From: a virus
Lineage: Duplodnaviria > Caudoviricetes
Reading direction: 5' to 3' (one strand)
IMG/VR virus record: IMGVR_UViG_3300029288_000110
Location: 37,759 to 101,758 of that record
Length of the DNA stretch: 64,000 bases
Shown: positions 1 through 64,000 of the stretch, piece after piece
Layout of the letters: every line of letters starts with the position of its first letter
Position numbering within the stretch: position 1 is the stretch's first letter
The notes under the pieces: generated by a model
Told to the model about the DNA's origin: nothing
Database searches by the model: none
Seen by the model: the letters and a program-made list of their open reading frames with translations, nothing else
Made by a program: the position numbers and the translations under genes

Positions 1-1238
1 AAGAGAGCGAGTACGATTACGCTATCCATGCCAAGTACACGCCGGAGCCGACCGCTTGTATCCGATGCGGGGTTATCGGGCAACTATACCGGCATGGTAT
101 CAAGAGGCAACGATTCATGGACTTACCAGTTCACAACAAGCGTGTTGGCTTGATAGTGCATCGGCAGCGTTACCTTTGCCGAGCCTGCAAAAAGACCAGC
201 TTTCAACCATTGCCGGATGTGGCTGACCACCACTCGTCAACCAAGAGGCTTTTAGCCTACATCGGCAAGGAATCCATGAAGCGTACCTTTGTTGGGGTAG
301 CCGATGATACCGGAATCCATGAGCGGACTATCCGGCGTTTATTCGCTATCGAGGTAGCCCGATTAGACCAAGAGGTCAAATTCGAGACACCCCGATGGTT
401 GGGGATTGATGAAGTTCACCTTGTAAAGAAGGCAAGGTGTCTCTTGACCAACGTGGAGCAACGGACTGTCATTGATATGCTGGCAACCAGAACAAAAGAC
501 GTGGTTAGCCGATACTTGTACCGGATGCCCGACCGCCAGTACATCGAGCTGGTGGCTATGGATATGTGGCAACCCTACAGGGACGCAGTAAGGGATATTC
601 TACCGCAAGCCACAGTGGTCATAGACCGCTTTCACGTTATCCGGTTAGCCATTCAGGGCATGGACACGATACGAAAGGATACCAGGGCGAGCCTTACGGC
701 ACGTCAAAGCCGGACACTCAAGCGTGACCGCTATATTCTTTTCCATCGCCGGAGCGACCTTGACGAACAAGACCAGTTCATACTTGACCTGTGGTTAGGG
801 CAGTTCCCTATGCTTGGCAAGGCGTATCAGTTCAAAGAGGACTTCTGTGACCTCTGGATGGTCAAGGACAGGCAAGAAGCCATAGAGCGGTATGAAAACC
901 TTAAGGCGAGCATCCCGACCGAGCTACAGCCCGCCTTCAAGCCTCTGACAACGGCTGTAGGCAACTGGACAGGCGAGATATTCGCATGGTGGGACCATCC
1001 GGTAACAAACGCTTATACAGAGGCCATAGCAGGGCTTGTGAAGCTAACCAACCATGCAGGCAGAGGGTATTCGTTCAAGGCGATACGGGCAAAGTTGCTT
1101 TACTCTAACCTGCCGACCCCTCACAGACCAGTGTTTGACAGGTCATTGAAAGAGCGACCGCCCTTCATGCCACTGGAAGAAATTATAGATTACGGAGTTA
1201 AGTTTTCCACACTCCGCATAATGTTGGAAGGGGGATAG
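1..1238 (+). CDS. ISL3-family transposase (5' end cut by window edge)
   Basis: Zn finger, LGIDE, AMDMW, DRFHV and TNAYTE motifs; identical to the C-terminal part of 61261-62541. Confidence 0.95.
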   Translation, partial: ESEYDYAIHAKYTPEPTACIRCGVIGQLYRHGIKRQRFMDLPVHNKRVGLIVHRQRYLCRACKKTSFQPLPDVADHHSSTKRLLAYIGKESMKRTFVGVADDTGIHERTIRRLFAIEVARLDQEVKFETPRWLGIDEVHLVKKARCLLTNVEQRTVIDMLATRTKDVVSRYLYRMPDRQYIELVAMDMWQPYRDAVRDILPQATVVIDRFHVIRLAIQGMDTIRKDTRASLTARQSRTLKRDRYILFHRRSDLDEQDQFILDLWLGQFPMLGKAYQFKEDFCDLWMVKDRQEAIERYENLKASIPTELQPAFKPLTTAVGNWTGEIFAWWDHPVTNAYTEAIAGLVKLTNHAGRGYSFKAIRAKLLYSNLPTPHRPVFDRSLKERPPFMPLEEIIDYGVKFSTLRIMLEGG

Positions 1239-1276
1239 TTTGTTTGAATGCATTACACATCATACGCCGGAAAGCC
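1..1276 (+). mobile_element. ISL3-family element, copy 1 (left part outside window)
   Basis: 1-1276 appears identical to 61304-62579; the copies diverge right after ...GCCGGAAAGCC, which defines IRR. Confidence 0.92.
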
Positions 1277-1541
1277 TCTCTTTCTTGATAGCATTGGTTA
1301 CTCGCCATAGGTCGGCGGCATCCGCATTAAGGGCACTTTCGGCTTTCATGGCTCGCTCTGCCCATCGGTGTCTATTCCCTACCAGACAGGGGATACATTC
1401 ATACATTGTGCCGACTTCAAGGTAGTCTGGTGGTTTGCCAGCTTGTGGATGTGGATTCTTAGACATCTGCAACCCACATTTGGCACATAGTTTTGGCTTC
1501 GTTTCCACGCCCTTCGCCGAATTATCATTTTGTGTGTTCAT
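1260..1541 (-). CDS. small Zn-ribbon protein; its 3' end runs into the ISL3 IRR (probably truncated)
   Basis: AGGAGG RBS; CAKC and CIPC pairs. Confidence 0.6.
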   Translation of the reverse strand: MNTQNDNSAKGVETKPKLCAKCGLQMSKNPHPQAGKPPDYLEVGTMYECIPCLVGNRHRWAERAMKAESALNADAADLWRVTNAIKKERLSGV

Positions 1542-1556
1542 TTGCTCTTTCCTCCT

Positions 1557-1571
1557 GTTTGCCGAATAGCC
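1557..1571 (-). repeat. 15-bp exact inverted copy of the putative ISL3 left end (GGCTATTCGGCAAAC)
   Basis: Reverse complement equals 59679-59693. Confidence 0.75.
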
Positions 1572-1639
1572 CATAAATTTCCCCTGGGTACATTCGCAAA
1601 AGACCATATTTTGACAATTTGGTTTTATGTTTCATCTTA

Positions 1640-1667
1640 ACCTCCTACTGTATGTGGGATACTTACC
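1640..1667 (-). mobile_element. left end of a GGTAAGTAT-type gene cassette (partner end outside window)
   Basis: 28 bp identical to 5384-5411 (GGTAAGTATCCCACATACAGTAGGAGGT on minus strand). Confidence 0.8.
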
Positions 1668-1749
1668 TGCTTTCTTTATATTGGCCTGTAGCTTCTTGGA
1701 CTACCCTAAAGGCATTGACCGCAAAATCGTGTTCCTTTTTCTTAGTCAT
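1668..1749 (-). pseudogene. N-terminal fragment of a small basic IS-associated protein (MTKKKEHDFAVNAFRVVQEATGQ), interrupted by the cassette end
   Basis: Resembles the N-terminus of small 'histone H1-like' ORFs seen beside IS1-type transposases; starts next to a GGTAGTG end at 1762. Confidence 0.45.
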
Positions 1750-1827
1750 ACTACACACTACCTCATTAACTGGCAACCGCTTTACTTCATGATTTGTGTC
1801 CATATCTCACCCCCGATAGTTTATTCC

Positions 1828-2421
1828 CTAAATTACTACCCCACTTGGTTCAGCGACAAAACCAACCAGCATTAGCTTATCTCCATCTGGATTTTCCACA
1901 TCTGATGTGATATCTACGCAAATCTGGTCGTCATGGCTAAAAATAAAGGGGTTGGGAAAATAGCCCTCAGCAACCAAATTCGAGATATCACCGAATATTT
2001 GCTTAAACTCCCTCTCTATATAATCTGATACCTTCCAGTCTTTAATAACTTTCAATATAGGGATAAGCATATAAAGCTCCGTCAATTCAACTGCAAATAA
2101 CGGGTGATTTTTCATGCGGAATGATAAAGTGCTTACTTTCGGCTCGGTAGAGAGCTGCGCTATTTTGTAGAAACAATAGAACCTATTGATTTCTACTTCC
2201 TTCTCAAACCATACCGAAGAGGTATGGGCAAGCTGCGGCGGTGTCCTCCAGGAAGAAATGCCCATATCATTCGACATTATTTTCCTGACCGATATTTGTT
2301 GCGGTGGATAATGACAAATCTGACAAGCACGGTCAATTAAAGATTGTAAACAAGATTTTCTAAACAATTCCCTTTGATGAAGGGAGTTTTCCCAAGAAGG
2401 TATCAAATACTTTAACTCCAT
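1828..2421 (-). CDS. hypothetical protein
   Basis: 197-aa ORF with AGGAGG RBS; AT-rich. Confidence 0.7.
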   Translation of the reverse strand: MELKYLIPSWENSLHQRELFRKSCLQSLIDRACQICHYPPQQISVRKIMSNDMGISSWRTPPQLAHTSSVWFEKEVEINRFYCFYKIAQLSTEPKVSTLSFRMKNHPLFAVELTELYMLIPILKVIKDWKVSDYIEREFKQIFGDISNLVAEGYFPNPFIFSHDDQICVDITSDVENPDGDKLMLVGFVAEPSGVVI

Positions 2422-2435
2422 ATTGTTCCTCCTGC

Positions 2436-2669
2436 TTATATAAACGCCGGATGTTTTCTTACTGTAACAGCGGGGCGGCTGCCTCTTTCATTAGCAAGAA
2501 CTTGGTCCATAGTAGCGCTTCCCGTTTCGGGTACTTGAAATTCAAATACCCGATAGGCTTCCTTCCTTGCTTCGGCCAAGGCGTCCTTGATATCATCCGT
2601 ATTAGTAAGCACAATATATTCAATCGTGTCGCCCTGATACGTTGCTCTTGCTTCCCACAGCATATCCAT
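2436..2669 (-). CDS. hypothetical protein
   Basis: ORF packed in the minus-strand operon. Confidence 0.65.
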   Translation of the reverse strand: MDMLWEARATYQGDTIEYIVLTNTDDIKDALAEARKEAYRVFEFQVPETGSATMDQVLANERGSRPAVTVRKHPAFI

Positions 2670-2690
2670 TCTTCTATTTCCCCCCTCATT

Positions 2691-3086
2691 TTATGGCCGG
2701 TGGCCCCAATCAACTACTATCACAAACTGGTCATTATCTTCCCGGACGTGTCCGCCGAAAAGATACTTCCCATCCAATTCAACGCCTTTTTCCACGGCTA
2801 TGTAAATCCCTTCCTTCGAGGAGTAAACATCAAAGTGCTCGAAAATAGGCAGCATCAAAACTATACCATCGTCAATATAGAGCGGAATGAAAAAATCCAG
2901 CTTTATATTATCGTTTAAATACTGGTCAACAGTAAGCAGGAGCTGCACCTTCCCATCGACACACTGCGGCGCCTGGTCAGCCGTTATTTCCACATACGGC
3001 GCCCTGCAATCCTGGACTATGAAACCGACACAAACAACCAATACAGCGAAGAGTGCGACCGCTATAATTAACAGAGTCTTTCCCAT
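2691..3086 (-). CDS. membrane-anchored or secreted hypothetical protein
   Basis: N-terminal hydrophobic helix; GGAGG RBS. Confidence 0.7.
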   Translation of the reverse strand: MGKTLLIIAVALFAVLVVCVGFIVQDCRAPYVEITADQAPQCVDGKVQLLLTVDQYLNDNIKLDFFIPLYIDDGIVLMLPIFEHFDVYSSKEGIYIAVEKGVELDGKYLFGGHVREDNDQFVIVVDWGHRP

Positions 3087-3118
3087 TCAGCCTCCACGGT
3101 GAAAAATTACCGCCTAAT

Positions 3119-3301
3119 CTATTTACTCCTGACGGGTTCTAAATATTCGATTCTCCAATAAGTTACGGCATGTGGCTGGTCGGGAGTATATTTTAGATTT
3201 GTGATAATACTCCCCTCGGGTAATTCCAAATGAGGGATTTCTTCCTTGGAATAAAATGTTTTTCTTTCATATTCTACAGAGTTAATGATTATTTTATCCA
3301 T
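3119..3301 (-). CDS. hypothetical protein
   Basis: GGAGG RBS; 60 aa. Confidence 0.6.
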   Translation of the reverse strand: MDKIIINSVEYERKTFYSKEEIPHLELPEGSIITNLKYTPDQPHAVTYWRIEYLEPVRSK

Positions 3302-3327
3302 GAGTTTTCCCTCCTGACAGTATTACT

Positions 3328-3834
3328 TTACTGTCCCACCGACTCAAAACGATATTCTTTTGTTTCTATCATTTGAGCCCTTACATTTATTCTCAAATCA
3401 GATTGGTAAACTAGCACAGCTCCACAAAATGGACAATAGTTCAGTGTTGGTTTTCCATACCCACCCTAGGCAAATTCGATGGCTTTCATGCCGAACCTCA
3501 ATAAAGAGGATGCTCCAAGTGCCTCTTTTAATTTGTCGCAGCAATAAGAAGGCTCTTTACCTACTTTTGTCCCATCTCTATGTTGCATAGGCTCGACAAA
3601 TGTACTCCCCACCGAGGGCCAATCATCGCATGAGACGACAGTTGCGAAATAAACTATACATGCCTTATTCATTATATCCTCCGTACAGTACCCTAGACCT
3701 TTAGGCATTAAGTGAGCATGTCTATTGTTGAGTAGCCAGTAATGATATCCGCCCTTTTCCGGGAGACATTCGTTACAGTATTCCCACCGACCGAAGCGAA
3801 GCCATTTTAAAAATCGATAAAACCTTTCTTTCAT
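3328..3834 (-). pseudogene. Cys-rich protein with an internal in-frame TAG at 3466-3468
   Basis: Frame stays open 45 codons past the TAG, includes NYCPFCG and ends just before the next RBS. Confidence 0.65.
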
Positions 3835-3841
3835 ATCGGCC

Positions 3842-4696
3842 TCACTCCCAGTCCTTTAAAAACGGATGGTATTTGAATATTTCTGCATCAACCTCCGGCA
3901 TCCGGGGAGTGGTGTAGATATTCATCATTCCGCCGCCGGCCCACCGCAAGAACTGATACACCCTTGTCTGGTCCAGGATACGCTTCCCATCCGCCCCCCT
4001 TAACTCATCCAATACCGTCGCCAGGCCATGGCGGACACCGTGGTAGCATTTTTTAGGAACGAATTTCACCCCGGCGACATTAGCTATCTCATGAAAAATG
4101 GAGAAGCGGCGATTATACCCCACGGGAGGATAAGTGTATTTGAACACAAAGGGGGCGATTTGCTCCGGCACGTCATGCTCCCGCAGCATACCGCCTTTCT
4201 CCGTATGGATGATGATGGTTTTCTTATACGGATGAATATCTTCCGACCGGACGCCAAAAAGTTCTCCGACCCGAAGGCCATATGTTGTCGAGAGCGCTAT
4301 GGTGTTCAACCACTGGGGATTGGAGCTCTTCTTGGCAGTCAGTATGAGCGCCCGGATTTCTTCCGCACTGTAGGAAAAGCGTGAGGCGAGGTCAATCATC
4401 TGCCGGTTCACCTTGGGCAGCTTCACCGGCACCCTTAGCCCATACATGCGGAAGAGGCAGCCTATCGGACCCCTGATGATGTAGTTTACATACGTTTGGT
4501 CTCGATTCTTCTTCAGATAGTCGAGATAGGTATAAAGCACATCACGCTCCTGCCAGTTCTTTCCCTTGAGCCAGGTGAAGTAATCATCCACATGCGCCCT
4601 GTACTGGCTCTTGGTCGATTCGCTATAGTACTGGATTTCGTGCTCTAGCTCTTTAAATATGGACTTCCTGTCTGTTGGTATTTTTTCCGTAGTCAT
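3842..4696 (-). CDS. tyrosine recombinase/integrase
   Basis: Catalytic residues in GLRVGE (R), EKGG (K), HGVRH, LRW and IYT (Y). Confidence 0.9.
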   Translation of the reverse strand: MTTEKIPTDRKSIFKELEHEIQYYSESTKSQYRAHVDDYFTWLKGKNWQERDVLYTYLDYLKKNRDQTYVNYIIRGPIGCLFRMYGLRVPVKLPKVNRQMIDLASRFSYSAEEIRALILTAKKSSNPQWLNTIALSTTYGLRVGELFGVRSEDIHPYKKTIIIHTEKGGMLREHDVPEQIAPFVFKYTYPPVGYNRRFSIFHEIANVAGVKFVPKKCYHGVRHGLATVLDELRGADGKRILDQTRVYQFLRWAGGGMMNIYTTPRMPEVDAEIFKYHPFLKDWE

Positions 4697-4712
4697 TACT
4701 ACTCCTCTACCC

Positions 4713-4925
4713 TCAGCGTTTAAAAGTCTTCCTCTCATGCGGTTTCTTCCGCTGGTAAGTAGCCTCCAAGGAAGTCATCTTGGGATTCCAGTGATAATCA
4801 ATCACCATCACATCACAACCCAGTTTCTTCCTGATAGCGCTTGTAACAGCGGAGGACCCGCACCCGGGCGCCTCATCAAATTCCTCCATGGTTATAGTTA
4901 TCTTTTCCGTATCAATATATTTCAC
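4713..4925 (-). CDS. hypothetical protein
   Basis: ORF with GGGAG RBS between the tRNA and the integrase. Confidence 0.6.
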   Translation of the reverse strand: MKYIDTEKITITMEEFDEAPGCGSSAVTSAIRKKLGCDVMVIDYHWNPKMTSLEATYQRKKPHERKTFKR

Positions 4926-4937
4926 TTTTCTCCCTTT

Positions 4938-5025
4938 TGGCGGAGCGGGAGAGATTTGAACTCCCGGGAGCAGGCCCCAACGGTTTTCGAGACCGCCGCC
5001 TTAAACCAGACTCGGCCACCGCTCC
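4938..5025 (-). tRNA. tRNA-Ser(CGA)
   Basis: Cloverleaf GGAGCGG...CCGCTCC-GCCA, anticodon loop CTCGAAA, long variable arm, encoded CCA. Confidence 0.93.
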
Positions 5026-5035
5026 AATATTCTTT

Positions 5036-5411
5036 GGTAAGTATACCTTCATCTACAGTATTTCTTGAAATTGGCCATAATCCTCATCTTCAAGTTCTGC
5101 CATCTCTGAATCAGTCTCGAATTGGCAATTTTCGCATAGTCCACTTTTGTTGAAATCGAAAAATTCGTTGCCGCCCCAAAACTCACCACACATCCAACAA
5201 AAGCCCTCTGAATGGCAATGTTCGCCGCAATACCAAGATATATCATATGGCTTTTCGCTTGATTCCCAATCAACTAACCTACATTGGATGGTATCAAAGG
5301 AGCTGCAACCTTCATGTTCACAACGATGATTGACTTCAACTAACTCTCTCTGAATCATATCGCCAATTTCTTTAATCATTTCGACCTCCTACTGTATGTG
5401 GGATACTTACC
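5036..5411 (-). mobile_element. non-autonomous single-gene insertion cassette (376 bp)
   Basis: Ends GGTAAGTATCCC / GGTATACTTACC; perfect 8-bp direct repeat TATTCTTT at 5028-5035 and 5412-5419. Confidence 0.88.
5053..5379 (-). CDS. Cys-rich acidic Zn-binding protein (cassette cargo)
   Basis: CEHEGC, CGEHC, CWMC and CENC motifs; RBS supplied by the cassette end. Confidence 0.75.
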   Translation of the reverse strand: MIKEIGDMIQRELVEVNHRCEHEGCSSFDTIQCRLVDWESSEKPYDISWYCGEHCHSEGFCWMCGEFWGGNEFFDFNKSGLCENCQFETDSEMAELEDEDYGQFQEIL

Positions 5412-5439
5412 TATTCTTTTAGCCTCTCTCTAATCCTTC

Positions 5440-5850
5440 CTAGATTACCAGATGAATGTCAAATAATTGTCCGAGTGTCGGCGCTCCTACCCATTCCTTG
5501 ATAACATCGCCAGATTTGTTTGTGAGTTCGGTAGTAATTTTTATGTAGTGGCCTCCCTCTCCCGGAAGTTTTACCCTCTCAGAGTAGGATATTAACGTAA
5601 AACCACGGTTCCATAATTCAAACGGGAGACTACCCGTTAAATCATTATGTGTTCCCAGGCCAGGATGAGCGTCTAAAATGGAGTTGATTTCTCTTTTTAA
5701 GGAGTTTTCATCACTATCAAGCTCTGCGAGTTGAACTTCAAGAGTGACACGTTCCTCTCTGATACTTTCTATATCTGCCTGGAGAGAATCAAGTCTTTTA
5801 ACCGCCTCGCTATGAGAAAGTTCTTTGATAACCTGTGTTTTTTCTGTCAT
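5440..5850 (-). CDS. hypothetical protein with N-terminal coiled coil
   Basis: 136-aa ORF with RBS. Confidence 0.7.
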   Translation of the reverse strand: MTEKTQVIKELSHSEAVKRLDSLQADIESIREERVTLEVQLAELDSDENSLKREINSILDAHPGLGTHNDLTGSLPFELWNRGFTLISYSERVKLPGEGGHYIKITTELTNKSGDVIKEWVGAPTLGQLFDIHLVI

Positions 5851-5890
5851 ACAAATCCTCTCCTATAGCCTTATTTCCGTTACTGGGGGG

Positions 5891-6004
5891 TTAGCTTTCG
5901 TCATCATCTTCCTCTTCGTAACCGGCGCATAAACAACCATCTACAGAGCAAGAGCCACTAGGTTTATCATGGTCTTCCGGTGCGTGTCCGCAAGTACAAG
6001 CCAT
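5891..6004 (-). CDS. 37-aa Cys/His Zn-binding peptide (MACTCGHAPEDH...CSVDGCLC)
   Basis: Hand translation; below the ORF-track cutoff. Confidence 0.5.
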   Translation of the reverse strand: MACTCGHAPEDHDKPSGSCSVDGCLCAGYEEEDDDES

Positions 6005-6374
6005 CGCCTATTCCCCCTTCTTCTTTTCTTGCTTCTTCAATGGACTTTTGATTTATTGCTCTTTGGTAGGTGTAAATCTTAGATAAAATGCCATTTGCAT
6101 CCTCATAGGCATATTTTTTCAACCATTCAGGTGCCTTAGACCATGACTCAAAACAGTTGTCTGAATAGCTATATTTATATCTATCCCAAATATGTTTAGC
6201 AATCTTTTCCTTCACCTTTTTATCTATTGGTCGTTTAGTTAGAAACGTTAAAAACATCTTTGAATACTTTTGGTAATAGGAAAAATCTTCACAGGAACTA
6301 GTACAAAACTCCCACGAATTTTTACAGTTATTACAAGGACAACATTCTTTGGCTAAATCATCTTTTAATGTCAT
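5967..6374 (-). CDS. hypothetical protein, Cys-rich N-terminus
   Basis: 135-aa AT-rich ORF. Confidence 0.6.
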   Translation of the reverse strand: MTLKDDLAKECCPCNNCKNSWEFCTSSCEDFSYYQKYSKMFLTFLTKRPIDKKVKEKIAKHIWDRYKYSYSDNCFESWSKAPEWLKKYAYEDANGILSKIYTYQRAINQKSIEEARKEEGGIGDGLYLRTRTGRP

Positions 6375-6493
6375 ATTGTTACTACCTTTCTTTTAGAATT
6401 TCTTTTAGACGCTCTGCTAAGTCATTCCAATTAGGGATATCACTTCCCCAAGCACATTCACTTTGTAACTTCTCTAACAATTCAGGGGTAATT

Positions 6494-6730
6494 TTATTTT
6501 GTTATAGGTTCCCCGCAATGTGGACAAAAATCCCAAGCGACATGAATATAATATCTTCTGCTACTGGGAGTACCATCATTTTTCACAGTATTAAATGTGA
6601 CCTCAGTATTCCCCCAATCAGCATAACCAGATACGACAGTGCTATTTCCATACCTATTAGTGTAAACTTTACCGGATTGTAGCCGTTTTAGAGCTTTATC
6701 TATTACTTTTGTGTTCTTGCAATCACACAT
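6494..6730 (-). CDS. small Zn-binding phage protein
   Basis: MCDC...FCPHCG pattern. Confidence 0.7.
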   Translation of the reverse strand: MCDCKNTKVIDKALKRLQSGKVYTNRYGNSTVVSGYADWGNTEVTFNTVKNDGTPSSRRYYIHVAWDFCPHCGEPITK

Positions 6731-6921
6731 ATCTCATTCCCCTTTCAGTGGTTTACTTGAGACTACCGCCCAAATTTACGAGCAACTTCGACAGGTCTTG
6801 CGTTGTTACTCACGCTTTCATCTCAAGCAATCTGGCTCGGAAGCTTACGCCTATCCTCTCCAATTACTTGGAGGTTCCGATAGTTTTCTACAAGGACACC
6901 AGCATTTAGTTCGTTATTCTT

Positions 6922-7410
6922 TTACCCTTTCTTGTAGAGTTGCCCCATCAAATTCTCCAGCTCTGCTATGCGGGGAAGGAACCAGGGAGGATTGAAGGAA
7001 AGAGAAATCTTCTTCAGCTGGTCAATGAGGACATGCGTCTTTTCCGCCATGCGGTTGGCCCGGTTGAGTCGGCCTTCCTCAATGTGCTCTTTTATCGTGT
7101 ATAGCCGTTGCTCGATTGTCGCACAGCGGATGTGTAGATGCTCTTCGTATTTGAACTGGATTTCCAGGGCTTTTTTCTCATCGTGTTGCTTAGACACCCA
7201 GACGACGGCATGGCCCTTGGAAGAGATTTCGTTGGCCAGGTTGAAAGAGGTCTCACTGAAAGGAACGAGGTAGCAGGACTGCGTATAAGCGACGGCGCCG
7301 ATTGCCGCCATGGTCTTCAGAACCTCTTTACGGAGCTTGCTGTCTGCTGCGGGAATATCATACGTAATAAGCACATAATCCTGTGTAATTACCTTCACTT
7401 CGCCCTTCAT
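6922..7410 (-). CDS. PaaX-middle/Cas2-like ferredoxin-fold protein with helical C-terminus
   Basis: YVLITYDIP...LRKEV...G...QSCYL pattern. Confidence 0.6.
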   Translation of the reverse strand: MKGEVKVITQDYVLITYDIPAADSKLRKEVLKTMAAIGAVAYTQSCYLVPFSETSFNLANEISSKGHAVVWVSKQHDEKKALEIQFKYEEHLHIRCATIEQRLYTIKEHIEEGRLNRANRMAEKTHVLIDQLKKISLSFNPPWFLPRIAELENLMGQLYKKG

Positions 7411-7423
7411 AAAATGCCCCCTT

Positions 7424-7618
7424 TTACGTACCGATGAAATAATGCTTGCATTCGTTACAATAGGCATAGAGGATATCACCAAGAACAACTACCATCGCAA
7501 CCCCGCAGTGCGGGCAGGTAGCATTTTCAACATCCACCTCTTTCCACACCGGTCGCTTCCAGTCCCCATTGCCGTTCTTGTCCTGGAGTTTAAATGTCAG
7601 CTTCGCCTGGTCGTCCAT
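7424..7618 (-). CDS. Zn-ribbon protein
   Basis: CPHC and CNEC pairs. Confidence 0.7.
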   Translation of the reverse strand: MDDQAKLTFKLQDKNGNGDWKRPVWKEVDVENATCPHCGVAMVVVLGDILYAYCNECKHYFIGT

Positions 7619-7657
7619 ACATTTCCCCTTCAGCCATGATGAAAGATAAACTACTAC

Positions 7658-7686
7658 ATTATAGTAATATTACTACAGTTTGTCAA
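7658..7686 (-). promoter_or_regulatory. sigma70 promoter with palindromic operator
   Basis: TTGACA-17-TATAAT; perfect palindrome TAGTAATATTACTA at 7662-7675. Confidence 0.8.
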
Positions 7687-7718
7687 TATCCCAATGCCAC
7701 GTTTTTTATCCGGCGGAT

Positions 7719-7764
7719 AAAAGAAAGAAGCCGCCTGAGAGATTCCCCCCAGATGGCTTCTTCC
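7719..7764 (-). terminator. intrinsic terminator
   Basis: GAAGCC...GGCTTC hairpin with U-rich tail on the minus strand. Confidence 0.55.
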
Positions 7765-7928
7765 CTGTGTTTCCACAACCCTATTTATGTATCACTTTTT
7801 TTTATCGTTCTTGTCTTTGAGCTCCTGGCCGACTTCTTTCATGACCTTAATACCTTCAACAACTTTAACGAGGCCAGTTTCAATGTCTTCCGCTGCCTTC
7901 GCCAGTTTCTTCCCGAGGTTTGTTTTCA

Positions 7929-8180
7929 TCATACCCCCTTGAGCTTTTTAAAAGCCGTTGTGAGAGCATTGAACATTTTGTCCCGTTCCGTTTCCATGGA
8001 GCGTTGGCAGTTATGGAACCCGTTGTTTTTTTTTGTCTCGCAAAAACCGTTCCCCTGAGAATAAAGCTCGGCGCCGAGGATGACGAGGGTAGCGAGCTCT
8101 TCCGGGTCCGAGGTGTGCTTGATTTCATCCAGAACCTCTTCCAGGTTATTTACAACGGCCTTTTCTGTCGTAGCGGCCAT
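7929..8180 (-). CDS. hypothetical protein
   Basis: AGGAG RBS; operon packing. Confidence 0.65.
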   Translation of the reverse strand: MAATTEKAVVNNLEEVLDEIKHTSDPEELATLVILGAELYSQGNGFCETKKNNGFHNCQRSMETERDKMFNALTTAFKKLKGV

Positions 8181-8182
8181 GA

Positions 8183-8692
8183 TTAGCTCCTATTCTTTAG
8201 CTTTTCCATGAAGGCGGCATTAAGAACGATGCCCTTCTTGGCCGCTAATTCTGCCATTTTGCTTGCCACGGGAGAAACATCGGGAGCCGTATGGCCATAG
8301 AGCGCTGGTCCCTTATATTCGTACACCCTTCCCTCGGTGCCATCGACAACGACCTGCTGGCCATCCTTTAATTCGGTGGTGGCATTGAAGCCCTCACTCA
8401 TCGTACCGGTGATGCAGGGAACCTTCCACTCACGGGCCACAATGGCCGCATGAGATAGCTTGCCGCCGACATTGGTAATAAATGCGCCGGCTTTTTTCAT
8501 ATAGATATCATGCTCCGGGCGGAGCTTATCCGCCACGATAATATCGCCAGGCTGCACCTTGGCTATCTTGTCCTCATCCCCATTTACCACACGCACACGA
8601 CCAACAACGACACCATTGGATGCTCCGATGCCATAAATTAAAACTTTACCCTTCATTTCCGTCATGATGCTACTCCAATCTGGGGCTCGCAT
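8183..8692 (-). CDS. stand-alone PEP-utilising enzyme mobile (phospho-His) domain protein
   Basis: GIGAS.G...G, GGKLSHAAIVARE.KVPCI and VVVDGTEGRVY motifs. Confidence 0.88.
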   Translation of the reverse strand: MRAPDWSSIMTEMKGKVLIYGIGASNGVVVGRVRVVNGDEDKIAKVQPGDIIVADKLRPEHDIYMKKAGAFITNVGGKLSHAAIVAREWKVPCITGTMSEGFNATTELKDGQQVVVDGTEGRVYEYKGPALYGHTAPDVSPVASKMAELAAKKGIVLNAAFMEKLKNRS

Positions 8693-8955
8693 TCGGGCAA
8701 CTGTCCCAGCAATTCTATGAGCAAATCACCCACGTTGTCGCCTATAAATTCGGGTTTAACACTTTTTACGAGCCGAATAAAGCACGGATTAAAGCAGGCT
8801 TTTCCGGCTTCGGCAGGCACCACTGTTTCCACAGGCTGCTCCACTGGTTTTTTGGCAGGCTTCTCCTCGGACTTTATCGTTGTCTGTCCCTTTTGCACCG
8901 GCTTTAGTGTCTTTTTAAAAGCCGCAAGCTGCGAATCAATCTCAGAAAGTTCCAT
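8662..8955 (-). CDS. hypothetical protein
   Basis: ORF in operon. Confidence 0.6.
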   Translation of the reverse strand: MELSEIDSQLAAFKKTLKPVQKGQTTIKSEEKPAKKPVEQPVETVVPAEAGKACFNPCFIRLVKSVKPEFIGDNVGDLLIELLGQLPECEPQIGVAS

Positions 8956-8970
8956 CGGATAAATCTTAAT

Positions 8971-9576
8971 TCAGTATGTATGTTTTGTCAAGATAGGCAC
9001 GGAAGCAAAGGGTTGCATAAAAGACTGGCCGGTTTGCTTCGCCAGGTTAAACTTATCCAGATTCTCTGCCGTTTGACCAGATTTTATTTCAAACAATAGC
9101 TTTGTCACTATCTTATGACATTTCACACATAAGGGAAGAAGGTTCCACCATACGTTGTAAGGAGTGACAACCCTTTTTGAGCCTTCGAGCGGAATGATAT
9201 GATGCACCTCAAGGTTGGTGCGGAAATGATACCTATCAAGTTGTACTTCCTTTTCCTCTTCTCCGCAGAACGCACAACGGTAACCATATCGCCGGAGAGC
9301 CCACCTGGAAGCATCGCTCCACCAGAAGAAAAGGTTATAAAATCTTGAACAGGAAATATAATCCCCATGGGACTTTTCCGGGCAATATCTTCGGGCGTAA
9401 TTACTGCTGGGAAAAGGTTTGCCGCACCAAAAGCAACCTCCCTGGCCTTCAAACCCGGTAATGATAGAGAATTTCCCGTATCTGTCTTTTCCTTCGGCTA
9501 TAGGCCATTTGACAAGTTCCACTACGCTCCGAGGGTAATTCCCTTCAATGGACTCTAAATCTACCGGATAGTTCAT
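8971..9576 (-). CDS. HNH endonuclease
   Basis: CAFC...EVHHIIP...NLLPLCVKCH. Confidence 0.85.
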   Translation of the reverse strand: MNYPVDLESIEGNYPRSVVELVKWPIAEGKDRYGKFSIITGFEGQGGCFWCGKPFPSSNYARRYCPEKSHGDYISCSRFYNLFFWWSDASRWALRRYGYRCAFCGEEEKEVQLDRYHFRTNLEVHHIIPLEGSKRVVTPYNVWWNLLPLCVKCHKIVTKLLFEIKSGQTAENLDKFNLAKQTGQSFMQPFASVPILTKHTY

Positions 9577-10073
9577 ATCTCACCTGCCTGATATTTCACT
9601 AAGGGGACATCATAAGCGATATAAAGTGGATGCTTCGGCTGACCGTCAGCGTTAGTCCCTAGGCAATATGGTTCTTTGAGCATCTGGAAAACCGCCGGCG
9701 CCCGTTTTTTCACCGGCTTAAACGAGCCCCATCCGCAGAGTTGGAGGTCCGACATCTGTATCATCAAGTGGAGGAAAGAATCGTTATACTCCCCAACGGC
9801 ATCAGGTTCGACAAGAAGCACCTTTGGGTCGCTAGACACTAAAGCATATAGGTTGGCCATGAGGAGGCCGCCAAAACCCATCCTGTCGGCTCTCACCACA
9901 ACCCGGGTAATCGTTGGGTCTGTTTTCACCTCATTGGCCGTTGAAGGATTAAGACCGATGACCATCAGGACGGGCCGGATGGAACTCCACATACGCCAAA
10001 GGGCATAGCGGTATTTCCTGTCATCGGAGAAAACGGCACCCTGGGGAAGGGTTAAATCAATACCTCTCATCAT
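9573..10073 (-). CDS. DUF1643 family protein
   Basis: YRYALWR, GLNPSTA..DPTI, G.PKHPLY. Confidence 0.9.
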   Translation of the reverse strand: MMRGIDLTLPQGAVFSDDRKYRYALWRMWSSIRPVLMVIGLNPSTANEVKTDPTITRVVVRADRMGFGGLLMANLYALVSSDPKVLLVEPDAVGEYNDSFLHLMIQMSDLQLCGWGSFKPVKKRAPAVFQMLKEPYCLGTNADGQPKHPLYIAYDVPLVKYQAGEI

Positions 10074-10273
10074 CCCATCACATTTTTCTCTGTTATTTCG
10101 TCATTATTAATGTGTTCCTCAATATGGCGGAGCAGTGGGTAGGAAGAAAAAGGACCTGCTAACTGCTCGGTGTGCCCACAATGAAGACAAGTGGCTTTTT
10201 CATCCTCCACCTTAACCCTGTATTTCATGGCCAATTTGAAAAGATTCCGGTATCCTTTAATGTTAGATTTCAT
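10070..10273 (-). CDS. small Zn-finger protein
   Basis: CLHC...HIEEH. Confidence 0.6.
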   Translation of the reverse strand: MKSNIKGYRNLFKLAMKYRVKVEDEKATCLHCGHTEQLAGPFSSYPLLRHIEEHINNDEITEKNVMG

Positions 10274-11166
10274 ACTGAGTTCCTACCCTCCTCAATATTC
10301 CATACAGATTGAGAGCATCTTTTGGCAGAAAGCTCTGCATATTTCTTACTTAACTCAATCCCGATACACTTCCGACCTAACTTTTTAGCTACTAAAGCCG
10401 TGGTGCCTGAACCAAGAAAGGGGTCAAGTATAATAGCATTGCTGCTACTAGCGAATATTTTTATTAACCTTGAGGGTATTTCTCCTGGAAATACCGCAGG
10501 GTGGTATTTATCTCGGCCCGGCTCCACAAACCAGACATCTTTTGTTTCATCTGCAAAAGGCACGGCTTTCTTTCCTCTTCTCCCAGTCCCGCCGGAATGA
10601 AACCATTGGTATTTTGAACCTAGAAGTATTATCTCGTGTGCAGGACGCATATAAGGGTCGGAGTCACATCCCATAGCGCAAGTTGTAGTTAATCCTATAG
10701 CTCCCTTCACCCATACGATTGGCTCCCGAACATGAGCATCTAATTCCATCATCATTGAAAATAGGCGGAATCCTAAAGGTTCAAGCCTTGCTTTTCCTTC
10801 CGTCTTCTCTTCTTTACGATGACTTTTGTAAGATGCATCATATCCGAACCAGGTATTAGCATAAAGATGGTCCCGTTGCCACCGGACAACGAGAGGAACA
10901 TTTATTCCAATCGTACCCCCTTTAACTAAAACCCGATAACATTGTTTTAAAACAATGTTCATCTTTTGATAATATTCCGCCCAAGATAATTGGTCACGAA
11001 AGCCACTATATTTCATCCGGGTGTTATACGGAGGAGATGTCGGTATTAAATCTATACAATCGGGTGGGATGGCGGGCAATATTTCCGTAGCATCACCATG
11101 TATGATATAAACGAATTCATCCGAATATATTGCGGAAGGAAGGTCAAGACTATTCCAAATTGACAT
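10270..11166 (-). CDS. N4-cytosine/N6-adenine DNA methyltransferase (beta class)
   Basis: TSPPY, HPAVFP, LDPFLGSGTT. Confidence 0.93.
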   Translation of the reverse strand: MSIWNSLDLPSAIYSDEFVYIIHGDATEILPAIPPDCIDLIPTSPPYNTRMKYSGFRDQLSWAEYYQKMNIVLKQCYRVLVKGGTIGINVPLVVRWQRDHLYANTWFGYDASYKSHRKEEKTEGKARLEPLGFRLFSMMMELDAHVREPIVWVKGAIGLTTTCAMGCDSDPYMRPAHEIILLGSKYQWFHSGGTGRRGKKAVPFADETKDVWFVEPGRDKYHPAVFPGEIPSRLIKIFASSSNAIILDPFLGSGTTALVAKKLGRKCIGIELSKKYAELSAKRCSQSVWNIEEGRNSV

Positions 11167-12144
11167 TTATTTCTTCACCTCCGGCTCTCCGCACCGCAGG
11201 CACTCTCCGTCAATGAAGAGGTGACCATAGACGCTGCATGTCATCACCACTTGGCCTTTAAATATCATCTGGCAGGGTTTGAGTTTCGTTATAACCGGCT
11301 CCGTGGAGGCAAAGTCCACTCCCTTCAACACAGCCGATTTGACATCCCGGAGGAAGACGCCGCCCATCACGCTGGGTTGATTGAGCTTTTCTTCCCATTC
11401 TATCCAGCGGTCATAATGGTGGGGAAAGACTCGCAAAACCTTCTGGTAGATGTCCGGTCCATAAAAGGGGCACCAGCTACATCCACTCACACCGAAATCC
11501 CGATAGAGGTTCTCCAGCGGCGAAAGCCCAGACATAGCAAGATAATTTGTAACGTCGCCATCTGTCCAGTTAATAATCGGGAAAACTTCAAACGAGCCCG
11601 AATGTTCCTTGTCGGGCCGGATGGGTTTTCCAGTGTAGGCTTTATAAATCGCCATCCGCCGGGCACTCTCCGCACGCCTTATACCTTCCAGCTTGTAAAA
11701 CACCCCTTTGCCGAATGTCTTCGCCAGGAGTTTCTTCTGTGGCCGGAGTTTGAGGTCCCGGCAGCACCAGAGACGCTTTCCGCCGCCGTTGAATGAGCCC
11801 AGATTGGGGAATGATTGAAACCTCTCAATGCGCTTGAAGATATTACCCTTGTGCATGGAGGGATTGGACACGAGGAGACGGACGTTAAGCTGGGCACATG
11901 TCTCTCTTACGGTTTTTACTACCCCGGGAAATTCCGTGCCGGTCGCCATATAGGCGCAAACAAAATTGTCCGTCACCTCCCTCACCAGGCCAAGAAGGGC
12001 GAAGGAGTCACGCCCACCGCTGAACTGGATAATTAGCGGCATTTCGGAGCGGCGGAGGACCGCTCGCACGACTCTCCGGCTCTCTTTTAACCGGACTTTA
12101 AGAAAATAACTATCAATGCCTGGAAGCGTCGTCTGATTGACCAT
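11167..12144 (-). CDS. PAPS-reductase-family (PP-loop) protein
   Basis: FSGGRDS, WCCRDLK, GIRRAES, PIINWT, GCSWCPF. Confidence 0.88.
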   Translation of the reverse strand: MVNQTTLPGIDSYFLKVRLKESRRVVRAVLRRSEMPLIIQFSGGRDSFALLGLVREVTDNFVCAYMATGTEFPGVVKTVRETCAQLNVRLLVSNPSMHKGNIFKRIERFQSFPNLGSFNGGGKRLWCCRDLKLRPQKKLLAKTFGKGVFYKLEGIRRAESARRMAIYKAYTGKPIRPDKEHSGSFEVFPIINWTDGDVTNYLAMSGLSPLENLYRDFGVSGCSWCPFYGPDIYQKVLRVFPHHYDRWIEWEEKLNQPSVMGGVFLRDVKSAVLKGVDFASTEPVITKLKPCQMIFKGQVVMTCSVYGHLFIDGECLRCGEPEVKK

Positions 12145-12379
12145 GTTCCTCCATCCTCCTTTGCTTGTTGCGTTCTCTCGATACGGAGCTGTAGCCGCAG
12201 ATGGGATTGGTACAAAACTCGTAAGCGCTGCATCCGTGGAAGATAATCTGCGCCTCTTCCCCGGCTTGGTTCACCGTATCTAAAATACGTATAGGGCCAA
12301 CAATCGCTCCTACTGTTTTCTCCACCCCATTGTGGAGATGATGTTTGCACTCAAATGCGATAAAACCAAGCTGAAGCAT
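12113..12379 (-). CDS. Cys-rich hypothetical protein
   Basis: GGAGG RBS; four Cys. Confidence 0.6.
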   Translation of the reverse strand: MLQLGFIAFECKHHLHNGVEKTVGAIVGPIRILDTVNQAGEEAQIIFHGCSAYEFCTNPICGYSSVSRERNKQRRMEEHGQSDDASRH

Positions 12380-12393
12380 GTTCCCCTCCTCTT

Positions 12394-14220
12394 TTAAGCG
12401 GCCAATTTCGATATCGTAAAAATCTCCCTTACCAGTGCTTCGGCAAGGCAGCACGGCACGGAGTTACCAATCTGCTTTGTTACCTCTGCCTTATTGCCTA
12501 CGAATTCATAAGTCATTTCCTCGTCGTCAAAACTGTGCGCCCGGGCAAGTTCACGGTTATCCAGCATACGGAATCTTATATCGAGGATATACCAAACGCC
12601 ATCGATATTTACCAAGCGCTCAGGAGCAATATCTTCCCCGCCGGCTTCCCGGAGCATCGGCTCAGCGATACCGATATTACGTTTAGTCGTAATCGTTCCG
12701 ATTGGTCCATCTACCCCTTGTATGCGGTTATCCACATCCCCATCCGTATGATTAACCTGTATCATCACCGGTTCCGCTAGGCCAGTATTTTGTCTTGGAA
12801 CAATAGTCGGCAACGGCTCAGAGGGCGGGTACGCATACTTTCCGTTACCTCCCGTCTGGTCGGTTTGCACAATGACGGGTTCCATGAGGCCAAATCTAGC
12901 CTTTGTCGTCAGTGTGGAAAGCGGCTTGTCGATAGGTTCGGTATCAGCTTTCGTCCCATAGTATTTCAGGAGCTGCGGGCTCATCAGGGCAACGTGCGCT
13001 TTTGTCGGCAGCGCCGGAACGGGCTTGTCCACCGGGCTCGTATTGCTGGCGCCATGGAAAACAACGAGCTGCGGTGCTAAAAGGGAGATAGCGCCGCCGG
13101 TCGATATCGTCATCAGTGGTTGATTAAGGTTCCGGGCGGCGGAACAACTCTGCTGACCGAAGATAAAAGGCTCCACCAGGTAACCTGCACCCCGGCAGTC
13201 GGCAGTCGGTATGGGTTTGTCTACCCCATGCGCCCGGGTCCCGCCGTTTTCGCCATGGCGGCTAAGGATAAAAGGGTTCGCCTGTGGCATTATCAGCCAG
13301 GGGTGTCCGCTCGTGGTGAGTGTCTGGATGGGCTTATCCACAGGGCGGAAGGCCGGGCTGTGGCCTTGCTTCCCCATGACAAAAGATTTCGGTGTGCCGC
13401 TGCCGCCCGCTTCAGGTTCCAGTCCGAGGAGGTTGATGTATAACGGCGCCAGCTCGCCGCCGTATTTCTTCAACCCCCGGGCGATGCGCCTCCGGGTGTT
13501 AATCGCCAGCGGCTTTTTCTTATACTTCGGGTCGTCCAAGAGGGAGCGCCCTTTTATATTCCAGTCAATGATTTCCTTGGCTGCCCGCCACTTCAGGCGG
13601 CTCCCTTCCATACTGTCGTCTTTAAAATGCGTTGGGGCCGGCCATCTAACCGGTATGCCATCCTTCCTCGCAATGAGGAAGAAGCGGCGGCGGGTCGTGG
13701 CGTCGCCGTAATCGGCGGCGTTGAGGAATCTCCATTGGAGCTCGTAACCCAATCCCCAGATAGACTTTATCCAGGATTCAAAATAAACACCCTTCTTTTC
13801 CGGGATAGGATGTCCATCATCGTCCAGCGGACCCCAGGATATAAATTCCGGGACATTTTCCACCAGGAGGCACCTTACATCGAGGTCGGTAAGCCATCCG
13901 TTGATTGCCCATGGATTCATACGGGATTGGTCGCTCACTGGCTTGCCTCCTCTCGCCCGGCTGAAGTGCGTGCATTCGGGCGATGCCATGAGAAGGTCCA
14001 GGTAACCTTCCGGTACGAGTTCCTTCGGTTTGGCTGCTTGCACGTCCGCTATATAGTGCCGTGCGGTCGGGTGGTTCTTCTGATGCGTCTTGATTGCCAC
14101 AGGCCAGTGGTTAACACAGACCAATATCATCGTGGCGCCCAGTGACCTTACGGCTCTTTCCGCCCCAGTCGAGCTGCCGCCGGCGCCGCAAAACAAATCT
14201 GCTACTAAAAGTTCTTCCAC
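12394..14220 (-). CDS. C5-cytosine DNA methyltransferase with a long repetitive variable region
   Basis: DLFCGAGG, SPEC, ENV, R.R.F and QIGNSV motifs; repeated 'DKP..T.T' units. Confidence 0.95.
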   Translation of the reverse strand: MEELLVADLFCGAGGSSTGAERAVRSLGATMILVCVNHWPVAIKTHQKNHPTARHYIADVQAAKPKELVPEGYLDLLMASPECTHFSRARGGKPVSDQSRMNPWAINGWLTDLDVRCLLVENVPEFISWGPLDDDGHPIPEKKGVYFESWIKSIWGLGYELQWRFLNAADYGDATTRRRFFLIARKDGIPVRWPAPTHFKDDSMEGSRLKWRAAKEIIDWNIKGRSLLDDPKYKKKPLAINTRRRIARGLKKYGGELAPLYINLLGLEPEAGGSGTPKSFVMGKQGHSPAFRPVDKPIQTLTTSGHPWLIMPQANPFILSRHGENGGTRAHGVDKPIPTADCRGAGYLVEPFIFGQQSCSAARNLNQPLMTISTGGAISLLAPQLVVFHGASNTSPVDKPVPALPTKAHVALMSPQLLKYYGTKADTEPIDKPLSTLTTKARFGLMEPVIVQTDQTGGNGKYAYPPSEPLPTIVPRQNTGLAEPVMIQVNHTDGDVDNRIQGVDGPIGTITTKRNIGIAEPMLREAGGEDIAPERLVNIDGVWYILDIRFRMLDNRELARAHSFDDEEMTYEFVGNKAEVTKQIGNSVPCCLAEALVREIFTISKLAA

Positions 14221-14270
14221 GATATTCTCCTCAATTTACATTTTAATCTTTTCGCACTTACGAAATTGTT

Positions 14271-15167
14271 TCATTTCCGCTCCATCTTGGCCTGCCGCAT
14301 CCGGGCTATCTCCGGGCGATAATCTGTTGTCTTCTCTATCACCACAACCTCACCCTCAAGGAGCCGGCTGCTTATGCGGTGCTCTAATACATCGGGGTCG
14401 AGGTTGGTAGCAAAGAGAGTAGCAAGGTTATGGAAATAACGGTGATTGATAATGACATCAAAGCGCTCCAGCGCCCATACGGTTTCTTTCTCCACGCCGA
14501 GGTCGTCGATGACAAGCAGAGAAGCATTCTTTAAGAGGTTCATCTTCAAGTCAAACGCATCTTTTTGCGTCGGGTCGGTGATATGAAAACCGGACTTCAA
14601 ATCATCCAGAAGGTCGGCGGCTGTCTCGTAGTAAACAACGGGCCTCCAGTACTTCTTTAGCCAAGCCCAGGAAGCGGCCACCAGCAGGTGGGATTTTCCC
14701 ACGCCCTTTGTTTCACAAGCCAACGTGAGGAAGTGGTGTGGCCGGTCCTCTACAAACCGCATTACCGACGCCAGCGCATCAGCCGTACTCTTATTCCTCT
14801 TGATGAAGTTATCAAAGCGGTATTTTTGCTCGGTAAAAGGCGGTAATTTGGAAAGGCGGATGAGGGCGTTCCTATCCTCTTGAACCCATAGTTTACGTCT
14901 TTCCTCCTCCTCCCGCTTTTGTTTGAGGTCAAAGGCCGCCGCAACCTTCGTCACACATGCGGGGCAATAAGGGACCGGGATATAGGCGTGTTCCACTTTA
15001 TTTTCTTCATTGAGAAACGCCGTATGGGTTATCCTGCCGGTGAATGTCTCGCCGCAATCCTTGCAGATACAATCACCATCCGTCGAGTCCACAATTTTAT
15101 ACTTCTTTTTCTGCCCCTGACTTTCAAGGGCCCCGATAGTCTTACCGACATTTTCCAATTCAGCCAT
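14271..15167 (-). CDS. DnaC/IstB-like AAA+ helicase loader
   Basis: GVGKSHL Walker A, LLVIDDLG Walker B, RISSRL; follows the initiator gene. Confidence 0.9.
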   Translation of the reverse strand: MAELENVGKTIGALESQGQKKKYKIVDSTDGDCICKDCGETFTGRITHTAFLNEENKVEHAYIPVPYCPACVTKVAAAFDLKQKREEEERRKLWVQEDRNALIRLSKLPPFTEQKYRFDNFIKRNKSTADALASVMRFVEDRPHHFLTLACETKGVGKSHLLVAASWAWLKKYWRPVVYYETAADLLDDLKSGFHITDPTQKDAFDLKMNLLKNASLLVIDDLGVEKETVWALERFDVIINHRYFHNLATLFATNLDPDVLEHRISSRLLEGEVVVIEKTTDYRPEIARMRQAKMERK

Positions 15168-15186
15168 TATTCTATCCCCCAGGTTT

Positions 15187-15570
15187 TTATCTTGGGCCTT
15201 GCCGCCTGGGCATCTGCTGGAATTGCACAGGCATTTCCTGCTCGCTGATTTCAAATTTAGAGCAGTAAATAGCGCCGCATTCCGGCCCGGCGCAGACCTC
15301 CAGGTATATGCCGACAATCGGGACCTTGACCGTGTTGGAAAGCACCACGGGCGGGCGGCTCGGGTCAAGCAGCGGCGTCTGCATGACGATACCTTCCGGG
15401 AATGACTGGGCGGCGATTTTCCCTTTAGAGCGCAGTTCGTCCATCGCTTTCTTAACCAGCCCCTCTTTATTGCCGCAAACGGGGCATTTGTCATGAACCA
15501 CTGGCAGGTTGGTCTTGTTTGGTGTTATTTCCTGGTTCTCCGGGGTCGCTTGCATTTCCATTTTCTTCAT
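15187..15570 (-). CDS. Zn-binding hypothetical protein
   Basis: CPVC and C...C pairs. Confidence 0.65.
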   Translation of the reverse strand: MKKMEMQATPENQEITPNKTNLPVVHDKCPVCGNKEGLVKKAMDELRSKGKIAAQSFPEGIVMQTPLLDPSRPPVVLSNTVKVPIVGIYLEVCAGPECGAIYCSKFEISEQEMPVQFQQMPRRQGPR

Positions 15571-16429
15571 CTCCTTTACCTTTATTCCATTTTTTTACGA
15601 AAGTGCCCTCATCGAGCGGTAATGCTTTTTGTACGGACTTTTTCTTTGGAAACTTCTTTTCATTTTCAGCCCAGTTGCGGAAACGGTTTTTCCACAAGCC
15701 TTTATTCTTGGCGGGTTTCTCCGCATAATAGTCGGAGCATTTCTTTAAAACAAGGATATCAACAAATGGATATTCCGCCAGATATTCATAGGCCCAATTT
15801 ATGTCGGAATTGTCCTCTTTCCAATTAACCAAGCCCCATAAAATATCAATAAAAGTTGCACATTTATTTAATTTTTCAGGGCTTATCTCTTTATATATTT
15901 CTTTAATAGTTTTTTTTATAATATTGTACTCATGTGTAGTTTTGGTTACGTCGGGGGTAGTAGTTTTGGTTACGGGTAGTAGTTTTGGGGTGTGTAGTTT
16001 ACTACTACCCTCGTTCTTTACTTCTACCCCTGTAGTTTCGGTATGCTCTAGTAGTTTAAGGGTTTTCTTGTCAATAATTTTACCGTTCCATTGGGCGATA
16101 TTGGTGTTGATATGGTAGATGTAGCCCTTACCCTGCCCGATGTCCCTGCGGATGAGCACCTTGTTCTCTGAGAGGGCTTTTAATGCGGAAAAAACCGCCT
16201 TGCGGGTAATATGCAGAGAATCTGCCAAGTCCTGCTGGGGAAGCGGCGCCTCTTTCGGCCTGGTGTCTCCCACGAGCCATCCGTAAGTTATCCGACAGAG
16301 GTAAAGGACAATTCCTTTCTCCGAGCCGGATAAAGAGCTTATCGCTATGGCCGTCAAGAGCAGGTGTGCAATTGGCGTGGTGCCGTCCTCTGGGTCAGCC
16401 TTCAGTTTGAACTTGTCACCCTTGGGCAT
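15491..16429 (-). CDS. phage replication initiator (lambda O-like, N-terminal winged helix)
   Basis: YLCRITYGW, HTH, YHINTNIAQW; internal iterons; upstream of the DnaC-like gene. Confidence 0.85.
   Translation of the reverse strand: MPKGDKFKLKADPEDGTTPIAHLLLTAIAISSLSGSEKGIVLYLCRITYGWLVGDTRPKEAPLPQQDLADSLHITRKAVFSALKALSENKVLIRRDIGQGKGYIYHINTNIAQWNGKIIDKKTLKLLEHTETTGVEVKNEGSSKLHTPKLLPVTKTTTPDVTKTTHEYNIIKKTIKEIYKEISPEKLNKCATFIDILWGLVNWKEDNSDINWAYEYLAEYPFVDILVLKKCSDYYAEKPAKNKGLWKNRFRNWAENEKKFPKKKSVQKALPLDEGTFVKKWNKGKGDEENGNASDPGEPGNNTKQDQPASGS
15840..16000. repeat. putative replication origin: iterons plus AT-rich tract inside the initiator gene
   Basis: GTAGTTTTGGTTACG at 15936 and 15960, GTAGTTTTGG at 15979, GTAGTTT at 15994. 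Confidence 0.75.
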
Positions 16430-16464
16430 ATTACTCCTTCAGTTAAAGTGATTTATGCCCGGTG

Positions 16465-17697
16465 TTAGAACGGCAATTCTTCTTCTTTTATAAGCTCCTG
16501 CGAAGACTCTTGCGGAGGCTCCTGCGGAGGCTCCTGCGGAGGCTCCTGCCTCGTATCTCTTATTGATTGGAATGCCGCCCAGGGAGTGCAGACTGCGGCA
16601 TCGACAAAATTCTTTTTATTCTTGTAGCCGAGTTCATTATAGACTGCGGCGGCTTCGATGCCCCAGAAGAGTTTGGCATATTGTTCCAGCGCATCGGTAT
16701 CCGGCACTTGTTTCTCCGTGATATCCGTCGGATATATCTTGGGTTTTTCCTGCGGCGGATTGGTTTGTTGCCCCTGCCCGGATGTGGTCACGGTCGGCTT
16801 TGCTGAAGCCTTAGTGGGATGAGAGGTTAACTTGCGCAAAGTATCGGTGAGCTTCTTACCGATGAGAATCAGAGCTTCATCCAGGGTGTGGCCGTTGCCT
16901 GTCCATTCCTTCATGGATTTCACTCCGAGTGCCCGATGGGCGGAGTCTTCGTTGACGCCCATGCCTTTGACAATGGACCAGAAGCGTTTGTAATCTTCTC
17001 CTTCGGGTAGCCCCACCCCCATACCTTTGGAAGGCTTTACAGAGAAGAGCTTGCGAAGCGCCGAGCCTACTCCGGGGAGAGTTTGGGCGGCATCGGACTC
17101 CGCACGCTTGGCGGCCATCTTGAGGATGGTATTACCCAAATCCTGCACATCGGGGTTTTCAATACGGTACTGAATGACATTCTTGTTGTCGCCCACCTGG
17201 CGGGTGCGGAGGTTCGGGATTTCTTCAGCCGGCACGCCCCATTCTGCCGGGTTAGTCACCCAGCGGAAGCCGTATTTGGTTTCCAGCGTAGAACATCCGC
17301 CGACGCCGGTGCCGACGAGCTGACCGGTTTTCCGGTTTATCAGTTCCACATGGATAAGGTAGGATACAATCTCATCGTTCTCTTCCGAATGGATGATTGT
17401 ATGGCGGGGATAGGTATTGAAAGCATTGAGGATTTTTGACGCCCCCGACTCTCTGAGCGCCATAGTGGATGTTCCCGGATGAATCCCGTAGTCAACGTCT
17501 TTTTCCAGGACAGATGTGACTAATTCTTCCGCCATGGCGATATTTGTCGCCGTAATGGCAATCGCCTGCCGGGATAGTTGCAACATCTCCGGCCTATCCT
17601 CGGTCACATAACGTACCGCCACTTCCTTTTTTTCGACGGCTAGACCTTTTTCCTGAGTGTTTCCCTGAGTTTCGTTTTCATATTCCATTTGATTCAT
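16465..17697 (-). CDS. phage protein, possible recombination/single-strand annealing function
   Basis: DYG..PG, G.GGCST.E.KY and NTILKMA.KRA motifs; acidic EELPF tail; QEPP tandem repeat. Confidence 0.6.
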   Translation of the reverse strand: MNQMEYENETQGNTQEKGLAVEKKEVAVRYVTEDRPEMLQLSRQAIAITATNIAMAEELVTSVLEKDVDYGIHPGTSTMALRESGASKILNAFNTYPRHTIIHSEENDEIVSYLIHVELINRKTGQLVGTGVGGCSTLETKYGFRWVTNPAEWGVPAEEIPNLRTRQVGDNKNVIQYRIENPDVQDLGNTILKMAAKRAESDAAQTLPGVGSALRKLFSVKPSKGMGVGLPEGEDYKRFWSIVKGMGVNEDSAHRALGVKSMKEWTGNGHTLDEALILIGKKLTDTLRKLTSHPTKASAKPTVTTSGQGQQTNPPQEKPKIYPTDITEKQVPDTDALEQYAKLFWGIEAAAVYNELGYKNKKNFVDAAVCTPWAAFQSIRDTRQEPPQEPPQEPPQESSQELIKEEELPF

Positions 17698-17723
17698 ATC
17701 CTCCTGATTATAAAAATAGCAGC

Positions 17724-17951
17724 CTACGCTGCTTCTTCTGCTGGAATTGGTTCAAAGGTGTAGAGAACGCCGTCGAATCCGTTATACTGCGCTACGGCCC
17801 GGTAGGTGTGGACATATTCCTTCACTGATAGTCCGGCTTGCTCAGCGTTCTTCTGGATTACTTCCTGGGGAATGTAGACTGTGGTGTATTTACCCTCACG
17901 TCCCTGCGGCACCATGCGGTATCGCTTCTTGTACGTGACCTTCTCAGCCAT
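17724..17951 (-). CDS. AbrB/SpoVT-like DNA-binding protein
   Basis: beta-hairpin then VYIPQEV; first gene of the replication operon. Confidence 0.55.
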   Translation of the reverse strand: MAEKVTYKKRYRMVPQGREGKYTTVYIPQEVIQKNAEQAGLSVKEYVHTYRAVAQYNGFDGVLYTFEPIPAEEAA

Positions 17952-17975
17952 ATCATCAGCCCCCTAAAATTCACT

Positions 17976-18050
17976 TGGTAGCGGGGGGAGGACTCGAACC
18001 TCCGACCTCCTGGTTATGGGCCAAGCGAGCTGCCTCTGCTCTACCCCGCA
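17976..18050 (-). tRNA. tRNA-Met(CAT), initiator-like
   Basis: TGCGGGG...CCCCGCT-ACCA with 1:72 mismatch; CAT anticodon; encoded CCA. Confidence 0.9.
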
Positions 18051-18090
18051 ATACTTAATTCACCAATAAGTATTTATCGCAACGGTAGAT

Positions 18091-18120
18091 ATGATATTAC
18101 AGGTAATAGTACGTTGTCAA
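18091..18120 (-). promoter_or_regulatory. sigma70 promoter with operator
   Basis: TTGACA-18-TATCAT; inverted repeat TATTAC-AG-GTAATA. Confidence 0.65.
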
Positions 18121-18151
18121 GTGGGCAGTGGCACTTTTAAGAAAATATATT

Positions 18152-18415
18152 TCAAGCCGGGGATGGCTCGCCATTAGGGCAGCTCACAACCAGGCTGCCT
18201 TCTTTGATTGATAATTCGCATACCTGGCTACCTTTCATCGCCGTTGGGACTTTACCCAGGCCCATTTTCTCGATATAGGGGAAACCTTCCTTTGTCTCCA
18301 CATCGATTACTTTGACATCTTTGACGTTTATCCTCCCTTCCTTCACGAGCTTTTTCACGTTCTGGCAGGGGGGGCAGGAACCGGCGACGTAGAGGGTAAT
18401 GCTATCTTCAGCCAT
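18152..18415 (-). CDS. glutaredoxin/thioredoxin-fold protein
   Basis: CPPC active site and KVPT cis-Pro motif. Confidence 0.85.
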   Translation of the reverse strand: MAEDSITLYVAGSCPPCQNVKKLVKEGRINVKDVKVIDVETKEGFPYIEKMGLGKVPTAMKGSQVCELSIKEGSLVVSCPNGEPSPA

Positions 18416-18431
18416 TTGATTCTCCTTATAG

Positions 18432-18464
18432 AAAAGGGCGGGGTAGTTAACCCCCGCCCCTTTT
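18432..18464. terminator. intrinsic terminator (possibly bidirectional)
   Basis: AAAAGGGCGGGG...CCCCGCCCCTTTT. Confidence 0.7.
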
Positions 18465-18487
18465 AGTTCCGGGAATGTGGCTTGCGC

Positions 18488-18577
18488 TTAGTGCTTGCGC
18501 TTCCGGCTTTTCTTAGCCCTTCCCCGCTTGGGGCAGAGCAGGATACAGCCGGTGATTTTCACGTTACGAGCTCTCAT
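18488..18577 (-). CDS. 29-aa highly basic Cys-containing peptide
   Basis: GGAGGTG RBS; MRARNVKITGCILLCPKRGRAKKSRKRKH. Confidence 0.6.
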   Translation of the reverse strand: MRARNVKITGCILLCPKRGRAKKSRKRKH

Positions 18578-18647
18578 GGTCTTCACCTCCGTGCTGGTAG
18601 CTATGAGTAGAGAAAAATTTCTACTAAAGCCTTTGCCCTTATTGGCC

Positions 18648-19016
18648 TTACTTGGACCTGCTGGGCTTTTCAACCTTCGTGTTTATTTTAGAACTGGAAG
18701 GTGGGTTTGTCAAGTAGGTATTCCATTCGCCGCAACCACGGCATTTGACATTGATGGCGCCGTCGGTAACGGCGGCGAGATAAAGAAATCGCCCGCAGTT
18801 ATCGCATCTGACCTCAGTGGCCGTAAGAACGCCCGTATCCTGGGTGAAATTGAATTTAAGGTTTGTGGTCTTACATGAGTGACATTTTATACTGATGAGG
18901 CCATTGGTAATGCGGGCATAACCGATGAATTTGTTGCAATCTTCCGCTGAACAATGAAGCTCTTCCATTCCTTTCGTTTCAGGAACGGTGGCCTTACTCT
19001 GGGCCTTGGTCGTCAT
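18648..19016 (-). CDS. tandem Mu Com-like Zn-ribbon regulator
   Basis: Two C..C...IKC..C...N units. Confidence 0.75.
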   Translation of the reverse strand: MTTKAQSKATVPETKGMEELHCSAEDCNKFIGYARITNGLISIKCHSCKTTNLKFNFTQDTGVLTATEVRCDNCGRFLYLAAVTDGAINVKCRGCGEWNTYLTNPPSSSKINTKVEKPSRSK

Positions 19017-19030
19017 GGCTTTCGCCTCCT

Positions 19031-19312
19031 TTAAATTTCCATACCGGCGCCGCCAGCTATTTCATAACCGTCAGGTATCTGGGGCGGTCCGTCGTCCGGG
19101 TCGTAATATACGTGCTTCGACCGGGCGGCCTTCGGTGCTTTTGGGGGTTTGGGCAAGGCACACTGGCGTTTCGCTTCCTCGATGGTAGAGGCTTTGCCCG
19201 AGCAGAGCTTGGCGCCCTCACAAAATTTTTCCTTGCGCTCTTCCTTGGGAATGCCCTTCGGTATGGCCCTCATCTTCCCGACCATACAGGTTTTATATGA
19301 TGATTTACTCAT
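19031..19312 (-). CDS. small basic Cys-containing protein
   Basis: K-rich; four spaced Cys. Confidence 0.7.
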   Translation of the reverse strand: MSKSSYKTCMVGKMRAIPKGIPKEERKEKFCEGAKLCSGKASTIEEAKRQCALPKPPKAPKAARSKHVYYDPDDGPPQIPDGYEIAGGAGMEI

Positions 19313-19760
19313 GGCTAATCTCCTTCACAAGTATTTTTTGATTAAATTTCTTTTCAAAAGCCCAATCCTTTTTATCATATGGTCGTTTGGGTCCTCTTGC
19401 CCTATTTTTGTATCTCATTCGATATTCACAGTAATCAATAGCTATTTTAGCCTTTTCCCTTTTTATAATTAGCCAGGGAGATATTGCTTTTAAGAATTCA
19501 TAAACTTTGATTATGCCATATACTTGCCATTGATAGGCTCGCTTTACTCTGGTTGGGCCCCTTTTTTCTATGATTGAACCACCTACTAAATTAGTTATTT
19601 GATGTAAAAATTCAAGATTTGTATTGGTGATTCCTACTCTTAAAGCCAGATATTTATGACCAGTTTTAAACAAAGAAATGTGACCTTCAGTATCCAACGC
19701 ACAGGCAAGCCAACATGCTTCAATGGGTGTGAGAATCATTAGTTTAAAAGTAGTATCCAT
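19305..19760 (-). CDS. free-standing LAGLIDADG homing endonuclease
   Basis: WLACALDTEGHI, ITNTN, PWLIIKREKA. Confidence 0.85.
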   Translation of the reverse strand: MDTTFKLMILTPIEACWLACALDTEGHISLFKTGHKYLALRVGITNTNLEFLHQITNLVGGSIIEKRGPTRVKRAYQWQVYGIIKVYEFLKAISPWLIIKREKAKIAIDYCEYRMRYKNRARGPKRPYDKKDWAFEKKFNQKILVKEISHE

Positions 19761-19771
19761 AAAACACTTTC

Positions 19772-19963
19772 TTAATAAACGCTTGCGTTACAAATTGCCC
19801 ACGGATTGACTTTCTTTTTATTTCTCCCGAGTTTATTCTGGCACTTCACTGCGAGGATACACCGCTCTTTCCGGGCCTTGATTCCCTGTCCCTTGGGGAG
19901 GGGCTTGCCTTTATTCATCTTTATCATGCAGGTATTTAATTCTTTTTGCCTTTTCGTAACCAT
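19772..19963 (-). CDS. small basic Cys-containing protein
   Basis: GAGGTG RBS; K/R-rich; VNPWAICNASV tail. Confidence 0.7.
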   Translation of the reverse strand: MVTKRQKELNTCMIKMNKGKPLPKGQGIKARKERCILAVKCQNKLGRNKKKVNPWAICNASVY

Positions 19964-19967
19964 AGTC

Positions 19968-20093
19968 TCACCTCTTCTTCTTGAAGATAAATATGAGGAT
20001 AGCAAATGCGGGTATGCTTATCATCGCAGCTAAACCCAATGCGTTACCGACTTTCTCTTCAGCTGACTGCTTTCTGTGTATTCTTATAGCCAT
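19968..20093 (-). CDS. 41-aa single-TM peptide
   Basis: Hand translation; hydrophobic stretch followed by KKKR. Confidence 0.55.
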   Translation of the reverse strand: MAIRIHRKQSAEEKVGNALGLAAMISIPAFAILIFIFKKKR

Positions 20094-20094
20094 A

Positions 20095-20409
20095 TTACTT
20101 CATTAAGCCAGCTAATGTCCTAGCGGCCTGCGCTACCTCATCTTCACCCTGAGACAATAGGTATTCTTCCCGGGGAGATAAGCGTTTGAGAAGGGCTTGA
20201 AATTCACCGACGTGGACTATCTCTTCGTCAGCGATGGAGCGGAGCACTTTCCGGGCCAGGGGGTCATCGGTCGCCTCCGCATGGGCGGTATAAAGGTGTG
20301 TGGCATCTTCCTCGGCAGCCAGGTCAAGGCGGAGAGCCCGCAAGAGCTGCTCTCGATTCATTTTCTTACCCGGGACCATACCGGGGAAGGGATTAGTAAA
20401 TTCAGGCAT
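20095..20409 (-). CDS. short ferritin-like/rubrerythrin-family di-iron protein
   Basis: AAEEDATHLY...IADEEIVHVGEF (ExxH ligands). Confidence 0.85.
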   Translation of the reverse strand: MPEFTNPFPGMVPGKKMNREQLLRALRLDLAAEEDATHLYTAHAEATDDPLARKVLRSIADEEIVHVGEFQALLKRLSPREEYLLSQGEDEVAQAARTLAGLMK

Positions 20410-20416
20410 TGGTCTC

Positions 20417-20785
20417 CTATTTCCCTCCAACTGTATCACATCGGGGCAAATGTCTCAATACCAAATAACCGCCAAACTCATCGGCGCAAATAAGGCGTGG
20501 ATTGTTTCCGAGTTCCACTTCGGCAAGAGACTCTTCCCCGGTGTCTCCCTCGGACAAATAAATTTTCGCATCCCTCTTTGATTTTGTTACCCAAACGACA
20601 TCATCATGTGAGAAATCCTCCAGCGACTTCAAGTCTTTTGGGGAAACTTTCATCTCATTGCCCAGCTCGTCTCTTTCATAGCGCACGATATCCGCTGCGG
20701 TCGTTTTACTCGGTGCCGGGTCACCGTAGTCAACCCTCCACCCCTTTCCCTTAAAAGGAGTGCCGATTTTGCTCTGGTCCGCCAT
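20417..20785 (-). CDS. hypothetical protein
   Basis: 122-aa ORF in operon. Confidence 0.65.
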   Translation of the reverse strand: MADQSKIGTPFKGKGWRVDYGDPAPSKTTAADIVRYERDELGNEMKVSPKDLKSLEDFSHDDVVWVTKSKRDAKIYLSEGDTGEESLAEVELGNNPRLICADEFGGYLVLRHLPRCDTVGGK

Positions 20786-20828
20786 GAGCTTCTTTTACCG
20801 GGTGATTTCTTTTAAAGTGCATTTCATC

Positions 20829-23800
20829 CTATGTCTTCACTTTCTTGGCGGAGCAAACTAGCTCATCCCATTCTTTAGTGGTATTGGGATAGACTGGTGT
20901 TAGAAAAGCATTATTTGCTACTCCCTCGACCTCTGCTCCCTCGACCTCTGCGTACATCTTTGCATGAGCGATGGCCTTGGGAACGCACGTGGGGGGCAAG
21001 AGAGGTATTTTATCGATAGAGGAGAGGAATATTGCCGCCTGGCGGATGCGGGAGGCGTCAGTGTCTCTCAGTCCATTTTTGTCACCCTTACGGTTTATAC
21101 CACAGCTCATATCGAAACCATTATCTTCACAATCAAAATCCCAAGAGGTGAGGGTCTTCTTAGCTCCTTTCAGAGTCTTTGACCAGTTGCCATGTTCCTT
21201 GGGCAGATAGTGGAGCCGGACAGCTGTTACGCCGGCGGTGATATCACTGATGATTTTTATCGTCTGGGCATCTGTTTTATGTTCAACCACAGTGCCGTAG
21301 GCTTTGATGTTGGCATCTGCCCTCTCGCCTGCCGGGGCCTTCACGCCTTGGCAGTATGCTACCGTGGCGCCGTTGAGCGCCGTGAGCTTTGTCTTTACCT
21401 TACATCCCCCGATGCTATCCCCGATGCCAAGTATCTTGAAGGCGCCGACGAGCTCTTCGATGGTAGGCTGCGTTGTTTTTGATTCTTTCTTAGGCTCCGT
21501 TTTCTTTAAGCGCCAGCCCTTGGTATCAGAGTCAGAATCGATTACTCCGGCGGCTACCAAGTCTTGAAGGACTGGGATGATAGCGTCATCCTGCGGAACC
21601 TCATAGCCCTTATCGTGTATAGATTTCTTCACGCCATGGAGGGTTATCCAGGCATATCCTGGTTCCTCTGTAAATATCTGCGTGATGACGGACTTCAACT
21701 CTTTCGTACTCTTAATCTTTTTCCCCGGCGGTATGCCAGTTTTTTCCGCTTCGATGAGCTCCTGAGCATATTGGGAAAGCCAGGTTATATTGGGAAGACC
21801 GTCAGGATTTATCACATATATTGATTCGATGTCGGAGATTATCTCATATCCAGTTTTACTGCCGACCTGGGAGTAGACGTATTTAGCTATTTCCTCCTGC
21901 TCTTTAAGTGTGAGGTTTTGCCAGAGTTTGAGCTTCGGAGCTATATCAACGCACTGTTTTTCGTAAATATTCGTGAGGATGCCCTTCGTCATGGTCCCAA
22001 ATTCGACATGGGGATGTGTTTTGGCAAACCAGTCGAATATCTCAACTAAGGAATTTCCCTGCTTTTTCATCATACACACCATGCCGAGGATGGATGATTG
22101 AACTGGGTCGGGAAGGGAAGAGAAGGGGATTTGTTTCACCTCTCCCGCTACCGGCTGGTAAGGATTCCACTGATAGGTTTTCTTCTCTGTCGCATAAACG
22201 ATGACGTGGCCGGATTTAACCAGTTCGGTCAGTATTTCATCTACTTCAGCCTCTGTAATATCAACCCCTTTGGTATTCAAAATGGTAATATAAGCCATTG
22301 CGGCGGTGAAGGCTACTTCGGGATTGTTCTTAAGCAGTTCCATCAGGTAATGTGAGAGGGAGAAATCATCCTTCTTGGCGCCTCCCCAGGAAGATTCGGC
22401 GATTATCTTCTTTGCCTTTGCAGGTTTCTTCTTGGCATATGCCTTATTAATTAAGTCATTTAACGTGGGATTGTCTGGTGCAAGGTTATACGCTTCCTCA
22501 AGGTATATGAGAAGTTCCTGTTTGGTCGTGCCAACACTTACCGCCTTCGCAATATCCGCATCGACCTGGGGTTCGTCTTCACTGGAAAGGTCGGAATAGT
22601 CAATGAGACCTTCTGAGATATCAGAATCAACCTGCTCCTCCTCTTCCTCTTGGAAAGTCTTAGGCTTCTCGGACAGCCCGACAACGAGATTCATGAGGGC
22701 ATCATCAATGGCGAGTTCATCCGTATCGTTGAGATATTTGAGCACTTCGGCCTCAGAGGCGCCGCCGGCCAGGGACGTGGCTATGTCCTTCTTTATCTGC
22801 TCCAGCTGGTCCGGTGAAAATGTTGTAATGCTAGTTTTATCGGATTCCTCAGACCCTGCTTCTTTGACGTAGTATTTATCTTTTATAAGCCCAAGCTGAC
22901 CTTCCTTCAGAAGGAAATCCATAGCGGTCTTTATTCCATTCAGACTCACATCCCAGCCCTTTGCGGCTTCGTTATACATTTCCTCCACTGTCCAGCCGCT
23001 GTGGTCTCCGGTTGCGAAGGTGTTCATTATGAACTGTTCTATCTCAAGCGCAGAGGGAACGTGCATCTCCTTCTTCTTACCCTTGGCTTTAAGAGGTTTG
23101 GCGGGTGATAACATCGTAAAGAGCATCCCGGTTTCATCCGTCACGACTTCACCTTGTGCCTGGAGCTTTTTTAAAGCCGCCAGTACTTCTTTGTGTGATG
23201 GCTCTCCCCAATTGGAAAGTTTTTTATCCTGCATCCAGAGGTCGATAACCGCATAGGGTGAGAGCGCTTCATCCAGATTTTTTCCCATCAGCTTCTTAAC
23301 GCCTTCGGCTATGATTTGAGAATCATCTTTTGGCTCTTCTTCAATCTCCTCTTCCTCTTCTTCAGATGATTCGCCATCGTACTCTTCGGATTTTTGAGTT
23401 ATAAAATCGATGAGGGCTTGTGTTTCAATTAGCCCGTATTTCTTTTTAATCCTATTGGCTGTGTTTTCCACATCCCAACCCTCTTCAATGTCCGAGATAA
23501 TGGAATCCTGAACTTCACTAAGTTCTGCCCCCTTCAAGTTTTGGAAGAATTTTGCAGGCTTTTCGCCCTTTTCTTCCGGCAACTCACCCTTGCGTATCTT
23601 ATTCTTCTTCTCAATTTCCAGTTGGAGCTTAACCTGGAGTGGTGTGAGGTTGGGGAAGGTTTTAATGACTACCTCTGTGACCGTATTCAGCGTATCGTTA
23701 AAACTCTTTCCATTCTGGTGGTCATTGAGCAACTGGAGGTTCATGTTAGCATGAATGAGGTCTTTGCATTTCTGCGGCAGGTTCTTATAAGCCTTAGCTG

Positions 23801-26800
23801 CCTTGCATTTACTTAACAGTTCTTTATCATGCTGAACCTCATCTCCGAGATTATAATAAAGAGTCTTTTGTTCTAAAATCAGCTGACTTATATCGGTGCT
23901 GGGTTGCTCTTTAATTCCAAATATAGCCATACCCTGGGATTCGATTAAGCCTTCATTCTTGAGCTGGTCAATGGCCCATGACACCGTTCCCTCCGTCCCT
24001 ACAACTCCCTTCGGTAGGGTATAATTAACCTCAAGAGCTTTAAACAGACCGGTTATATCCGTCGGTCCTGATTGTTTGAATATAGAATAAATCTCATTCT
24101 TCAGGGCTTGCGGAGATAGCGAAGGCTTCTCCTCCACCTCCAGTTCGTGTGTCTTCAGGTCTGGATGTAGGGCGTAGCACTCTCCCAATTCCGCAGTTGA
24201 ATGAATGAATTCCAGATAGTGCTCGGTATGTAGCTGGTCAATGGCCAAAGTCACATCCGCAAAGTCAACGGAGTAATCTGAAACGAGATGGTCGTAAAAT
24301 CCCTTCTCGCAGATTTCCTCATCCTCATTAGATGTAAGGGTGTTCTTTATCAGTTCCTTTATATTAGCTACGGTGAGTTTGTCTGACGCCCTTTTCTTTT
24401 TCTTCATATGGGCGTCTTTTACTACCTGGGCCAACATGGGGGAATCGATAAGACCGAAATGCTCCATTACATCTGCTAATATGAGTACGTCATTTTCATG
24501 GGCATCAATGAAGTCATGTACTGCCTGTTTCTCATCCGGGCTGAGGTCCCCGTATTTTTTACTCACGACCTGGCCGGATTCCGCCGGCAGGTATCCCTTA
24601 CGAATGAGTCTCTTCTTCTCAATTTCTGTCTGGAGTTTGACCATCAGGGGGGTGATGGGTATGAGCGGCTGAGCTTTTGTTATGAAGAATTGGAGCTCCT
24701 CTAATGTTTTATCGAATGATTGCCCCGTTATCTCTCCATCGAGGAGGTATTGCTCCATAAGGGCGTGGAGATAAGCCTTACCCTTTTGGGGCAGCTTCTT
24801 ATATTCCTTCGTAGAGTTCAGCTTTTCTATTTCGGATTTGCTCATGCTCGTATAGAGCTCCTGGGCCTTTTCAGCGGCTTTGAACTGCAAATCTTTAATA
24901 TCGGATTTGGCTTTTGTTCCGGCCTTAACTAATATTTTCTCTTTCCATTCTTTGTAGCACTTTGCCCAGAGCTGTTTCAGATTACTTCCACTGATTCCAT
25001 ATTCATTGGCCTGTGAGGCTATCCAGTCAGCTGATGGGTAGAGCTCCATAAGACCGGCGGCTTTATCCACATTTGAGGAAGCGAGGAGAGCGACTTCATG
25101 GGCAAAACAATGAGCGATATCCGACCCTTTGAGAACCGCATGGAGATTCTTCATATTATATTTCCACGGATGCGCAACCATATCCGCCTCTTCAATCTCT
25201 CCGGCGTCTTTCTCCTCGGCGGTTGCGGCCTGTACTTCCTGCACGCATTCGTTCCAAATCATCTTCAGTTTATCAACGGTCATATTATGCGCAGATAGCC
25301 ATTCGTTATTTGCAACGAAATAATCCGTAAGTACTAAATTGCCATAGCCAGTCAGTTGGGCAATCTTTTCTTTAAAGCATTTGTGATAAGGCTCTATGCC
25401 GGGTACTTTTTGTTGAATTTTGCTGTAATTCCATGGAGCCGCCAAAATATCATCTAGAGATGGATGAGTAATCCCAGTCGTGGGCATAGTCTCTTTTTCA
25501 TACCACCAAAGGTTAGGGACTTCGTGAACATCATGTTTGATTTTTCCTTCAGTTACGAGCTTCTTCAGTACGGAGTAAGCAGTGTTCTTATATCCCGCTG
25601 CGGAGATATATTTCTGTATTTCGTCGGTTGTAATTTTCTTCACATTGGGTTGTCCCAATAAAGCCAGGACAAATTCATCTACGGTAAGAATTTTGTCTTC
25701 TGGTTTACTCGGTACGCCGCAGACTTCATCATTCCATTCGGTTACTGTGGCTGGATAGATGGGAGATATCTGCATCGTTTTAGCTTGTTTCCATGCGACC
25801 TCAACAGCTTTCTCCTGGCAATCCTTTGGGAGTTTGTGAACATTAGCCAGTCGAGAGAGGAAAAGCGCTGCCTTAGGAATGCTACCACTGTATTTATTAT
25901 AATGCTTCTCGAATGTATAATGCCCAGAGGATAAAAGTTTAAATCCACACCCGCTAGAGGGCGAATACTCCGAATTCGTTAGGTGTGTAATCACATTAGG
26001 TAGCTCGGCAATTTCTTCAGGTATGGTGATAGTAAGGTTAAAGCCCTTAGAACTGAAGACAACATTACCATTTCCAAATATTGAATGCCAGTTATCAATC
26101 CAACCGAGCTGAGCAACATGAGGATATGTTTTTTCCTTCGTTTCCGTAAGTATACCAGCGCAGTAAGCTGCTTTTGCCTGTGATAGCGGTTTACTGTTTA
26201 TCTTTACGCATCCCCCTATGGTGAGGGGAAGTAGGCCTTTTGTATTCAGGAGCGTATTGATATAACTACTAGAAATAACCTTTTCTTTAGTCACTATTGG
26301 CTCGGTACTTGGTTTGTCTACAGATGGCGGTGTGGGCATAATCTGCCCGGGTATTTTGCTACAAACAACCTTCGTCCAGTCGGCGGTCTCAAAGGGGTAG
26401 ACGATGGAATCATGCGCCGTCTTACCCTTGGGTAGCTTCATGGCCTCATTGAGGGCGTATTGAACAGATGGAGCCACGCAATTGTCCGGGAGCTTGTAAA
26501 CCTGATGCAGGCTGGAAAGGAACCCGGCCAGTATGCGCAGCTGGTCATCCGAGAGGGACTGGGAGGTGACGCAATTCCCTTGCTGTTGGCAGGTGAATTT
26601 CCAATTTGTTTTCATCACCTTCTTGGCTTCTGCCCGGAGCTTTTCGCCCTTCATGTCGATATTCTTTACCTCTACCTGCCAGAGTTTTCCGTCGGGTGTG
26701 ATAGAGATATCGGCAATTTCATCTTTTGCGGCATTGTCGCCATGGAAGACGTGATGGAGTTCACCATCGGATGTGAAGTAGGCGGATATATTAGCGGACG

Positions 26801-28790
26801 GATTCTTTCTCACACCTTCGCAATAGCGGATATAGCCCATATTGGGAATGATATCGCTGTCGGCAAGGTTGCAGCCCGCATATATCTTATTGGGTCCGAT
26901 GAGCTTGATAATGATTTTCTCTTCTTCCGTCAGCCCGGGCGGCAGTATGCCATAGGTAGAATGGCATTTGTTTATCCACGCCTTCGGATTATCCAGGATA
27001 ACATCGTTATTGAAGGCGAATACGCCTTTCTTATTTTCTTCCTTCGCCGCCTTGTTTGCTTCCGCAATAGCCTTGAGAGCGCATTCCTCTCCGACCTTCT
27101 CATTGACGCCCTTCAGATTGGAAAAGAAAAGCGCTAACTCACGGATGGAATTCAGGTCCGGCTCATACTTTGAGCACTTCCCCGTTGAGCACGCATACGC
27201 ATATTTTTTAAGGTATTTCTCAATAGTGGTGCGCCAGCTGCTTTCTCCGGGCGGCGTGACCATTATCCTATAACCCTTGGAGAGGTCCTCATCACCGATG
27301 TAGATGCCAAAGGTATTCGGCAGTGCCTTGTGCGTGATATCGTTACCGCTGACCGCCAGGCTTCCCTGAGTTCCGTTGAGGATACCCTCGCAGTAGGAGA
27401 GATTGCCGGCGTTTATATTCGATATATCGCCAACCATGGGGCACCCGCCGTAAGTTCCCTCACCCGTTAGGCGTTTGACCACAATCATGTGCATTATATG
27501 CCCGATACCATCGGAAAGACTGGTGATGTTAGCGGCCTTTCCCTGGTCGATATATTGCTGAAGATTGGATAAACTATAGGAAAGGTTGCTATCCGGCCAT
27601 TTGTTCTTCTTGAGAATCTTTTCAAATTCATCACCATTTGCCTTAATGAGCTTCATGCCTTCTACGGGACTGGAATGCTCCTCCACGCCGTATTGGCTTT
27701 CGAGCGCATGGTGCTTGTCCCTTATGATGAGAAGGTTGCGGAGGTCTTCATAAATGACGTTCTTGGCATAGAGTTCCTTTTCCTTCTTGAGCTCTGAATA
27801 AAGAGTACCCCAAGCAAGCTGATTCTGTGGAGCATTTTGCCAAACGTCCTCTCCATATTTCTCGTTATACTTCTTTGCTATCTCCCACGCCTTATCCCTA
27901 ACGACCTCAAAGAAGTCCGGGTTGGAAGAGCCCTGAGCGACATCGCCATTAAGCAGCAGGGAGAAGTAGGTGCCGAGCATCTTGACATCCTCATCCTTCT
28001 TCTCGCCCCAGCAATAGAGCTCGGTTTGTCCGTGGTAGTTCTTGGTATCATTAAGGCCGAGAGAGCACTCCAGACCTTCAAGCTCAAGACGTTGCCTTAC
28101 GCCCTTCATGCGGTTAGGAGAGCCGGCATAAGACGGACCTGATTCGCTATACTGAATGGCTAACTTGGTCTGATTGGGGCCGATACTCATGAAAGAGGGT
28201 TTAACCTTGTGGCACCCAAGGGAGTGCTGCACCTGCGTGGGGTAGGTTACGACCTTAGACTTGCCGTTAAAATCCAGCTTCTTCATCGTGGTTTGCAGAA
28301 CGAGGGCCTTACCGGATATCGGAACGACGCCGCCGCAATATTTACTCACTGCGACAGCATCATCGCCTTTAAATGATTTGACCTCGCAACCCTTGAGGTG
28401 GGTGACATCACCGGCGGAGGCCAAAGCTGCATCATGGATGGCGTTTGATGCGAAGTTTAGAATTTTCTCCTTGATAAGCATCAGAGCATTATAAGGTAAA
28501 TAAATATCGCCGCCATCTGGTTTATAGATAGCAAGCGCATCATCCAACCCTTTAACCCATGCCTTTACCTGGTCGGAAAATATCTTCAGCTTCGGATATT
28601 TTTCCATGATGGGAATAGAGGTATGAATCAGCTGCTGGGCATCGAGCAGGATGTTTGCCGGCAGATGGGCGATATCCTCTTCTTTAACATGCTTCGACTC
28701 GATATTGGACATGAGCGTGTGAAGTTTGAAATCAATATCCATTAGGGTATCGAAGTCTTTTGCATGTTGTGCTTGTCCGACGGTAGGCAT
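20829..28790 (-). CDS. giant modular protein (five Cys-pair domain repeats, many winged-helix-like repeats)
   Basis: 2653-aa ORF; GC-x(n)-YC.G motif five times. Confidence 0.9.
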   Translation of the reverse strand: MPTVGQAQHAKDFDTLMDIDFKLHTLMSNIESKHVKEEDIAHLPANILLDAQQLIHTSIPIMEKYPKLKIFSDQVKAWVKGLDDALAIYKPDGGDIYLPYNALMLIKEKILNFASNAIHDAALASAGDVTHLKGCEVKSFKGDDAVAVSKYCGGVVPISGKALVLQTTMKKLDFNGKSKVVTYPTQVQHSLGCHKVKPSFMSIGPNQTKLAIQYSESGPSYAGSPNRMKGVRQRLELEGLECSLGLNDTKNYHGQTELYCWGEKKDEDVKMLGTYFSLLLNGDVAQGSSNPDFFEVVRDKAWEIAKKYNEKYGEDVWQNAPQNQLAWGTLYSELKKEKELYAKNVIYEDLRNLLIIRDKHHALESQYGVEEHSSPVEGMKLIKANGDEFEKILKKNKWPDSNLSYSLSNLQQYIDQGKAANITSLSDGIGHIMHMIVVKRLTGEGTYGGCPMVGDISNINAGNLSYCEGILNGTQGSLAVSGNDITHKALPNTFGIYIGDEDLSKGYRIMVTPPGESSWRTTIEKYLKKYAYACSTGKCSKYEPDLNSIRELALFFSNLKGVNEKVGEECALKAIAEANKAAKEENKKGVFAFNNDVILDNPKAWINKCHSTYGILPPGLTEEEKIIIKLIGPNKIYAGCNLADSDIIPNMGYIRYCEGVRKNPSANISAYFTSDGELHHVFHGDNAAKDEIADISITPDGKLWQVEVKNIDMKGEKLRAEAKKVMKTNWKFTCQQQGNCVTSQSLSDDQLRILAGFLSSLHQVYKLPDNCVAPSVQYALNEAMKLPKGKTAHDSIVYPFETADWTKVVCSKIPGQIMPTPPSVDKPSTEPIVTKEKVISSSYINTLLNTKGLLPLTIGGCVKINSKPLSQAKAAYCAGILTETKEKTYPHVAQLGWIDNWHSIFGNGNVVFSSKGFNLTITIPEEIAELPNVITHLTNSEYSPSSGCGFKLLSSGHYTFEKHYNKYSGSIPKAALFLSRLANVHKLPKDCQEKAVEVAWKQAKTMQISPIYPATVTEWNDEVCGVPSKPEDKILTVDEFVLALLGQPNVKKITTDEIQKYISAAGYKNTAYSVLKKLVTEGKIKHDVHEVPNLWWYEKETMPTTGITHPSLDDILAAPWNYSKIQQKVPGIEPYHKCFKEKIAQLTGYGNLVLTDYFVANNEWLSAHNMTVDKLKMIWNECVQEVQAATAEEKDAGEIEEADMVAHPWKYNMKNLHAVLKGSDIAHCFAHEVALLASSNVDKAAGLMELYPSADWIASQANEYGISGSNLKQLWAKCYKEWKEKILVKAGTKAKSDIKDLQFKAAEKAQELYTSMSKSEIEKLNSTKEYKKLPQKGKAYLHALMEQYLLDGEITGQSFDKTLEELQFFITKAQPLIPITPLMVKLQTEIEKKRLIRKGYLPAESGQVVSKKYGDLSPDEKQAVHDFIDAHENDVLILADVMEHFGLIDSPMLAQVVKDAHMKKKKRASDKLTVANIKELIKNTLTSNEDEEICEKGFYDHLVSDYSVDFADVTLAIDQLHTEHYLEFIHSTAELGECYALHPDLKTHELEVEEKPSLSPQALKNEIYSIFKQSGPTDITGLFKALEVNYTLPKGVVGTEGTVSWAIDQLKNEGLIESQGMAIFGIKEQPSTDISQLILEQKTLYYNLGDEVQHDKELLSKCKAAKAYKNLPQKCKDLIHANMNLQLLNDHQNGKSFNDTLNTVTEVVIKTFPNLTPLQVKLQLEIEKKNKIRKGELPEEKGEKPAKFFQNLKGAELSEVQDSIISDIEEGWDVENTANRIKKKYGLIETQALIDFITQKSEEYDGESSEEEEEEIEEEPKDDSQIIAEGVKKLMGKNLDEALSPYAVIDLWMQDKKLSNWGEPSHKEVLAALKKLQAQGEVVTDETGMLFTMLSPAKPLKAKGKKKEMHVPSALEIEQFIMNTFATGDHSGWTVEEMYNEAAKGWDVSLNGIKTAMDFLLKEGQLGLIKDKYYVKEAGSEESDKTSITTFSPDQLEQIKKDIATSLAGGASEAEVLKYLNDTDELAIDDALMNLVVGLSEKPKTFQEEEEEQVDSDISEGLIDYSDLSSEDEPQVDADIAKAVSVGTTKQELLIYLEEAYNLAPDNPTLNDLINKAYAKKKPAKAKKIIAESSWGGAKKDDFSLSHYLMELLKNNPEVAFTAAMAYITILNTKGVDITEAEVDEILTELVKSGHVIVYATEKKTYQWNPYQPVAGEVKQIPFSSLPDPVQSSILGMVCMMKKQGNSLVEIFDWFAKTHPHVEFGTMTKGILTNIYEKQCVDIAPKLKLWQNLTLKEQEEIAKYVYSQVGSKTGYEIISDIESIYVINPDGLPNITWLSQYAQELIEAEKTGIPPGKKIKSTKELKSVITQIFTEEPGYAWITLHGVKKSIHDKGYEVPQDDAIIPVLQDLVAAGVIDSDSDTKGWRLKKTEPKKESKTTQPTIEELVGAFKILGIGDSIGGCKVKTKLTALNGATVAYCQGVKAPAGERADANIKAYGTVVEHKTDAQTIKIISDITAGVTAVRLHYLPKEHGNWSKTLKGAKKTLTSWDFDCEDNGFDMSCGINRKGDKNGLRDTDASRIRQAAIFLSSIDKIPLLPPTCVPKAIAHAKMYAEVEGAEVEGVANNAFLTPVYPNTTKEWDELVCSAKKVKT

Positions 28791-29990
28791 TTATGAATCC
28801 TTTATAAACTTAAATATGTCGATTGGCTTTTCCACATCTTTGCCGGCGCCAATTACCAAACCAAGGCCGCATTCTTTTGCTACATCCTGGACGTTACTTT
28901 TCGTATCGTCCACGAAAATACTCTTACACGCACAGAAGTTATGCTTGCGGTTAATTTCTTCAAAAACCTTACCCTTATTCTCGTATGAATCTCTTATCTC
29001 AACGAATCTCTTATCCAGACCAAAGGCTTTGAGGAGGCGTTTGACGGACCCGGGGGTGTTGAGAGAAATTATAGTGCTCTTTATCCCCCGCTTTTCCAAC
29101 TCGTCGAGGGTCTGGCGGAAGGTTGGCAGAAGAGTAATGCGGTTTATCTCGTGTGGTTCGGATGTCGTAGGAACTGGCGGTGGGGGTAATGCGGTATAGT
29201 CTACACCAGAGGATAACCCGGCGAGAAATTCCTTATCATTCTGAGAGAGTCCTCCGACGAGTTCATCAGCGATTTCCCCTACCCCCTCCATCTCCCTGGC
29301 CCACATAGCTTCTTCATCAGAAATGCCTTTGTCATATTTGAAACCGGCCTGTTTAAGATGCTCAAACGCTTTGCTACTCTTTTTGACTTCCGACTTACCG
29401 CTGAGTTCAATCACCGTATCGTCGTCTATTTTCTTCAATGGGCCGGTAACACTTCCAGCAATACCGGTTTTAAGTGTCCAAATGGTATGGTCCGCATCAA
29501 AGGCCACATGTTCGATTTGGCGTGGTTTGCACCTTTCAGGATTTTCCTGGCAGACGGTTTTGTAACTATAGGTGAATGATGGAGAAGTAGATACTGTCTT
29601 CCCGAATTTCTTATCGTAATCCTTTTTAGAAAGGCTTATTCCATCATAACCGAATACCCAATCTTCACCATATAGTTTAACCACCATGTCACGCTCAATC
29701 CAATACTTGGCGTCCTTTATGCCATGTTTCGCCATGAGGTCGATTTGCTGCTGTGTCATGGCATGTTTCTCTTTTACCGGTGTGGGTAGTTGGGGAACGG
29801 ATTTCTTCTCGGGTTTTTTGTATATATCGGAGGTTATTTCTTCTACCGTACCGGTTGGCGATATGGTGAAACCGTATTTACCGGCGCTGACAACGATAGT
29901 ACCATCTGGCTTTTGGTAATCCACTTTAGCCGCAGTGCCGATATGGTCAAGAGCCTCTCGCTGCTTGACAGATATCTTATATTCCGGCAT
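28791..29990 (-). CDS. HAD-superfamily Mg-dependent phosphatase (Mdp-1-like) with N-terminal extension
   Basis: AFDADHTIW and IFVDD motifs. Confidence 0.8.
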   Translation of the reverse strand: MPEYKISVKQREALDHIGTAAKVDYQKPDGTIVVSAGKYGFTISPTGTVEEITSDIYKKPEKKSVPQLPTPVKEKHAMTQQQIDLMAKHGIKDAKYWIERDMVVKLYGEDWVFGYDGISLSKKDYDKKFGKTVSTSPSFTYSYKTVCQENPERCKPRQIEHVAFDADHTIWTLKTGIAGSVTGPLKKIDDDTVIELSGKSEVKKSSKAFEHLKQAGFKYDKGISDEEAMWAREMEGVGEIADELVGGLSQNDKEFLAGLSSGVDYTALPPPPVPTTSEPHEINRITLLPTFRQTLDELEKRGIKSTIISLNTPGSVKRLLKAFGLDKRFVEIRDSYENKGKVFEEINRKHNFCACKSIFVDDTKSNVQDVAKECGLGLVIGAGKDVEKPIDIFKFIKDS

Positions 29991-29993
29991 GTT

Positions 29994-30779
29994 TTACTCA
30001 CTCCCCGGAAGCAATGTCCTGACTTCCTCTCTAGCTTTCTCTAGAGATATTTCTCCCCTTTTTACACGCTTGGCGAGTTGGATGACAGGATTAAGATTAA
30101 CACCGTTGGCCTGGAGCCGGCGTAGGTAGGCTTCCATGGACTTTATCTTATCGTCATCTGGCACTGGTTCCTCCACGGACGATATGTGATATTCTGTTGC
30201 CTTGACAATTGATGGCTTTTCCATTCGCATAAGGGCCTGCTTGAATTCTCTCGAAACTTCGATTGCCTGGGCGGCTGTCCTCTCCAATTCCTGCACGGAC
30301 TTTATCTGGCCGATGTTCTGGCGAAGCTCCCTGATTTTCTGCATGAATGGTTCGATGAATTCCTGCTCTTCCCTCGGTGAATTTTGGATAGATTCCGGCG
30401 AAAGGTCAATGCGCTCCATGATGTTGATTTCTCTTTCGGCTGCATCAATACGCCGCATCGACTCATCACTGTCAACGCCGTCCTTCCGGGCAAAACGAAG
30501 AGCTTCATCCAGCGCTCCTGAAATAGTAGTAAGATGCGAACGAGAGCACGCCATGCAACTTGTGGCCACTCCCTTCTTTTCCCCCGCCGTATCGGCGGTT
30601 ATTACCGGGTTGGGACATTCGGGAAGCGATAGGGGAGGAGCAGGCACGATGAAGAGCTTGGAATAATCCGGCGTAGATTGCCGAAGCAATGAGTAGTCTA
30701 TTACCGGGGCTTTCGGTGGAGGTATGAGCTTTGTCAAAACTTGAATTACTTGCAGCACGCCATTAAGTGAAATTGCCAT
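29994..30779 (-). CDS. helical hypothetical protein with CxxC
   Basis: SCMACSRSH; first gene after the promoter. Confidence 0.75.
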   Translation of the reverse strand: MAISLNGVLQVIQVLTKLIPPPKAPVIDYSLLRQSTPDYSKLFIVPAPPLSLPECPNPVITADTAGEKKGVATSCMACSRSHLTTISGALDEALRFARKDGVDSDESMRRIDAAEREINIMERIDLSPESIQNSPREEQEFIEPFMQKIRELRQNIGQIKSVQELERTAAQAIEVSREFKQALMRMEKPSIVKATEYHISSVEEPVPDDDKIKSMEAYLRRLQANGVNLNPVIQLAKRVKRGEISLEKAREEVRTLLPGSE

Positions 30780-30799
30780 GTTCTTACCTCCTGGCCATG

Positions 30800-30828
30800 A
30801 TTATAACCCCAAGGGGCATGTTTGTCCA
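30800..30828 (-). promoter_or_regulatory. sigma70 promoter of the leftward operon
   Basis: TGGACA-17-TATAAT. Confidence 0.65.
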
Positions 30829-30992
30829 GATGTGATAATCCGGTCCTTTTCTACCCGTTGTTTTCTCCAATGGTGTAAATTGATAACATCGGGATTAGTT
30901 TTACATCTCATCCTTTTATATATCGTCTAACCCATGGTTTACACCTATGGCCGGATTAGCTATTTGTTTTACAATATCGCTTTACTCTATAC

Positions 30993-31021
30993 TTGACTTT
31001 TATTTACATCATCTCTATAAT
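30993..31021 (+). promoter_or_regulatory. sigma70 promoter of the rightward block (probably leaderless mRNA)
   Basis: TTGACT-17-TATAAT; ATG begins 7 nt downstream. Confidence 0.7.
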
Positions 31022-31027
31022 CTCAAT

Positions 31028-31756
31028 ATGGTGAAAAAGAAGCAGCCAAAAAAGCTCAGCTGGAACCCTAAACAAATCGAAGTCGCAAAGCTCATCGTGG
31101 CGGGTAAATTGAATGGTAAACAAATGGCGGAAACAGCTTCTGTTTCTGAGGGGTATATCTCTCAAGTAAAAGCCGCTTTGGATTCTGGCCAGATTCCACC
31201 GGTAAGTGTAAATTCCGAAGTTGAAGAAGATGTAAATCCCGCTGTGCCACTGAATGAATACCCTGCAAATGAATTAGTCGAAGAAGCGCAGCCGGAAGAA
31301 GAATTATTCCCCGAAAATGAAGACTCTCCGGCTCCACCTCCAAAAGAAAAATCTCAAGCAAAATACCCTCTTACTTCTGTAAAGAATGCGAATGCCAAGG
31401 TTAGTATGCCAGGCGTAGCATCAGCCCTTAAGCTAGTCCAGGTGCCAGTCGTCTGCCCTCTTACCCCTATCATGATGAACGCCCGGGCGGTAGCGCAATA
31501 TGAGTTGGGATGGATTCCAGATATGCCGTGGGAGGATTTTATTGATACTGTCTTTTATCATTATTTTAAAGCTCTCGGCTTTACGCTCCAAGGATATATA
31601 AAAGATAAGGTAGTGGAGGAAGCGGAATCCACCAAAACCTCTGTGCAATCTCAAAAAGTGTCTGGTAATGGGGGTACACATCTATCACCAGATGAAATGA
31701 AAGAATTAGCCAAGCAAACAGCCTCTTATATCATAGCTTTAAGTCAAGGAGGATAA
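31028..31756 (+). CDS. HTH DNA-binding protein
   Basis: NPKQIEVAKL...KQMAETASVSEGYISQV helix-turn-helix. Confidence 0.75.
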   Translation: MVKKKQPKKLSWNPKQIEVAKLIVAGKLNGKQMAETASVSEGYISQVKAALDSGQIPPVSVNSEVEEDVNPAVPLNEYPANELVEEAQPEEELFPENEDSPAPPPKEKSQAKYPLTSVKNANAKVSMPGVASALKLVQVPVVCPLTPIMMNARAVAQYELGWIPDMPWEDFIDTVFYHYFKALGFTLQGYIKDKVVEEAESTKTSVQSQKVSGNGGTHLSPDEMKELAKQTASYIIALSQGG

Positions 31757-31757
31757 A

Positions 31758-32744
31758 ATGCCTGTGCAAGAAACACCGAATGGTAGAATCGAAAAGCAAA
31801 TTGTGCCACCGATGAATGTAGGTAATCAACAGACTTCTTTTGTAGATGATGTGTTGAAAATCCGCCAGCAAGTGGCAGCGGAGAACATTGCCAAGAGTAG
31901 TTTTGGTAGTGGAGGAGCATCGGCAACTGATACTCTTGCGACTTCCATAGTGACGAAGGCACTGGAAAATCTCAATAAAGCGGAGGAACGGTATGCTTCA
32001 GACGCCCAGAAAAGCCGGCAGGATGCTATAGCCGCCGGAGCTGCACTGGAGAAAGCCAAGGAAGATGTCTATAAAGTCCAGATGGATTCTATGAAGATGA
32101 TGTTGGAAAGGCTGGAAAAGGCCCAGGCAGATGTGAGAGCTGGAGCGGCGGCGCCTAAATCGGTTTCTGATGCCATCAAGGAAGCCCAGGAGCTCGTTGC
32201 CATAATAAACGGTGGACGTGGTGAGGCGAATACGTTACGCCAACCTCCGACCACGGATATTTCAACTCAAATCTCACTCCTTAAACTCCAGCAAGAACAC
32301 GAAATGGCTATGAAGAAAATCGACCTTGAAATGTTGAAGATGAAGCAAGATGCGGACATCAAGATGCTGGAATTTAAAGATAACCGGGACCAGAAACTCC
32401 GGGAGTATGAAGACAATAGGAAATTCAAAGGCGATGCCATGAGCACTCTGGAAGATATCGCCGCTGCCGCTGCCGCTGCTACTGGTAGCAGTGGGGATAA
32501 AGAAGAGATGTCCTTTAGTGCTGAAGGGCATGATGAGGTTCGAGTGTCGAAGTCACCAAAATTTAAGCCGGGACCTCCGGCATCTTTGGCGCAAACTCCC
32601 CCAGCAGAGAGTGCAACGTATGAAGCTACGCTGCTTTCATTCCCCTGCCAGTCCTGCAAAACAGAAGTTTTAGTTCCTGAAGAGGGTGGAGGAGTCGTCT
32701 GTTCTAACTGCGGAGCAAAATATAACGTGGACAAGAAATTATGA
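31758..32744 (+). CDS. coiled-coil protein with C-terminal Zn ribbon
   Basis: Long helical heptads; CQSC...CSNC. Confidence 0.8.
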   Translation: MPVQETPNGRIEKQIVPPMNVGNQQTSFVDDVLKIRQQVAAENIAKSSFGSGGASATDTLATSIVTKALENLNKAEERYASDAQKSRQDAIAAGAALEKAKEDVYKVQMDSMKMMLERLEKAQADVRAGAAAPKSVSDAIKEAQELVAIINGGRGEANTLRQPPTTDISTQISLLKLQQEHEMAMKKIDLEMLKMKQDADIKMLEFKDNRDQKLREYEDNRKFKGDAMSTLEDIAAAAAAATGSSGDKEEMSFSAEGHDEVRVSKSPKFKPGPPASLAQTPPAESATYEATLLSFPCQSCKTEVLVPEEGGGVVCSNCGAKYNVDKKL

Positions 32745-33073
32745 AATTCGATATGACAGCGGCAGCTCGTGCGTTTATCAGCAGGAAAGCCACCCGGTTA
32801 ATCAGGACATTTCTTGCAGCTTTTACGCAGAGACAATTGGAGTTGTTCATTCAGCAACATAAGTTCATTACGGACTTTATACCGGAACAAAAACGGCAAA
32901 GTTTGAAGGCGAAAGCTAAGCCATATGTTGACATAATTGCAAAGTTCACAATTTCAGAAGCCTATCTTTGGATTCCTTTGGAGTATCGCACTTTCCTCGA
33001 ATCAACACCTGGCGGCAAAGAGTGGGCTATCGCTGAGTTAGAGCATATAAGAGAGTTTCTCCTGGATGCTTGA
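32741..33073 (+). CDS. hypothetical helical protein
   Basis: ATGA overlap with the upstream gene. Confidence 0.7.
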   Translation: MKFDMTAAARAFISRKATRLIRTFLAAFTQRQLELFIQQHKFITDFIPEQKRQSLKAKAKPYVDIIAKFTISEAYLWIPLEYRTFLESTPGGKEWAIAELEHIREFLLDA

Positions 33074-33099
33074 CGAGGTGGTTTATTTTACCTTATACT
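33070..33099 (+). promoter_or_regulatory. sigma70 promoter overlapping the upstream TGA
   Basis: TTGACG-18-TATACT. Confidence 0.6.
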
Positions 33100-33106
33100 C
33101 ATGTTT

Positions 33107-33226
33107 ATGACAACGAAAGAAAAGGCACTGCTCGGTGCCCTTGCCTTATCTTTTATTAGCTCTTTGGCAGCCAATCTTATTGTTAATTATATCAATAAGA
33201 AGGCTTTACAGAAGGCTTCACAATGA
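33107..33226 (+). CDS. 39-aa membrane peptide
   Basis: Hand translation; one TM helix; ATGA overlap with the next gene. Confidence 0.6.
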   Translation: MTTKEKALLGALALSFISSLAANLIVNYINKKALQKASQ

Positions 33227-33873
33227 AATTACCGCAAGCAGCAGATAACCAAGCAGTAATCGCTCGACCCGGCGGCGAGGCTATATGGATTACTGATATC
33301 ATTACGCCAAAAAATCCAGATGTTATGCTTCTCTACGATTCCCTAACCCATGGAGTTCATACTCAGATAGAAAAGATTATTTCTTGTTGGCAGTATGTAG
33401 CCTCCATCCCTTACAAGGAGATAGTAAACTCAAAATTAATAGTCCAAGGTAAATCATATACGGAAAAAGATACATGGCTTTACCCGGCGGAGGTTATTCG
33501 GCTGGCACCCGTGGCAAATTGTGCAAATAAGTCCTTTCTCCTCACATCTCTGCTAAGGAACGAGCTATCGGCAGAATCCGTAAGATGCGCTCTTGGTCAT
33601 ATTACGTTTGACGGTATTGGTGCTCATGCGTGGGTCTGTATGGATATACCAGAAGGTAGTTTCGTTTTAGAGACTACTGTGGATAATTTAGAGAAAGCTC
33701 TTCTCCCTTTAAATCGGGCAGATGCTTATGACCCAATAATCTATTTCAATGATGAAGGTGTTACCACGTTATCAGACAGCCAAATATTGGAAGAACATTT
33801 TGGTTTCTGTGCGGTAAAATGGCTGAAGGAGTATATATGTGAACGATGCCTTTCTCTAAACAGCCCATCTTGA
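33223..33873 (+). CDS. transglutaminase-like cysteine protease
   Basis: ANCANKSFLLTSLLR and HAWV (catalytic Cys/His). Confidence 0.8.
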   Translation: MKLPQAADNQAVIARPGGEAIWITDIITPKNPDVMLLYDSLTHGVHTQIEKIISCWQYVASIPYKEIVNSKLIVQGKSYTEKDTWLYPAEVIRLAPVANCANKSFLLTSLLRNELSAESVRCALGHITFDGIGAHAWVCMDIPEGSFVLETTVDNLEKALLPLNRADAYDPIIYFNDEGVTTLSDSQILEEHFGFCAVKWLKEYICERCLSLNSPS

Positions 33874-33898
33874 CAGAGTGAAAGGACCGGAATATACT
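33870..33898 (+). promoter_or_regulatory. sigma70 promoter overlapping the upstream TGA
   Basis: TTGACA-17-TATACT. Confidence 0.7.
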
Positions 33899-33933
33899 CA
33901 TGATGATTGGCAATCATCTCGGCGGAGGTACTT

Positions 33934-34386
33934 ATGTCGGTCCTGATTACTGAAACTATTGATTTAAACTCTGCTACTGAACAGGAAAAAGCTCTGGCTC
34001 CGGGACTTTATGAAGCTAGGTTCTACATCAATAACCCGGTATCATCGGTAGATATCCGAGATGCTCGCCTTTATCTTAAAGAACAAGGCGTTGATGTCAA
34101 GAGCGTTTACCAGAAGAAAGTCGGCGGACTTTGGTATGTGGGGGTAAAATATGTTATTCACCCACCGTCCGAATCCATTTCTTTCTTGCCTGTTGCTGTT
34201 ATTCCTCTCATCGGATTTGCTCTTGTATCCGTGCTTGTCGGCGTCGGCATATTTAAAATTGAATCTCTCACGAATAACATTGGGAAGATACTTCTCATTA
34301 CTCTTGGCGGTACGATAGTTATCGCTGCTTTATTGAGAAAACCTATTGAACATGCTACGGCTGCGGCTGTAAAGAAGTATGTCTAA
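33934..34386 (+). CDS. membrane protein with two C-terminal TM helices
   Basis: GGAGG RBS; hydropathy. Confidence 0.75.
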   Translation: MSVLITETIDLNSATEQEKALAPGLYEARFYINNPVSSVDIRDARLYLKEQGVDVKSVYQKKVGGLWYVGVKYVIHPPSESISFLPVAVIPLIGFALVSVLVGVGIFKIESLTNNIGKILLITLGGTIVIAALLRKPIEHATAAAVKKYV

Positions 34387-34805
34387 TGGCAGAAAATACT
34401 AGGAAAACCGATTGGGTAACCCCTATTGCTATAATCGGCGGCGGAGCGGCTCTGGCTGTCGGTGCTTATTTCCTTATTAAAAAAAAGACACTCATTGAAC
34501 CAGGCGATACATATGAAGTTACGTTCTCATTCAAATATCGTGGGCCGCAGTCTAATTACCTTCTCCGGGTTACCATGGGTAATATCATCGGATGGATTTT
34601 CAATGAGGAAGAATCCACGAGAGAAGAATATCCTATTGAGCTGTCGGCCTCTACGGATTGGCAACCTTATACATTTACAGTCTCTTACCATGTTCCCGAT
34701 GTCATCGGGAACCTTAACGATATGGAATACAGTATCCGCTATGCTAACACGAACATCGTAAGTGGCGCTCGAATACTGGCTGATAATGTTGTGAACCCTA
34801 ATTAA
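34386..34805 (+). CDS. N-terminally anchored beta-sandwich protein
   Basis: TM plus KKK, then beta-strand pattern. Confidence 0.75.
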   Translation: MAENTRKTDWVTPIAIIGGGAALAVGAYFLIKKKTLIEPGDTYEVTFSFKYRGPQSNYLLRVTMGNIIGWIFNEEESTREEYPIELSASTDWQPYTFTVSYHVPDVIGNLNDMEYSIRYANTNIVSGARILADNVVNPN

Positions 34806-34817
34806 GAAGGATATCCA

Positions 34818-35789
34818 ATGTCTCTGAGAAACGTAAAGCTCTATAGCTATACCAGCCAAGTACAGATGGGTGGGTGGTGCAGCATTGTGTTAACCTTCGA
34901 TTATCTGGGCGGAGGAGCCCAGATAGAAACGTATTGCGCAATCGGAAACAATGGTATATTTGGTTTCAATGAGGTTATAAGCGCCAGCAATATCCGTGAT
35001 ATTCCCAGTGCTTCTTCATGGACAAAATTTTTCGTCTCGGCGTTAATTAGAATAACAGAAGAACTCGACCCAGCAAAAATCTATGATGTGTATGGAAAAG
35101 TCAGAGAAGTAGGTGGTGGGTGGAATATCTCTGATATTGCGGTAGATGCCGTATGGTTTGCTGGGATGGAAAGGGAAGACCAAACACTTGAAATAGATGT
35201 CTCTCCGGCAGATGGTGGATATGTTATCACAAATCCTGCAAGTAATGAGGGGAAGTCCAACTGGGTGAACGGTAATACGGGGACATTCCCCTACGGAACG
35301 GATGTTATAGTAAGAGCTGTCCCGTACAGTGGATTTAAGTTTGACCACTGGAGTGATGAGATTGTGGGTGGAGTAAGCACGAACAATCCGGCCCATGTTC
35401 AATCCATGACAGAACATCGGGCGATTAAAGCCCATTTTGTTTCGGAAACCGCTGATGAAGAGAAACTTATCATCAGCATTACCCCGACTGGAAAGGGTAG
35501 CGTAACGGCGTCTCCTCAACCCAATCATATTATCAGTAATGATTGGTATTACACTTATGGGACTATCGTTACTCTTACCGCTCACCCTATCAGTGGGTGG
35601 AAATTCAAAAAGTGGTCTGATGAGATATCCGGTGGCGTAAATACCTCCAACCCTGCACAGGTATCGGCCATGACGGAAACACGCACTGTTCTTTGTCACT
35701 TTGAAGAAATCGATGACGGAGGTAGTGATGATGGTGGAGGTGGTGATGGAGAATTCGATAATTTATCTGTAAAGATTAAGAGGGCTTGA
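34818..35789 (+). CDS. protein with two InlB B-repeat-like domains
   Basis: YGT.V...A.P..G.KF..WS twice. Confidence 0.8.
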   Translation: MSLRNVKLYSYTSQVQMGGWCSIVLTFDYLGGGAQIETYCAIGNNGIFGFNEVISASNIRDIPSASSWTKFFVSALIRITEELDPAKIYDVYGKVREVGGGWNISDIAVDAVWFAGMEREDQTLEIDVSPADGGYVITNPASNEGKSNWVNGNTGTFPYGTDVIVRAVPYSGFKFDHWSDEIVGGVSTNNPAHVQSMTEHRAIKAHFVSETADEEKLIISITPTGKGSVTASPQPNHIISNDWYYTYGTIVTLTAHPISGWKFKKWSDEISGGVNTSNPAQVSAMTETRTVLCHFEEIDDGGSDDGGGGDGEFDNLSVKIKRA

Positions 35790-35814
35790 CAAACGAAAAG
35801 GACTACATTAAACT
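35786..35814 (+). promoter_or_regulatory. sigma70 promoter of the putative capsid operon, overlapping the upstream TGA
   Basis: TTGACA-17-TAAACT. Confidence 0.65.
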
Positions 35815-35958
35815 AGGGTCGATGGTCCCCCGACGGGGGGGCAGAGGATAAAACTTAATAGGCGGGATGGCGCTCTTCCGTGAGGAAGGGGAAAAAGGCC
35901 ATCCCGCCTTTTCTTTTCTCCAGGAGAGCGCTACCGCCACCCAAGAAGGAGGAATCTC
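35815..35958 (+). promoter_or_regulatory. structured 5' leader with terminator hairpin and alternative helix
   Basis: 12-bp stem 35860-35871/35898-35909 plus U tract; alternative partner at 35923-35938. Confidence 0.6.
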
Positions 35959-36333
35959 ATGGGTAAGATTGAATGGAAAAACGTATTGGTGGGCGTAGGG
36001 GTAGGCGGTGCAGACGAAGTGCTCGGTTACTGGGATGAAAAATCCGGCAGAACGGGCCTTGGGACCGCCGTTAACATCGGGCGTGCCGCAATGGTAGCGC
36101 TCGGTGCCTTGGGCGTAGCGACCGGCTATTTCCATAAATATGCCGAGCCCGTCATGAATGCTGCGACCCCCCTGCTTACCAAGTCCGTTATCCAGGCTAT
36201 CCGCAACCAGGTGAATTCCGGCGCCACTACTGCTCGTCTCAGCCAAATGAATATCCCTTCCCGCAGGGTTATGTCAAGAGGCACAATATCGAGCGCAGGC
36301 CCGGGCTTTGAAAACTTACCGCCTATTTACTAA
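35959..36333 (+). CDS. putative major virion membrane protein
   Basis: Strong AGGAGG RBS; Gly/Ala-rich hydrophobic helices; basic tail. Confidence 0.7.
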   Translation: MGKIEWKNVLVGVGVGGADEVLGYWDEKSGRTGLGTAVNIGRAAMVALGALGVATGYFHKYAEPVMNAATPLLTKSVIQAIRNQVNSGATTARLSQMNIPSRRVMSRGTISSAGPGFENLPPIY

Positions 36334-36403
36334 AGGCAAGAGCATCCACTAGGAAATATTTAACCCAGTGGAATTTGTATAGCTACCCAAGGAGGTACAT
36401 ACA

Positions 36404-36988
36404 ATGGAAAATCTGACTTATGTTATTCCTACCGAGGAAATTGCTCTCTCCGAACAGGGACAGCGCCGGCAAGCAGCCATTTTAGCCGGGAAAAATCGTG
36501 CGGCAAAGTTATGGAATCAGCCAATAGGTAACCTTGTTGCCCGTGATGAGGACTATGTTCAGGATTTTATCACCCCCGCAACTCCGGCTCTGGTCGCCGG
36601 CCTGAGCGGGTGGCTCTCCATGCCGTTTGCGGCAGCCGGTGCGTGGTATAGCCTTTTCGCCAACAACACGCCGGCGGCTATCGCACCCGTGTGCCCTACC
36701 AACCAGATATGGGTATTCTACAAGGTCAGCATCCTCACCCTGGCCGGACCCGACCCCGTTAGTATGCTCCAGTTCCGCACGGGCACTGCGGCCAACCTGA
36801 AATACCAGTTCAACCTGGAAAACCTCTACGGGAAACAGGTCCAGGATGGCTACTTCTCCCTGCCAGTAACCTATGAGAACCCGGAAATCGCAACCGTACA
36901 GGCGAGGTCCCGTGTGCTTCTCGGCATTGGGTGCCGCATCAAACTGGGCACCTTCATCATTGAAACCATGCAGACCACGGTGGTCTAA
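36404..36988 (+). CDS. putative single jelly-roll major capsid protein
   Basis: AGGAGGT RBS; flanking hairpins; N-terminal helix then about eight beta strands (fold inferred). Confidence 0.6.
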   Translation: MENLTYVIPTEEIALSEQGQRRQAAILAGKNRAAKLWNQPIGNLVARDEDYVQDFITPATPALVAGLSGWLSMPFAAAGAWYSLFANNTPAAIAPVCPTNQIWVFYKVSILTLAGPDPVSMLQFRTGTAANLKYQFNLENLYGKQVQDGYFSLPVTYENPEIATVQARSRVLLGIGCRIKLGTFIIETMQTTVV

Positions 36989-37042
36989 AAAATAAAGGTC
37001 GAATTTCGCAAAGGTGAGTATTCTGAATAAGGAGAAAATATC

Positions 37043-37501
37043 ATGAGCGGAAAATTAAGCGCACTTTATACCAATACCCTGAACCCGGATTTAGTCCGGC
37101 AGGTGGTCGCACCGGCGGCTGCGGTTGCGGCTTCAGGTGCCGTCCCGCTATGGGGCGCCTGGAGCGACCTCGTACTTCCGGCTGCGGTGCTTTTGCCTAC
37201 CCTTTGTGTAGGTTTCAGCATCGATACCCCGAGCGTGCTGGAAAGCTGGACAATCCAGATAGGCAATGCCAGAGGATATGCTAACGCTGCGGCTGTTACA
37301 GCTGCTGGGGCTGCGGCTATCGCTGCGGCTGCCCGTCAGACACTAAGGACGGAAATCATCACCCTCGTCGGTGCGTATCCCATTTTCTACTTCAAATTCC
37401 CCATTGTGTTTAATCCCGGGGAAGGCATCATCGCCCGTTCCGGCACCGTCGGCGGCACCGATACCATCAACGTCAGTCCTTTCCTAGTAACCGGCTTCTA
37501 A
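37043..37501 (+). CDS. putative jelly-roll virion protein
   Basis: beta-rich; PIVFNPGEGI pattern. Confidence 0.55.
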   Translation: MSGKLSALYTNTLNPDLVRQVVAPAAAVAASGAVPLWGAWSDLVLPAAVLLPTLCVGFSIDTPSVLESWTIQIGNARGYANAAAVTAAGAAAIAAAARQTLRTEIITLVGAYPIFYFKFPIVFNPGEGIIARSGTVGGTDTINVSPFLVTGF

Positions 37502-37625
37502 ACGGAGCGGTTATCAGTTAACGGCCTTGGGGGAAGGAAATACTCTTCCCCCAAGTGGTTAACTTAAAACTAAATAAGCTCCCCGGAGTTCATGTCTCCT
37601 AGAGAGCGAAACGAAATAGGAGGTC

Positions 37626-38216
37626 GTGATGGATAATTTATATAATCCCTACAGTGCTGAGCCGATTGCTCCCATTACCCGGGTAAAAGAAAATCTCGGG
37701 CTATGGACGGGGCAAAAATACGAACCCTTCCGGGTTGATTACATTGAGCCGATTCTAAGGTCTTCACCATATGTAATCGATGTGCTCGCCCTCGTTGCCG
37801 GCGTCACTCAACTCGCAGCCAACTCAGCTGCTCAGGCGCAACTTGTCCCGGCGCTTCAGATGAATACCGGTGAACTTTTCCATGCGAGATGGTATCCACT
37901 GGATGATGTTGAGGGTGGACTCTATCAACTCGCAGGTATGCCGAGAAACAATATGAGAGGCGGGCAATCCCGCACCTCTCTCCAGACGTTGTTTGTTGAC
38001 CCCTACCTTTCTCAGACCACCTTCTGGATTTACGGCTCAACTCCGGCGAAGGATGCCTACATACAGGTATTTAATCCAAAGCCGGTTTTCTGCACTATCG
38101 CCAGGTTCGCCTACTTCGGGTTTCGCTACATCCTCGAAGCCCTGACTGGCATCACCTATACGGGAATTTATCCCAACGTACAAAACATAACTTATCTTCC
38201 TGCTCAGGGTAGATAG
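37626..38216 (+). CDS. putative jelly-roll capsid protein (second MCP candidate)
   Basis: AGGAGG RBS; beta-rich, 196 aa. Confidence 0.55.
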   Translation: MMDNLYNPYSAEPIAPITRVKENLGLWTGQKYEPFRVDYIEPILRSSPYVIDVLALVAGVTQLAANSAAQAQLVPALQMNTGELFHARWYPLDDVEGGLYQLAGMPRNNMRGGQSRTSLQTLFVDPYLSQTTFWIYGSTPAKDAYIQVFNPKPVFCTIARFAYFGFRYILEALTGITYTGIYPNVQNITYLPAQGR

Positions 38217-38228
38217 AAGGAGTATGAG

Positions 38229-38642
38229 ATGGTAATGCTTGAGAATGTAAGAAAAGGTATTATCGGCCCAAATAACAGCCCGGCGGCTGCGAGAGGGTTG
38301 GTAACTTCTACCCTCCTCGGTCCCGACCTCTGCCACCTGCATACGGTTGGCCGGACGGTACGCATCAGGAAGATACTATGGTATAACGCTACCGGCGCTG
38401 CTCGTAATCTTATCTTCGGCACGGTTACCAACATCATACCGGTGGCGCCAGGCACCTTTGTGCCTCTTCTTCCACCCATTGTGGCCGTCAACGGCGTGCA
38501 TGATATGATTACCGAAGCCGAATTGCCCGATGTGGAATTTATACCTGACCGGACAGCGGGGGCTGGTGGTCTGACCGGTGATATCTATCTGATGGCTGGT
38601 GTCGCCGGTGTCCTTGTACGCCTCGAAGTCGAAGAATATTAA
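38229..38642 (+). CDS. putative jelly-roll virion protein (penton candidate)
   Basis: VRIRKILWYN...VLVRLEVEEY beta pattern. Confidence 0.55.
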   Translation: MVMLENVRKGIIGPNNSPAAARGLVTSTLLGPDLCHLHTVGRTVRIRKILWYNATGAARNLIFGTVTNIIPVAPGTFVPLLPPIVAVNGVHDMITEAELPDVEFIPDRTAGAGGLTGDIYLMAGVAGVLVRLEVEEY

Positions 38643-38658
38643 GGTTGGAGGCTAACGC

Positions 38659-38790
38659 ATGGGTGAGCAGATTGATATCTCCAAAATAAAAGGTCCGGAA
38701 ATAAAAGACGCTGGGGCTATCATTGTAATAGTCTCGGGAAATATGACCGTATCATCCTCAGACTCTAAGGTACAGATAGTGAAGAATTGA
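38659..38790 (+). CDS. 43-aa hypothetical protein
   Basis: GGAGG RBS; overlaps the next start. Confidence 0.5.
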   Translation: MGEQIDISKIKGPEIKDAGAIIVIVSGNMTVSSSDSKVQIVKN

Positions 38791-39302
38791 TGCAAAATCC
38801 ATATGTTGTTCAATATCTTGAATCGCTTCATCGCTCCGATGGAAGTTTTCTATGCCTTCCATCAGCGAATCAGATTCTTGTGCCATCCGTCCCGCCTAAT
38901 ACGCTGTTGACTTATAATACAGCTCCGGCTCCTGGTGTCTATGCAGCGATAGGTTATGGGGTGACTTTTGACCATGCTATAGTCCCCGGTTCTTTTAGAA
39001 TGACAATCGTCCAATGGGGTGCCCAACCTATTTCTGGAATACTGACTTCCGACCTTATCGCCAATGGGATTGAATATATCGGATTTGTCACTTCTTCCCA
39101 AAAGGCCGCTAGCTCAATCACTAATATAACACCTATGAATCAGTATCTATGCCTGACGGGATATTATCTCAATATCATTTCTCAGGAAGATTATGTTGAG
39201 GTGGTCAATGCTTTGAGGAAACTCGGTACGGTCGATGCAGTAAAGATACTGAATACAATAGCAGGAGCTAAGAATCCTCTCCCGCCAGAAGGGAGCACTT
39301 AA
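38787..39302 (+). CDS. putative jelly-roll virion protein
   Basis: beta-rich core with C-terminal helix. Confidence 0.55.
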   Translation: MMQNPYVVQYLESLHRSDGSFLCLPSANQILVPSVPPNTLLTYNTAPAPGVYAAIGYGVTFDHAIVPGSFRMTIVQWGAQPISGILTSDLIANGIEYIGFVTSSQKAASSITNITPMNQYLCLTGYYLNIISQEDYVEVVNALRKLGTVDAVKILNTIAGAKNPLPPEGST

Positions 39303-39763
39303 TGAATCCCATACAGATTCCCTCATTAATTCTCCCGTTTCCAAGCGTCAATTTGACCAGTTGGCAGTTGATAGCCGATTTGCTGGTATATAATTCTCTC
39401 GATATCCCCATTGAAAATCTGGATGAAAAAACCGCTTTCATATGGGCAAGTGAAATATCGCCCGCAGGTGCTCCCGGGCCGCTTTGGGCATGGCCGGAAC
39501 TTTCTCCCTTCCCAACTTCTGTATCCGGGAATTTCTGGGCTGCGATAGGCGGAGGAGCTGGCCCATCCTATCCGGCGGTAGCGGCTCTTGTCCCCGTTGC
39601 TCCGCTTGTTATTACAGGTACGGGTGTTAACGGCGTTGTCCAAACACCGATGCTCCGCTTCCTGAACCATGCTCCTTACGCAAGGATAAGAATGCAGATG
39701 CCCATCCTAGGTGCCGCTGGCTCTGGTTGGGCCGTGCAGGTATGGTTTGCCGGAAAGGGGTAG
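39302..39763 (+). CDS. putative jelly-roll virion protein
   Basis: PYARIRM...WAVQVWF terminal strands. Confidence 0.55.
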   Translation: MNPIQIPSLILPFPSVNLTSWQLIADLLVYNSLDIPIENLDEKTAFIWASEISPAGAPGPLWAWPELSPFPTSVSGNFWAAIGGGAGPSYPAVAALVPVAPLVITGTGVNGVVQTPMLRFLNHAPYARIRMQMPILGAAGSGWAVQVWFAGKG

Positions 39764-39764
39764 G

Positions 39765-40061
39765 ATGAAAGGCGATGCGAAAGGTATTTTAATTGCGCTA
39801 GGTTCTGCTGGTATACTTACTGGTATTATTGTATTGCTCAAAAAGAATGCAAAAAGTAAGGAGGATACCACGACTGTTGATTCTTCCATTACAGATATAC
39901 AGGAAAGTATTATGTCGGCAGAAAATCTTATGCAACTTAATGGTTATTATGACCAAATTGGTGGCATGTTAAATGCAGGTATCATTGCCATAGAAGAATA
40001 CGATGAACTCTATATGGCATATTTGAGAAGTTATTATCGGCTGACCGGAGTAACAGTATGA
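39765..40061 (+). CDS. membrane-anchored helical protein
   Basis: N-terminal TM plus KK. Confidence 0.7.
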   Translation: MKGDAKGILIALGSAGILTGIIVLLKKNAKSKEDTTTVDSSITDIQESIMSAENLMQLNGYYDQIGGMLNAGIIAIEEYDELYMAYLRSYYRLTGVTV

Positions 40062-41503
40062 AGATACCACTTAGCGGCATGGATTTAGGCAACCCTGCCA
40101 TACTTGCCCTTCAGGCAGTTGGTTCATACTGGGGTGTGACATCCGCCGATGGCAGTGCGCTCGGCATCACCGTAGTAGATGATGGGTTAGTGTTAGAACC
40201 TTCCTACGATGGGCTGACGATAAAAATATTATCTGGGCCAGCGGCAGGCCAAGCGAGGTCTATTTTTGTTCATAATGGCAATATCGTAACGGTGGCAGCT
40301 GCTTTTACCAACCCCGCCGGAGCGGTGCAGCAAATTACTCGTGGAACACTCTTCTGCATTACTTCCTTTACCGGTGGGGGTAGTGGTCCGGGGCCGGCTC
40401 CTCAAGAGGGTCTGGTTTATTATGGCGTTGTAGATGCCATACCGGGGGCCAACCAATTTACTATCGGCTCACTCGCAGGATTAGGGGCGGGTAAATTTGT
40501 CTCTCCCACCAACTCATATTATGCGTTTGTGCTCCGTGATGCTGGTGGTTTGAGTGCTGCTCCCCAGGGAGAATTTCAGGCCATTACCGCTTATGCCACG
40601 GCCACAGGAATTTTCACCACAGCGGCTTTTACAGCAGCAGTAGGGGTAGGGGATGAAATCCTCATCCTTCATCCTTCCATCGCCGCAAGTATAGCGATTA
40701 TTCTTAACCTTGCCGTACCTGGCGCTGATGTTGCTACCAACGTCTATGAGCGGGATGTAATCGGCAATAAAGCTGACACGGCCCTTTATGCGATAACCGC
40801 TACAGCAAGCCTCATGCGGTACATTAAGGCTCTTGTTAATTCAGGCATAGCGGCAAGCGGTGCCGTAAACGATGCAGGGGCTGCCATTACCGATTTCGAT
40901 ACCAACCTAACTGAGGCAACCAATGACCATTATAATGGTATGGTGATGATGTTCATTTCTGGTGCTAATGCCGGCCAGAGTCATATTATCGATGATTATA
41001 TAGGGGCATCAAAGAACGTATCCTTCGCCACTGGAGACCAGTGGACGGATGTTCCAGTGACAGGGGATGTCTTTGTAATTCTTCCCACGACTGATAAACT
41101 CATTCTTAGTAGACTCAGTATTTCAAGAGCTGGAGCACCTCAGACCTTTACAAAGAATATCACATCGGCAGCTAATGCTGGTGATGTTAATATAGCAACG
41201 GTAACTGCTCAGACATGTTTAATTAAACGAATAATTGTTCGAGCTAATGCAGCTCAAACTGGTGATTTAACAAAAATCGGTGTTTATGGTGGGACTGGTA
41301 AAGTAGTTACTTTTATTGATGATGTTACGGGCGTAAGGGCAAACATAGCTGCTACGGACCAGCAGGTATATTCCTCCGACCCCATAAGCTTGCCTGCTAC
41401 GAAGACTATCGTTATTACGTTGACAGGTACGGGCGGTACGGCTGTCAATCTGCAAATAGACATTGAATATGAAGCAGTAGCTGATGGAGGTTACCTTGTA
41501 TGA
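40058..41503 (+). CDS. putative spike/adhesin with three internal beta repeats
   Basis: Repeated Y.G......SG..AGQ...I units; Gly/Ala/Thr-rich. Confidence 0.7.
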   Translation: MKIPLSGMDLGNPAILALQAVGSYWGVTSADGSALGITVVDDGLVLEPSYDGLTIKILSGPAAGQARSIFVHNGNIVTVAAAFTNPAGAVQQITRGTLFCITSFTGGGSGPGPAPQEGLVYYGVVDAIPGANQFTIGSLAGLGAGKFVSPTNSYYAFVLRDAGGLSAAPQGEFQAITAYATATGIFTTAAFTAAVGVGDEILILHPSIAASIAIILNLAVPGADVATNVYERDVIGNKADTALYAITATASLMRYIKALVNSGIAASGAVNDAGAAITDFDTNLTEATNDHYNGMVMMFISGANAGQSHIIDDYIGASKNVSFATGDQWTDVPVTGDVFVILPTTDKLILSRLSISRAGAPQTFTKNITSAANAGDVNIATVTAQTCLIKRIIVRANAAQTGDLTKIGVYGGTGKVVTFIDDVTGVRANIAATDQQVYSSDPISLPATKTIVITLTGTGGTAVNLQIDIEYEAVADGGYLV

Positions 41504-42237
41504 CACCCGTAGGAATTAATGGCATCAGCTCCCAGTGTAAGGGCGTCAACGGTGTACAAACCAAGCAAGCTCTTAACGCTGCCAATGAAACTGTATCTAA
41601 AGGGGTCTATAACGCTACGACTTTAAGTTCTGTTGATGCTGATTTGGCTGTTGGCAATATAAAAGGTGGAGTCACCATCTTTGGTAAACTAGGTACGTAT
41701 GTTCTAACTGAAACCATTGAGAAATATGCTGATGCATCTTTAGCAATAGGAGCAACTTACACACCAGCAGCCTCTGGAATATTTTTTGCACTTTGTGTTC
41801 TCAGCATAAGGGTGCAATATTATTCTACTGTTGCCGCAGCTTGGTATTCACCTTTCAATGATACATATCACGCTGGAGTTACTGCTATAGGTGATGGTAC
41901 TAATTTCAGATTATATGCAAATGCAGCAGGAGAGTACTGCTTAATGCGTCATTATTCGTCACTGGGGACATATACGAGAGATAAAGACGAACAGTTGGCA
42001 GAAGGGGCAAGTTATACACCAGCAGCATCAGGATTCTTTGCAAATGCAATGTCCTTTGTGACCAGGCCGGTTTTACAGATAAATAGAACAACTGCGGGCT
42101 GGACAGACGTACAGGAAGGTCAAAGCGCCGTTCATTTTCTAAGTATCGTTATAGGTGATGGTACTAACTTACGTGTAACAAATCCGGCTGGAGCAGGTGC
42201 ACAGTATCATGTACTTATGCGAGCTAAAATGAGTTAG
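41500..42237 (+). CDS. putative receptor-binding protein with a tandem duplication
   Basis: YTPAASG and IGDGTN.R each occur twice. Confidence 0.7.
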   Translation: MTPVGINGISSQCKGVNGVQTKQALNAANETVSKGVYNATTLSSVDADLAVGNIKGGVTIFGKLGTYVLTETIEKYADASLAIGATYTPAASGIFFALCVLSIRVQYYSTVAAAWYSPFNDTYHAGVTAIGDGTNFRLYANAAGEYCLMRHYSSLGTYTRDKDEQLAEGASYTPAASGFFANAMSFVTRPVLQINRTTAGWTDVQEGQSAVHFLSIVIGDGTNLRVTNPAGAGAQYHVLMRAKMS

Positions 42238-42246
42238 GAGAATAAA

Positions 42247-42615
42247 GTGGGGAATTTAAAAGAAACTGCAAAACAGACAAGAATAGCCGCTTATAAATCT
42301 AATCTTAAATCTTTACTTGCTGATGATATTATTGATACAAGCCTGGCCGAATTTGCAGACCTTAAAAGTGAACATGGTAAGCCAATGAGTTCTCTTAATG
42401 GAGAAATTATACTTCAAAGAGATGTTGATGCAAATGGTAAACTTAAAGGAGTAATATCCATACATCCAGATATACTTGCTACTATACTGCCCGATATCAA
42501 AGCTGACCCCATTGGTACTGGCTGGAATAAATATATTGCTAATTACAACGCTAAGGGCAAAAATATACTCAACGGTGTAGCTGATAGGCAGGCTAATGAA
42601 TACGAACAGGAGTAA
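42247..42615 (+). CDS. hypothetical protein (possible spike chaperone)
   Basis: AGGAG RBS; follows the adhesin gene. Confidence 0.6.
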   Translation: MGNLKETAKQTRIAAYKSNLKSLLADDIIDTSLAEFADLKSEHGKPMSSLNGEIILQRDVDANGKLKGVISIHPDILATILPDIKADPIGTGWNKYIANYNAKGKNILNGVADRQANEYEQE

Positions 42616-42618
42616 TCC

Positions 42619-44025
42619 ATGGACAAGGATAAAAAAACAGCGTTACTCGCCGGGGCCGGATTGGTTGGATTGGCGGCTGTAGGGTGGGGTATATATAAAC
42701 TTAAACATACAACACCAAAGGAAGAAGCTGGCAAAGCTCATCTCGTAGGAAGGATAGTTGATGAATCAGGCTATCCACTGGGCAACGTAATAGTTAGTCT
42801 GTATAGCGGCAATGAACGTATGGGTTCGTTTACTACCGGGGCAAATGGCACGTATGCCTTTTATAATATTCCTCTCGGTACATACGTAGTTAATTTTGTC
42901 AAATCTGGATACCTGAGTAATTCTTTTAGCATTTCTCTCACGGGCATCGGAACCGCCGTCGATGATTTTGTTCTTTATGCCGAGACTGCCGAACCAGTCT
43001 ATGGCGTGGTGCAGGGCAGGGTGGTCAATCCATCCGGGCATGGCTTATCCGGGGTAAATGTCACACTCAATACCGATGCTGAAGGTAACCAATACACCAC
43101 GACCAATGCCAGCGGCTATTATGCTTTTACGGATGTTACCGTAAACCAATATTGCCTTATAAGTTTTGCGAAAGACGGCTATATCAATGACTCCTTTGAG
43201 TTTCAGCTCGGCCAGGGGGGTGCGACGCTCGGAGACATGACTCTAGCAAGCGAAACTATTCCCCAGGAAACCGGCATCGATTTCACAATGAATTTCTCAA
43301 ATGAATATTTTATGGACCTTCATAACGTGAACGGCGTTCCGATTGCGGAGACGGGCTCAATCCGTTATCTGGTCGGTGAGCTACACACATATCCATATAT
43401 CCGGCTGGCCCATCCTATTGTGGCGGAAAAGCCAGACGGGCTGATATTTAACTTTACAGTCCGTGGTAATTCAACCTGGCTTTATCCTGGCTCACAATTT
43501 CCTGGAGAGATGGGATTAAAGTTTATTGCCATGTTCTTCCGGTATGGTCTCACGCCGCCTCCTTCCGGCATAAGATTTAGCACCTACCTTGGAATAGGAG
43601 AAAATGGCGTGCGAGTGCCTTTTAATGGCTCTGCTAACGCAAATTCATTTTACTGGAGCAAGAATCTACTGTATTACTCGCCGGGTTTATATGATGTGTT
43701 AGTCGATACGTCATTCGGTCAGTTTCTTATCCTCGGCGCCGTAAATGTTACTGGTAATCGTCCATATGCTGCAAACTATTATCTGCAAACTTTTGCTGAG
43801 ATTTACGCACAGCAAGCGAAAGAGGATGCGATAGAACAATGGCTACAAACCCATCCGATGCCGGTGTACGACCCACAAAATCCTGGTGCTTTCCAGCAGG
43901 CTATGACGGCGTGGTCTCAGGCAAAAGTAGTGGTGGGGCAGGCCGCCATTGAGGCTGCTATTATCCAGTTTATGGCATCCCATACGGAAGAGGCAGCCTA
44001 CGAATGGTATATGTCTACACATTAG
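42619..44025 (+). CDS. membrane-anchored protein with two carboxypeptidase-regulatory-like domains
   Basis: N-terminal TM; GR.V...G..L..V.V.L...T...G.Y.F...F.K.GY twice. Confidence 0.85.
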   Translation: MDKDKKTALLAGAGLVGLAAVGWGIYKLKHTTPKEEAGKAHLVGRIVDESGYPLGNVIVSLYSGNERMGSFTTGANGTYAFYNIPLGTYVVNFVKSGYLSNSFSISLTGIGTAVDDFVLYAETAEPVYGVVQGRVVNPSGHGLSGVNVTLNTDAEGNQYTTTNASGYYAFTDVTVNQYCLISFAKDGYINDSFEFQLGQGGATLGDMTLASETIPQETGIDFTMNFSNEYFMDLHNVNGVPIAETGSIRYLVGELHTYPYIRLAHPIVAEKPDGLIFNFTVRGNSTWLYPGSQFPGEMGLKFIAMFFRYGLTPPPSGIRFSTYLGIGENGVRVPFNGSANANSFYWSKNLLYYSPGLYDVLVDTSFGQFLILGAVNVTGNRPYAANYYLQTFAEIYAQQAKEDAIEQWLQTHPMPVYDPQNPGAFQQAMTAWSQAKVVVGQAAIEAAIIQFMASHTEEAAYEWYMSTH

Positions 44026-44038
44026 AGGAGGCAGTCAA

Positions 44039-44356
44039 ATGTTTAAGTGGGTTGAGAGTGCTTATTTCTGGCTATTGTGGTTCCTGGGATTTTCAGATAC
44101 GGATGGTGAATTCCAGACTCCTGATGATAGAGAAAAAATTACTTTTATGCTGCGCAGGATGAAGGAGCGCATGGGAGTAATTTGGTGGATTCTATCACTG
44201 GGAACGATACTGGGGATTTGGACAGTCTGCCTGCTCATATCCTATTGGTATATCCCATTAGTAGCATTTCTGCTCTGGCTCTTCGTTCACGTTTTATACC
44301 CATATACTCCGCCAGACAATATCTGGAATGGCAAAAAGTTGAAGAGGGATGACTGA
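44039..44356 (+). CDS. integral membrane protein
   Basis: GAGGAGG RBS; Trp-rich TM segments. Confidence 0.7.
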   Translation: MFKWVESAYFWLLWFLGFSDTDGEFQTPDDREKITFMLRRMKERMGVIWWILSLGTILGIWTVCLLISYWYIPLVAFLLWLFVHVLYPYTPPDNIWNGKKLKRDD

Positions 44357-44396
44357 TAAGGTATTATAAAAGTAATCCTAAATATGAGGTAATACC

Positions 44397-44765
44397 ATGG
44401 GTGAATCGACCGTAGCGCTTCTCATTCAAGCTGGTGCCGTCGGGATAGCATTAGCTTTGGTAGGTCTACTTTACTTTACTCTTAAAGGCAAAAAAGATAG
44501 TGAAGAATCTGACCGCTTGGTCCTAACCAATCACCTCTCCGGTCTTTTGAAGGATGACATTGAAAGCCGTAAGCAGCTCACTATTGCGCTAACCACTCTT
44601 AACAGCACTGTGAGCAATTCAACACAGAATTGCTCACAGATTCAAAAGGATATGCAGAAGGCCAATAATGATATGCAAAAGACTAACAATGATATCAGTA
44701 TTACGCAAAAATCCCTCAATAACGAAGTGGAGCAACTGGAGGAATTAGTAAAAAAGCTCTCCTAA
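44397..44765 (+). CDS. holin-like protein (single TM plus coiled coil)
   Basis: Hydropathy; last gene of the block. Confidence 0.55.
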   Translation: MGESTVALLIQAGAVGIALALVGLLYFTLKGKKDSEESDRLVLTNHLSGLLKDDIESRKQLTIALTTLNSTVSNSTQNCSQIQKDMQKANNDMQKTNNDISITQKSLNNEVEQLEELVKKLS

Positions 44766-45232
44766 TCAATTTGGCCCGACCTAGCAATCAATATGGCATC
44801 AGCTCTGTCAACATTTTTTTTCAATCCCAATGGTGCTCTCGGATAAAGTTGCTGGGCAAGTGTACGAGCTGCATCCTTATCCCTTCCAATTAGTTTTGCT
44901 GTTTTTTTCCATTTGTGTGGTGTGACAAGGACTAATGGTATTTGTAGGGCAGCTAGAACACCGAGGACACTTCCATAAGACATCCCAAATGTAAAAGAGC
45001 TTGATACTCCCTGTTTCGGCATGGCGTTTACCTGCTCCACATATGCCCTGATGATATCCTGATTGAAATATTTCTCCCAATACCGTAGGGCTTTGGCAAG
45101 CTCCGCCGGATTTACTTGCCGGCGCTTTCCTGTCAGTGCCATTGTAGGCATATCGATAACATGGAGAAATTCGTTCTTAGGTCCAAGAAAAGCTATTGCT
45201 CCATCAGCACCTGGGTCAATTCCTATAATCAT
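44762..45232 (-). CDS. RuvC-like Holliday junction resolvase
   Basis: IIGIDPG, YVEQV, SSFTFG, DRADAILIA. Confidence 0.9.
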   Translation of the reverse strand: MIIGIDPGADGAIAFLGPKNEFLHVIDMPTMALTGKRRQVNPAELAKALRYWEKYFNQDIIRAYVEQVNAMPKQGVSSSFTFGMSYGSVLGVLAALQIPLVLVTPHKWKKTAKLIGRDKDAARTLAQQLYPRAPLGLKKNVDRADAILIARSGQID

Positions 45233-45483
45233 TTAGCCACTCTCCCAAAGGCTTCCTTTGTACCCTGTGTAAAGTTTGAGGTGTGAATAGCTCTGGCCAT
45301 ATGGAAATCAGCTGCCGTAGTAAGATGTTTGCTGGTTTTCATCCAGCATTCAGCCTCCTTTTTACGCAATTTCGCCTCTTCTCTCCATAACCTTTCAGCT
45401 TCCCGATAGAGTCTGTGTGCTTTTTCCCATTGTGTCTCAGCCATAATTTGACTCCTTTTATCCCATATACTTTCTTTTCCCAT
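45229..45483 (-). CDS. hypothetical helical protein
   Basis: Coupled ORF. Confidence 0.6.
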   Translation of the reverse strand: MGKESIWDKRSQIMAETQWEKAHRLYREAERLWREEAKLRKKEAECWMKTSKHLTTAADFHMARAIHTSNFTQGTKEAFGRVAK

Positions 45484-46133
45484 CAGGTTAATGGCAGGAG
45501 CTTAGCGCCGATGACCCATACCCAGGGGTTTTTGTTCCAGCCATACCCACGCTTTTCATTCAGCTTATCCCAGAGACGCCTATATTCCTCATAGGCCGTA
45601 GTCCAAAGCATCCTATTATCGAAGGCTGGAATTATTCCTTTTATTTGGTGGGTATGATGCCCCCTGCATCCTTCCCTAACTGCATCAGCTTCAGTCAATG
45701 CCTGTACCTGTTCTACCCTTAGTTCGGTAATCTCTTGTGAGATGCGGCTATATTTACGGGGCATGAAGATAGAAGGTTTCTTCCAGTACATACCCGATGC
45801 AATACCTTCAAGCATGGCCTCGGGTGTGACAAGCGGATGAGGCTCATAATAAGACGCTAGATAGGAGTGGAAGCCGTGGAAATCTTCCAAATAGGTCTCT
45901 TTTCCCCACAATCTCGAGCCGATTTCACCGTAAGGGCAGCGGATGTTTATCACATCCCCGGAGTGGATATTGCGGAAACTATACCTACCCTCAGAGTCAG
46001 AGCCTACCCGCATCCAATGATTGGAGAACTCGTTTATTCGGTTAAGACCCCTTGTCCGACGGGTCATATCTTTCCGACCATCTAGTACATCCACCGGATG
46101 GGAGCCGCTGTAAATAATTCCTGTCTCTTTCAT
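45483..46133 (-). CDS. ASCH/PUA-like phage protein
   Basis: GRK.MTRR, CPYG..G.RLW.KET, KPSIFMPR, NPWVWVI. Confidence 0.8.
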   Translation of the reverse strand: MKETGIIYSGSHPVDVLDGRKDMTRRTRGLNRINEFSNHWMRVGSDSEGRYSFRNIHSGDVINIRCPYGEIGSRLWGKETYLEDFHGFHSYLASYYEPHPLVTPEAMLEGIASGMYWKKPSIFMPRKYSRISQEITELRVEQVQALTEADAVREGCRGHHTHQIKGIIPAFDNRMLWTTAYEEYRRLWDKLNEKRGYGWNKNPWVWVIGAKLLPLT

Positions 46134-46146
46134 AATGTTTTCTCCT

Positions 46147-46401
46147 TCAGCTTTTATAATCCGTGCAAAAAATACAGGCGTTTGACGTTCTGCCACGCAA
46201 TACGGCTATGAGGTACATAGACCCATCTCGGGACCCCGGGTGCAATTTGTGACCGGCAGCGCATCTGACTCTATTCCCCATAACCCGGGCCTGAAGACAA
46301 TCGAACGTGATTTTTCCATGTGTTTTCCGATGCTCCACCCGTTCCAATTCAAAGGCTTCTTCGTTGGATTCGCTCCATGGGTCTGCAACGACTGTTTTCA
46401 A
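46147..46401 (-). CDS. Cys-rich hypothetical protein
   Basis: Coupled ORF. Confidence 0.6.
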   Translation of the reverse strand: MKTVVADPWSESNEEAFELERVEHRKTHGKITFDCLQARVMGNRVRCAAGHKLHPGSRDGSMYLIAVLRGRTSNACIFCTDYKS

Positions 46402-47387
46402 GGCTTCTCTCCTTTCTTAAATTTATTCAAAAGTTCACTAAGAGGAATGAAATCCGTCCCGCTCTCCACATTGAAGAAGTACGCATGTATCTCCGGTTCC
46501 TTTACCAAGCCTGGGGCGAGGGCGAACTTGACGAGCTTTAATACCGGGTCGCCGCTCCAGCTTTGCTTGAAGTGCATCAGCACGCCCTTCTCCAGTTTGT
46601 ACATTGGCTTGGAATCTTCAATCATATAATAAAGGAAGCCACTCTCTTTTTTCCAGGACTTTAACATTTCCGCTAACTTCTCTGGGTTCAGCTCTATTTC
46701 TTTTAATGGCGGTAAGCCAGCTCCTATCGGCTTGAAGAAATGCTGTATCGGCGGGGCATTTTTTACAAGTTCCATTATATCAGAGGGAGGCGCCTTGAAT
46801 AATGCTGTCACCGAAGTTACAGCTTCTAGCCACTGTTTACCAATATGGTCGGTAAAATCTTGAATCGTGTCTATTTTCACATTGAGCGCACTCATTTTCT
46901 CCAGTACGTCCTCAAGATAGGTATTGTGCTCCTTCACCACCTCAACCAGCCCAAGGAGCATTTCCTTCGCTATCTTTGTCGGGACATTATCATCATCTTC
47001 CTCCTCCGCCTCAAACTGGAATTCCAGCAAGAACTTGAACTTTTTAGCGCTCATCAATTGCACTTTTATTCCCGGAATCCCGTTAAGATGGGAGTAGGAT
47101 GGGAAAGCATCCGTCGTCTTAAATTGACTATGATTCCCACCAAGATAGAATAACTCTGTGGAGGTGTACTCACCTATGGTTATTTCTATATGCACCGACA
47201 TGCTGGTTAAATATTGAGAAAAGACCGTTGGTTCGATGAGGGTTATAAAAATGTGCGTTAATTTTTTCGCCCCTTTGGGAATAGCGACGTAAACTATTTC
47301 CCCATATTTATTCTCACCAGGACACGAAACCTTCACCCCGGTGGTTAATACTTTTTTTACTTCTTTTTCCCCGTCCACGCTCAGCAC
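46398..47387 (-). CDS. hypothetical protein
   Basis: 329-aa ORF. Confidence 0.7.
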   Translation of the reverse strand: MLSVDGEKEVKKVLTTGVKVSCPGENKYGEIVYVAIPKGAKKLTHIFITLIEPTVFSQYLTSMSVHIEITIGEYTSTELFYLGGNHSQFKTTDAFPSYSHLNGIPGIKVQLMSAKKFKFLLEFQFEAEEEDDDNVPTKIAKEMLLGLVEVVKEHNTYLEDVLEKMSALNVKIDTIQDFTDHIGKQWLEAVTSVTALFKAPPSDIMELVKNAPPIQHFFKPIGAGLPPLKEIELNPEKLAEMLKSWKKESGFLYYMIEDSKPMYKLEKGVLMHFKQSWSGDPVLKLVKFALAPGLVKEPEIHAYFFNVESGTDFIPLSELLNKFKKGEKP

Positions 47388-47788
47388 CCCCTTTTTCTTA
47401 GCTTTTTCTGAGGTTTACCAGAGAAATGGTCTTTACAATGCACTCCATTAGATGGGTATAAAGACAAATTCCCGGGTTTATTATTACTTCTATTCTCGTC
47501 GCTATGATGAACTATCTCACCTTTTTTTAATTTTCTACCGAGCTTCTTTTCCATCACATATCGATGCTCAAAGACATGAACTCCATTAACTAAAATCTTG
47601 ATGTATCCTTGGTTGTCCTTGTACCTTTTCTCTTTTCTCAAATGATGAGGCGGGCGACCTTTAAGTATTTTGCCCCTACATATGTGGCAATATTTTTTTA
47701 ATTCGCTTTCTTGAGAAGGAGTAACGGGGTAACGTCTATATATTATTATGTCTACCCCGCACTCGACACATTGCCGTTTATATTCCAT
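47381..47788 (-). CDS. HNH homing endonuclease
   Basis: EHRYVME..LGR.L...EIVHH.DE...NN...NL. Confidence 0.88.
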   Translation of the reverse strand: MEYKRQCVECGVDIIIYRRYPVTPSQESELKKYCHICRGKILKGRPPHHLRKEKRYKDNQGYIKILVNGVHVFEHRYVMEKKLGRKLKKGEIVHHSDENRSNNKPGNLSLYPSNGVHCKDHFSGKPQKKLRKRGC

Positions 47789-47899
47789 ATTCGTATTATA
47801 GACCTATTTCAAATCAAAATCTACGCCCCTCCGGCGGTCGCCCTGTATGTTTCCACCTTCCAGCCGCCGCCCTCCCTCTGCCCCTCCGGCTCAAACGGT

Positions 47900-48304
47900 C
47901 TAAGTATGCTTGGGAGAAGGAACCTTGATGTGTTGTTTCCAGTGTTCGCTGGCCGCCCGTGCGTTTTCTTCGACCTCTGCTTTGACAATAAGAATATTTT
48001 CCCCTACTAACCATTGGCGGGCTCGCCGGATGAGTTCCGGCCAGGTAGCTTCCTCCCTGAACCACATCTCGAAATTAAACCATCCATCTTTTCCCACCAT
48101 GGCAAGCCGGTCGTACTCCATCCAATACGCAGTACAAAGTAGCCGGTCGAGTTCCGTCATTGTCCGATAGTCCCGGTGCAGTGCCTCTCTTAAAAGCATA
48201 CGAACCAGTCTCTCTGCTTCTTTCCTGAATTCTTTCGGGCACTGCGGGAGCAGCACCTCATCATCAAGTAGATTGGGCGATAGTTTGGACCTGTTTACTC
48301 TCAC
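47900..48304 (-). CDS. hypothetical protein
   Basis: GGAGG RBS. Confidence 0.65.
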   Translation of the reverse strand: MRVNRSKLSPNLLDDEVLLPQCPKEFRKEAERLVRMLLREALHRDYRTMTELDRLLCTAYWMEYDRLAMVGKDGWFNFEMWFREEATWPELIRRARQWLVGENILIVKAEVEENARAASEHWKQHIKVPSPKHT

Positions 48305-48716
48305 CTTCGACCTCCTTCAGAATCTTTTTCAGTTTATCCTCTAAAAGGACAATCTCATCCGAGACACCCTCCCAGTAGGAAATTTTCTTGGCCGTCTTCA
48401 TTGTTTTCCCGGAATAAGCACTCTTGTTCTTATTAGCCCGCTTGCGAGCTTTCGCCAGGATGGACAAGAAATATCGCAGCATTTGTTGAGCCTGTGCATC
48501 TCTCACCCTATCCCACATGGAATCGACCTTCATAAGCTCTTCGTAGCCGCCCTTTACTTTGGCCGTATCCCGGAAATAAGTCATCGTCAGCTCCTCAATA
48601 TCGGACTTATTAAGGAGCGCCCTGTGATTGTTTGATATTTTCATCTTCGTCTCCATCAAGTTTATTACTGTAAATCTGTGGTAGTGTAAACCCTCGATGG
48701 CTCCTTCCCCTACCAT
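48264..48716 (-). CDS. hypothetical protein (start uncertain)
   Basis: ORF in operon. Confidence 0.55.
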   Translation of the reverse strand: MVGEGAIEGLHYHRFTVINLMETKMKISNNHRALLNKSDIEELTMTYFRDTAKVKGGYEELMKVDSMWDRVRDAQAQQMLRYFLSILAKARKRANKNKSAYSGKTMKTAKKISYWEGVSDEIVLLEDKLKKILKEVEGESKQVQTIAQST

Positions 48717-48740
48717 CCTTTTAGCTACATTATTTACATC

Positions 48741-49904
48741 TTACCACTGCACAAACATTGGCATCACCACCACCGTCACCCCCTCTAAATCTCCTGTAAA
48801 TTTGCCGGCGGAAGAAGGATTGGTGATTTCCACAGAGCAGGTGGAAAAATGCCTCAAAAGGTCTTTAAGATATTTGATGTTGAAGGCAATCTTGGCCGGT
48901 GATTCATATACCCCTTCCAGCTTCACCGGCATATCCATTTCATAGTTCATTTCCTCGTCGGAAACGATGGCCGCTATCTGGCATTTCCCATCGTCCGGGC
49001 CGCCGTCGGGTAATCTTGAGAAGATGAGGCGTACTATGCCGGAGCCCAGAACATGTTCGTCAATCATGCTTAACCTTTGGGCCATCAGGGGAGCGGAGAA
49101 ATTCGCCTTGCACTTATACTCGCTGGGAATAAGTTTGCGGTAATCAGGGAAAGTCCCCATCCTAACCTGGGAAGTGAGGAGGATGCCGCCGGACCTCATG
49201 TAAAAGCAGTCTATTCCTTTTCTCGGTTCCACACCGGGCACAGTACCGCACTCGCTCGTATTGAAAGATATCTCGATTTGCTCCTTACGGAAGAATATCT
49301 TCTGCATTATTGCGAGCGTGCGCCCGGGGATGATGGTAGAAAAATTACCCAGGCCGAAATTCAACTGGGGATTTTTTATGGCCACGAGCCTGAATCCATC
49401 CGCCGCAGCTAATTCTCCATCATTCACACTCACCCCGGTTAAAACGGGCCTTGTTTCTTCTTTAGACATGGCTGGCATGGCTATCCGACTCATCTGGAGA
49501 AAGAATTTGGCATCGAGGGTGGTCCATGGGGAATCGTTCCATTTGGGTATGGGAGGAAAGTCTTCCGGTCTGCCATTCGCCCAGAAACTCACCTTCCCGA
49601 GATTCAGCCGTTCGAGCGTTATGCGGTTATTCTCCACCGTGATTTGGAGTGAATCGGGAGCTTTGACTTTCAGGAAATGGTTTAACATCTGGGGTGAGAG
49701 TATGAGAGAAAACGCCTCATCATGGGTAGCTTCCAGTTCTACACATACGGCGCTTTCCATATTTGTTGCGGTCATCTTCATTTTGCCCTCGGCAAAGTTT
49801 GCCAAGATGTACTTCGTGATGGGAAGTATAGAACGGCCAGAAATCACAGGTAATAACTTCCCCACAGCTTCGGATAATTTTGCAGTTTGTATATTCGCCC
49901 TCAT
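48741..49904 (-). CDS. dnaN: DNA polymerase III beta sliding clamp
   Basis: ATNME, RPVLTGV, AADGFRL, GTFPDY, IAFNIKYL, VVMPM. Confidence 0.9.
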   Translation of the reverse strand: MRANIQTAKLSEAVGKLLPVISGRSILPITKYILANFAEGKMKMTATNMESAVCVELEATHDEAFSLILSPQMLNHFLKVKAPDSLQITVENNRITLERLNLGKVSFWANGRPEDFPPIPKWNDSPWTTLDAKFFLQMSRIAMPAMSKEETRPVLTGVSVNDGELAAADGFRLVAIKNPQLNFGLGNFSTIIPGRTLAIMQKIFFRKEQIEISFNTSECGTVPGVEPRKGIDCFYMRSGGILLTSQVRMGTFPDYRKLIPSEYKCKANFSAPLMAQRLSMIDEHVLGSGIVRLIFSRLPDGGPDDGKCQIAAIVSDEEMNYEMDMPVKLEGVYESPAKIAFNIKYLKDLLRHFSTCSVEITNPSSAGKFTGDLEGVTVVVMPMFVQW

Positions 49905-50452
49905 TATAATAGCCTCCTTAAAATTCCTTCCTTATTGAGCTCTCGCTCGATTATTATGTCACCGTAACTAACGTCTCCCCGTGAAGCACCAGCCTCACGG
50001 GAAGCGCACCATATTTGGACTTGTCTCTGCGCCGGCGTGATGCCCAGCGCTTTTGCCTCATGCTTTATCTTGTTCTCCAGCTTTGTATAAAGTTTATCCG
50101 GCAGTCTCCGCTCGGGGTCATAGCCGTAGAATTTCTTTATCCAGCGGTCTATGGGGCAAACATCCTCATTCCCAATAAGATTTTGCCATAAGCTCCATAC
50201 CTTCCGTCCCGCTGCCACCGGGTCATTCATGAGCTTGGTAACGCAGATATAGTGGACATTGAGCAGGCCATTCCTTGGCACATAGCCGAACCAGTTCAGA
50301 TGCCGATAAACCCTGACGGCGATGAGGACATTTGCCTCAATGCTGCTGATAGGGCTTGTACCGGCCAGCAGGCGGCTGAAAAGGTCGGCGTCGGACCCGA
50401 ATGCCTGGACAATAGCCGCTCTGCTTCTGGGGAGCCAATCTGCTACGGACAA
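49904..50452 (-). CDS. helix-hairpin-helix DNA-glycosylase-like phage protein
   Basis: LAGTSP....EAN, PIDRW, TPAQ.Q..IW pattern. Confidence 0.55.
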   Translation of the reverse strand: MSVADWLPRSRAAIVQAFGSDADLFSRLLAGTSPISSIEANVLIAVRVYRHLNWFGYVPRNGLLNVHYICVTKLMNDPVAAGRKVWSLWQNLIGNEDVCPIDRWIKKFYGYDPERRLPDKLYTKLENKIKHEAKALGITPAQRQVQIWCASREAGASRGDVSYGDIIIERELNKEGILRRLL

Positions 50453-50463
50453 TTTAAGCTCCT

Positions 50464-50661
50464 TTAATCGCCATTGAAGAATATTATGCTCAAGGCGAGT
50501 AAACCATTTTTTACCTTTAACCCGCTCGTCCCGATGTGGGAGAGAACCCGGCGCCCGCCGGTCTCCACATTCGTCTTTAGTTGCGCCAGCTCCACTTCTT
50601 CTTCCGGGGTGTCTGCTATGAAAGTGATGCCGGTATTTTTAGCTATTATTTGAGCCTTCAT
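50464..50661 (-). CDS. hypothetical protein
   Basis: Short ORF in operon. Confidence 0.5.
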   Translation of the reverse strand: MKAQIIAKNTGITFIADTPEEEVELAQLKTNVETGGRRVLSHIGTSGLKVKNGLLALSIIFFNGD

Positions 50662-51091
50662 CCGTTTTTTCCTTTTTCTTATACTCAAATAGTCGGGATT
50701 CATACTCGGTCAAGGCGGGATAATATTCGGAGAAGTAGGTAAAACTATACCTGAGGAGAACGCCGCATACACTATGAGAATGAATGAGCTTGTGATTCAT
50801 CTTTGTATCAATAGCGAGGAAAGCCCTCTCTAGGGCAATGGCACGGCCAACTTTCCTTGCAAATTGGTCCTTCGGGTTACAGAATGCGATTCCCCGAACG
50901 AAACCATGGCCTATCCCGGAAATTATACACACGGTAGCAACACCATCGGTCGGATGCCCCAGGATGACATCACCGAATTTGAGGTAGTAGAACCTCACGT
51001 TTTTCTCTAGATTATTTTTCGTCAGCCGCCGTTGATACAATAGTAATTTATCATCTACTTCCTGACTCCATTTTTCGCCTTTGTCTTTCAC
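50639..51091 (-). CDS. phage gp49/gp66-like protein
   Basis: TVC...GIAFCNPKDQF.RKVGR.IA. Confidence 0.6.
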   Translation of the reverse strand: MKDKGEKWSQEVDDKLLLYQRRLTKNNLEKNVRFYYLKFGDVILGHPTDGVATVCIISGIGHGFVRGIAFCNPKDQFARKVGRAIALERAFLAIDTKMNHKLIHSHSVCGVLLRYSFTYFSEYYPALTEYESRLFEYKKKEKTDEGSNNS

Positions 51092-51118
51092 CTTTCTTGT
51101 CTCCTAATTTATTTCCTG

Positions 51119-51146
51119 CGTGGGGAGGTAGGGATACCTCCCCACG
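51119..51146 (-). terminator. hairpin/terminator after the surface protein gene
   Basis: 12-bp perfect stem CGTGGGGAGGTA/TACCTCCCCACG. Confidence 0.6.
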
Positions 51147-51154
51147 TCTTAGAT

Positions 51155-53335
51155 TTATTTATTCCGGCTTCTTAGTACCAAAATGGCTACTACGGCGGCT
51201 ACGATAATCCCTCCTATGATGCCGAAGATTATCCATCCCACACTGGCCCCATTGCCTCCATCGGAAGGTTCAGTCGTGGTCTCCGTGGGAATCACGGTTG
51301 GGGTTGATGTTGGCGTCTCCGTTGGTGTTTCCGTGGGTGTTACGGTCGGCGTCTCCGTCGGCGTCTCCGTTGGCGTCACGGTTGGTGTCTCGGTGGGTTC
51401 GGGGATAATCACCGGAGACTTCCCGATGATGGCAAAGGTAGTAAAGTGTGATACCTTGGCCGTGATAGTATTCGTAGCCGTATCAACAACGCACTCCAGT
51501 TCAACCCATTGTCCGGCGGCTTCGTCGTAGAAAGCCAGTACCAGATTTTCTTCACTCACGCCCTCGGGCAGACTGCCCTCTTCATAGGTGAAAGTGAGCG
51601 TGATAGAAGGTTCAAACTGAGCCCCGCTGGGTGCGAAATCATACGCCAGGCCGATGATGTTCCGGTCCTCGGGAAGAGGTGCCGGGTTGGGATTGGGGTT
51701 GACTTCTATCGTAGGGAGTTTGTCCCCATCGGCATCCAGCAACTTCGTACCTTTGGGAATACTGATAGTCAGCTCATCATTAGAAGCTGTGAAGTCACGG
51801 GTCGTTCCTTTATCGTTCTGGTAGATACTACCCGTTTGGCCAAGCACATTCGTGTCGGTATAAGAGCCGCCGCCGCTACTTCCCCCACCGCCCCCACCGC
51901 CGCCAGCGGCAGTAAATGTAGCTGTAACACTCTTGTCAGCATCCATCAGGATAGTTTGAGGATTCGTATCGCCCGTGAGGTCGCCGGACCACCCGGTAAA
52001 TTTGTAGCCGGAATTAGCCACCGCCTGGAGCTGTACGGTTGTTCCATAATCATACGTCAGCTGGTCGGGAGTAGCTTGAACCGTACCGCCCGTGCCGGCA
52101 ATTATTGTGAGCGTGTGGGTGTTTATGGCAAAGCTCACTTCGATGGTGCGGTCATCTCTCACTGATGTGAAGGTATAAGTTGTTACTGCCCCTACGGATA
52201 CTCCATCCACCATTACATCATCGATGCTGTACCCGGCATCCGGCGTTATGGTGAAAAGCTGAGTCCCATCGTATGGCACCTCTATGGTGCCGTCCGGCAC
52301 TATGGCACCGCCAGCCCCGGCGGTCGCCATGATATCGAGCGGGGTCGCCATTATGAGGTCGGCAATAGCCTGCGCCACTTCGGATTCCACCTCCGTGTTT
52401 TCATCAGCTCCGCCAAGATAGGTAGGCATCTGGTCCACCATATAGTTCACCGCATCTGAGGCTTCGTTGTAACTTCCCGCCTTCCTTAACGCCCGGGCAG
52501 CATAAGCTGTGGTCTGCATGTCCTCTGCGCCTGCATTGAGGAAATAACCTCCTGTTTGCTGCGAGCCGGTCAGGTTATCCGTCAGCTCCGTCACCTTTTC
52601 CGGGTGGGTATGCGTGACGGCAAAGGACTCCAGCGCCCCGGCGAAAGTCAGCCAGTAAGCATCCGCCGTTTCATCCCCCAGGGGGAAGGCTCCGGCATAA
52701 AGATACGCATAGGATACTCCGGCCATGTCTGCGGCTTCGGTCAGATAGGAAGAGGCGGGGAAATAGTTCCCGAGTTTTTCCAGGCTCTGAACGTAAAGAT
52801 TGATATCCCACGTTACGAGAGTTTCCCAACCCTGCCCGATGCGCATATCCCTCACGTATTGGGCAAACCCTTCAGCCGTACCGCCGCCGAATTCCACCTT
52901 TGTATTCTCCCACCAGCCGGCAGCGAATGTAGCATAAGATGAGTCGGAAGTTACTACGGACATATCGACTGCAAAGCCGATATCCGGCCCTCTTGCTTTA
53001 CGCACTGAGGGCGTGGCGCTGAGGGAATTATTCACCATGGCATTATAGGTTGCATTACAGGTGACCAGATACGCTGGATTAGCTGTGATTTTAAACATGT
53101 CCAGCACACCCTGGCCTGTAACCCCCAAGGTATTAGACGGAGAGGTGTTTGTGAGGTCTAAGTCACCCGGCCCCCAATCCCAGCCGCCATCGAGATTCTG
53201 GTGCGCTACAAGCCTATCTGCAATAGTTATGCCGGTCTCCTGTATGGTTTGCGGCAGGGCACTCGCCCCCACCGGGGAAACGAGGCCGAGCGCCAGGATA
53301 AGGATAATCAAGAAAATACCGAATAATTTTTTCAT
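51155..53335 (-). CDS. cell-surface protein (signal peptide, alpha/alpha-barrel-like domain, InlB B-repeats, PT linker, C-terminal TM)
   Basis: QNLDGGW motif, YGTTVQLQA..GYKFTGW, VSHFTTFAI, TPTE repeats, TM plus basic tail. Confidence 0.85.
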   Translation of the reverse strand: MKKLFGIFLIILILALGLVSPVGASALPQTIQETGITIADRLVAHQNLDGGWDWGPGDLDLTNTSPSNTLGVTGQGVLDMFKITANPAYLVTCNATYNAMVNNSLSATPSVRKARGPDIGFAVDMSVVTSDSSYATFAAGWWENTKVEFGGGTAEGFAQYVRDMRIGQGWETLVTWDINLYVQSLEKLGNYFPASSYLTEAADMAGVSYAYLYAGAFPLGDETADAYWLTFAGALESFAVTHTHPEKVTELTDNLTGSQQTGGYFLNAGAEDMQTTAYAARALRKAGSYNEASDAVNYMVDQMPTYLGGADENTEVESEVAQAIADLIMATPLDIMATAGAGGAIVPDGTIEVPYDGTQLFTITPDAGYSIDDVMVDGVSVGAVTTYTFTSVRDDRTIEVSFAINTHTLTIIAGTGGTVQATPDQLTYDYGTTVQLQAVANSGYKFTGWSGDLTGDTNPQTILMDADKSVTATFTAAGGGGGGGGSSGGGSYTDTNVLGQTGSIYQNDKGTTRDFTASNDELTISIPKGTKLLDADGDKLPTIEVNPNPNPAPLPEDRNIIGLAYDFAPSGAQFEPSITLTFTYEEGSLPEGVSEENLVLAFYDEAAGQWVELECVVDTATNTITAKVSHFTTFAIIGKSPVIIPEPTETPTVTPTETPTETPTVTPTETPTETPTSTPTVIPTETTTEPSDGGNGASVGWIIFGIIGGIIVAAVVAILVLRSRNK

Positions 53336-53537
53336 TTTATCTCCTTTTTTATTATTATTTTCATCGTCGCCATACGTTTGATGCTCTATGTTTCCTCACC
53401 TCCCTTTTTCTCCAGTTTTTAAATAGCTTGAACATCGATGCTCAGCCCTCCCTTGTCATTCATTCCCTTTATAAATTTGTCGAATTCCTTTTGCATTTCC
53501 CTGGCCCGAAATTAAGATGTTATATATTTTATACATA

Positions 53538-54122
53538 CTATACCTCCCGCTTTATTCTGAATCCGGCTTGCGCCACATAGTCATAAACCGCCCGCCGCTG
53601 GCCGCTATTCTCGATGGCGTAGGAGCAATACCTCTTATGGACCTGATTGATAGCTTCTTCCGCAGAGAGGTGCTCCACCCGGGCGACGATGCAGGCCAGG
53701 AGAGTGCCCGTCCTCCCATGGGCAGCGATGCAGCCGATATCAACCCATTTGCCATGCCTCATTTTTGAAAGGGCGATGTTGACCAGTTGGGAAAGAATTT
53801 CCGGCCTTTGCCCCGCACCGTCCGGCCAGTCAATAACGAGTGCCGGATATGAGCGCTTATCTGCCACGGATTTGAGATAACACCCGTTGGTCCAGATGGC
53901 GCTCAGCCGACTTTCCCAGGAGCTCTTGGCCAGGTAGATGCCGAAGTCAGGCTTGGGTTCAGCTGTATCGTGGGAATATGGAGCCGCCGAGCAAGTCAGG
54001 GTAAAACGCCCCACCCTCACAGGTTGCCGCCAGTGTCCGCAGTCATGCCAGATAGTATAATCTCTGTAAAGACTATTAGCTAACCGACTGCCTTTTCCTT
54101 TAAAATATTTGGAACCAGCCAT
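53538..54122 (-). CDS. protein-tyrosine/dual-specificity phosphatase-like protein
   Basis: WPD loop and CIAAHGRTGT (CX5R). Confidence 0.85.
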   Translation of the reverse strand: MAGSKYFKGKGSRLANSLYRDYTIWHDCGHWRQPVRVGRFTLTCSAAPYSHDTAEPKPDFGIYLAKSSWESRLSAIWTNGCYLKSVADKRSYPALVIDWPDGAGQRPEILSQLVNIALSKMRHGKWVDIGCIAAHGRTGTLLACIVARVEHLSAEEAINQVHKRYCSYAIENSGQRRAVYDYVAQAGFRIKREV

Positions 54123-54160
54123 TATACCCCCCTAGATTCGCCATGTGTCCGAGTTTACTT

Positions 54161-54340
54161 TTATACCTTGCCGTCCCGTTTAGGGTCGCCGCACACCGGC
54201 ACCGACATATAGTTTTTGCTTACGATAACCGGGAAGCCGCACTTTGAACACGGCGCCTCCCTGTATCCAGGATGATGGGTTTCTCTCCCATCTTCGTTAA
54301 CCTCGACATGCGACTGTTTTGCTATTTCTGATAATGCCAT
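54161..54340 (-). CDS. small Zn-binding protein
   Basis: GAGG RBS; CSKC. Confidence 0.5.
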   Translation of the reverse strand: MALSEIAKQSHVEVNEDGRETHHPGYREAPCSKCGFPVIVSKNYMSVPVCGDPKRDGKV

Positions 54341-54432
54341 TTGATAACCTCTTTCATAATTTTGGAGAGCCGGCAGGCGGGGAGACGGGTAGACTGTTAA
54401 TCCACCCTCGGACCCGCCCACCGACCTATGCG

Positions 54433-54744
54433 TTAGGAAGCCTGTCCCGGACTGTCGCTTTCAGTGTCTTCGTCAAAGGCTTTGAGGATATCATCCGGGA
54501 TAGAAGTCTTGGTTTGAGTTACGAGTTCGAGTTCGTCTTCCCGGAAAGGAAAGGGACCATCAGCCTTGGCTATAACTATGCCGATGCCAGGCACCGTTAT
54601 CTTGATTTCTATTTCTTCCGTGGTCTTCACCAGAATAGGATATTTGTCTTTAGCTTTGTCAATCTGCACCACAATAGCCTTTTTGCCGACGAGTTCCGGT
54701 ATGGAATGACATTCGCTGATTATTACCATATCATTAATATTCAC
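54433..54744 (-). CDS. SH3/KOW-like hypothetical protein
   Basis: INDMVII...GK...V...F...EL pattern. Confidence 0.6.
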   Translation of the reverse strand: MNINDMVIISECHSIPELVGKKAIVVQIDKAKDKYPILVKTTEEIEIKITVPGIGIVIAKADGPFPFREDELELVTQTKTSIPDDILKAFDEDTESDSPGQAS

Positions 54745-54922
54745 CTTTTACCCCCTACAAGATTTTACTTCTTAAACTTTTTATAAAACCATACTGTCAC
54801 CACTCCAATACCGAGTGCGATAACCCATATGGAAACAAGTATGGATATGGCTAGCATCTGGATGTTGGTCGCTAGGTCCTGAATACCTGAAAAGTCGAAT
54901 CCCATGTCGTTGCCCTCCTTTC

Positions 54923-55243
54923 TTATTCCTCACTACCCGGAATGTTCGGTCGCCGGGCCGTTTTGTTTTTATTTCCCTTAGCATATGTGCCTCCGGTACT
55001 GTATAACATTTTCGCCATCGAAGCGGATACCGCCGCCAATCTAGCGGCGGATACTATTCTTATCCCATGGAGAGCCCCGGCGTCAATAGTGGCGTCGTAT
55101 TTCTTATTGGAAGCCCATATCTTTACTCCCTTACCATTGAGTAACTGGACTTTCTCCACCTTGAGCCAGAGTTCGTGGGTATCGTCTAACTTGAACGATA
55201 TGGTCTGGCCGACCACTAAATTCCTTGCTTTTTCGATTGTCAT
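54923..55243 (-). CDS. hypothetical protein
   Basis: GGAG RBS. Confidence 0.55.
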   Translation of the reverse strand: MTIEKARNLVVGQTISFKLDDTHELWLKVEKVQLLNGKGVKIWASNKKYDATIDAGALHGIRIVSAARLAAVSASMAKMLYSTGGTYAKGNKNKTARRPNIPGSEE

Positions 55244-55247
55244 GTTA

Positions 55248-55430
55248 TCACTTCTCCGTGTAAGGCACCCGGACAATGATTTCTTTATATGGTATATTAT
55301 CCTTGTCTTTCTTGAAGCCACTCTCTGTGACCTCTACCTTACATTTCAGGCTCTCACCGGATATGAGCGCTTGAGAATTTATCAGGTTTATAATCCTCTG
55401 CGCTATCCTTTCATTCGTAATACCTTCCAT
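55248..55430 (-). CDS. hypothetical protein
   Basis: GGAGG RBS. Confidence 0.6.
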   Translation of the reverse strand: MEGITNERIAQRIINLINSQALISGESLKCKVEVTESGFKKDKDNIPYKEIIVRVPYTEK

Positions 55431-55509
55431 GATTTCCTCCAGCTTTTCTTAATCCTTTACTTGCGGGGTATTGGCAGTACCCCGCCGTGTAAGGGGTTAA
55501 GGCTTGGTA

Positions 55510-55926
55510 TTATTCATCTTCGGGTTCGGTATCACCGGGTTCATCCCCGCCGCCGGACTTGTCGAAGAAATCGGGATGCTCTGCAATTTCCCTGGCGATG
55601 ATGTTCTCCGGGGTAAGGAATTTCAAATCCTCTTCCGTCTGAGCTTTTGCTGTCTCCCCGGCAACCTTGGCCTGTTTAAGCATTTCCTGTAGCTGTTTGA
55701 CTTTTTCAGGAATTCCCGCTGTGACTTCAGCTACATAGGCATCAGCCGTGGCCTTGAGGTCCTTCACCGTGGCCTCCTGGATTTCTTCTTCGGCTACGTT
55801 CTTAATCTTTCCGTAGCCCGGCGCCTGTATCCTGGCGCCGGTGCCGGGATACGCTTCATAAATGATTCCCGCTATAGTTTTACCGTCACGCTCGATTTTT
55901 ACGATGCCGCCTACTTTGATTTCCAT
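55510..55926 (-). CDS. hypothetical protein
   Basis: First gene after the promoter; acidic tail. Confidence 0.7.
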   Translation of the reverse strand: MEIKVGGIVKIERDGKTIAGIIYEAYPGTGARIQAPGYGKIKNVAEEEIQEATVKDLKATADAYVAEVTAGIPEKVKQLQEMLKQAKVAGETAKAQTEEDLKFLTPENIIAREIAEHPDFFDKSGGGDEPGDTEPEDE

Positions 55927-56042
55927 ACTACCTACCTTTCGCTTTCCTTATTTATATAGTCTTGAGATTGGTTTGAGACTTGCCGGGCCTCACTGCTGCC
56001 TTAACCTCCCATTCTTAGCTTCAGGATTTATCATTTAGCTTC

Positions 56043-56071
56043 ATTATACAGTCTGATACCCAGTTTGTCAA
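56043..56071 (-). promoter_or_regulatory. sigma70 promoter
   Basis: TTGACA-17-TATAAT. Confidence 0.75.
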
Positions 56072-56134
56072 GACACTATTAGAATAGAGTTTTCCATGCA
56101 TCGAAATAGCCTCAAAAGGTAAGGAATAAATATT

Positions 56135-56425
56135 TTATTTGAGGCTACTCAGGAATGATTTGGCCCGCTTGGCAAACCAATTCTCCAACTCATGGACCTC
56201 TCCGGGGGAAGTGGCGGTGATATCCTCATAGGTTATACTGCCTGGCGCCTTGCCTCTCCCTACCTTTTTATAATTTTCACCTTCGTTTCCCTTTACGGCA
56301 TTCTTGCCCCCGAACTTCTGGACAATCAACCGGACATCCGCCAATTCATCTGTGACCTTCCAGAGATGTTCCATATCCGGCATCATCCGGCAGCATGGAC
56401 AACGGACCCTTTTTCGTTCTGACAT
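56135..56425 (-). CDS. hypothetical protein (CPCC)
   Basis: GGAGG RBS. Confidence 0.65.
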   Translation of the reverse strand: MSERKRVRCPCCRMMPDMEHLWKVTDELADVRLIVQKFGGKNAVKGNEGENYKKVGRGKAPGSITYEDITATSPGEVHELENWFAKRAKSFLSSLK

Positions 56426-56871
56426 CTTTCCTCCTTTTTGTTTTCCACGGGATGGAGACCACGAAATTCCTTTAAGATAGCATCTCTCCTTTCCATATCA
56501 GTATCCAGCTGGCGTGTACGCCCATCACCGCCACGCCTCGGCATCAATGCTTGGTATTGTATCGCAAGTTCACCCTCTCTCTTCTTCAATCTCATATAAG
56601 GGATGATAGCATCTAAAAATAAACTTGCCCTTATTCCATGCAGGACGAAAACCGACACCCCATTCTTGTTCCGATAAATCGAGCCGCCCATTTTATCCCG
56701 GAGTTCTTCCAATATTAAAAGAGGCTTCTGTGCAATCTGCACTCGGAGCGTTTTTGTATTATGGCAACCCCATATATTGATATTACCTTCACCATCAACT
56801 ATACCAGCAAAATAGGCTTTATCGGTTTCAGACCAATCAGCGGTTCCTGGACAACCTATGACTCTTTTCAT
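56383..56871 (-). CDS. free-standing LAGLIDADG homing endonuclease
   Basis: AYFAGIVDGEGNI, PYMRLKK. Confidence 0.88.
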   Translation of the reverse strand: MKRVIGCPGTADWSETDKAYFAGIVDGEGNINIWGCHNTKTLRVQIAQKPLLILEELRDKMGGSIYRNKNGVSVFVLHGIRASLFLDAIIPYMRLKKREGELAIQYQALMPRRGGDGRTRQLDTDMERRDAILKEFRGLHPVENKKEERCQNEKGSVVHAAG

Positions 56872-56900
56872 TTACACACATCCAAAAAAGCTATATGCTA

Positions 56901-56930
56901 ATTATAACCCAGACAAAGAGCTGGTGTCAA
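56901..56930 (-). promoter_or_regulatory. sigma70 promoter
   Basis: TTGACA-18-TATAAT. Confidence 0.7.
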
Positions 56931-56942
56931 ACCATGGCATGT

Positions 56943-56992
56943 CATGTATCGACATGTATGGATATGTATGGATATGTATCGGATGTTTCCGG
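56943..56992. repeat. 10-bp tandem repeat (YATGTATSGA), four to five copies
   Basis: ATGTAT at 56944, 56954, 56964, 56974. Confidence 0.8.
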
Positions 56993-57005
56993 GAAGGAGG
57001 ACTGT

Positions 57006-57041
57006 AAAACAAGAAAGCCGCCTGGTGGGGGCGGCTTTCTT
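57006..57041. terminator. intrinsic terminator
   Basis: AAGAAAGCCGCC/GGCGGCTTTCTT stem. Confidence 0.75.
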
Positions 57042-57078
57042 GGCGGCTATGCTAGGGGGCATAGTGTGGCTGAAGGTA
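57006..57078 (-). ncRNA. candidate ~70-nt small RNA
   Basis: Promoter TTGACA-17-CATAAT (57084-57112) followed by two hairpins and a terminator, with no RBS-led ORF. Confidence 0.45.
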
Positions 57079-57153
57079 TTTTTATTATGCCATTAGGCAG
57101 CTGGCTTGTCAAGAGCATCCGCATCAAACAAATTGTTCAATATATCAAACGGC

Positions 57154-57435
57154 TCATCCTGACCGGTATGTATAGGTCTGGAAGTCCGGGTATTCCGGCG
57201 GCCAACCCAATGGCCGGCTATCACGGCTCTTCAGCTCAATAAGAAAACGCCGGCGCAAGGCAAGAAGCCTTTCAGCTTCCGCCGGTTTAAAATTATCATG
57301 CGCCACATTTTCATCGCCTTCAATGAGAAGAAGATACAATACCTGGTTACGCCCTTCCCGGATGAGCGCCTTCTCCCGGTCACTTAATTCGATATCACGC
57401 CCTGCACGCCCGGCATTGATTCTCTTGTCTCCCAT
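57154..57435 (-). CDS. hypothetical protein
   Basis: AGGAGGT RBS. Confidence 0.7.
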   Translation of the reverse strand: MGDKRINAGRAGRDIELSDREKALIREGRNQVLYLLLIEGDENVAHDNFKPAEAERLLALRRRFLIELKSRDSRPLGWPPEYPDFQTYTYRSG

Positions 57436-57962
57436 CTTTTTTACCTCCTTGACTCATTCACCTGTCCACTTTAAGGTGGGCGGAACCGGCCTGCTGTGAT
57501 TTTTCTGTGATTCCTGGGCCCGCAAACCCGAGGACCTTCCCGCCCAGTCCATAAATTCTTGACGTTTCCTTCCGCTTGCCTGGAAGACATCCCCCGGCTT
57601 TATTGGGGGTTAGCACCCATTCCGTATTCAGTTTTACACCCTCTTTACTTTCGGTTTACGTAACTTTAACCATGTAAATGTCATTGGGAATATCCAAGGA
57701 ATCGTCAAACTTGATAAGGTTTGGCACACTTTGCGTCCATTGCACGATTAAGACACCTTTGCACTTGAGACTCGCCCGGACCTCGTTAAGAGAAGTGCCG
57801 GTTATCTTTTTTCTTCTGGTTCGCCCGGCGGCGGCGTTTTTCACAGGTACGTATTGATTTACCCATCACTATCCTCCTGTCATAATATAAAGTAGGCAGC
57901 CACCAACCCTCCTATAACGATGACAAAGAATACCAGGAACAAAATGGCATCCCGTGTACTAT

Positions 57963-58715
57963 TCATTTAAGTAGCCTCTCCAACCCATCCTTCTCCACCA
58001 CCCGGGGTACGATTGCCCTCAAGACCTCTAGTAGGGCCGTAGTTTTTGATTTTGCGGGTTCTGGGAGGTGATAGGAGTAGTTATCCGCACCCACCTCGAC
58101 CAGCTCCGGCTTTATCTCCTTCACCCACTCGGTCATAACCGGCAAATCAAAATCCATTACCGGCTCTATGGATATGGCTTTCCTCGGGTGATTAGCCGCT
58201 GCGAGAAAGCGCTGCCGCAAAGCCGGTTCCGGCGCCCAGGAATAGTCCCAGGTCTCCCGGTTGGTCTCCAGGGTCGAAGCCAGAATAACATTAGATGGAA
58301 AGACGAACTCACCAAACCTTTCCGGGTTTTTGGTGCAGATGAGAAAATCCGTCTGGGAATTTCGCTTGATATTGTCCAGCGCTTCCATTACCCATGCCTG
58401 CGGCCACCACATCCCCATCAGGTCGGACATGCTACAAACGAAAACCAGGCCGCCGGCTTTGAAATGCTGCTTCATCCTGCCGGACCATCTGCGGGGATAG
58501 AACGGGTCGGCGTAGGTATCATAACCATCCGGGCTCACATCGCCAAATTGCATCCTGTACGGAAGCGCCGCCGGGTCACAGATATCATGGTTTTCCAGAT
58601 AGCGATTCTTCAGCCTCCCGTTCGCATTACCCCTTGCCCAGCAATAGGAACAGTCATGAAGACATCCCGTGAGGGGATTCCATGTCTGTGTAACCGATTT
58701 AAACATCTTGGTCAT
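57963..58715 (-). CDS. phage Gp37/Gp68 (DUF5131) family protein
   Basis: TWNPLTGC...C.YCWA, FVCSMSDL, TKNP, SIEP. Confidence 0.9.
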   Translation of the reverse strand: MTKMFKSVTQTWNPLTGCLHDCSYCWARGNANGRLKNRYLENHDICDPAALPYRMQFGDVSPDGYDTYADPFYPRRWSGRMKQHFKAGGLVFVCSMSDLMGMWWPQAWVMEALDNIKRNSQTDFLICTKNPERFGEFVFPSNVILASTLETNRETWDYSWAPEPALRQRFLAAANHPRKAISIEPVMDFDLPVMTEWVKEIKPELVEVGADNYSYHLPEPAKSKTTALLEVLRAIVPRVVEKDGLERLLK

Positions 58716-59095
58716 TTCTTCGCCGCCTTAGCAAATGCTTTTTCCATTTGTTTCCATGCCTTCATCCTAACATCTTTGAGAGCCTCAGCCAGAGTATCTT
58801 TCCAAGATTCAACCTCACTCTTTGTGTAGGGTTGATTAAGGAAGGCTTCCAATTCATTAGCCAAAGCGATTACAGTGAAAATACTCGGTCCGCCACCGTC
58901 TCCTTTTTGCCGATGAATCGCCCAGCGGGGGTCGGCAGCCCATGATGGGTCAATGCCTTTTCTCTGCTTGGCGCCTAGGTGAAGATTATACCTGGGGAAG
59001 GCGGGATATATCTCCAGCCTGACCCCATACCCATCCTGGGAAATACTGTGGACTTCAAATGGCCCGCATTTTCTGATGAACTTGTTCTGCTTCAT
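58712..59095 (-). CDS. hypothetical protein
   Basis: Coupled ORF. Confidence 0.65.
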   Translation of the reverse strand: MKQNKFIRKCGPFEVHSISQDGYGVRLEIYPAFPRYNLHLGAKQRKGIDPSWAADPRWAIHRQKGDGGGPSIFTVIALANELEAFLNQPYTKSEVESWKDTLAEALKDVRMKAWKQMEKAFAKAAKK

Positions 59096-59616
59096 TTATC
59101 GCCCCGTTTCTTCAGGATGAGTTCAAATGACTTGGTAATGCGCTTAAATTTCTCCGCATCGCCGCCGGTCTTATCTGGGTGATAAAATTGAACCTTTTGC
59201 TGATAGACCTTTTTTATCAGCTCCGTAGGGTCATCTTTACTTACCCCAAGAACATCATAAGCATCATCGAGGCTTTCTTCCTCTTCAGATTTACTATGAG
59301 GATTCTCGCTCGTCGCCAAGTCCTTCGTCGAGCTTAACCCCTGGTAAGCGATGCCGGTTTTCTCCGCTATCCTCACCCGGTCGAGGAAAAGGAATATCGA
59401 GCGGATATTCTTGGCATAATCGGGGTAATGATTGCAGAACACCGTCTGCCATGTGCCCCTGCGAAAATATTGCACAGTGACACCATTTCCTCTTTTCATC
59501 CCACCGGAAACGTATTCCTCTTGCTCCCGCATGATAGAAAATTGGTCGATATTCCAAATATCAAACATGTGCCTAATATCGTTTCTTGTCTGGTTTGCAT
59601 CTGTTCCTTTAGCCAT
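59092..59616 (-). CDS. C-terminal J-domain (DnaJ-like) protein
   Basis: AYDVLGV...YHPDKTGGDAEKFKRI. Confidence 0.88.
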   Translation of the reverse strand: MAKGTDANQTRNDIRHMFDIWNIDQFSIMREQEEYVSGGMKRGNGVTVQYFRRGTWQTVFCNHYPDYAKNIRSIFLFLDRVRIAEKTGIAYQGLSSTKDLATSENPHSKSEEEESLDDAYDVLGVSKDDPTELIKKVYQQKVQFYHPDKTGGDAEKFKRITKSFELILKKRGDK

Positions 59617-59733
59617 ATGCCCTCCTAACTTGGTGAAATCTGAGTTGGGCTGGATGTTGGACTTCCGCAATTAGTTTCGGCTATTCGGCAAACTGTATAG
59701 AAACAGTATAGCATAATATTGTTGTACAGGGTA

Positions 59734-59762
59734 TTGACAAATAGGCAAACAGTGTGTATAAT
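59734..59762 (+). promoter_or_regulatory. consensus sigma70 promoter
   Basis: TTGACA-17-TATAAT. Confidence 0.8.
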
Positions 59763-59790
59763 AGGGTTAGAAAGTAAAGAAAAGGGGGAC

Positions 59791-59913
59791 ATGAAAATGC
59801 AATGCCCAACCTGCGGTAAAACCGCTAAGAGGATTAAGAGCAAGAAGTTCCCCGGCTGGTATTATTGCAATAACCCATCTTGCAATACAACCGCTTTTGA
59901 AAATAAGTCATAG
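59791..59913 (+). CDS. 40-aa Zn-ribbon peptide
   Basis: CPTC...CNNPSC; AGGGGG RBS. Confidence 0.6.
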   Translation: MKMQCPTCGKTAKRIKSKKFPGWYYCNNPSCNTTAFENKS

Positions 59914-59925
59914 GGAGGTAACATC

Positions 59926-60291
59926 ATGGGAATACGAGGACAAGGTAAGTTCACCACAAAGGCATCACGAAAACAAAACGATAAGTTCTTAGAGGAGTTC
60001 AAAACTCACCAATCAACATTCAAACAAGCCGATGTTGTACAAGTAGTCACTAAAGGTTGCGGGACATTCCCCGGACTTATTGTGGCTCGCATTTCAGTAA
60101 TGAGCGGGGAAACTGTCTATTCCGTAGCTGTTACACGCTATGGTGGTCTCTGGATTAAGGGCGACTGGGTTATAGATACCTACTGGAACCCGATTGGAGA
60201 CAAGGCACTTGAGCAAGATTATCCCGGCACGATGGAAGAGATTTTGAGCAAGTTACCAGTAATCAAAGCGTGGCAGGCGTCATTGCAATGA
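59926..60291 (+). CDS. hypothetical protein
   Basis: GGAGGT RBS. Confidence 0.7.
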   Translation: MGIRGQGKFTTKASRKQNDKFLEEFKTHQSTFKQADVVQVVTKGCGTFPGLIVARISVMSGETVYSVAVTRYGGLWIKGDWVIDTYWNPIGDKALEQDYPGTMEEILSKLPVIKAWQASLQ

Positions 60292-60584
60292 CAGACAATC
60301 AAAAGCAGGAAGTCATTAAATTACTAATCGGCTATTATCCTGCTGGTACATACCATGCAATACCAGAAGCCCTATTCCGGCTTGTCCGGCTACATGGCTT
60401 ATCCCTAAAGAAAGCCAAAGAGTTGCTATTAGAGGTTATACGACAAAACGGCTGGAGCATGTGCCCTAGTTCAATAGGAGCAATGACACTAGGAAATGTT
60501 AATGGAATGAGGGGCGAAAAGCGGATATTACAGTGGTACATACGGACTGATTGCTATTACACTCATTTTTATATCCTTAAATAG
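60288..60584 (+). CDS. hypothetical protein
   Basis: ATGA overlap with the upstream gene. Confidence 0.6.
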   Translation: MTDNQKQEVIKLLIGYYPAGTYHAIPEALFRLVRLHGLSLKKAKELLLEVIRQNGWSMCPSSIGAMTLGNVNGMRGEKRILQWYIRTDCYYTHFYILK

Positions 60585-60607
60585 GGTATCATAAAGGAGT
60601 CTTAAAA

Positions 60608-60793
60608 ATGTCTTCACCAAGTAACTACCCTCCCGGAGTATCAGGGTTTGAATTTCAAGTGAACCCGCCAGAGCGCTTACCCAAAGAACCTAGTAAAAGA
60701 CTCAAACCATGCAGTCATGCTATTAGCATTCCATATTGTTCTCATAGAACAACATCTGGTCTTTGCAGAGTAAGATGGTGCGATAAAGCGTAA
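60608..60793 (+). CDS. small Cys-rich protein (SNYPPGV motif)
   Basis: AGGAG RBS. Confidence 0.6.
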   Translation: MSSPSNYPPGVSGFEFQVNPPERLPKEPSKRLKPCSHAISIPYCSHRTTSGLCRVRWCDKA

Positions 60794-60845
60794 CTTATTA
60801 TGCAGGGGGTGACCCCATGCGGGGTAAAATAGATACGAATTTAGG

Positions 60846-61110
60846 GTGGTTACGAGTGGTCAAAACCAGACCAGTTAGCTACGGATGGTCAAACCGATAC
60901 CAGACCGCATTAGCTTTGGTGGTCAAACCGCTTAAAACCAGTCTAGACTTGATGGTTAGCCGGATAGCTTTTTGGCTGACCATGTTTACAAGACTGATTG
61001 TATCAGGGGGAGGGTTACCCTCTACCCCCCGACCCTTAAGCGTAAAAAGTGGGAGAACGTATTTGCTAGGTGCGTATGTGCTGGCAGTAGAAAACCCGTA
61101 TTTGCTGGAA
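60846..61110. repeat. two sets of iteron-like direct repeats separated by a GC hairpin
   Basis: TGGTCAAA at 60857, 60886, 60920; CGTATKTGCT at 61058, 61073, 61097; hairpin at ~61006-61030. Confidence 0.65.
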
Positions 61111-61120
61111 GTGAGAGCTA

Positions 61121-61264
61121 GTGAAAACCTGTAAAGAGCTAAAGTGTGTCTGCTTTGAGTGTCAGACACGGAAGAAAGACAGACCGAAATGCGGTATGTG
61201 TCCTGGGAGAATCGCCAAACCGGATTGTACAGGGCTTACCGTTTGCATTAAAGGGGATAAATGA
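61121..61264 (+). CDS. 47-aa peptide with eight Cys, coupled to the transposase
   Basis: Hand translation; its TGA overlaps the transposase ATG. Confidence 0.55.
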   Translation: MKTCKELKCVCFECQTRKKDRPKCGMCPGRIAKPDCTGLTVCIKGDK

Positions 61265-62541
61265 ACATCTTGAACTTGCCCGACTGGGAAGTCATAGAGC
61301 TTAAAGAGAGCGAGTACGATTACGCTATCCATGCCAAGTACACGCCGGAGCCGACCGCTTGTATCCGATGCGGGGTTATCGGGCAACTATACCGGCATGG
61401 TATCAAGAGGCAACGATTCATGGACTTACCAGTTCACAACAAGCGTGTTGGCTTGATAGTGCATCGGCAGCGTTACCTTTGCCGAGCCTGCAAAAAGACC
61501 AGCTTTCAACCATTGCCGGATGTGGCTGACCACCACTCGTCAACCAAGAGGCTTTTAGCCTACATCGGCAAGGAATCCATGAAGCGTACCTTTGTTGGGG
61601 TAGCCGATGATACCGGAATCCATGAGCGGACTATCCGGCGTTTATTCGCTATCGAGGTAGCCCGATTAGACCAAGAGGTCAAATTCGAGACACCCCGATG
61701 GTTGGGGATTGATGAAGTTCACCTTGTAAAGAAGGCAAGGTGTCTCTTGACCAACGTGGAGCAACGGACTGTCATTGATATGCTGGCAACCAGAACAAAA
61801 GACGTGGTTAGCCGATACTTGTACCGGATGCCCGACCGCCAGTACATCGAGCTGGTGGCTATGGATATGTGGCAACCCTACAGGGACGCAGTAAGGGATA
61901 TTCTACCGCAAGCCACAGTGGTCATAGACCGCTTTCACGTTATCCGGTTAGCCATTCAGGGCATGGACACGATACGAAAGGATACCAGGGCGAGCCTTAC
62001 GGCACGTCAAAGCCGGACACTCAAGCGTGACCGCTATATTCTTTTCCATCGCCGGAGCGACCTTGACGAACAAGACCAGTTCATACTTGACCTGTGGTTA
62101 GGGCAGTTCCCTATGCTTGGCAAGGCGTATCAGTTCAAAGAGGACTTCTGTGACCTCTGGATGGTCAAGGACAGGCAAGAAGCCATAGAGCGGTATGAAA
62201 ACCTTAAGGCGAGCATCCCGACCGAGCTACAGCCCGCCTTCAAGCCTCTGACAACGGCTGTAGGCAACTGGACAGGCGAGATATTCGCATGGTGGGACCA
62301 TCCGGTAACAAACGCTTATACAGAGGCCATAGCAGGGCTTGTGAAGCTAACCAACCATGCAGGCAGAGGGTATTCGTTCAAGGCGATACGGGCAAAGTTG
62401 CTTTACTCTAACCTGCCGACCCCTCACAGACCAGTGTTTGACAGGTCATTGAAAGAGCGACCGCCCTTCATGCCACTGGAAGAAATTATAGATTACGGAG
62501 TTAAGTTTTCCACACTCCGCATAATGTTGGAAGGGGGATAG
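61261..62541 (+). CDS. ISL3-family transposase
   Basis: CIRC/CRAC Zn finger, GIDE, MDMW, DRFHV, TNAYTE. Confidence 0.96.
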   Translation: MNILNLPDWEVIELKESEYDYAIHAKYTPEPTACIRCGVIGQLYRHGIKRQRFMDLPVHNKRVGLIVHRQRYLCRACKKTSFQPLPDVADHHSSTKRLLAYIGKESMKRTFVGVADDTGIHERTIRRLFAIEVARLDQEVKFETPRWLGIDEVHLVKKARCLLTNVEQRTVIDMLATRTKDVVSRYLYRMPDRQYIELVAMDMWQPYRDAVRDILPQATVVIDRFHVIRLAIQGMDTIRKDTRASLTARQSRTLKRDRYILFHRRSDLDEQDQFILDLWLGQFPMLGKAYQFKEDFCDLWMVKDRQEAIERYENLKASIPTELQPAFKPLTTAVGNWTGEIFAWWDHPVTNAYTEAIAGLVKLTNHAGRGYSFKAIRAKLLYSNLPTPHRPVFDRSLKERPPFMPLEEIIDYGVKFSTLRIMLEGG

Positions 62542-62612
62542 TTTGTTTGAATGCATTACACATCATACGCCGGAAAGCCATTAGATTCAGCTAATTCACC
62601 GGATTTATATAT

Positions 62613-63143
62613 GGTAAGTATCCCCCGATAGCCAGTAAAGGAGTGGAATGTTAAGTCAATTTAAAGGAGCCATTTTAGACAATTACAGAAAGCATCGTCT
62701 TTTGCTTTGGAGATTCTGGGATGACAGGCCAAAGATGCTATTTGTTGGTCTTAATCCATCAACGGCGAACGAGCTTCAAGATGACCCGACTATAAGACGC
62801 TTGTGTGACTTCGCCGAACGTTGGGGATACGGCGGTCTATATGCCTGTAATGTTTTCAGCCAGATAACCCCTTACCCCAAAGAGTTACTAGCTGAAACAG
62901 CTATTCATTCCGCTGATATCCATGCTATACAGATGGTTAATGAGCTTGTAGTTTTGGTTGTTTGTGGATGGGGAGACGGGATAGAAAAAGCCGCATATGG
63001 CATTGCCAGAGCTAACACAATTAAGTCACTTTTTAAAGAGCCAATGTGCTTTGGATTAACCGCCAAAGGAAACCCTAAGCACCCTGTACGTCTGCCGAAA
63101 GACACTGAATTAATGGAATACGGGTTATGAAGGGATACTTACC
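62613..63143 (+). mobile_element. non-autonomous single-gene insertion cassette (531 bp)
   Basis: Perfect 12-bp IR GGTAAGTATCCC/GGGATACTTACC; 8-bp direct repeat TTATATAT at 62605-62612 and 63144-63151. Confidence 0.9.
62648..63130 (+). CDS. DUF1643 family protein (cassette cargo)
   Basis: GLNPSTA...DDPTI, GNPKHP. Confidence 0.9.
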   Translation: MLSQFKGAILDNYRKHRLLLWRFWDDRPKMLFVGLNPSTANELQDDPTIRRLCDFAERWGYGGLYACNVFSQITPYPKELLAETAIHSADIHAIQMVNELVVLVVCGWGDGIEKAAYGIARANTIKSLFKEPMCFGLTAKGNPKHPVRLPKDTELMEYGL

Positions 63144-63283
63144 TTATATATTATATATAAGGAAGGAAGTAAGTAAACCTTAAACCCATAGTGCCCTGTG
63201 TGAGTGCGCGAGCGAGCGCGAGAAACAGAGCACTATCACACACCAAGGGGTAAGAGTAACCAAAAACGGGAGGAAAAAAGAAA

Positions 63284-63487
63284 ATGAAACTAAAAAATAG
63301 ACTACACAACCATCCCAAAATGGAGGAACAATTAGGACTAGACAAAGAGCATGTGATTATTGACAGCAAGCTATATGGAGAATTATTGCTGATATTCAGT
63401 GAGTTTGGGGAGTTTGTTTACACAATAGAGACTAAACCTCATTCTGTCCCCTCTCCCCCGCGCTATAATGCAAAACCTGCCCCGTAA
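63284..63487 (+). CDS. hypothetical protein
   Basis: GGAGG RBS. Confidence 0.55.
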   Translation: MKLKNRLHNHPKMEEQLGLDKEHVIIDSKLYGELLLIFSEFGEFVYTIETKPHSVPSPPRYNAKPAP

Positions 63488-63528
63488 AACAGTTTAGCTA
63501 TAGAATTTCCGCAATGCGCAAGAAACAC

Positions 63529-63557
63529 TTGACAAATCAGGCACAACGCCGTAAAAT
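63529..63557 (+). promoter_or_regulatory. sigma70 promoter
   Basis: TTGACA-17-TAAAAT. Confidence 0.7.
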
Positions 63558-63578
63558 CATGGGTAGATTCAACCAGTG

Positions 63579-63610
63579 CGCCCCAGGAGACATCCCGGGG
63601 CTTTTTTATT
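63579..63610 (+). terminator. terminator hairpin upstream of the tRNA
   Basis: GCCCC...GGGGC plus T run. Confidence 0.6.
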
Positions 63611-63622
63611 TATAGGCCTCAA

Positions 63623-63697
63623 CGCAGGGTAGAGCAGTGGCAGCTCGCGGGGTTCATATCCCCGAGGTCGGTGGTTCAACTCCATCCCCTGCTACCA
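63623..63697 (+). tRNA. tRNA-fMet(CAT)
   Basis: C1:72 mismatch, GGG/CCC anticodon stem, CAT anticodon, encoded CCA. Confidence 0.92.
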
Positions 63698-63706
63698 AAA
63701 TCAATC

Positions 63707-63738
63707 AGCCCCGTGCAAACGCCGGGGCTTTTTCTTTG
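63707..63738 (+). terminator. intrinsic terminator
   Basis: AGCCCCG...CGGGGCT plus T run. Confidence 0.7.
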
Positions 63739-63759
63739 CCCACAGAAAGGTTATCTATT

Positions 63760-64000
63760 ATGCCTATTAAACCGGGGCGTCCCTGCCGGCAGCCCGGCTG
63801 CCCCCACCTCGCAAAAGATAGGAGCGGCTACTGCCCGGAACATCTCACCCAGAGCCGCCAGCAGCTGGACAGGGAACGCCCTAACGCCAATCAGCGGGGC
63901 TATAATCACCGCTGGCAGCAGGCCAGCAAACAGCACCTGCGGGAACATCCCCTCTGCCGTTACTGCTTTGAAAAGCAACCGCCCGTCATCCGCGCCGCCG
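63760..64000 (+). CDS. HK97 gp74-type HNH endonuclease (runs off window)
   Basis: Hand translation MPIKPGRPCRQPGC...YCPEH...RGYNHRW...HPLCRYC. Confidence 0.85.
   Translation, partial: MPIKPGRPCRQPGCPHLAKDRSGYCPEHLTQSRQQLDRERPNANQRGYNHRWQQASKQHLREHPLCRYCFEKQPPVIRAA

Follow-up and report, generated by a model that had tools for sequence, protein, structure and literature searches.

Three stacked mobile-element ends at an ISL3 insertion sequence in a virus contig, and the case for serial insertion into one small gene

Insertion sequences (IS) nested within one another, together with IS-mediated deletions of adjacent DNA, belong to the established biology of bacterial IS, and IS elements are rare in the genomes of viruses. 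Among the units built with IS ends are the mobile insertion cassettes (MICs), whose type example is MIC231. The MICs, a concept cited in PMC4133298, carry cargo between IS ends, lack a transposase and are moved in trans; ISPpu12a is an ISL3-family element that harbors extra (passenger) ORFs (PMC4133298), and the transporter IS (tIS) has been defined in PMC9330008. The locus compared with these systems herein lies in the window, a stretch of 64,000 nucleotides that corresponds to bases 37759-101758 of one virus contig of 101,758 bp, on which positions are given as genome positions.

The window opens within an ISL3-type transposase gene, which belongs to the first of two identical 2,901-bp ISL3 copies arranged in direct orientation along the contig with 0 mismatches (genome 36134-39034, equivalent to window -1624..1276, and window 59679-62579). 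Each copy opens with the left end GGCTATTCGGCAAAC, after which come an arm of small genes (1.4 kb), the module bearing three ACGTATTTGCTGG repeats, the transposase and, finally, the right end ...GCCGGAAAGCC. The 426-aa ISL3 product matches DDE_Tnp_ISL3 (PF01610) of Pfam with E 1.5e-55 as well as Zn_ribbon_ISL3 and HTH_Tnp_ISL3 (PF14690, PF13542), and the terminal inverted repeats start with GGCT, where the IRL GGCTATTCGGC agrees with the reverse complement of the IRR, GGCTTTCCGGC, at 9/11 positions. The same ends are found in the related elements of L106 and L107. With its DDE_Tnp_ISL3 preceded by an N-terminal zinc ribbon and HTH, its GGCT ends, the 8-bp duplications at its phage-A site (ATTAGATT) and in L106 (TAAAGATT), and its internal passenger genes, the element resembles the transporter IS ISPpu12, whereas it differs in residing in virus genomes, in the 1.3-1.6 kb arm of small virus-type genes located between the left end and the transposase, and in the conserved module with three ACGTATTTGCTGG repeats by which this arm is closed. 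The three direct repeats at the close of the passenger arm occur in every transposase-less derivative too, and in L107 they directly precede the transposase ATG (3882-3987), which makes them candidates for an operator or for an inner site bound by the transposase. The stretch GGCTTACCG at 61234 was considered as an internal ancestral IRL and ruled out, being missing from L107.

Table 1. Coordinates of the features at the locus and of the complete units used for comparison (window positions unless a locus is named)
Feature	Position	Strand	Description
ISL3 copy 1, right part	1..1276	+	transposase to 1238; right terminal repeat ends ...GCCGGAAAGCC at 1276
Inner flank of ISL3 copy 1	1277..1284	.	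TCTCTTTC; duplicated at neither IS left end (8-mer scan)
Zinc-ribbon gene, codons 1-88	1278..1541	-	motifs NPHPxAGKP, CIPC, WAERAMKAE; cut by ISL3 right end
ISL3 left-end module	1498..1571	-	75 bp; IRL GGCTATTCGGCAAAC (1571-1557), AGGAGG, ATG 1541, 13 codons (M.TQNDNSAKGVE)
Cargo stub of GGTAAGTAT cassette	1572..1635	-	21 codons (MKHKTKLSKYGLLRMYPGEIY); ATG 1635; cut by IRL; flank AATTTATG
RBS-bearing terminal repeat of transposase-less GGTAAGTAT cassette	1632..1668	-	solo end, no tail-end partner
5' stub of conserved ~84-aa gene	1669..1750	-	ATG 1750, MTKKKEHDFAVNAFRVVQEATGQ...; stop TAA (1665-1663) from cassette end
GGTAGTG	1756..1762	-	overlaps GAGG ribosome site 9 nt before ATG 1750; not a mobile-element end
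Complete sister cassette	5036-5411		one gene; 8-bp duplication TATTCTTT
Zinc-ribbon gene, C-terminal piece	59618..59677	-	KLIAEVQHPAQLRFHQV...; tblastn P0001 aa 122-141, 85% identity, E 2.7e-6
ISL3 copy 2	59679..62579	+	IRL, promoter, 1.4-kb passenger arm, arm-end module, transposase 61261-62541, IRR
Arm-end module of ISL3 copy 2	61010-61108		three ACGTATTTGCTGG repeats at 61057-61108
8-bp target duplication	62580..62587	.	ATTAGATT, common to left flank of copy 1 (genome 36126-36133, window -1632..-1625)
Complete sister cassette	62613-63143		8-bp duplication TTATATAT
Complete transposase-less ISL3 derivative	L130		558 bp; perfect 8-bp duplication GAAACTAA
Complete transposase-less ISL3 derivative	L132:12762-13671		910 bp; perfect 8-bp duplication GGAATTTA
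Complete transposase-less ISL3 derivative	L135:643-1926		1,284 bp; perfect 8-bp duplication AATTTATC

The outer flanks of the two copies share ATTAGATT, and the inner flanks differ, with TTAGTTTC on the left of copy 2 against TCTCTTTC (5/8). The duplication is thus carried by the outer flanks. In the GC-rich tailed-phage block (phage A, consisting of genome 1-36133 and window 62580-64000) the IS is present as a simple insertion. A second replicon (virus B) occupies the ~58.4 kb that separate the two copies, and the order along the contig is tailed phage A - IS - 58.4-kb virus B - IS - tailed phage A.

Within virus B, a zinc-ribbon gene is found on both sides of the IS. It begins at the own ATG of the ISL3 left-end module (1541), and its open frame runs to 1260, the final 5 residues being IS-encoded. 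The product shares 92% identity with residues 1-88 of P0001 (154 aa); full-length relatives measure 122-154 aa and continue beyond AIKKE, and the close relatives all extend 35-65 residues past the point of the ISL3 cut. A C-terminal piece of 20 codons is encoded immediately beyond the left end of copy 2, ~33 codons having been deleted between the parts, and no target duplication is present (TTAGTTTC against TCTCTTTC). Because the two halves flank the IS, the IS is truly inside the zinc-ribbon gene and virus B forms one uninterrupted block apart from a single IS; that its other half is met 58 kb farther on is due to the order in which the contig is written. The J-domain gene starts at ATG 59616, and the zinc-ribbon stop lies 5 nt past it, constituting a well-formed overlap. 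Past the C-terminal piece, neither the right arm of the cassette nor an IRR, a cassette tail end or the rest of the 84-aa gene was found. The J-domain gene and a 197-aa neighbour returned no relatives in five related virus records, and matches to J-domain proteins in general were uninformative. P0001 and P0002, which derive from independent metagenomes, possess the same N-terminal module tag and the cassette C-terminal tail GSPxxPPPSEAIKP. An IRL is absent upstream of the distant zinc-ribbon members found in other viruses, so that the gene is an ordinary virus gene turned into cargo in this lineage. Exact IRR cores (GCCGGAAAGCC) located in distant zinc-ribbon genes (L116-L126, near 3050-3075) were rejected as ends since they simply encode the conserved AGKP motif, and the recurrence of GCCGGAAAGCC via AGKP codons constitutes a trap for motif scans.

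The first-pass annotation had recorded four co-oriented mobile-element ends in this region, each located inside the small ORF begun at the next outer end, and had proposed that an ISL3, an ISL3-type mini-cassette, a cassette and an IS1-like element were inserted each into the next. Three of these ends hold, namely the ISL3 right end at 1276, where the identity between the two copies ends exactly and which belongs to the transposase matched in Pfam as given above, the exact 15-bp copy of the IRL at 1571 (1557-1571), which otherwise occurs in the contig only at the two IS left ends, and the cassette end at 1667 (1656-1668), of which 29/29 tip nucleotides match a complete cassette. The three face the same way; the fourth, an IS1-like end at 1762, is not an end. 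The relation of ends to ORFs is correct for two of them, as the IRL interrupts the stub begun at ATG 1635 and the ISL3 right end interrupts the zinc-ribbon gene begun at ATG 1541. The mini-cassette turned out to represent a genuine mobile family, three complete copies of which are bordered by perfect 8-bp duplications. The nesting was recovered insofar as the ISL3 lies in the ISL3-type unit, this unit abuts the GGTAAGTAT cargo and the cassette cuts a host-type gene, and had to be abandoned for the outermost IS1-like element.

The 15-mer, which on the minus strand is an exact reverse-complement copy of the ISL3 IRL, is matched 0.19 times in shuffles even with 2 mismatches allowed. The left-end module that it opens aligns with the left ends of the IS, and the 13 codons of this module (M..QNDNSA.GVE) hold a second ATTCGGC motif. 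Six further DNA copies of the module with 85-90% identity were identified, two in L115, a 1.4-kb metagenome contig, and the others in the viral contigs L130-L133. The copies (n=7 including the window) start with the outermost G of the IRL, except in L132 and L133, where the start lies up to 8 nt farther out, and all of them diverge past codon 13, where different genes come next. Since seven module copies start at or near the outer end of the IRL and stop at codon 13, the 15-mer is a transposon end and not a chance match. A match of L107 to the left-end module was discarded as a generic ribosome site only. In exact-pattern scans, the joint of IRL and AGGAGG had no other copy in the viral collection, and the pattern of 1284-1311 gave 1 metagenome match (L115) and 0 in viral contigs.

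The three complete transposase-less derivatives (L130, L132 and L135) possess both ISL3 ends, including the true ISL3 right end, and lie in related virus genomes, 2/3 of them in records classed by IMG/VR as having direct terminal repeats; no transposase gene was found in their loci. They are constructed by a left module, a cargo 1 that ends in a conserved GSPxTPPPSEAxxP tail, the triple-repeat module, a cargo 2 occupying the slot where the transposase sits in the IS, and a right module of ~80-90 bp, and their left, arm-end and right-end modules align with those of ISL3. One such cassette recurs at 91-93% identity in two genomes whose flanking sequences are unrelated. Given this IS anatomy minus the transposase, the perfect duplications and the same cassette in unrelated flanks, the units are, judged by their sequences, ISL3-derived mobile insertion cassettes that form a mobile family, of which no description was found in a full-text literature search. 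The third ACGTATTTGCTGG repeat had been tried as the right boundary of the cassettes and was rejected, with no duplications there; the true right end lies one cargo gene farther. In their two ISL3 ends, their cargo, the lack of a transposase and the perfect 8-bp duplications, these units are like the known MICs, while they are unlike them in having two cargo slots split by the arm-end module and ends that extend into coding sequence, where they contribute an N-terminal tag of 13 codons, the GSP...P tail at the C-terminus and the ...PHSP tail.

In contrast with a MIC, the window copy (1277-1571) has no right half and so lacks the two ends that a MIC needs. It keeps the left module and the first cargo, has one flank only (AATTTATG) and no target duplication, and both an IRR-type partner and CATAAATT followed by GGCT are absent across the whole contig. 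Its flank AATTTATG resembles the targets AATTTATC and GGAATTTA of the sister cassettes. A 3,196-bp element between the inverted IRLs at 59679 and 1571 was also considered and ruled out, no duplication being present (TTAGTTTC against CATAAATT). A nest comparable to that of the window is found in L115, where a second IRL (IRL#2) cuts the zinc-ribbon cargo. The zinc-ribbon gene is struck by an ISL3-type end both in L115:1002-1444 and at window 1277-1284, at sites that are alike and purine-rich (GAAAAAGAG, AAGAAAGAGA), and it may be a preferred target of ISL3-type ends.

The terminal repeat of the GGTAAGTAT cassette (1632-1668) shares 92% identity with 5376-5412, rising to 100% over the last 29 nt (29/29 to 5384-5412), and the 12-mer GGGATACTTACC is present in 5 occurrences against 0.24 expected. 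Like the complete transposase-less single-gene cassettes (5036-5411), it exhibits the 29-nt identical RBS end and has sisters with 8-bp duplications; unlike them, it is represented by a single end, and its cargo breaks off after 21 codons. No tail-type end preceded by TGCTTTCT was found for it in the 102-kb contig, the contig contains no IS1595 transposase (PF12762), and an exact-pattern scan of the viral collection did not recover the 27-nt cassette RBS end a second time. A tRNA-Ser gene (4938-5025, minus strand) lies 10 nt from the insertion point of the complete cassette at 5036-5411.

The gene stub outside this end belongs to a family of ~84 aa, for which 137 matches of 82-95 aa align to the N-terminus only, several of them from records named Chloroflexota or Dehalococcoidia. 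The window encodes the first ~25 residues of the family (the gene being cut after about 28 codons), the contig lacks any counterpart of the C-terminal ~55 aa, and the stop codon of the stub lies within GGTAAGTAT. As the stub ends in the cassette and the C-terminus of the family is absent, the cassette end cuts a genuine conserved gene. With respect to the supposed IS1 end, the contig contains 10 occurrences of GGTAGTG, compared with 12.9 for shuffled sequence, which is the frequency of a chance 7-mer, and its 12-mer extension has no second copy in the contig. The IS1 transposase (PF03400) is absent from the contig in a search that detects an E. coli control, and the IS1 end gave no match near 1756-1762 at <=8 mismatches, which is a weak check. 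GGTAGTG is the ribosome-site region of the conserved 84-aa gene.

On balance, and with modest confidence, window 1277-1770 is considered to be the surviving near side of three serial insertions, whose far halves have been lost, into one small gene of virus B, which makes up most of the window. Assembly of the stack would have begun with the insertion of the GGTAAGTAT cassette, through its RBS-bearing end, into the conserved ~84-aa gene after about 28 codons. Subsequently, a transposase-less ISL3 derivative would have entered the GGTAAGTAT cargo after 21 codons with its 75-bp left module, and the intact ISL3 transporter IS would then have placed its right end in the zinc-ribbon cargo after codon 88. 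A later deletion would have removed the right arm and right end of the ISL3-derived cassette along with the remainder of the GGTAAGTAT cassette and two-thirds of the 84-aa gene at its 3' side, and a separate deletion of ~100 bp beside the IS left end would have erased the target duplication. Three junctions and three truncated genes are present in the window, the mobility of the ISL3 cassettes is evident from their complete copies, and the other half of the innermost gene lies outside the IS left end; the outer two layers would once have been complete nested insertions, whose far halves were deleted later. The locus agrees with nested bacterial IS in having elements within elements, co-oriented ends and lost target duplications, but it differs in its location in a ~61-kb virus genome and in its far halves, which are missing instead of displaced. 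The stack itself is most likely inert, non-functional debris. Only the ISL3, unlike the remnants in the stack, is intact and has been active recently.

Several findings weigh against serial insertion: neither of the two outer layers has a partner end or a duplicated target in the contig, each being represented by one junction, the overlap leading from the zinc-ribbon gene to the J-domain gene looks native, unlike a deletion joint, and the IS in virus B has no target duplication. The native-looking overlap fits an account in which the outer layers were never nested. Here the zinc-ribbon gene with its ISL3 left arm would have stood ahead of the J-domain gene from the start, and an adjacent deletion or inversion made by the transposase from the IRL would have taken out all DNA as far as codon 21 of a GGTAAGTAT cassette close by, which had been inserted independently in the 84-aa gene. 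Of the five insertions of the IS family, 2 (virus B and G001) are clearly without duplications and a third (L107) is ambiguous, which speaks for frequent rearrangement adjacent to the ends; as no target duplication exists at the IS in virus B or G001, rearrangement at an IS end could yield the same joints. The flank AATTTATG suits the target preference of the transposase under either model. This account nevertheless requires the transposase to act on an end whose partner is unaccounted for, and P0001 and P0002 carry the cassette tail, so that the gene is mobile cargo and its right part has been lost here regardless; it is regarded as the main rival, possible but unlikely. A merger of unrelated molecules at short repeats by the metagenome assembler is a still poorer explanation of the joints and is very improbable. 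The phage-IS-virus-IS-phage order is indeed the exact expectation of a loop in an assembly graph, and G001, which contains a run of N, has the same IS between flanks that do not match, but both IS flanks in virus B belong to one gene, which makes this joint genuine, and the arrangement of module and gene recurs in the independent metagenomes of P0001 and P0002. Moreover, repeats of 15 bp and 37 bp would be too short for misjoins at typical assembler k-mer sizes.

The scheme predicted by the first-pass annotation, in which four nested insertions are complete and their partner ends, in reverse order, and target duplicates stand immediately left of ISL3 copy 1, is scarcely tenable at all. It accommodates the three real co-oriented ends, each cutting the ORF begun at the next end, and it could draw on a degenerate cassette-type end situated 344 bp left of copy 1 (genome 35753-35790). 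The upstream sequence refutes it: the left flank of copy 1, expected to be TCTCTTTC, is instead ATTAGATT and pairs with the right flank of copy 2, and none of TCTCTTTC, CATAAATT, TGCTTTCT and TCATTAAC, the four predicted flanks, precedes an end in the 102-kb contig. The end at 35753 is likewise of the RBS type and belongs to a YopX-like gene of its own; its flank finds no match, and it is situated within the GC-rich block of the tailed phage. GGTAGTG stands at chance frequency. Concerning the missing ORF halves that had been expected upstream, one does exist, although to the left of copy 2 and not of copy 1, and with the loss of codons described above. No further IRL- or IRR-type cores or cassette tail ends were found above chance in the contig. 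Since the far halves of the two outer layers are absent, so is a complete nest, and for the serial-insertion reading preferred here we infer the outer nesting from the near sides.

Related elements extend the distribution of this ISL3 beyond the contig. L106, a viral contig, harbors an IS of 2,977 bp flanked on both sides by TAAAGATT as a perfect 8-bp duplication, L107, another viral contig, harbors one of 2,646 bp, and the content of the passenger arm varies across the three IS variants. The same IS recurs with 99.96% identity at another site in L114 (G001:C1, 1840-4761), where the flanks AAAAAGAA and GACATTAA are unmatched; the 8-bp duplication is present at the phage-A site (ATTAGATT) and in L106, and absent at the virus-B site and in G001. 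The right end of the G001 IS adjoins a 99.5% copy of window 6372->6002, in which it replaces the AT of the ATG. A ~90% identical transposase fragment at a contig end of a Dehalococcoidales MAG hints at the host; P0002 was not found among the 301 Dehalococcoidales genomes searched, and a search of public phage records with window 1277-4800 returned nothing.

As for the contig as a whole, the phage-IS-virus-IS-phage order could represent either a real cointegrate or single IS-IS crossover, or a loop of a circular genome drawn by the assembler on the shared repeat. That the contig is a real molecule, in which a complete ~61-kb tailless jelly-roll virus resides in a tailed phage via an ISL3 cointegrate or IS-IS recombination, is doubtful; equally tentative is the lesser proposal that the active ISL3 and two-slot transposase-less cassettes move translation-ready cargo among unrelated viruses of one host, probably Dehalococcoidia. 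If the contig were real, the stack at 1277-1770 would stand at one of two virus-virus junctions. Whichever of these holds, the sharing of an identical 2.9-kb IS by two unrelated viruses implies a recent transfer within one host, and it ties a tailed phage and a tailless virus to one host cell. On the preferred reading of serial insertion, one small gene of an uncultured tailless virus would record three insertion waves by two transposon families. The transposase-less ISL3 derivatives share three conserved modules with the passenger-carrying ISL3, and the ISL3-derived cassettes offer a testable route by which small accessory genes, together with a ribosome site and start codon, might travel among viruses.

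Several minor observations concern the surroundings of the two copies. A GC-rich phage gene contains an exact 11-nt IRR core at a distance of 690 bp from copy 1 on its left (genome 35435-35445, window -2323..-2313), probably a chance occurrence (~0.2 expected). Genome 35753-36110 (window -2005..-1648) comprises the degenerate RBS-type cassette end (CCAAGTAACTATCCC...ACAGTAGGAGG) followed by the YopX-like gene, which sits at the switch from GC-rich to AT-rich DNA; the ISL3 begins 26 bp past its stop, and no tail end is seen there. This degenerate end was examined as a partner of the end at 1668 and ruled out, both being of the RBS type with mismatching flanks. On the other side of the contig, AGTAAGTAAACCTTAAACCCATAG is found at window 63168-63190, 25 nt to the right of the DUF1643 cassette. 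It is similar to the tail end of a cassette and may be the relic of another one.

Follow-up and report, generated by a model that had tools for sequence, protein, structure and literature searches.

The locus reported here fits two kinds of mobile element as they are defined in PMC3129680 and in papers cited there, namely mobile insertion cassettes (MICs) and insertion sequences (ISs) with passenger genes. An example of the former is MIC231 from Bacillus cereus, which belongs to the IS231/IS4 family (De Palmenaer et al. 2004, cited in PMC3129680), and IS1595-family elements with passenger genes have been described as "transporter IS" (Siguier, Gagnevin and Chandler 2009, cited in PMC3129680). 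Mycobacteriophages harbor the ultra-small elements MPME1 and MPME2, which are ~0.4 kb long, bounded by inverted repeats and endowed with one small ORF (PMC3029335; Sampson et al. 2009). MPMEs add 6 bp at one end and do not make an 8-bp duplication (PMC3029335).

Here, we describe a 376-bp phage cassette that is very probably a non-autonomous MIC of the IS1595 family, mobilized in trans and belonging to a family in which accessory genes have been exchanged within one chassis. Both the MIC and the IS with passenger genes are already known; what is new is the fixed translation adaptor, together with the range of cargo found behind identical ends. We infer from sequence comparison that the element moves in trans and that its gene is expressed by read-through, and any mechanism for exchanging cargo is likewise inferred.

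The source genome is that of a phage in a landfill metagenome, represented by a 101,758-bp IMG/VR virus record with an estimated completeness of 97%. The window, that is, the whole stretch of DNA analyzed, is the right 64 kb of this record, and positions refer to the window unless a contig is named. The genome encodes an integrase beside a tRNA-Ser, DNA methylases, a helicase loader and a sliding clamp. The tyrosine integrase gene (phrog_1; 3842-4738, minus strand) lies directly downstream, on the 3' side, of a complete tRNA-Ser(CGA) gene (4938-5025, minus strand), which identifies the phage as temperate and the tRNA as its probable attachment site. A search with this integrase found no relatives. 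Comparison of the tRNA-Ser with five MAGs that have the same IS ends gave no support for a particular host, the best match being only 72% identical, and 7 of the 11 MAG-contig matches to the inner repeat are labeled Dehalococcoidia or Dehalococcoidales.

The cassette spans positions 5036-5411, contains one credible gene and is flanked on both sides by a perfect 8-bp target-site duplication, TATTCTTT, at 5028-5035 (2 nt from the 5' end of the tRNA-Ser) and 5412-5419. On the plus strand its tips are GGTAAGTATACC (5036-5047) and GGGATACTTACC (5400-5411), which match at 11 of 12 positions as inverted repeats; the repeat extends from these 12 bp to ~22-25 bp when one 3-nt indel is allowed. The right, cargo-distal terminal repeat (5036-5060, minus strand), which reads GGTAAGTATACCTTCATCTACAGTA on the plus strand, has the TTCATCTACAGTA variant found in sister cassettes; on the cargo strand it contains TACTGTAGATGAAGG, with stop codons (TAG and TGA) in two frames. 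The left terminal repeat (5390-5411, minus strand) reads GGTAAGTATCCCACATACAGTA on the cargo strand, which is the family consensus GGTAAGTATCCCTTGACATACAGTA minus TTG. A Shine-Dalgarno (SD) sequence, AGGAGGT (5384-5390, minus strand), shares its first base with the end of the left repeat and stops 5 nt ahead of the ATG (5379-5377) of the 108-aa cargo gene (5053-5379, minus strand), whose last two codons and TAG stop codon (5053-5055) lie within the right repeat. The start codon is at element position 33, which corresponds to 36 minus the TTG deletion. The first-pass annotation had described a 376-bp unit with one gene and a perfect 8-bp duplication, and this description was borne out in full.

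The cargo protein is rich in Cys and His and has an acidic tail. It had no match in Pfam, PHROG or NCBIfam, and a protein atlas search with it returned only unnamed viral clusters. Its homologues are 47-63% identical, with H18, C20, H22, C25, C33, C51, H54, C55, H56, C61, C64, C82 and C85 invariant; an AlphaFold2 model built on a 4-sequence alignment had a mean pLDDT of 46, too poor for a fold search. One homologue, on L121, is 62% identical to the cargo and collinear with it from residue 1 to the stop codon, and is an ordinary operon gene without IS ends. Native homologues of both this Cys-rich protein and DUF1643, the cargo of a sister cassette in the window, occur in one phage operon of L121 (3001-3321 and 4696-5196); the ordinary gene pool of phages is thus the source of the cargo. 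The window itself also has a diverged DUF1643 gene that is not enclosed by cassette ends (9573-10073, minus strand).

Several lines of evidence place the cassette in the IS1595 family: the 8-bp duplication, which is of the same length at sister cassettes and autonomous elements, and terminal repeats that are shared with transposase-encoding elements. Candidate ISfinder subgroups for the cassette are the ISSod11, ISNwi1 and ISPna2 types. An autonomous IS of this family would encode a DDE transposase with an N-terminal zinc ribbon; the sole ORF of the cassette encodes the 108-aa protein without a family match, and the whole 101.8-kb record contains no IS1595 transposase (no PF12762 match). What is found instead is a pair of IS ends around a gene not involved in transposition, as in a MIC. 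The resemblance to MIC231, as portrayed in PMC3129680, is that IS repeats flank non-transposase genes, that various cargo lies behind the same ends and, as predicted for the phage cassettes, that the cognate transposase acts in trans. In contrast to MIC231 as portrayed there, the phage cassettes belong to the IS1595 family, make an 8-bp duplication and carry one ORF each, co-oriented with operons; moreover, their left end, with its SD and spacer, fixes the start codon at position 36 and their right repeat gives the stop codon. The IS1595 transporter ISs summarized in the same source have the same terminal repeats and the same 8-bp duplication, whereas the cassette is without a transposase and has a derived right end that lacks the -35 hexamer.

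Other classes of small elements were considered and rejected. MITEs are non-coding and usually under ~300 bp. They are likewise short, non-autonomous, bounded by terminal repeats and a duplication and, as predicted for the cassette, mobilized in trans, but the phage cassette is filled with a gene almost from edge to edge, 327 of its 376 bp being a conserved ORF with homologues at 47-63% identity. Integron gene cassettes carry attC at their 3' end and are inserted at attI by the IntI integrase. The phage cassettes resemble them in being promoterless and roughly ORF-sized, in carrying unrelated cargo that would be expressed from outside and in having boundaries tight to the ORF, but they are dispersed rather than arrayed, have boundaries made by a DDE transposase and bring an SD of their own. 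For the cassette at 5036-5411, the ends are inverted repeats with an 8-bp duplication, the only nearby tyrosine recombinase is the phage integrase and there is no array. The term "integron-like" in the first-pass annotation applies to the effect alone; attC and IntI are both lacking. MPMEs are similar as inverted-repeat-bounded, ~0.4-kb mobile phage elements with one small ORF; however, they carry one conserved ORF of their own, have neither diverse cargo nor IS1595 ends and, according to PMC3029335, show a 6-bp addition at one end rather than an 8-bp duplication.

The whole record contains three complete cassettes, two of them in the window, and two solo left ends (window 1640-1667 and contig 35756). 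The sister cassette "C" and its two TTATATAT duplications occupy 62605-63151 on the plus strand; the element itself (62613-63143) is 531 bp long and has perfect 12-bp repeats. Its DUF1643 cargo (62648-63130, plus strand) starts at element position 36, ends with a TGA within the right repeat and is six residues shorter (trimmed) than a native homologue. The solo left end "B" (1640-1667, minus strand) is identical to 5384-5411 at 28 of 28 positions, including AGGAGGT, and precedes a different ORF (MKHKTKL..), which an ISL3-type end interrupts after 21 codons. Both the identity of these left ends and the sharing of the right end with the 62613-63143 cassette, which carries an unrelated gene, had been pointed out beforehand, and both were borne out. 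The third complete cassette, which is decayed, lies outside the window in a structural operon on the plus strand (contig 10545-11003; L020 1046-1504). It is 459 bp long, its duplication (AAAAATGA / AAAGATGA) matches at 7 of 8 positions, and its 136-aa cargo, for which no family match was found, starts at position 36 and stops inside the right repeat. The other solo left end, AGTAACTATCCCATGACATACAGTAGGAGG, is degenerate and likewise lies outside the window (contig 35756-36108; L021 1257-1609); a YopX-domain gene comes after it, with no right end recognized ahead of the ISL3 copy. An exact 27-mer of the TTG-deleted left end was absent from the viral contigs searched.

A search for the cognate autonomous IS had been proposed as a check, and we scanned viral contigs with the 17-nt right end to find elements with the same ends. 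The scan yielded elements of 1,484-1,672 bp that have the same tips and perfect 8-bp duplications and encode a 291-298-aa protein each (PF12762 plus PF12760): a 1,672-bp element in L010 and L054 (duplication GGATATAA), a 1,502-bp element in L011 and a 1,484-bp element in L017. NCBIfam names these proteins IS1595 family transposases (NF033547, ~208-222 bits compared to a cut-off of 75). The closest autonomous type, a 1,903-bp element in L103 with duplication TTAATTTA, has GGTAAGTATCCCTTGACATACAGTA at both ends and encodes a 307-aa transposase and a convergent 278-aa passenger gene, and elements with cassette-type ends in other viral contigs measure 1.5-1.9 kb. The 12-bp tips of the cassette and, apart from the 3-nt deletion, its inner repeat are also found on L103, L054, L046 and L055. 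The consensus repeat of the autonomous elements is GGnnnnTATCCCTTGACAnCAnGTA; at the transposase-side end, TTGACA is followed by 17 nt and then a -10 hexamer. In the autonomous relatives L103, L054, L011 and L017, passenger genes lie beside an end and have the same leader. A transposase profile search matched 237 viral contigs, and ~37 of the 80 transposase loci kept have family-type repeats with an exact 8-bp duplication. With lengths of 1.2-3.6 kb, these elements commonly include passenger genes.

Three further observations concern these elements. A 475-aa open frame runs antisense across the transposase and passenger genes of the 1,672-bp IS (L054 2877-4304, minus strand) and is probably spurious. 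In L109, a 697-bp cassette, a ~320-bp cassette and one further IS1595 end all fall within 1.3 kb (506-1800), and in L046 (2837-4508) an IS abuts the end of another element, tip to tip. Existing IS1595 ends may attract new insertions.

In total, 20 complete transposase-less cassettes of 300-781 bp, representing ~30 distinct cargo genes, were found: three in this genome, four in viral contigs, two in MAG contigs and 11 in metagenome contigs, those outside this genome through inner-repeat searches. Thus the further copies that the first-pass annotation had suggested looking for exist both in this genome (three complete cassettes and two solo ends) and elsewhere (17 complete cassettes). Each of the 20 has its own 8-bp duplication at a different target, perfect in 19 cases and 7/8 in one. 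Among the cargo that could be identified are N6/N4 DNA methylases, present in several cassettes, as well as DUF1643, YopX and a nucleoside 2-deoxyribosyltransferase; many other cargo proteins belong to no family. An arrangement of SD and spacer like that at 5036-5411 is common to sister cassettes with other cargo. In the chassis, the conserved left end takes up ~35 nt and consists of the repeat, the SD and the spacer, the ATG following at 36; the right end takes up ~27 nt. Of the 25 distinct cargoes of the metagenome set, 17 begin at element position 36; in a comparison of nine cassettes the start codon is at 36 in six, and at 33 in the 5036-5411 unit. By comparison, a GGAGR-to-start spacing of 5 nt is found at only 17% of SD-bearing starts in this genome and 24% in other loci; the leader thus belongs to the conserved end, and cargo is joined to it at the start codon. 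All right ends of complete cassettes are of the TTCATCTACAGTA variant, which is at neither end of the L103 element, and in many cassettes the stop codon is 13 or 17 nt from the tip. Cargo boundaries, which had been named as a point to check, are tied to ORF ends and are not random. A search of viral contigs for an empty chassis, defined as two repeats no more than 30 nt apart, yielded none. Given the shared derived right end and the fixed leader, we argue that one chassis is likely to have spread while its cargo was replaced many times. Replacement may have come about through junctions formed at microhomology and then selected, or through a dedicated loading step.

The sites of insertion are also informative. 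The duplicated 8-mers are 82% A+T, compared to 54% in the flanks, and many start with a stop codon; insertions thus fall into gaps between genes. Where flanks have a clear coding strand, it is the cargo strand in 17 of 20 cases (17 to 3). No terminator-like site was found in the cassette region, and promoter-like matches were not above chance. Consistent with the earlier description of the cassette as promoterless, no -10 hexamer follows the TTGACA of the repeat, and the 5036-5411 copy has additionally lost the TTG of the -35 hexamer. The cassette is on the same strand as the tRNA-Ser and lies 10 nt upstream of it, so transcription of the tRNA-Ser must cross the cassette. Judging from these sequence features, the cargo is presumably expressed by read-through transcription.

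In the mechanism that we propose, an IS1595-family DDE transposase would make a staggered 8-bp cut at TATTCTTT, an A+T-rich intergenic 8-mer, and would join both ~25-bp terminal repeats to the cut target. The transposase would be supplied in trans by the host or by a co-infecting element with the same repeats. Having neither promoter nor terminator and being co-directional with the surrounding minus-strand genes, the cassette would have its cargo transcribed by read-through, and translation would begin from the SD directly after the left repeat and end at the stop codon provided by the right repeat. Unrelated phage accessory genes would be swapped within the one conserved chassis. These findings support the first-pass reading of transposase-driven cassettes that carry accessory genes into viral operons, with mobilization in trans as the predicted component.

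An orthologous empty site, also proposed as a check, was found for a sister cassette but not for the 5036-5411 copy. The L010 site that contains the 748-bp methylase cassette has an uninterrupted counterpart in the related phage L105, located between the same two genes (71% nucleotide identity). For 5036-5419, an exact 22-mer across the reconstructed empty site had no match in viral or metagenome contigs, and the contigs of four runs contained no joint that removes this segment; one X2 contig joins 5064 to 5372, with content in between. The consensus left end with TTG is present at high depth in the same runs. The filled junction of the 5036-5411 cassette also occurs in a landfill sample of a second study, suggesting that this copy may be fixed. 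With a left repeat 3 nt short and a mismatch in its right tip, it may no longer be a good substrate. Two candidate sites were set aside: L015, whose flanks are alike (TAATCTTT compared to TATTCTTT) but which has no tRNA there, and L109, which matches at 97.5% across the junction of the L046 IS yet differs by 6 nt at the junction itself and is not a clean empty site.

The condition of this copy invites a different interpretation, namely that a single insertion brought in a full-length IS1595 element together with a passenger gene, and that the element then lost its transposase through an internal deletion and has been immobile since. The deletion in the left repeat, the mismatch in the right tip, the failure to find an empty site for 5036-5411, the identical junction in samples of two studies and the genome's lack of a transposase would all be expected of such a relic. 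Yet the TTG-deleted left end is present twice in this genome, identical at all 28 positions and ahead of two different ORFs, which implies that the variant propagated or recombined after the deletion arose. In addition, the derived TTCATCTACAGTA right end shared by all complete cassettes and absent from L103 points to one chassis rather than many separate deletions. We consider a relic possible but somewhat unlikely.

A second interpretation takes the ends as short homology arms for phage recombinases, with genes shuffled by homologous exchange, for which the regulatory stem-loop cassettes of T4-type phages offer an analogue. Identical ends (~35 and 27 nt) around unrelated genes and the fixed position of the start codon are compatible with such modules, which could also account for cargo exchange between existing cassettes. 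However, homologous exchange does not make the 8-bp duplications, one for each complete cassette and perfect in 19 of 20 (7/8 in the other), and could not on its own create a new cargo junction; the ends are, moreover, those of transposase-bearing IS1595 elements, so that this interpretation is highly improbable. Coincidence of a chance inverted repeat and a chance flanking repeat around an ordinary phage gene has nothing in its favor except that the perfect part of the repeat is short (12 bp), and its probability is negligible: with one mismatch allowed, the tip 12-mer has 7 matches in the window compared to 0.63 expected (~11-fold enrichment) and none of 100 shuffles reached 7, perfect 8-bp duplications number two in the window and a further 17 elsewhere, and IS1595 elements bear the same ends.

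Beyond the reading of the cassette as a trans-mobilized MIC, we tentatively raise the idea, itself unlikely, that the ends are a transposon-borne expression adaptor and that a regular process loads whole ORFs into them exactly at the start codon. The observations that lead to it are the one derived chassis, the ~30 unrelated cargoes and a frequency of starts at position 36 far above that of native SD spacing. If it were true, the family would be, for the accessory genes of phages, the transposase-driven equivalent of integron cassettes. Such genes, including anti-restriction methylases and nucleotide-modifying enzymes, turn over quickly by routes that are poorly known. The cassette family offers a concrete route for this turnover, in which a minimal IS1595 chassis would enter A+T-rich intergenic gaps, leave the operon intact and deliver a translation-ready gene. 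Start-codon-precise exchange of cargo poses the same question as the origin of integron cassettes, and here the junctions are open to study, since natural examples are numerous and a native donor gene can be identified (L121). The 35-nt and 27-nt ends could also be used to search metagenomes for mobile phage genes and to catalogue them.

The same genome contains a second type of mobile element. Window positions 1-1276 and 59669-62579 (contig 36125-39034 and 97427-100337) are part of a 2.9-kb direct repeat with 99.93% identity. The repeated unit is an element of the ISL3 family that encodes a 426-aa transposase (NF033550, 274 bits) and carries ~1.6 kb of passenger DNA. The flanks of copy 1 are ATTAGATT / TCTCTTTC and those of copy 2 are TTAGTTTC / ATTAGATT, an exchange that suggests that the copies recombined, that a cointegrate formed or that the assembly ran through the repeat. 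In the groundwater run X4, a contig matching 6002-6372 runs on into the ISL3 right end at window position 6372, so the ISL3 element occupies another site in a relative of this phage. Within 1263-1571 on the minus strand, the ISL3 left end recurs as a 15-nt copy, GGCTATTCGGCAAAC, followed by AGGAGG and a 93-aa ORF that terminates within the ISL3 right end, at 1276; this segment interrupts the ORF behind solo end "B", and a similar segment (88%) is found in L063 (3218-3267). ISL3 ends may constitute a second cassette family with a built-in ribosome-binding site.

Follow-up and report, generated by a model that had tools for sequence, protein, structure and literature searches.

A probable morphogenesis operon of a tailless bacterial virus with single jelly-roll proteins and no recognisable packaging motor

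The 22 genes between positions 30993 and 44765 of a 64,000-nucleotide stretch of viral DNA (the window) are most likely an operon for particle assembly in a so far undescribed family of tailless bacterial viruses. Our preferred reading, to which we assign a probability of about 70%, is that this region directs virion morphogenesis in a tailless dsDNA virus of bacteria, probably icosahedral and probably membrane-containing, with a genome of about 58 to 61 kb, separate from the tailed phage found on the same record, and that its DNA is enclosed without a motor. An earlier note had proposed a large, temperate, bacterial single jelly-roll virus without a packaging ATPase. The core of this proposal was supported by four jelly-roll models and by the lack of a detectable ATPase in the element and a complete relative (G002), but the temperate lifestyle was not. 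No description of such a bacterial family was found in the literature covered, which lay outside subscription journals.

The 22 genes, against about 20 in the earlier estimate, are co-oriented on the + strand between about 31031 and 44765. Position 30993, previously taken as the start of the module, corresponds to the -35 box of a sigma-70 promoter close to the consensus rather than to a gene start. A second, oppositely oriented sigma-70-like site was detected at 30828-30800 (11/12, by consensus match). The features of the operon are as follows.

30993..31021 (+): sigma-70-like promoter at the operon head, 11/12 by sequence match to the consensus
31031..31756 (+): first gene, conserved (homologues in L002, L005 and L035), start uncertain; possible DNA-binding protein, no family assigned by profile searches
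31758..32744 (+): conserved coiled-coil protein with a C-terminal Zn ribbon (weak Pfam Zn-ribbon matches)
32741..33073 (+): 110-aa protein, conserved in relatives
33223..33873 (+): transglutaminase-fold Cys/His enzyme (motifs, neighbours, profile); candidate maturation protease or cross-linker
33934..34386 (+): conserved two-TM membrane protein (hydrophobicity)
34386..34805 (+): beta-sandwich protein with N-terminal anchor (profile search, hydrophobicity)
34818..35789 (+): surface or spike protein, Ig-like and two InlB B-repeat domains (PF18998, E 6.5e-18)
35786..35950 (+): leader of the capsid operon, with a promoter-like site and strong predicted RNA structure
35959..36333 (+): Gly-rich 124-aa protein immediately 5' of the capsid gene, position kept in relatives; may be a membrane or scaffold protein
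36404..36988 (+): candidate for the major capsid protein, predicted N-terminal helix and SPV1-like single jelly-roll
37043..37501 (+): beta-sandwich protein (viral Atlas neighbours, TM 0.75), copy number variable in relatives; may be a decoration or minor capsid protein
37502..37625 (+): long hairpin between genes, perhaps an attenuator or a processing site
37629..38216 (+): another conserved protein with a predicted jelly-roll fold; putative second or minor capsid protein
38229..38642 (+): conserved, predicted jelly-roll fold; putative vertex, turret or cement protein
38659..38790 (+): 43-aa ORF, position conserved, five relatives; overlooked in the earlier note
38790..39302 (+): predicted jelly-roll flanked by helices at its termini; possible penton protein
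39302..39763 (+): beta-rich protein, conserved in relatives
39765..40061 (+): small N-anchored membrane protein (hydrophobicity, conservation)
40058..41503 (+): conserved 481-aa repeat-built protein (relatives, E down to 1e-104), putatively spike-like
41500..42237 (+): variable spike-tip or receptor-binding candidate, at the position of LamG genes in relatives
42247..42615 (+): 122-aa protein
42619..44025 (+): membrane-anchored protein, two carboxypeptidase-regulatory-like Ig domains (PF13620, E 2.8e-23)
44039..44356 (+): two-TM protein (hydrophobicity), possibly holin-like from its size and position
44397..44765 (+): N-anchored coiled-coil membrane protein (hydrophobicity)

Six beta-rich ORFs of 137 to 196 aa (36404, 37043, 37629, 38229, 38790 and 39302, named by gene start) are present as reported, although the 43-aa ORF between the fourth and fifth means that they are not strictly consecutive. 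Strong RBSs precede the first four (AAGGAGGT, TAAGGAG, AGGAGGT and AAGGAG), as had been noted. Intergenic hairpins were clear in the leader at 35815-35950 (z -4.4 versus shuffles) and at 37502-37625 (z -3.7) but not at 36334-36403 or 36989-37042, where structure was not clearly above that of shuffles. Of at least seven membrane proteins claimed, Kyte-Doolittle analysis detected a clear hydrophobic segment in six (33934, 34386, 39765, 42619, 44039 and 44397) and a borderline one in the Gly-rich 35959 protein, whose gene has a strong RBS and a GC3 of 0.59. Profile searches detected homologues of the 33223 protein in 11 of 12 related loci, its Cys and HAW motifs were retained across relatives, and Transglut_core was found on neighbouring genes in L025 and L028. 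No homologue of the 41500 protein was found in related loci.

The 36404 gene has the highest GC3 and the strongest RBS, and its protein has 93 homologue clusters. The best structural match of its model was a chain of PDB 6OJ0, which we take to be the SPV1 capsid chain, over 143 residues including the N-terminal helix; structural identity was 9 to 10%, and a search of PDB sequences detected no similarity between the two. Single jelly-rolls were predicted for four of the six beta-rich proteins, namely all those folded (36404, 37629, 38229 and 38790), the lead one nearest SPV1, in line with the folds expected for 36404-39763. The latter three were folded jointly as an artificial read-through (37626-39299) with stops read as Gly, for which no biological read-through is claimed and in which per-domain Z values may be understated. 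According to these models, the element has at least four jelly-roll genes, and the number is probably six.

None of the six beta-rich proteins had a named match in Pfam, PHROGs, PDB sequences or GenBank phages, and they were not detectable paralogues of one another (hhalign probability under 2%). A BFVD structure search gave generic rows of jelly-roll and C1q type, none of them a clear match, and neither of the capsid proteins tested matched 50,697 GenBank phage records by tblastn. The expected IMG/VR homologues were found for the 37629 family by pattern scan, while scans for the 36404 protein were empty. L003 has no homologue of 37043 between its capsid gene and its 37629 homologue. A quick capsid tree served for orientation alone. 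The jelly-roll proteins of a plasmid-like or vesicle-borne element could instead form a surface appendage, a filament or an enveloped pleomorphic particle. We consider this quite improbable, given that the closest structure is a capsid chain, whose N-terminal helix is part of the alignment, that penton-like and spike-like genes follow in an order typical of virion operons, and that relatives occur in IMG/VR and on a groundwater contig named for the 0.1-μm fraction.

The operon lies in an element bounded by insertion sequences, whose main features outside the operon are listed here.

1277..59678 (strand not applicable): virus element of 58,402 bp, flanked by two ISL3 copies
1828..2421 (-): second, divergent capsid gene copy outside the operon (family profile, E 1.2e-14)
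3842..4738 (-): tyrosine recombinase, present also in both complete circular relatives
59679..62579 (+): ISL3 element at the junction of the virus element with the tailed phage; the other copy ends at window position 1276

If circular with a single IS, the element would measure about 61.3 kb. Profile searches for terminase, portal, HK97 capsid, FtsK, A32, DUF87 and AAA_22 found no match in the 58-kb element, bearing out the reported lack of the first three. Terminase, portal and HK97 capsid matches were detected on the same contig outside the window (C1:972-6328). The earlier note had named such genes as a possible contradiction, but they are best explained as part of a second, tailed phage that the assembler joined through the IS. 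Depth differed, a target duplication was present on the phage side, and the two assembled separately, indicating two viruses; a single 101-kb virus was rejected on these grounds. HK97 capsid, portal and terminase on one genome, the Caudoviricetes trait, were found neither in the element nor in complete G002. The IMG/VR record resembles an ordinary 101-kb tailed phage and hides the jelly-roll element.

With these head genes on the same record, the operon could be read as accessory to a tailed phage, contributing to the decoration, fibres or baseplate of a 101-kb HK97 phage, or as part of a satellite borrowing a tailed helper's head. Several jelly-roll structural matches were to tailed-phage cement or fibre proteins, Atlas neighbours carried the label Uroviricota, and a PHROG "tail protein" match directly follows the operon in G002. 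However, labels of uncultured clusters are assigned automatically, and a complete circular relative of ~40 kb has the jelly-roll operon without head or portal genes. A satellite is disfavoured because 40 to 61 kb with its own replication genes is too large. Together with the evidence for two viruses, these points largely refute an accessory role, which we regard as very improbable.

The only P-loop had been placed in the DnaC-like protein; this loader carries a variant Walker A, and no canonical Walker A was present in any frame of the window. At the motif and HMM level (DUF87, FtsK, A32, AAA_22 and a custom profile), no packaging ATPase was detected in the element or in G002, which has no Walker A at all. 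The claimed absence holds for these two but not for one complete relative (G001:C10), in which a Zot/FtsK-like ATPase is encoded outside the operon; the ATPase also occurs in one related fragment. A virus of the same kind could instead package its DNA with a motor, the FtsK/HerA-type ATPase being divergent, supplied by the host or lost at the IS junction, and be a distant Halopanivirales-like virus with 36404 and 37629 as capsid proteins. The unclosed element ends and the presence of two conserved jelly-roll proteins of about 190 aa would fit this reading, but the two lack profile similarity, the relative's ATPase sits outside the operon, and in six-frame searches of G000, G002 and the other loci its custom profile found nothing at E values of 5 or less (for L001, L005, L014, L023, L025 and L026, the searches covered the loci). 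Motor-driven packaging is thus unlikely, and viruses of this family most likely for the most part have no recognisable DNA-packaging motor.

In the preferred, motor-free reading, the 36404 protein would form a hexameric lattice, with 37629, 38229 and 38790 supplying second capsid, vertex and penton parts. The 35959 and TM proteins may recruit host-derived membrane, and spikes would be built from the 40058-44025 products. Circular DNA would be condensed by protein, possibly the small, basic, Cys-containing proteins encoded in the divergent operon, and then wrapped by membrane and shell during assembly with no motor, as in SPV1. The transglutaminase-fold enzyme (33223) is a maturation candidate.

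Portogloboviridae (Sulfolobus polyhedral virus 1, SPV1) resemble the element in having no genome-packaging ATPase, a feature in which G001:C10 differs. SPV1 has a nucleoprotein-condensed genome of about 20 kb that is enclosed without a motor. The family infects archaeal Sulfolobales, whereas the element has bacterial signals; its circular dsDNA of ~20 kb is smaller, as claimed, than the 58 to 61 kb found here and the circular complete relatives of 40,124 and 50,059 bp. The element also has extra jelly-roll genes (at least four in all) and recombinase, clamp and transglutaminase-fold genes. The jelly-roll penton of Portogloboviridae may have a counterpart in 38790, modelled as a jelly-roll, and the TM genes and small basic proteins are at most suggestive of a condensed genome within an internal membrane like theirs. 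FLiP has a 9-kb ssDNA genome, and FLiP-type viruses have a double jelly-roll capsid, in contrast to the single jelly-rolls of the element. FLiP (Finnlakeviridae) and ATPase-less double jelly-roll viruses are bacterial and membrane-containing and have no packaging ATPase (PMC8812541). Halopanivirales (Singelaviria; SH1, HHIV-2, HCIV-1, P23-77 and SNJ1) are defined by two paralogous capsid proteins and an FtsK-like ATPase (PMC8812541). The element and G002 have no detectable FtsK/HerA-superfamily packaging ATPase, 36404 and 37629 are both predicted jelly-rolls but have no similarity by profile, and the modelled lead capsid protein appears nearer SPV1. SSIP-1 is described as bacterial, with an internal membrane, a circular 44-kb dsDNA genome, possibly single jelly-rolls and two capsid protein types (PMC6260650, PMC6356626), and resembles the element in these respects as far as they are predicted here; no SSIP-1 structure was among the structure-search matches.

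Sigma-70 promoters, SD sites, a bacterial clamp and the DnaC-like loader support the claim of a bacterial rather than archaeal virus, and the host appears to be a bacterium, with the balance modestly in favour of Dehalococcoidia. The ISL3 element was absent from the 301 Dehalococcoidia genomes searched, which is uninformative either way. The temperate lifestyle was not upheld: the recombinase also occurs in free circles, and 0 of 400 other Dehalococcoidia genomes had the capsid gene. If the host is Dehalococcoidia, the finding bears on bacteria that are abundant in the subsurface and important in bioremediation, and for which few viruses are known.

One small archaeal family is known to fill a single jelly-roll shell without a motor, and it is considered to resemble the ancestor of an entire virus realm. 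A bacterial counterpart whose genomes are two to three times as large would mean that this design scales and crosses domains, and such viruses escape terminase- and portal-based surveys. More tentatively, at slightly under even odds, a widespread undescribed family of bacterial viruses, with Dehalococcoidia as the probable hosts, carries the SPV1 design to genomes of 40 to 60+ kb with more jelly-roll proteins, and one branch gained a Zot/FtsK-like ATPase, sampling the transition from an ancestor like the portogloboviruses to Halopanivirales that has been proposed (PMC8812541). Members with and without an ATPase would allow a "capsid first, motor later" order to be tested by comparison.

The first 36 kb of the 101,758-bp contig of the IMG/VR record, which lie outside the window, code for a terminase, a portal, an HK97 capsid and tail proteins; the earlier note had stated beforehand that HK97 or tail genes of the same element outside the window would refute its reading of a tailless virus. 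Two 99.9%-identical copies of a 2.9-kb ISL3 element flank a 58,402-bp segment (1277-59678), with an 8-bp target duplication on both outer (phage-side) flanks of the copies and inner flanks unlike each other. Read depths from the probable source run, a landfill metagenome, were 14 for the tailed part, 25 to 26 for the segment and 45 for the IS passenger part. In the ENA k141 assembly, the segment was found by itself on a 58,684-bp contig (window 1136-59819 by offset), corresponding to the element with 141 bp of IS at each end; this contig was probably built from the same reads, so that only its method is independent. The most economical interpretation is of two replicons with one common IS that were merged during assembly, which assigns the HK97 and tail genes to a separate molecule; real cointegrates may form a small fraction. 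The record, rated 97% complete, is probably a chimera, and we infer that the element is closed as a circle. The near-identical IS hints at the same host for both replicons. Features of the record include the following.

G000:C1:1-36133 (this record's contig) plus window 62580-64000: ordinary HK97-type tailed phage, ~43 kb, merged with the element via the common ISL3
1828-2421, minus strand: second, divergent capsid gene copy, distant from the operon and preceded by an RBS of its own
4938-5025: tRNA-Ser, adjoining the recombinase gene
17976-18050: tRNA-Met
33223-33873: transglutaminase-fold Cys/His protein, kept across the family
44762-45232: RuvC-like resolvase, convergent with the end of the operon
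51155-53335: secreted InlB-repeat protein, 726 aa

The operon (~31031-44765) consists of 22 genes in the same orientation, headed by an 11/12 match to the sigma-70 consensus (30993-31021) and pointing away from a neighbouring divergent operon. Six beta-rich ORFs proposed previously were confirmed as genuine, with strong RBSs upstream of the first four, but they are not strictly consecutive, the fourth and fifth being separated by a conserved 43-aa ORF (38659-38790). Two intergenic structures exceeded shuffled sequences (z -4.4 and -3.7) while two others did not, and of the seven or more membrane proteins claimed, six had clear hydrophobic segments and the Gly-rich protein 35959 was borderline. 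The transglutaminase-fold product is a candidate maturation protease or capsid cross-linker.

The gene order 35959, capsid, 37043-like, 37629, 38229, small ORF, 38790, 39302, anchor and spike was found again, within the reach of each locus and profile, in 12 loci (JGI, ENA, Logan, IMG/VR and one MAG). Profile searches detected the transglutaminase-fold gene in 11 of the 12; in G002, a circular relative, it is relocated outside the operon. Of the relatives, G002 (40,124 bp) and G001:C10 (50,059 bp) are complete circles whose ends overlap by 127 bp; another is present in two assemblies (62,032 and 61,899 bp), and one contig measures 78 kb. The gene directly after the G002 spike matched a PHROG 'tail protein' and is most likely a receptor-binding domain. 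In a quick tree, L003, which shares its bin with G001:C10, has its capsid protein on a distant branch. One relative also carries a second capsid gene copy (L014:1215-1778); such copies could encode an alternative capsid or an interference factor. Capsid profile matches in 19 stretches of the 1,795-aa protein P0044 are probably a repeat artefact.

A canonical Walker A motif was absent from every frame of the window, the DnaC-like loader having a variant form. G002 also lacked Walker A and gave no match to Terminase_6N, Phage_capsid, Phage_portal, Pox_A32 or AAA_22, although identical searches did give matches in control genomes. The proposed lack of a packaging ATPase held, by motif and profile, for this element and G002, but some relatives do encode an ATPase. 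G001:C10 encodes a weakly Zot-like 268-aa protein (E 7e-4), ~20 kb away from the operon, in which both Walker motifs (A and B) are followed by an Arg and hydrophobic-strand motif; a close homologue is on a related fragment of the same bin.

G001:C10:36634-38488 (= L045:16634-18488) and L047:879-2736: Zot/FtsK-like ATPase with a paired 348-aa coiled-coil, Cys-tipped protein

L025 and L028 encode, ahead of the operon, an AAA_25 ATPase with primase-associated PHROG matches. As the G001:C10 profile gave no match in this record, G002 or the other loci, and the AAA_25 protein has no homologue in this record, the sequences indicate that no ATPase is common to the whole family and that certain members have one.

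The fold, synteny and gene absences are established computationally. The element fails on the ATPase for Halopanivirales and on all three hallmarks (HK97 capsid, portal, terminase) for Caudoviricetes; its operation resembles that of Portogloboviridae, whereas host and genome size differ. SPV1-type viruses lack an ATPase (PMC8812541). Searches of the openly available literature found no description of such a family, and we regard the element as real and new at the family level, of a kind already known.

We infer a particle, a membrane and a packaging route along the following lines. Protein 36404 would most likely form the lattice, 37629, 38229 and 38790 the second-capsid, vertex and penton parts, and 40058-44025 the spikes, with 35959 and the TM proteins most likely recruiting membrane. 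Because there is no motor, the circular genome would probably be compacted by a basic protein and enclosed as the particle assembles, as has reportedly been proposed for SPV1. In several relatives, the divergent operon includes a glutaredoxin-like gene as well as small basic Cys proteins; these Cys proteins, which fall into at least two families not linked to each other, are putative candidates for the condensing nucleoprotein.

The host is a bacterium, in agreement with the earlier note. Weak clues suggest Dehalococcoidia: the sole organism-named match of the clamp, the IS transposase cluster and the binning of three relatives in one Dehalococcoidia MAG (G001). This 4.9-Mb bin contains 18 terminase matches, many viral contigs and three family members, and its labels are not to be relied on for host assignment; the capsid gene was found in 0 of 400 other Dehalococcoidia genomes. 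The tyrosine recombinase is internal in the element and both free circles carry it as well, so it could act as a resolvase; a temperate lifestyle is possible but somewhat doubtful. The last operon gene of a relative (L035:17001-17921) is homologous (E 1e-73) to the lysis-position gene of the tailed phage (C1:20853-21650), which suggests gene exchange within a common host; the element itself lacks this homologue.

Within the divergent operon, the stretch 18152-20785 encodes proteins of glutaredoxin-like, ferritin-like and double Zn-finger type together with small basic Cys proteins; the first three and protein 19031 have homologues in relatives. A 2,653-aa protein (20829-28790, minus strand) had no Pfam match; its gene adjoins that of a HAD phosphatase (28791-29990, minus strand), and a gene for an 1,854-aa protein occupies the matching position in the related locus L002.

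Follow-up and report, generated by a model that had tools for sequence, protein, structure and literature searches.

The locus and its features

Cassette A is a unit of 531 bp that encloses a single gene, coding for a DUF1643 protein. It lies in the window, that is, the whole stretch of DNA that was analysed, which comprises 64,000 nucleotides and represents the final 64 kb of a 101,758-bp IMG/VR record. This record is linear, is estimated by CheckV to be 97% complete and codes for terminase, portal protein, major head protein, tape measure protein and Dit. The positions of cassette A, of its parts and of the related features are given in Table 1.

The unit is bounded by terminal inverted repeats. 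Their outer 12 bp are perfect, as the sequence GGTAAGTATCCC at 62613-62624 (plus strand) has its exact reverse complement at 63132-63143, and the repeat extends imperfectly to approximately 25 bp, with the next 13 bp (to CCAGTA) agreeing at 8 of 13 positions between left and right. Consistently, a repeat finder run on the cassette returned arms of 32 nt with 81% complementarity. The left end also carries the ribosome-binding site (RBS) of the passenger gene, and the layout in which this site is embedded, GTA-(G/T)GAGG-N3-6-start, is likewise found in cassettes B, C and E of the same contig and in three cassettes from elsewhere that are described below (L084, L243 and L249); full-length elements have it at the end on the passenger side. 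At the other extreme of the gene, the TGA of the passenger (63128-63130) lies within the conserved right end ATGAAGGGATACTTACC, and the right end of cassette A is identical at 25 of 26 positions to that of cassette D (contig 10977-11002). Consequently, the three structural claims of the original prediction hold in detail: the perfect 12-bp inverted repeat and the 8-bp duplication are both located exactly (GGTAAGTATCCC and TTATATAT), the left end supplies the RBS, with AAGGAG placed 4 nt before the ATG, and the stop codon of the cargo belongs to the conserved right end.

The sharing of this right end extends into the coding sequence. In both cassette A (63118-63130) and cassette D (contig 10977-10990), the conserved right end encodes the final Y-G-L-stop of the cargo; similarly, the L084 cargo finishes with Y-C-R-stop taken from its right end, and end-less DUF1643 homologues stop right after ...EEY. 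As the right end thus provides several unrelated cargos with their TGA and the two to three codons before it, cargo and element seem to meet at a constant position.

Neither a promoter nor a terminator was found on the plus strand at cassette A. Because cassette A thus lacks its own promoter and is co-oriented with the neighbouring genes, as are all of the cassettes in the contig (5/5), its expression is presumed to occur by read-through. The left end of cassette A also lacks the TTGACA that is present in most ends of the family; this absence, together with the limited agreement of the subterminal positions mentioned above (8/13), means that the unit may now be a poor substrate for a transposase. 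In turn, the perfect 12-bp ends and the perfect duplication suggest that the insertion is fairly recent.

Table 1. Position of cassette A, its parts and the related features (window coordinates, unless the contig is indicated)
Feature	Position	Strand	Description
Cassette A	62613-63143	+	Complete
Left 8-bp target-site duplication, TTATATAT	62605-62612	.	Exact match to 63144-63151
Left terminal inverted repeat of cassette A	62613-62637	+	First 12 bp perfect, GGTAAGTATCCC
Element-supplied RBS (AAGGAG, 62638-62643) and 4-nt spacer	62638-62647	+	ATG at 62648
Passenger gene, DUF1643, 160 aa	62648-63130	+	ORF; Pfam 2.7e-30; model with pLDDT 88
Conserved right end of cassette A, ATACGGGTTATGAAGGGATACTTACC	63118-63143	-	Terminal 12 bp form the right inverted repeat
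Right 8-bp target-site duplication, TTATATAT	63144-63151	.	Exact copy of 62605-62612
Cassette B	5036-5411	-	Complete, 376 bp; duplication TATTCTTT (plus strand); cargo, 108-aa Cys-rich protein
Cassette C	1277-1667	-	Left end, RBS and ORF; truncated by copy 1 of the ISL3-family element (end at 1276)
Cassette D	contig 10545-11003		Decayed ends; duplication AAAAATGA / AAAGATGA; cargo differs from that of A
Cassette E	contig 35756-36124		Decayed left end; YopX-like ORF (Pfam 1.2e-10)
ISL3-family element, copy 1	contig 36125-39034 (window -1633 to 1276)		Direct copy
ISL3-family element, copy 2	59669-62579	+	2911 bp; ends 33 bp left of cassette A
Resident DUF1643 gene (comparison only)	9573-10073	-	Pfam 8.3e-35; 38% identical to the cargo of A
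Viral element L005			1672 bp; 8-bp duplication GGATATAA
Viral element L006			1502 bp; 8-bp duplication AAATATTA
Viral element L010			1484 bp; 8-bp duplication AAATGTTT

In total, five units of this family were identified in the contig (cassettes A to E), all of which are cargo-only, and a full-length copy is absent. They are found both in the tailed-phage block and in the 61-kb block of the contig. Cassette E has no recognisable right end, and its ORF stops about 15 bp before a copy of the ISL3-family element; if the ISL3-bounded block is taken out, no more than about 60 bp separate this cassette from cassette A. Cassette B is placed 10 bp from a tRNA-Ser gene (window 4938-5025), itself the neighbour of a tyrosine-integrase gene (3842-4738), which indicates that the attachment-site region also took in a cassette.

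Chance occurrence of the repeats

The inverted repeat and the duplication might, in principle, be coincidental features of the TA-rich DNA on either side of an ordinary gene. The 12-bp inverted-repeat pairs alone do occur near the chance rate, as 19 perfect pairs separated by 300-2500 bp were seen against the 11.4 expected from shuffles, and the flank of cassette A is a TA repeat, so that, with such a target, the duplication by itself is weaker evidence than the figure of 1 in 65,536 would indicate. By contrast, when an exact 8-bp duplication on the flanks is also required, a single pair is left in the 101.8-kb contig and none in 20 shuffles. Exact matches to the GGTAAGTATCCC 12-mer number four in the window, when about 0.01 would be expected, and this 12-mer also terminates other cassettes of the contig; the 26-bp right end is common to cassettes A and D; and matching 8-bp duplications accompany about 20 of the 25 tabulated members of the family. 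Additionally, the same ends bound transposase-encoding elements elsewhere (see below), and a chance origin is thus effectively refuted, the probability that we leave to it being negligible.

The ends belong to the IS1595 family

When IMG/VR was scanned with the exact right-end 17-mer, nine matches were obtained, a number close to that which chance alone would give. In three of these nine (L005, L006 and L010), the match could be paired with a left end, and the 8-bp duplications on the two sides agreed. L003, L008 and L011 were discarded as apparent chance matches, and L004, L007 and L009 have family-like subterminal sequence, with the partner end not found in the retrieved DNA. Each of the three viral elements carries a small passenger ORF and a protein of 291-298 aa in which DDE_Tnp_IS1595 (1.5e-39 to 6.4e-47) and Zn_ribbon_IS1595 are recognised, and the left ends of L006 and L010 contain a perfect TTGACA-17-TATAAT promoter.

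The transposase alignment was also used to search bacterial genomes, where it revealed relatives of up to 55% identity in many phyla, in metagenome-assembled genomes (MAGs) of Dehalococcoidales, Anaerolineales, Lacunisphaera, Omnitrophota, Saccharibacteria and others. At about 20 bacterial loci, the transposase gene is located within an element of 1.6-2.4 kb with identical 8-bp duplications; overall, the full-length relatives, viral and bacterial, measure 1.5-2.4 kb. The consensus of the family ends is GGTRANTATCCCTTGACANCANGTA, which cassette A fits over approximately 25 bp, and the terminal 12 bp of cassette A are found identically in the viral element L005 and in the MAGs L190 (Anaerolineales), L200 (Lacunisphaera) and L170 (Dehalococcoidales). 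Full-length elements have a common layout in which the transposase gene is placed beside the left end and the passengers run inward from the right end, behind GAGGCTAA-ATG; among these passengers there are an N6/N4 DNA methylase (2.5e-16) and a ClpP-like protein (2.1e-10).

One of the bacterial loci has a nested arrangement. In L190 (1233-3281), a full-length IS1595 element of 1773 bp, with the duplication AATCAGTA, is inserted in a unit of the same family of only 268 bp, with the duplication CTCTGTCA. This smaller unit has an RBS-bearing end and a short interrupted ORF, and is a candidate small relative.

The contig that carries cassette A was searched for an IS1595 transposase with the L006 transposase as query, and no match was obtained at E<=10, nor did tblastn give any below E=0.36. 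As the ends of cassette A are of the IS1595 type and the contig has no such transposase, the unit is best explained as a non-autonomous mobile insertion cassette (MIC); very probably, it derives from a "transporter IS" of the IS1595 family. The closest transposases recovered come from other contigs, none of them from the same sample or from a known host; since all of them were recovered elsewhere, the enzyme that would act in trans on cassette A is hypothetical.

The neighbouring ISL3-family element

The two copies of the ISL3-family element are direct, 99.9% identical and separated by 61,302 bp. The outer flanks, to the left of copy 1 and to the right of copy 2, both read ATTAGATT, and the inner flanks, TCTCTTTC and TTAGTTTC, differ from each other. 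The flanks look as if a single insertion in the tailed-phage block had been opened by the 58-kb block that lies between the copies, and the pair could be a cointegrate, a recombination product or a consequence of the path that the assembly took across the repeat. Run X5 shows the right end of the element next to another flank, which is the start of the ORF at window 5967-6374. The element is evidently active.

The ISL3 family also generates 8-bp duplications, which raises the question of whether the ISL3-family transposase encoded 33 bp upstream mobilised cassette A. The adjacency of the element, its two nearly identical copies and its different flank in run X5 speak for this origin. Nevertheless, the ends of the element, GGCTATTCGGCAAACTG and GGCTTTCCGGCGTATGA, match those of the cassette in the first GG only and are otherwise unrelated to them, and it is with IS1595 elements that the ends of the cassette agree, over about 25 bp. 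Consequently, cassette A was rejected as an ISL3-derived unit, and its mobilisation by the ISL3-family transposase is considered very unlikely; a MIC derived from an IS1595-family element remains the preferred explanation.

Movement of the cassettes and of the DUF1643 gene

Members of the family have transposed, and the same cargo sits at other sites. For instance, in the viral contig L051 (1769-2499; also in L050), a cassette with family ends, whose cargo is a 218-aa repeat protein, is located inside a DUF1643 gene with the duplication TCTTTTTA on both sides. When this cassette is removed together with one copy of the duplication, the reading frame is restored, and the resulting sequence, ...KPGLLFIGLNPSTANE..., is the family consensus. 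Similarly, at the syntenic position of cassette D, the relative phage G001 has just a 70-bp intergenic spacer. Other cargo-only cassettes were detected in IMG/VR, namely L243, of 463 bp and with AGAAATGA on both sides, and L249, of 370 bp; seven of the nine matches to the left-end pattern were set aside as chance.

The DUF1643 gene itself is also found in other cassettes. L084 and L085 are DUF1643 cassettes of 530 bp, with 77% amino acid identity to A, that occupy another site, with the duplication ATACTTAA, and L086 and L122 are decayed DUF1643 cassettes. Additionally, L081, L082, L083 and L087 carry DUF1643 genes of 73-80% identity with no trace of ends. In a maximum-likelihood (ML) tree, the cassette-borne genes and the end-less genes of this set (73-80% identical) fall in one clade (support 100/99), the cassette A gene is sister to the end-less L081 (support 99/85), and at least three changes of state between cassette-borne and end-less DUF1643 are needed. 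Thus, the phylogeny that the original prediction had suggested as a check finds cassette and non-cassette genes intermixed, and its main proposal, that this is a complete member of a mobile-cassette family moving an ordinary phage gene that also exists without ends, is borne out.

The empty allele of the cassette A site would read ...CACCGGAT-TTATATAT-TATATATAAGG..., without the 531 bp, and the corresponding exact 23-mer, GGATTTATATATTATATATAAGG, has no matches in IMG/VR. Relatives were also sought through neighbouring genes and the terminase, and no close relative that covers the site was found. The 192-aa gene to the left of the ISL3-family element yielded no relatives; those found through the HNH gene reach only 43-47% identity and belong to other lineages; and the terminase search produced one close relative, G001 (87% identity), whose record is 55% complete and ends short of the cassette A site. 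A search of the phage database gave no DNA match. The right junction of the filled site, in turn, was recovered in two runs of another landfill study: contigs of X3 (63107-63948) and X4 (62992-63547) are identical to the window and span the right junction, which places the cassette A insertion in independent samples. The contigs of four other runs contained no joint that skips the cassette and none that bridges the left junction, an absence that proves nothing in Logan contigs.

The existence of two almost equal forms bears on an alternative history, in which a full-length IS1595 element with DUF1643 was inserted and its transposase was then deleted in place, so that the 531-bp unit never moved as such. 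Full-length elements with passengers are known in viral contigs (L005, L006 and L010), and MICs must arise by such deletions at some time. Against this history, L084 and L085 share the architecture of cassette A and differ from it by a single base pair in length (530 vs 531 bp), at a different site and with a different duplication, and near-equal DUF1643 cassettes at two sites suggest that the short form moved or was inherited as a unit. Moreover, the contig has five cargo-only copies and no full-length copy. We therefore regard deletion in place as improbable.

The DUF1643 cargo

The cargo of cassette A has 1361 homologues, the best of them with 80% identity. Used as a single query against IMG/VR, the protein gave no match, and its alignment retrieved from the same database only genes of up to 42% identity (<=42%), none of them with ends around the gene. 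The window also contains a resident DUF1643 gene, which forms part of an operon with a 4-bp overlap with each neighbour and has no cassette ends; a diverged, end-less gene had already been predicted at this place, and its degree of divergence (Table 1) and the absence of ends agree with that description.

The AlphaFold model of the cargo is a confident one and shows a three-layer alpha/beta fold. A search of PDB sequences gave no match, and neither Foldseek nor VIA-align pointed to a clear fold; the longest alignments (124-132 residues) were obtained with uracil-DNA glycosylase (UDG) chains (6ail, 2d3y, 5gn2 and 1l9g), whose Z values of 5.1-5.5 are tied with those of unrelated folds. In the literature, DUF1643 receives incidental mentions only.

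Two further arrangements around DUF1643 were observed in metagenomic sequences. In L091-L109, the gene is flanked, in many contigs, by a hairpin-like GCGTATAAC-N4-GTTATACGC followed by AAAGGAG, and a second group of contigs has AAGTGAGGTATTGTTGAG-ATG on both sides of the gene. Both motifs look like intergenic signals that recur ahead of genes in the phages concerned.

A model for the origin of cassette A

In the model that we favour, with cassette A as a MIC of IS1595 origin, the ancestor would have had a left inverted repeat with a promoter directed to the transposase gene, and passengers that ran inward from the right inverted repeat and took their RBS from that end. Cassette A would have kept both inverted repeats, the RBS-bearing end and the DUF1643 gene, with the loss of the transposase. 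A DDE transposase of the IS1595 type produced elsewhere, with a copy in the host chromosome as its most likely source, would act on the unit during infection or lysogeny; going by the closest ends alone, the host might belong to the Chloroflexota. This enzyme would bind the ends, of about 25 bp, and produce an 8-bp staggered cut in AT-rich DNA, which would leave TTATATAT on both sides of the insertion. Once inserted, the passenger would be translated from read-through transcripts, as in phage morons. We infer both the mobilisation of the unit in trans by a host enzyme and its expression by read-through.

Comparison with known systems

Both MICs and passenger-bearing IS are established concepts, and no new mechanism is involved here. 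According to the account given in PMC3129680, the IS1595 "transporter IS" with passenger genes were described by Siguier, Gagnevin and Chandler (2009, Res Microbiol 160:232). Cassette A shares with these elements the IS1595-type ends, the 8-bp duplication and a passenger unrelated to transposition, but it has no transposase, either inside the unit or in the contig. In PMC3129680 and PMC3281130, MICs are presented as IS ends with passenger genes and no transposase; the type example, from Bacillus cereus, is MIC231 of IS231 (De Palmenaer et al. 2004, Mol Microbiol 53:457). IS ends, a passenger, the lack of a transposase and a presumed mobilisation in trans are common to MIC231 and cassette A. 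By contrast, the parent of cassette A belongs to IS1595 and not to IS4/IS231, the cassette sits in a viral genome, and it consists of a single promoter-less ORF that receives its RBS and its stop codon from the ends of the element.

MITEs are short, non-autonomous elements that derive from IS by internal deletion and are, by definition, non-coding. Cassette A resembles them in its small size, its lack of autonomy, its inverted repeats and target duplications, and its derivation from an IS by internal deletion; nevertheless, it was rejected as a MITE because it carries an intact DUF1643 gene (Pfam 2.7e-30). In mycobacteriophages, MPME1 and MPME2 are elements of about 440 bp with inverted repeats and one small ORF that occupy varying phage sites; their insertion is accompanied by an extra 6 bp, so far unexplained, on the left side, and their copies are near-identical and have one type of ORF (PMC3029335). 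The cassette family differs from them in its 8-bp duplication, its varied cargo and its IS1595 ends.

In the literature searched, no description was found of a varied family of single-gene, promoter-less IS1595 cassettes in viral genomes. Such transposase-less cassettes, served by a host enzyme and expressed by read-through, would provide a concrete route for small accessory genes into viral genomes, and would account for the way in which DUF1643, a gene that is very frequent in phages, turns up at unrelated positions of their genomes. In annotations, units of this type, of 0.4-0.7 kb, should be labelled as IS-derived MICs and not as ordinary phage ORFs.

Finally, the family may be compared with integron cassettes and morons. 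Integron cassettes are promoter-less and have an attC site, with no target duplication, and morons are defined by a promoter and a terminator of their own. Cassette A was rejected as an integron cassette, as it has inverted repeats and an 8-bp duplication instead of attC or an integron integrase, and also as a moron with its own promoter and terminator, neither of which was detected. What it shares with both is the addition of single accessory genes to a genome, which is a functional analogy only. The cargos found so far include DUF1643, a YopX-like protein, Cys-rich proteins and a repeat protein, and, with one end supplying the RBS and the other the stop codon, the element would offer a standard promoter-less slot for unrelated small ORFs. 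Tentatively, then, IS1595-type cassettes might constitute a general gene-cassette system of viruses, integron-like in its effect, in which host transposases would shuttle units between unrelated viruses that share a host, a possibility that we still consider rather doubtful.
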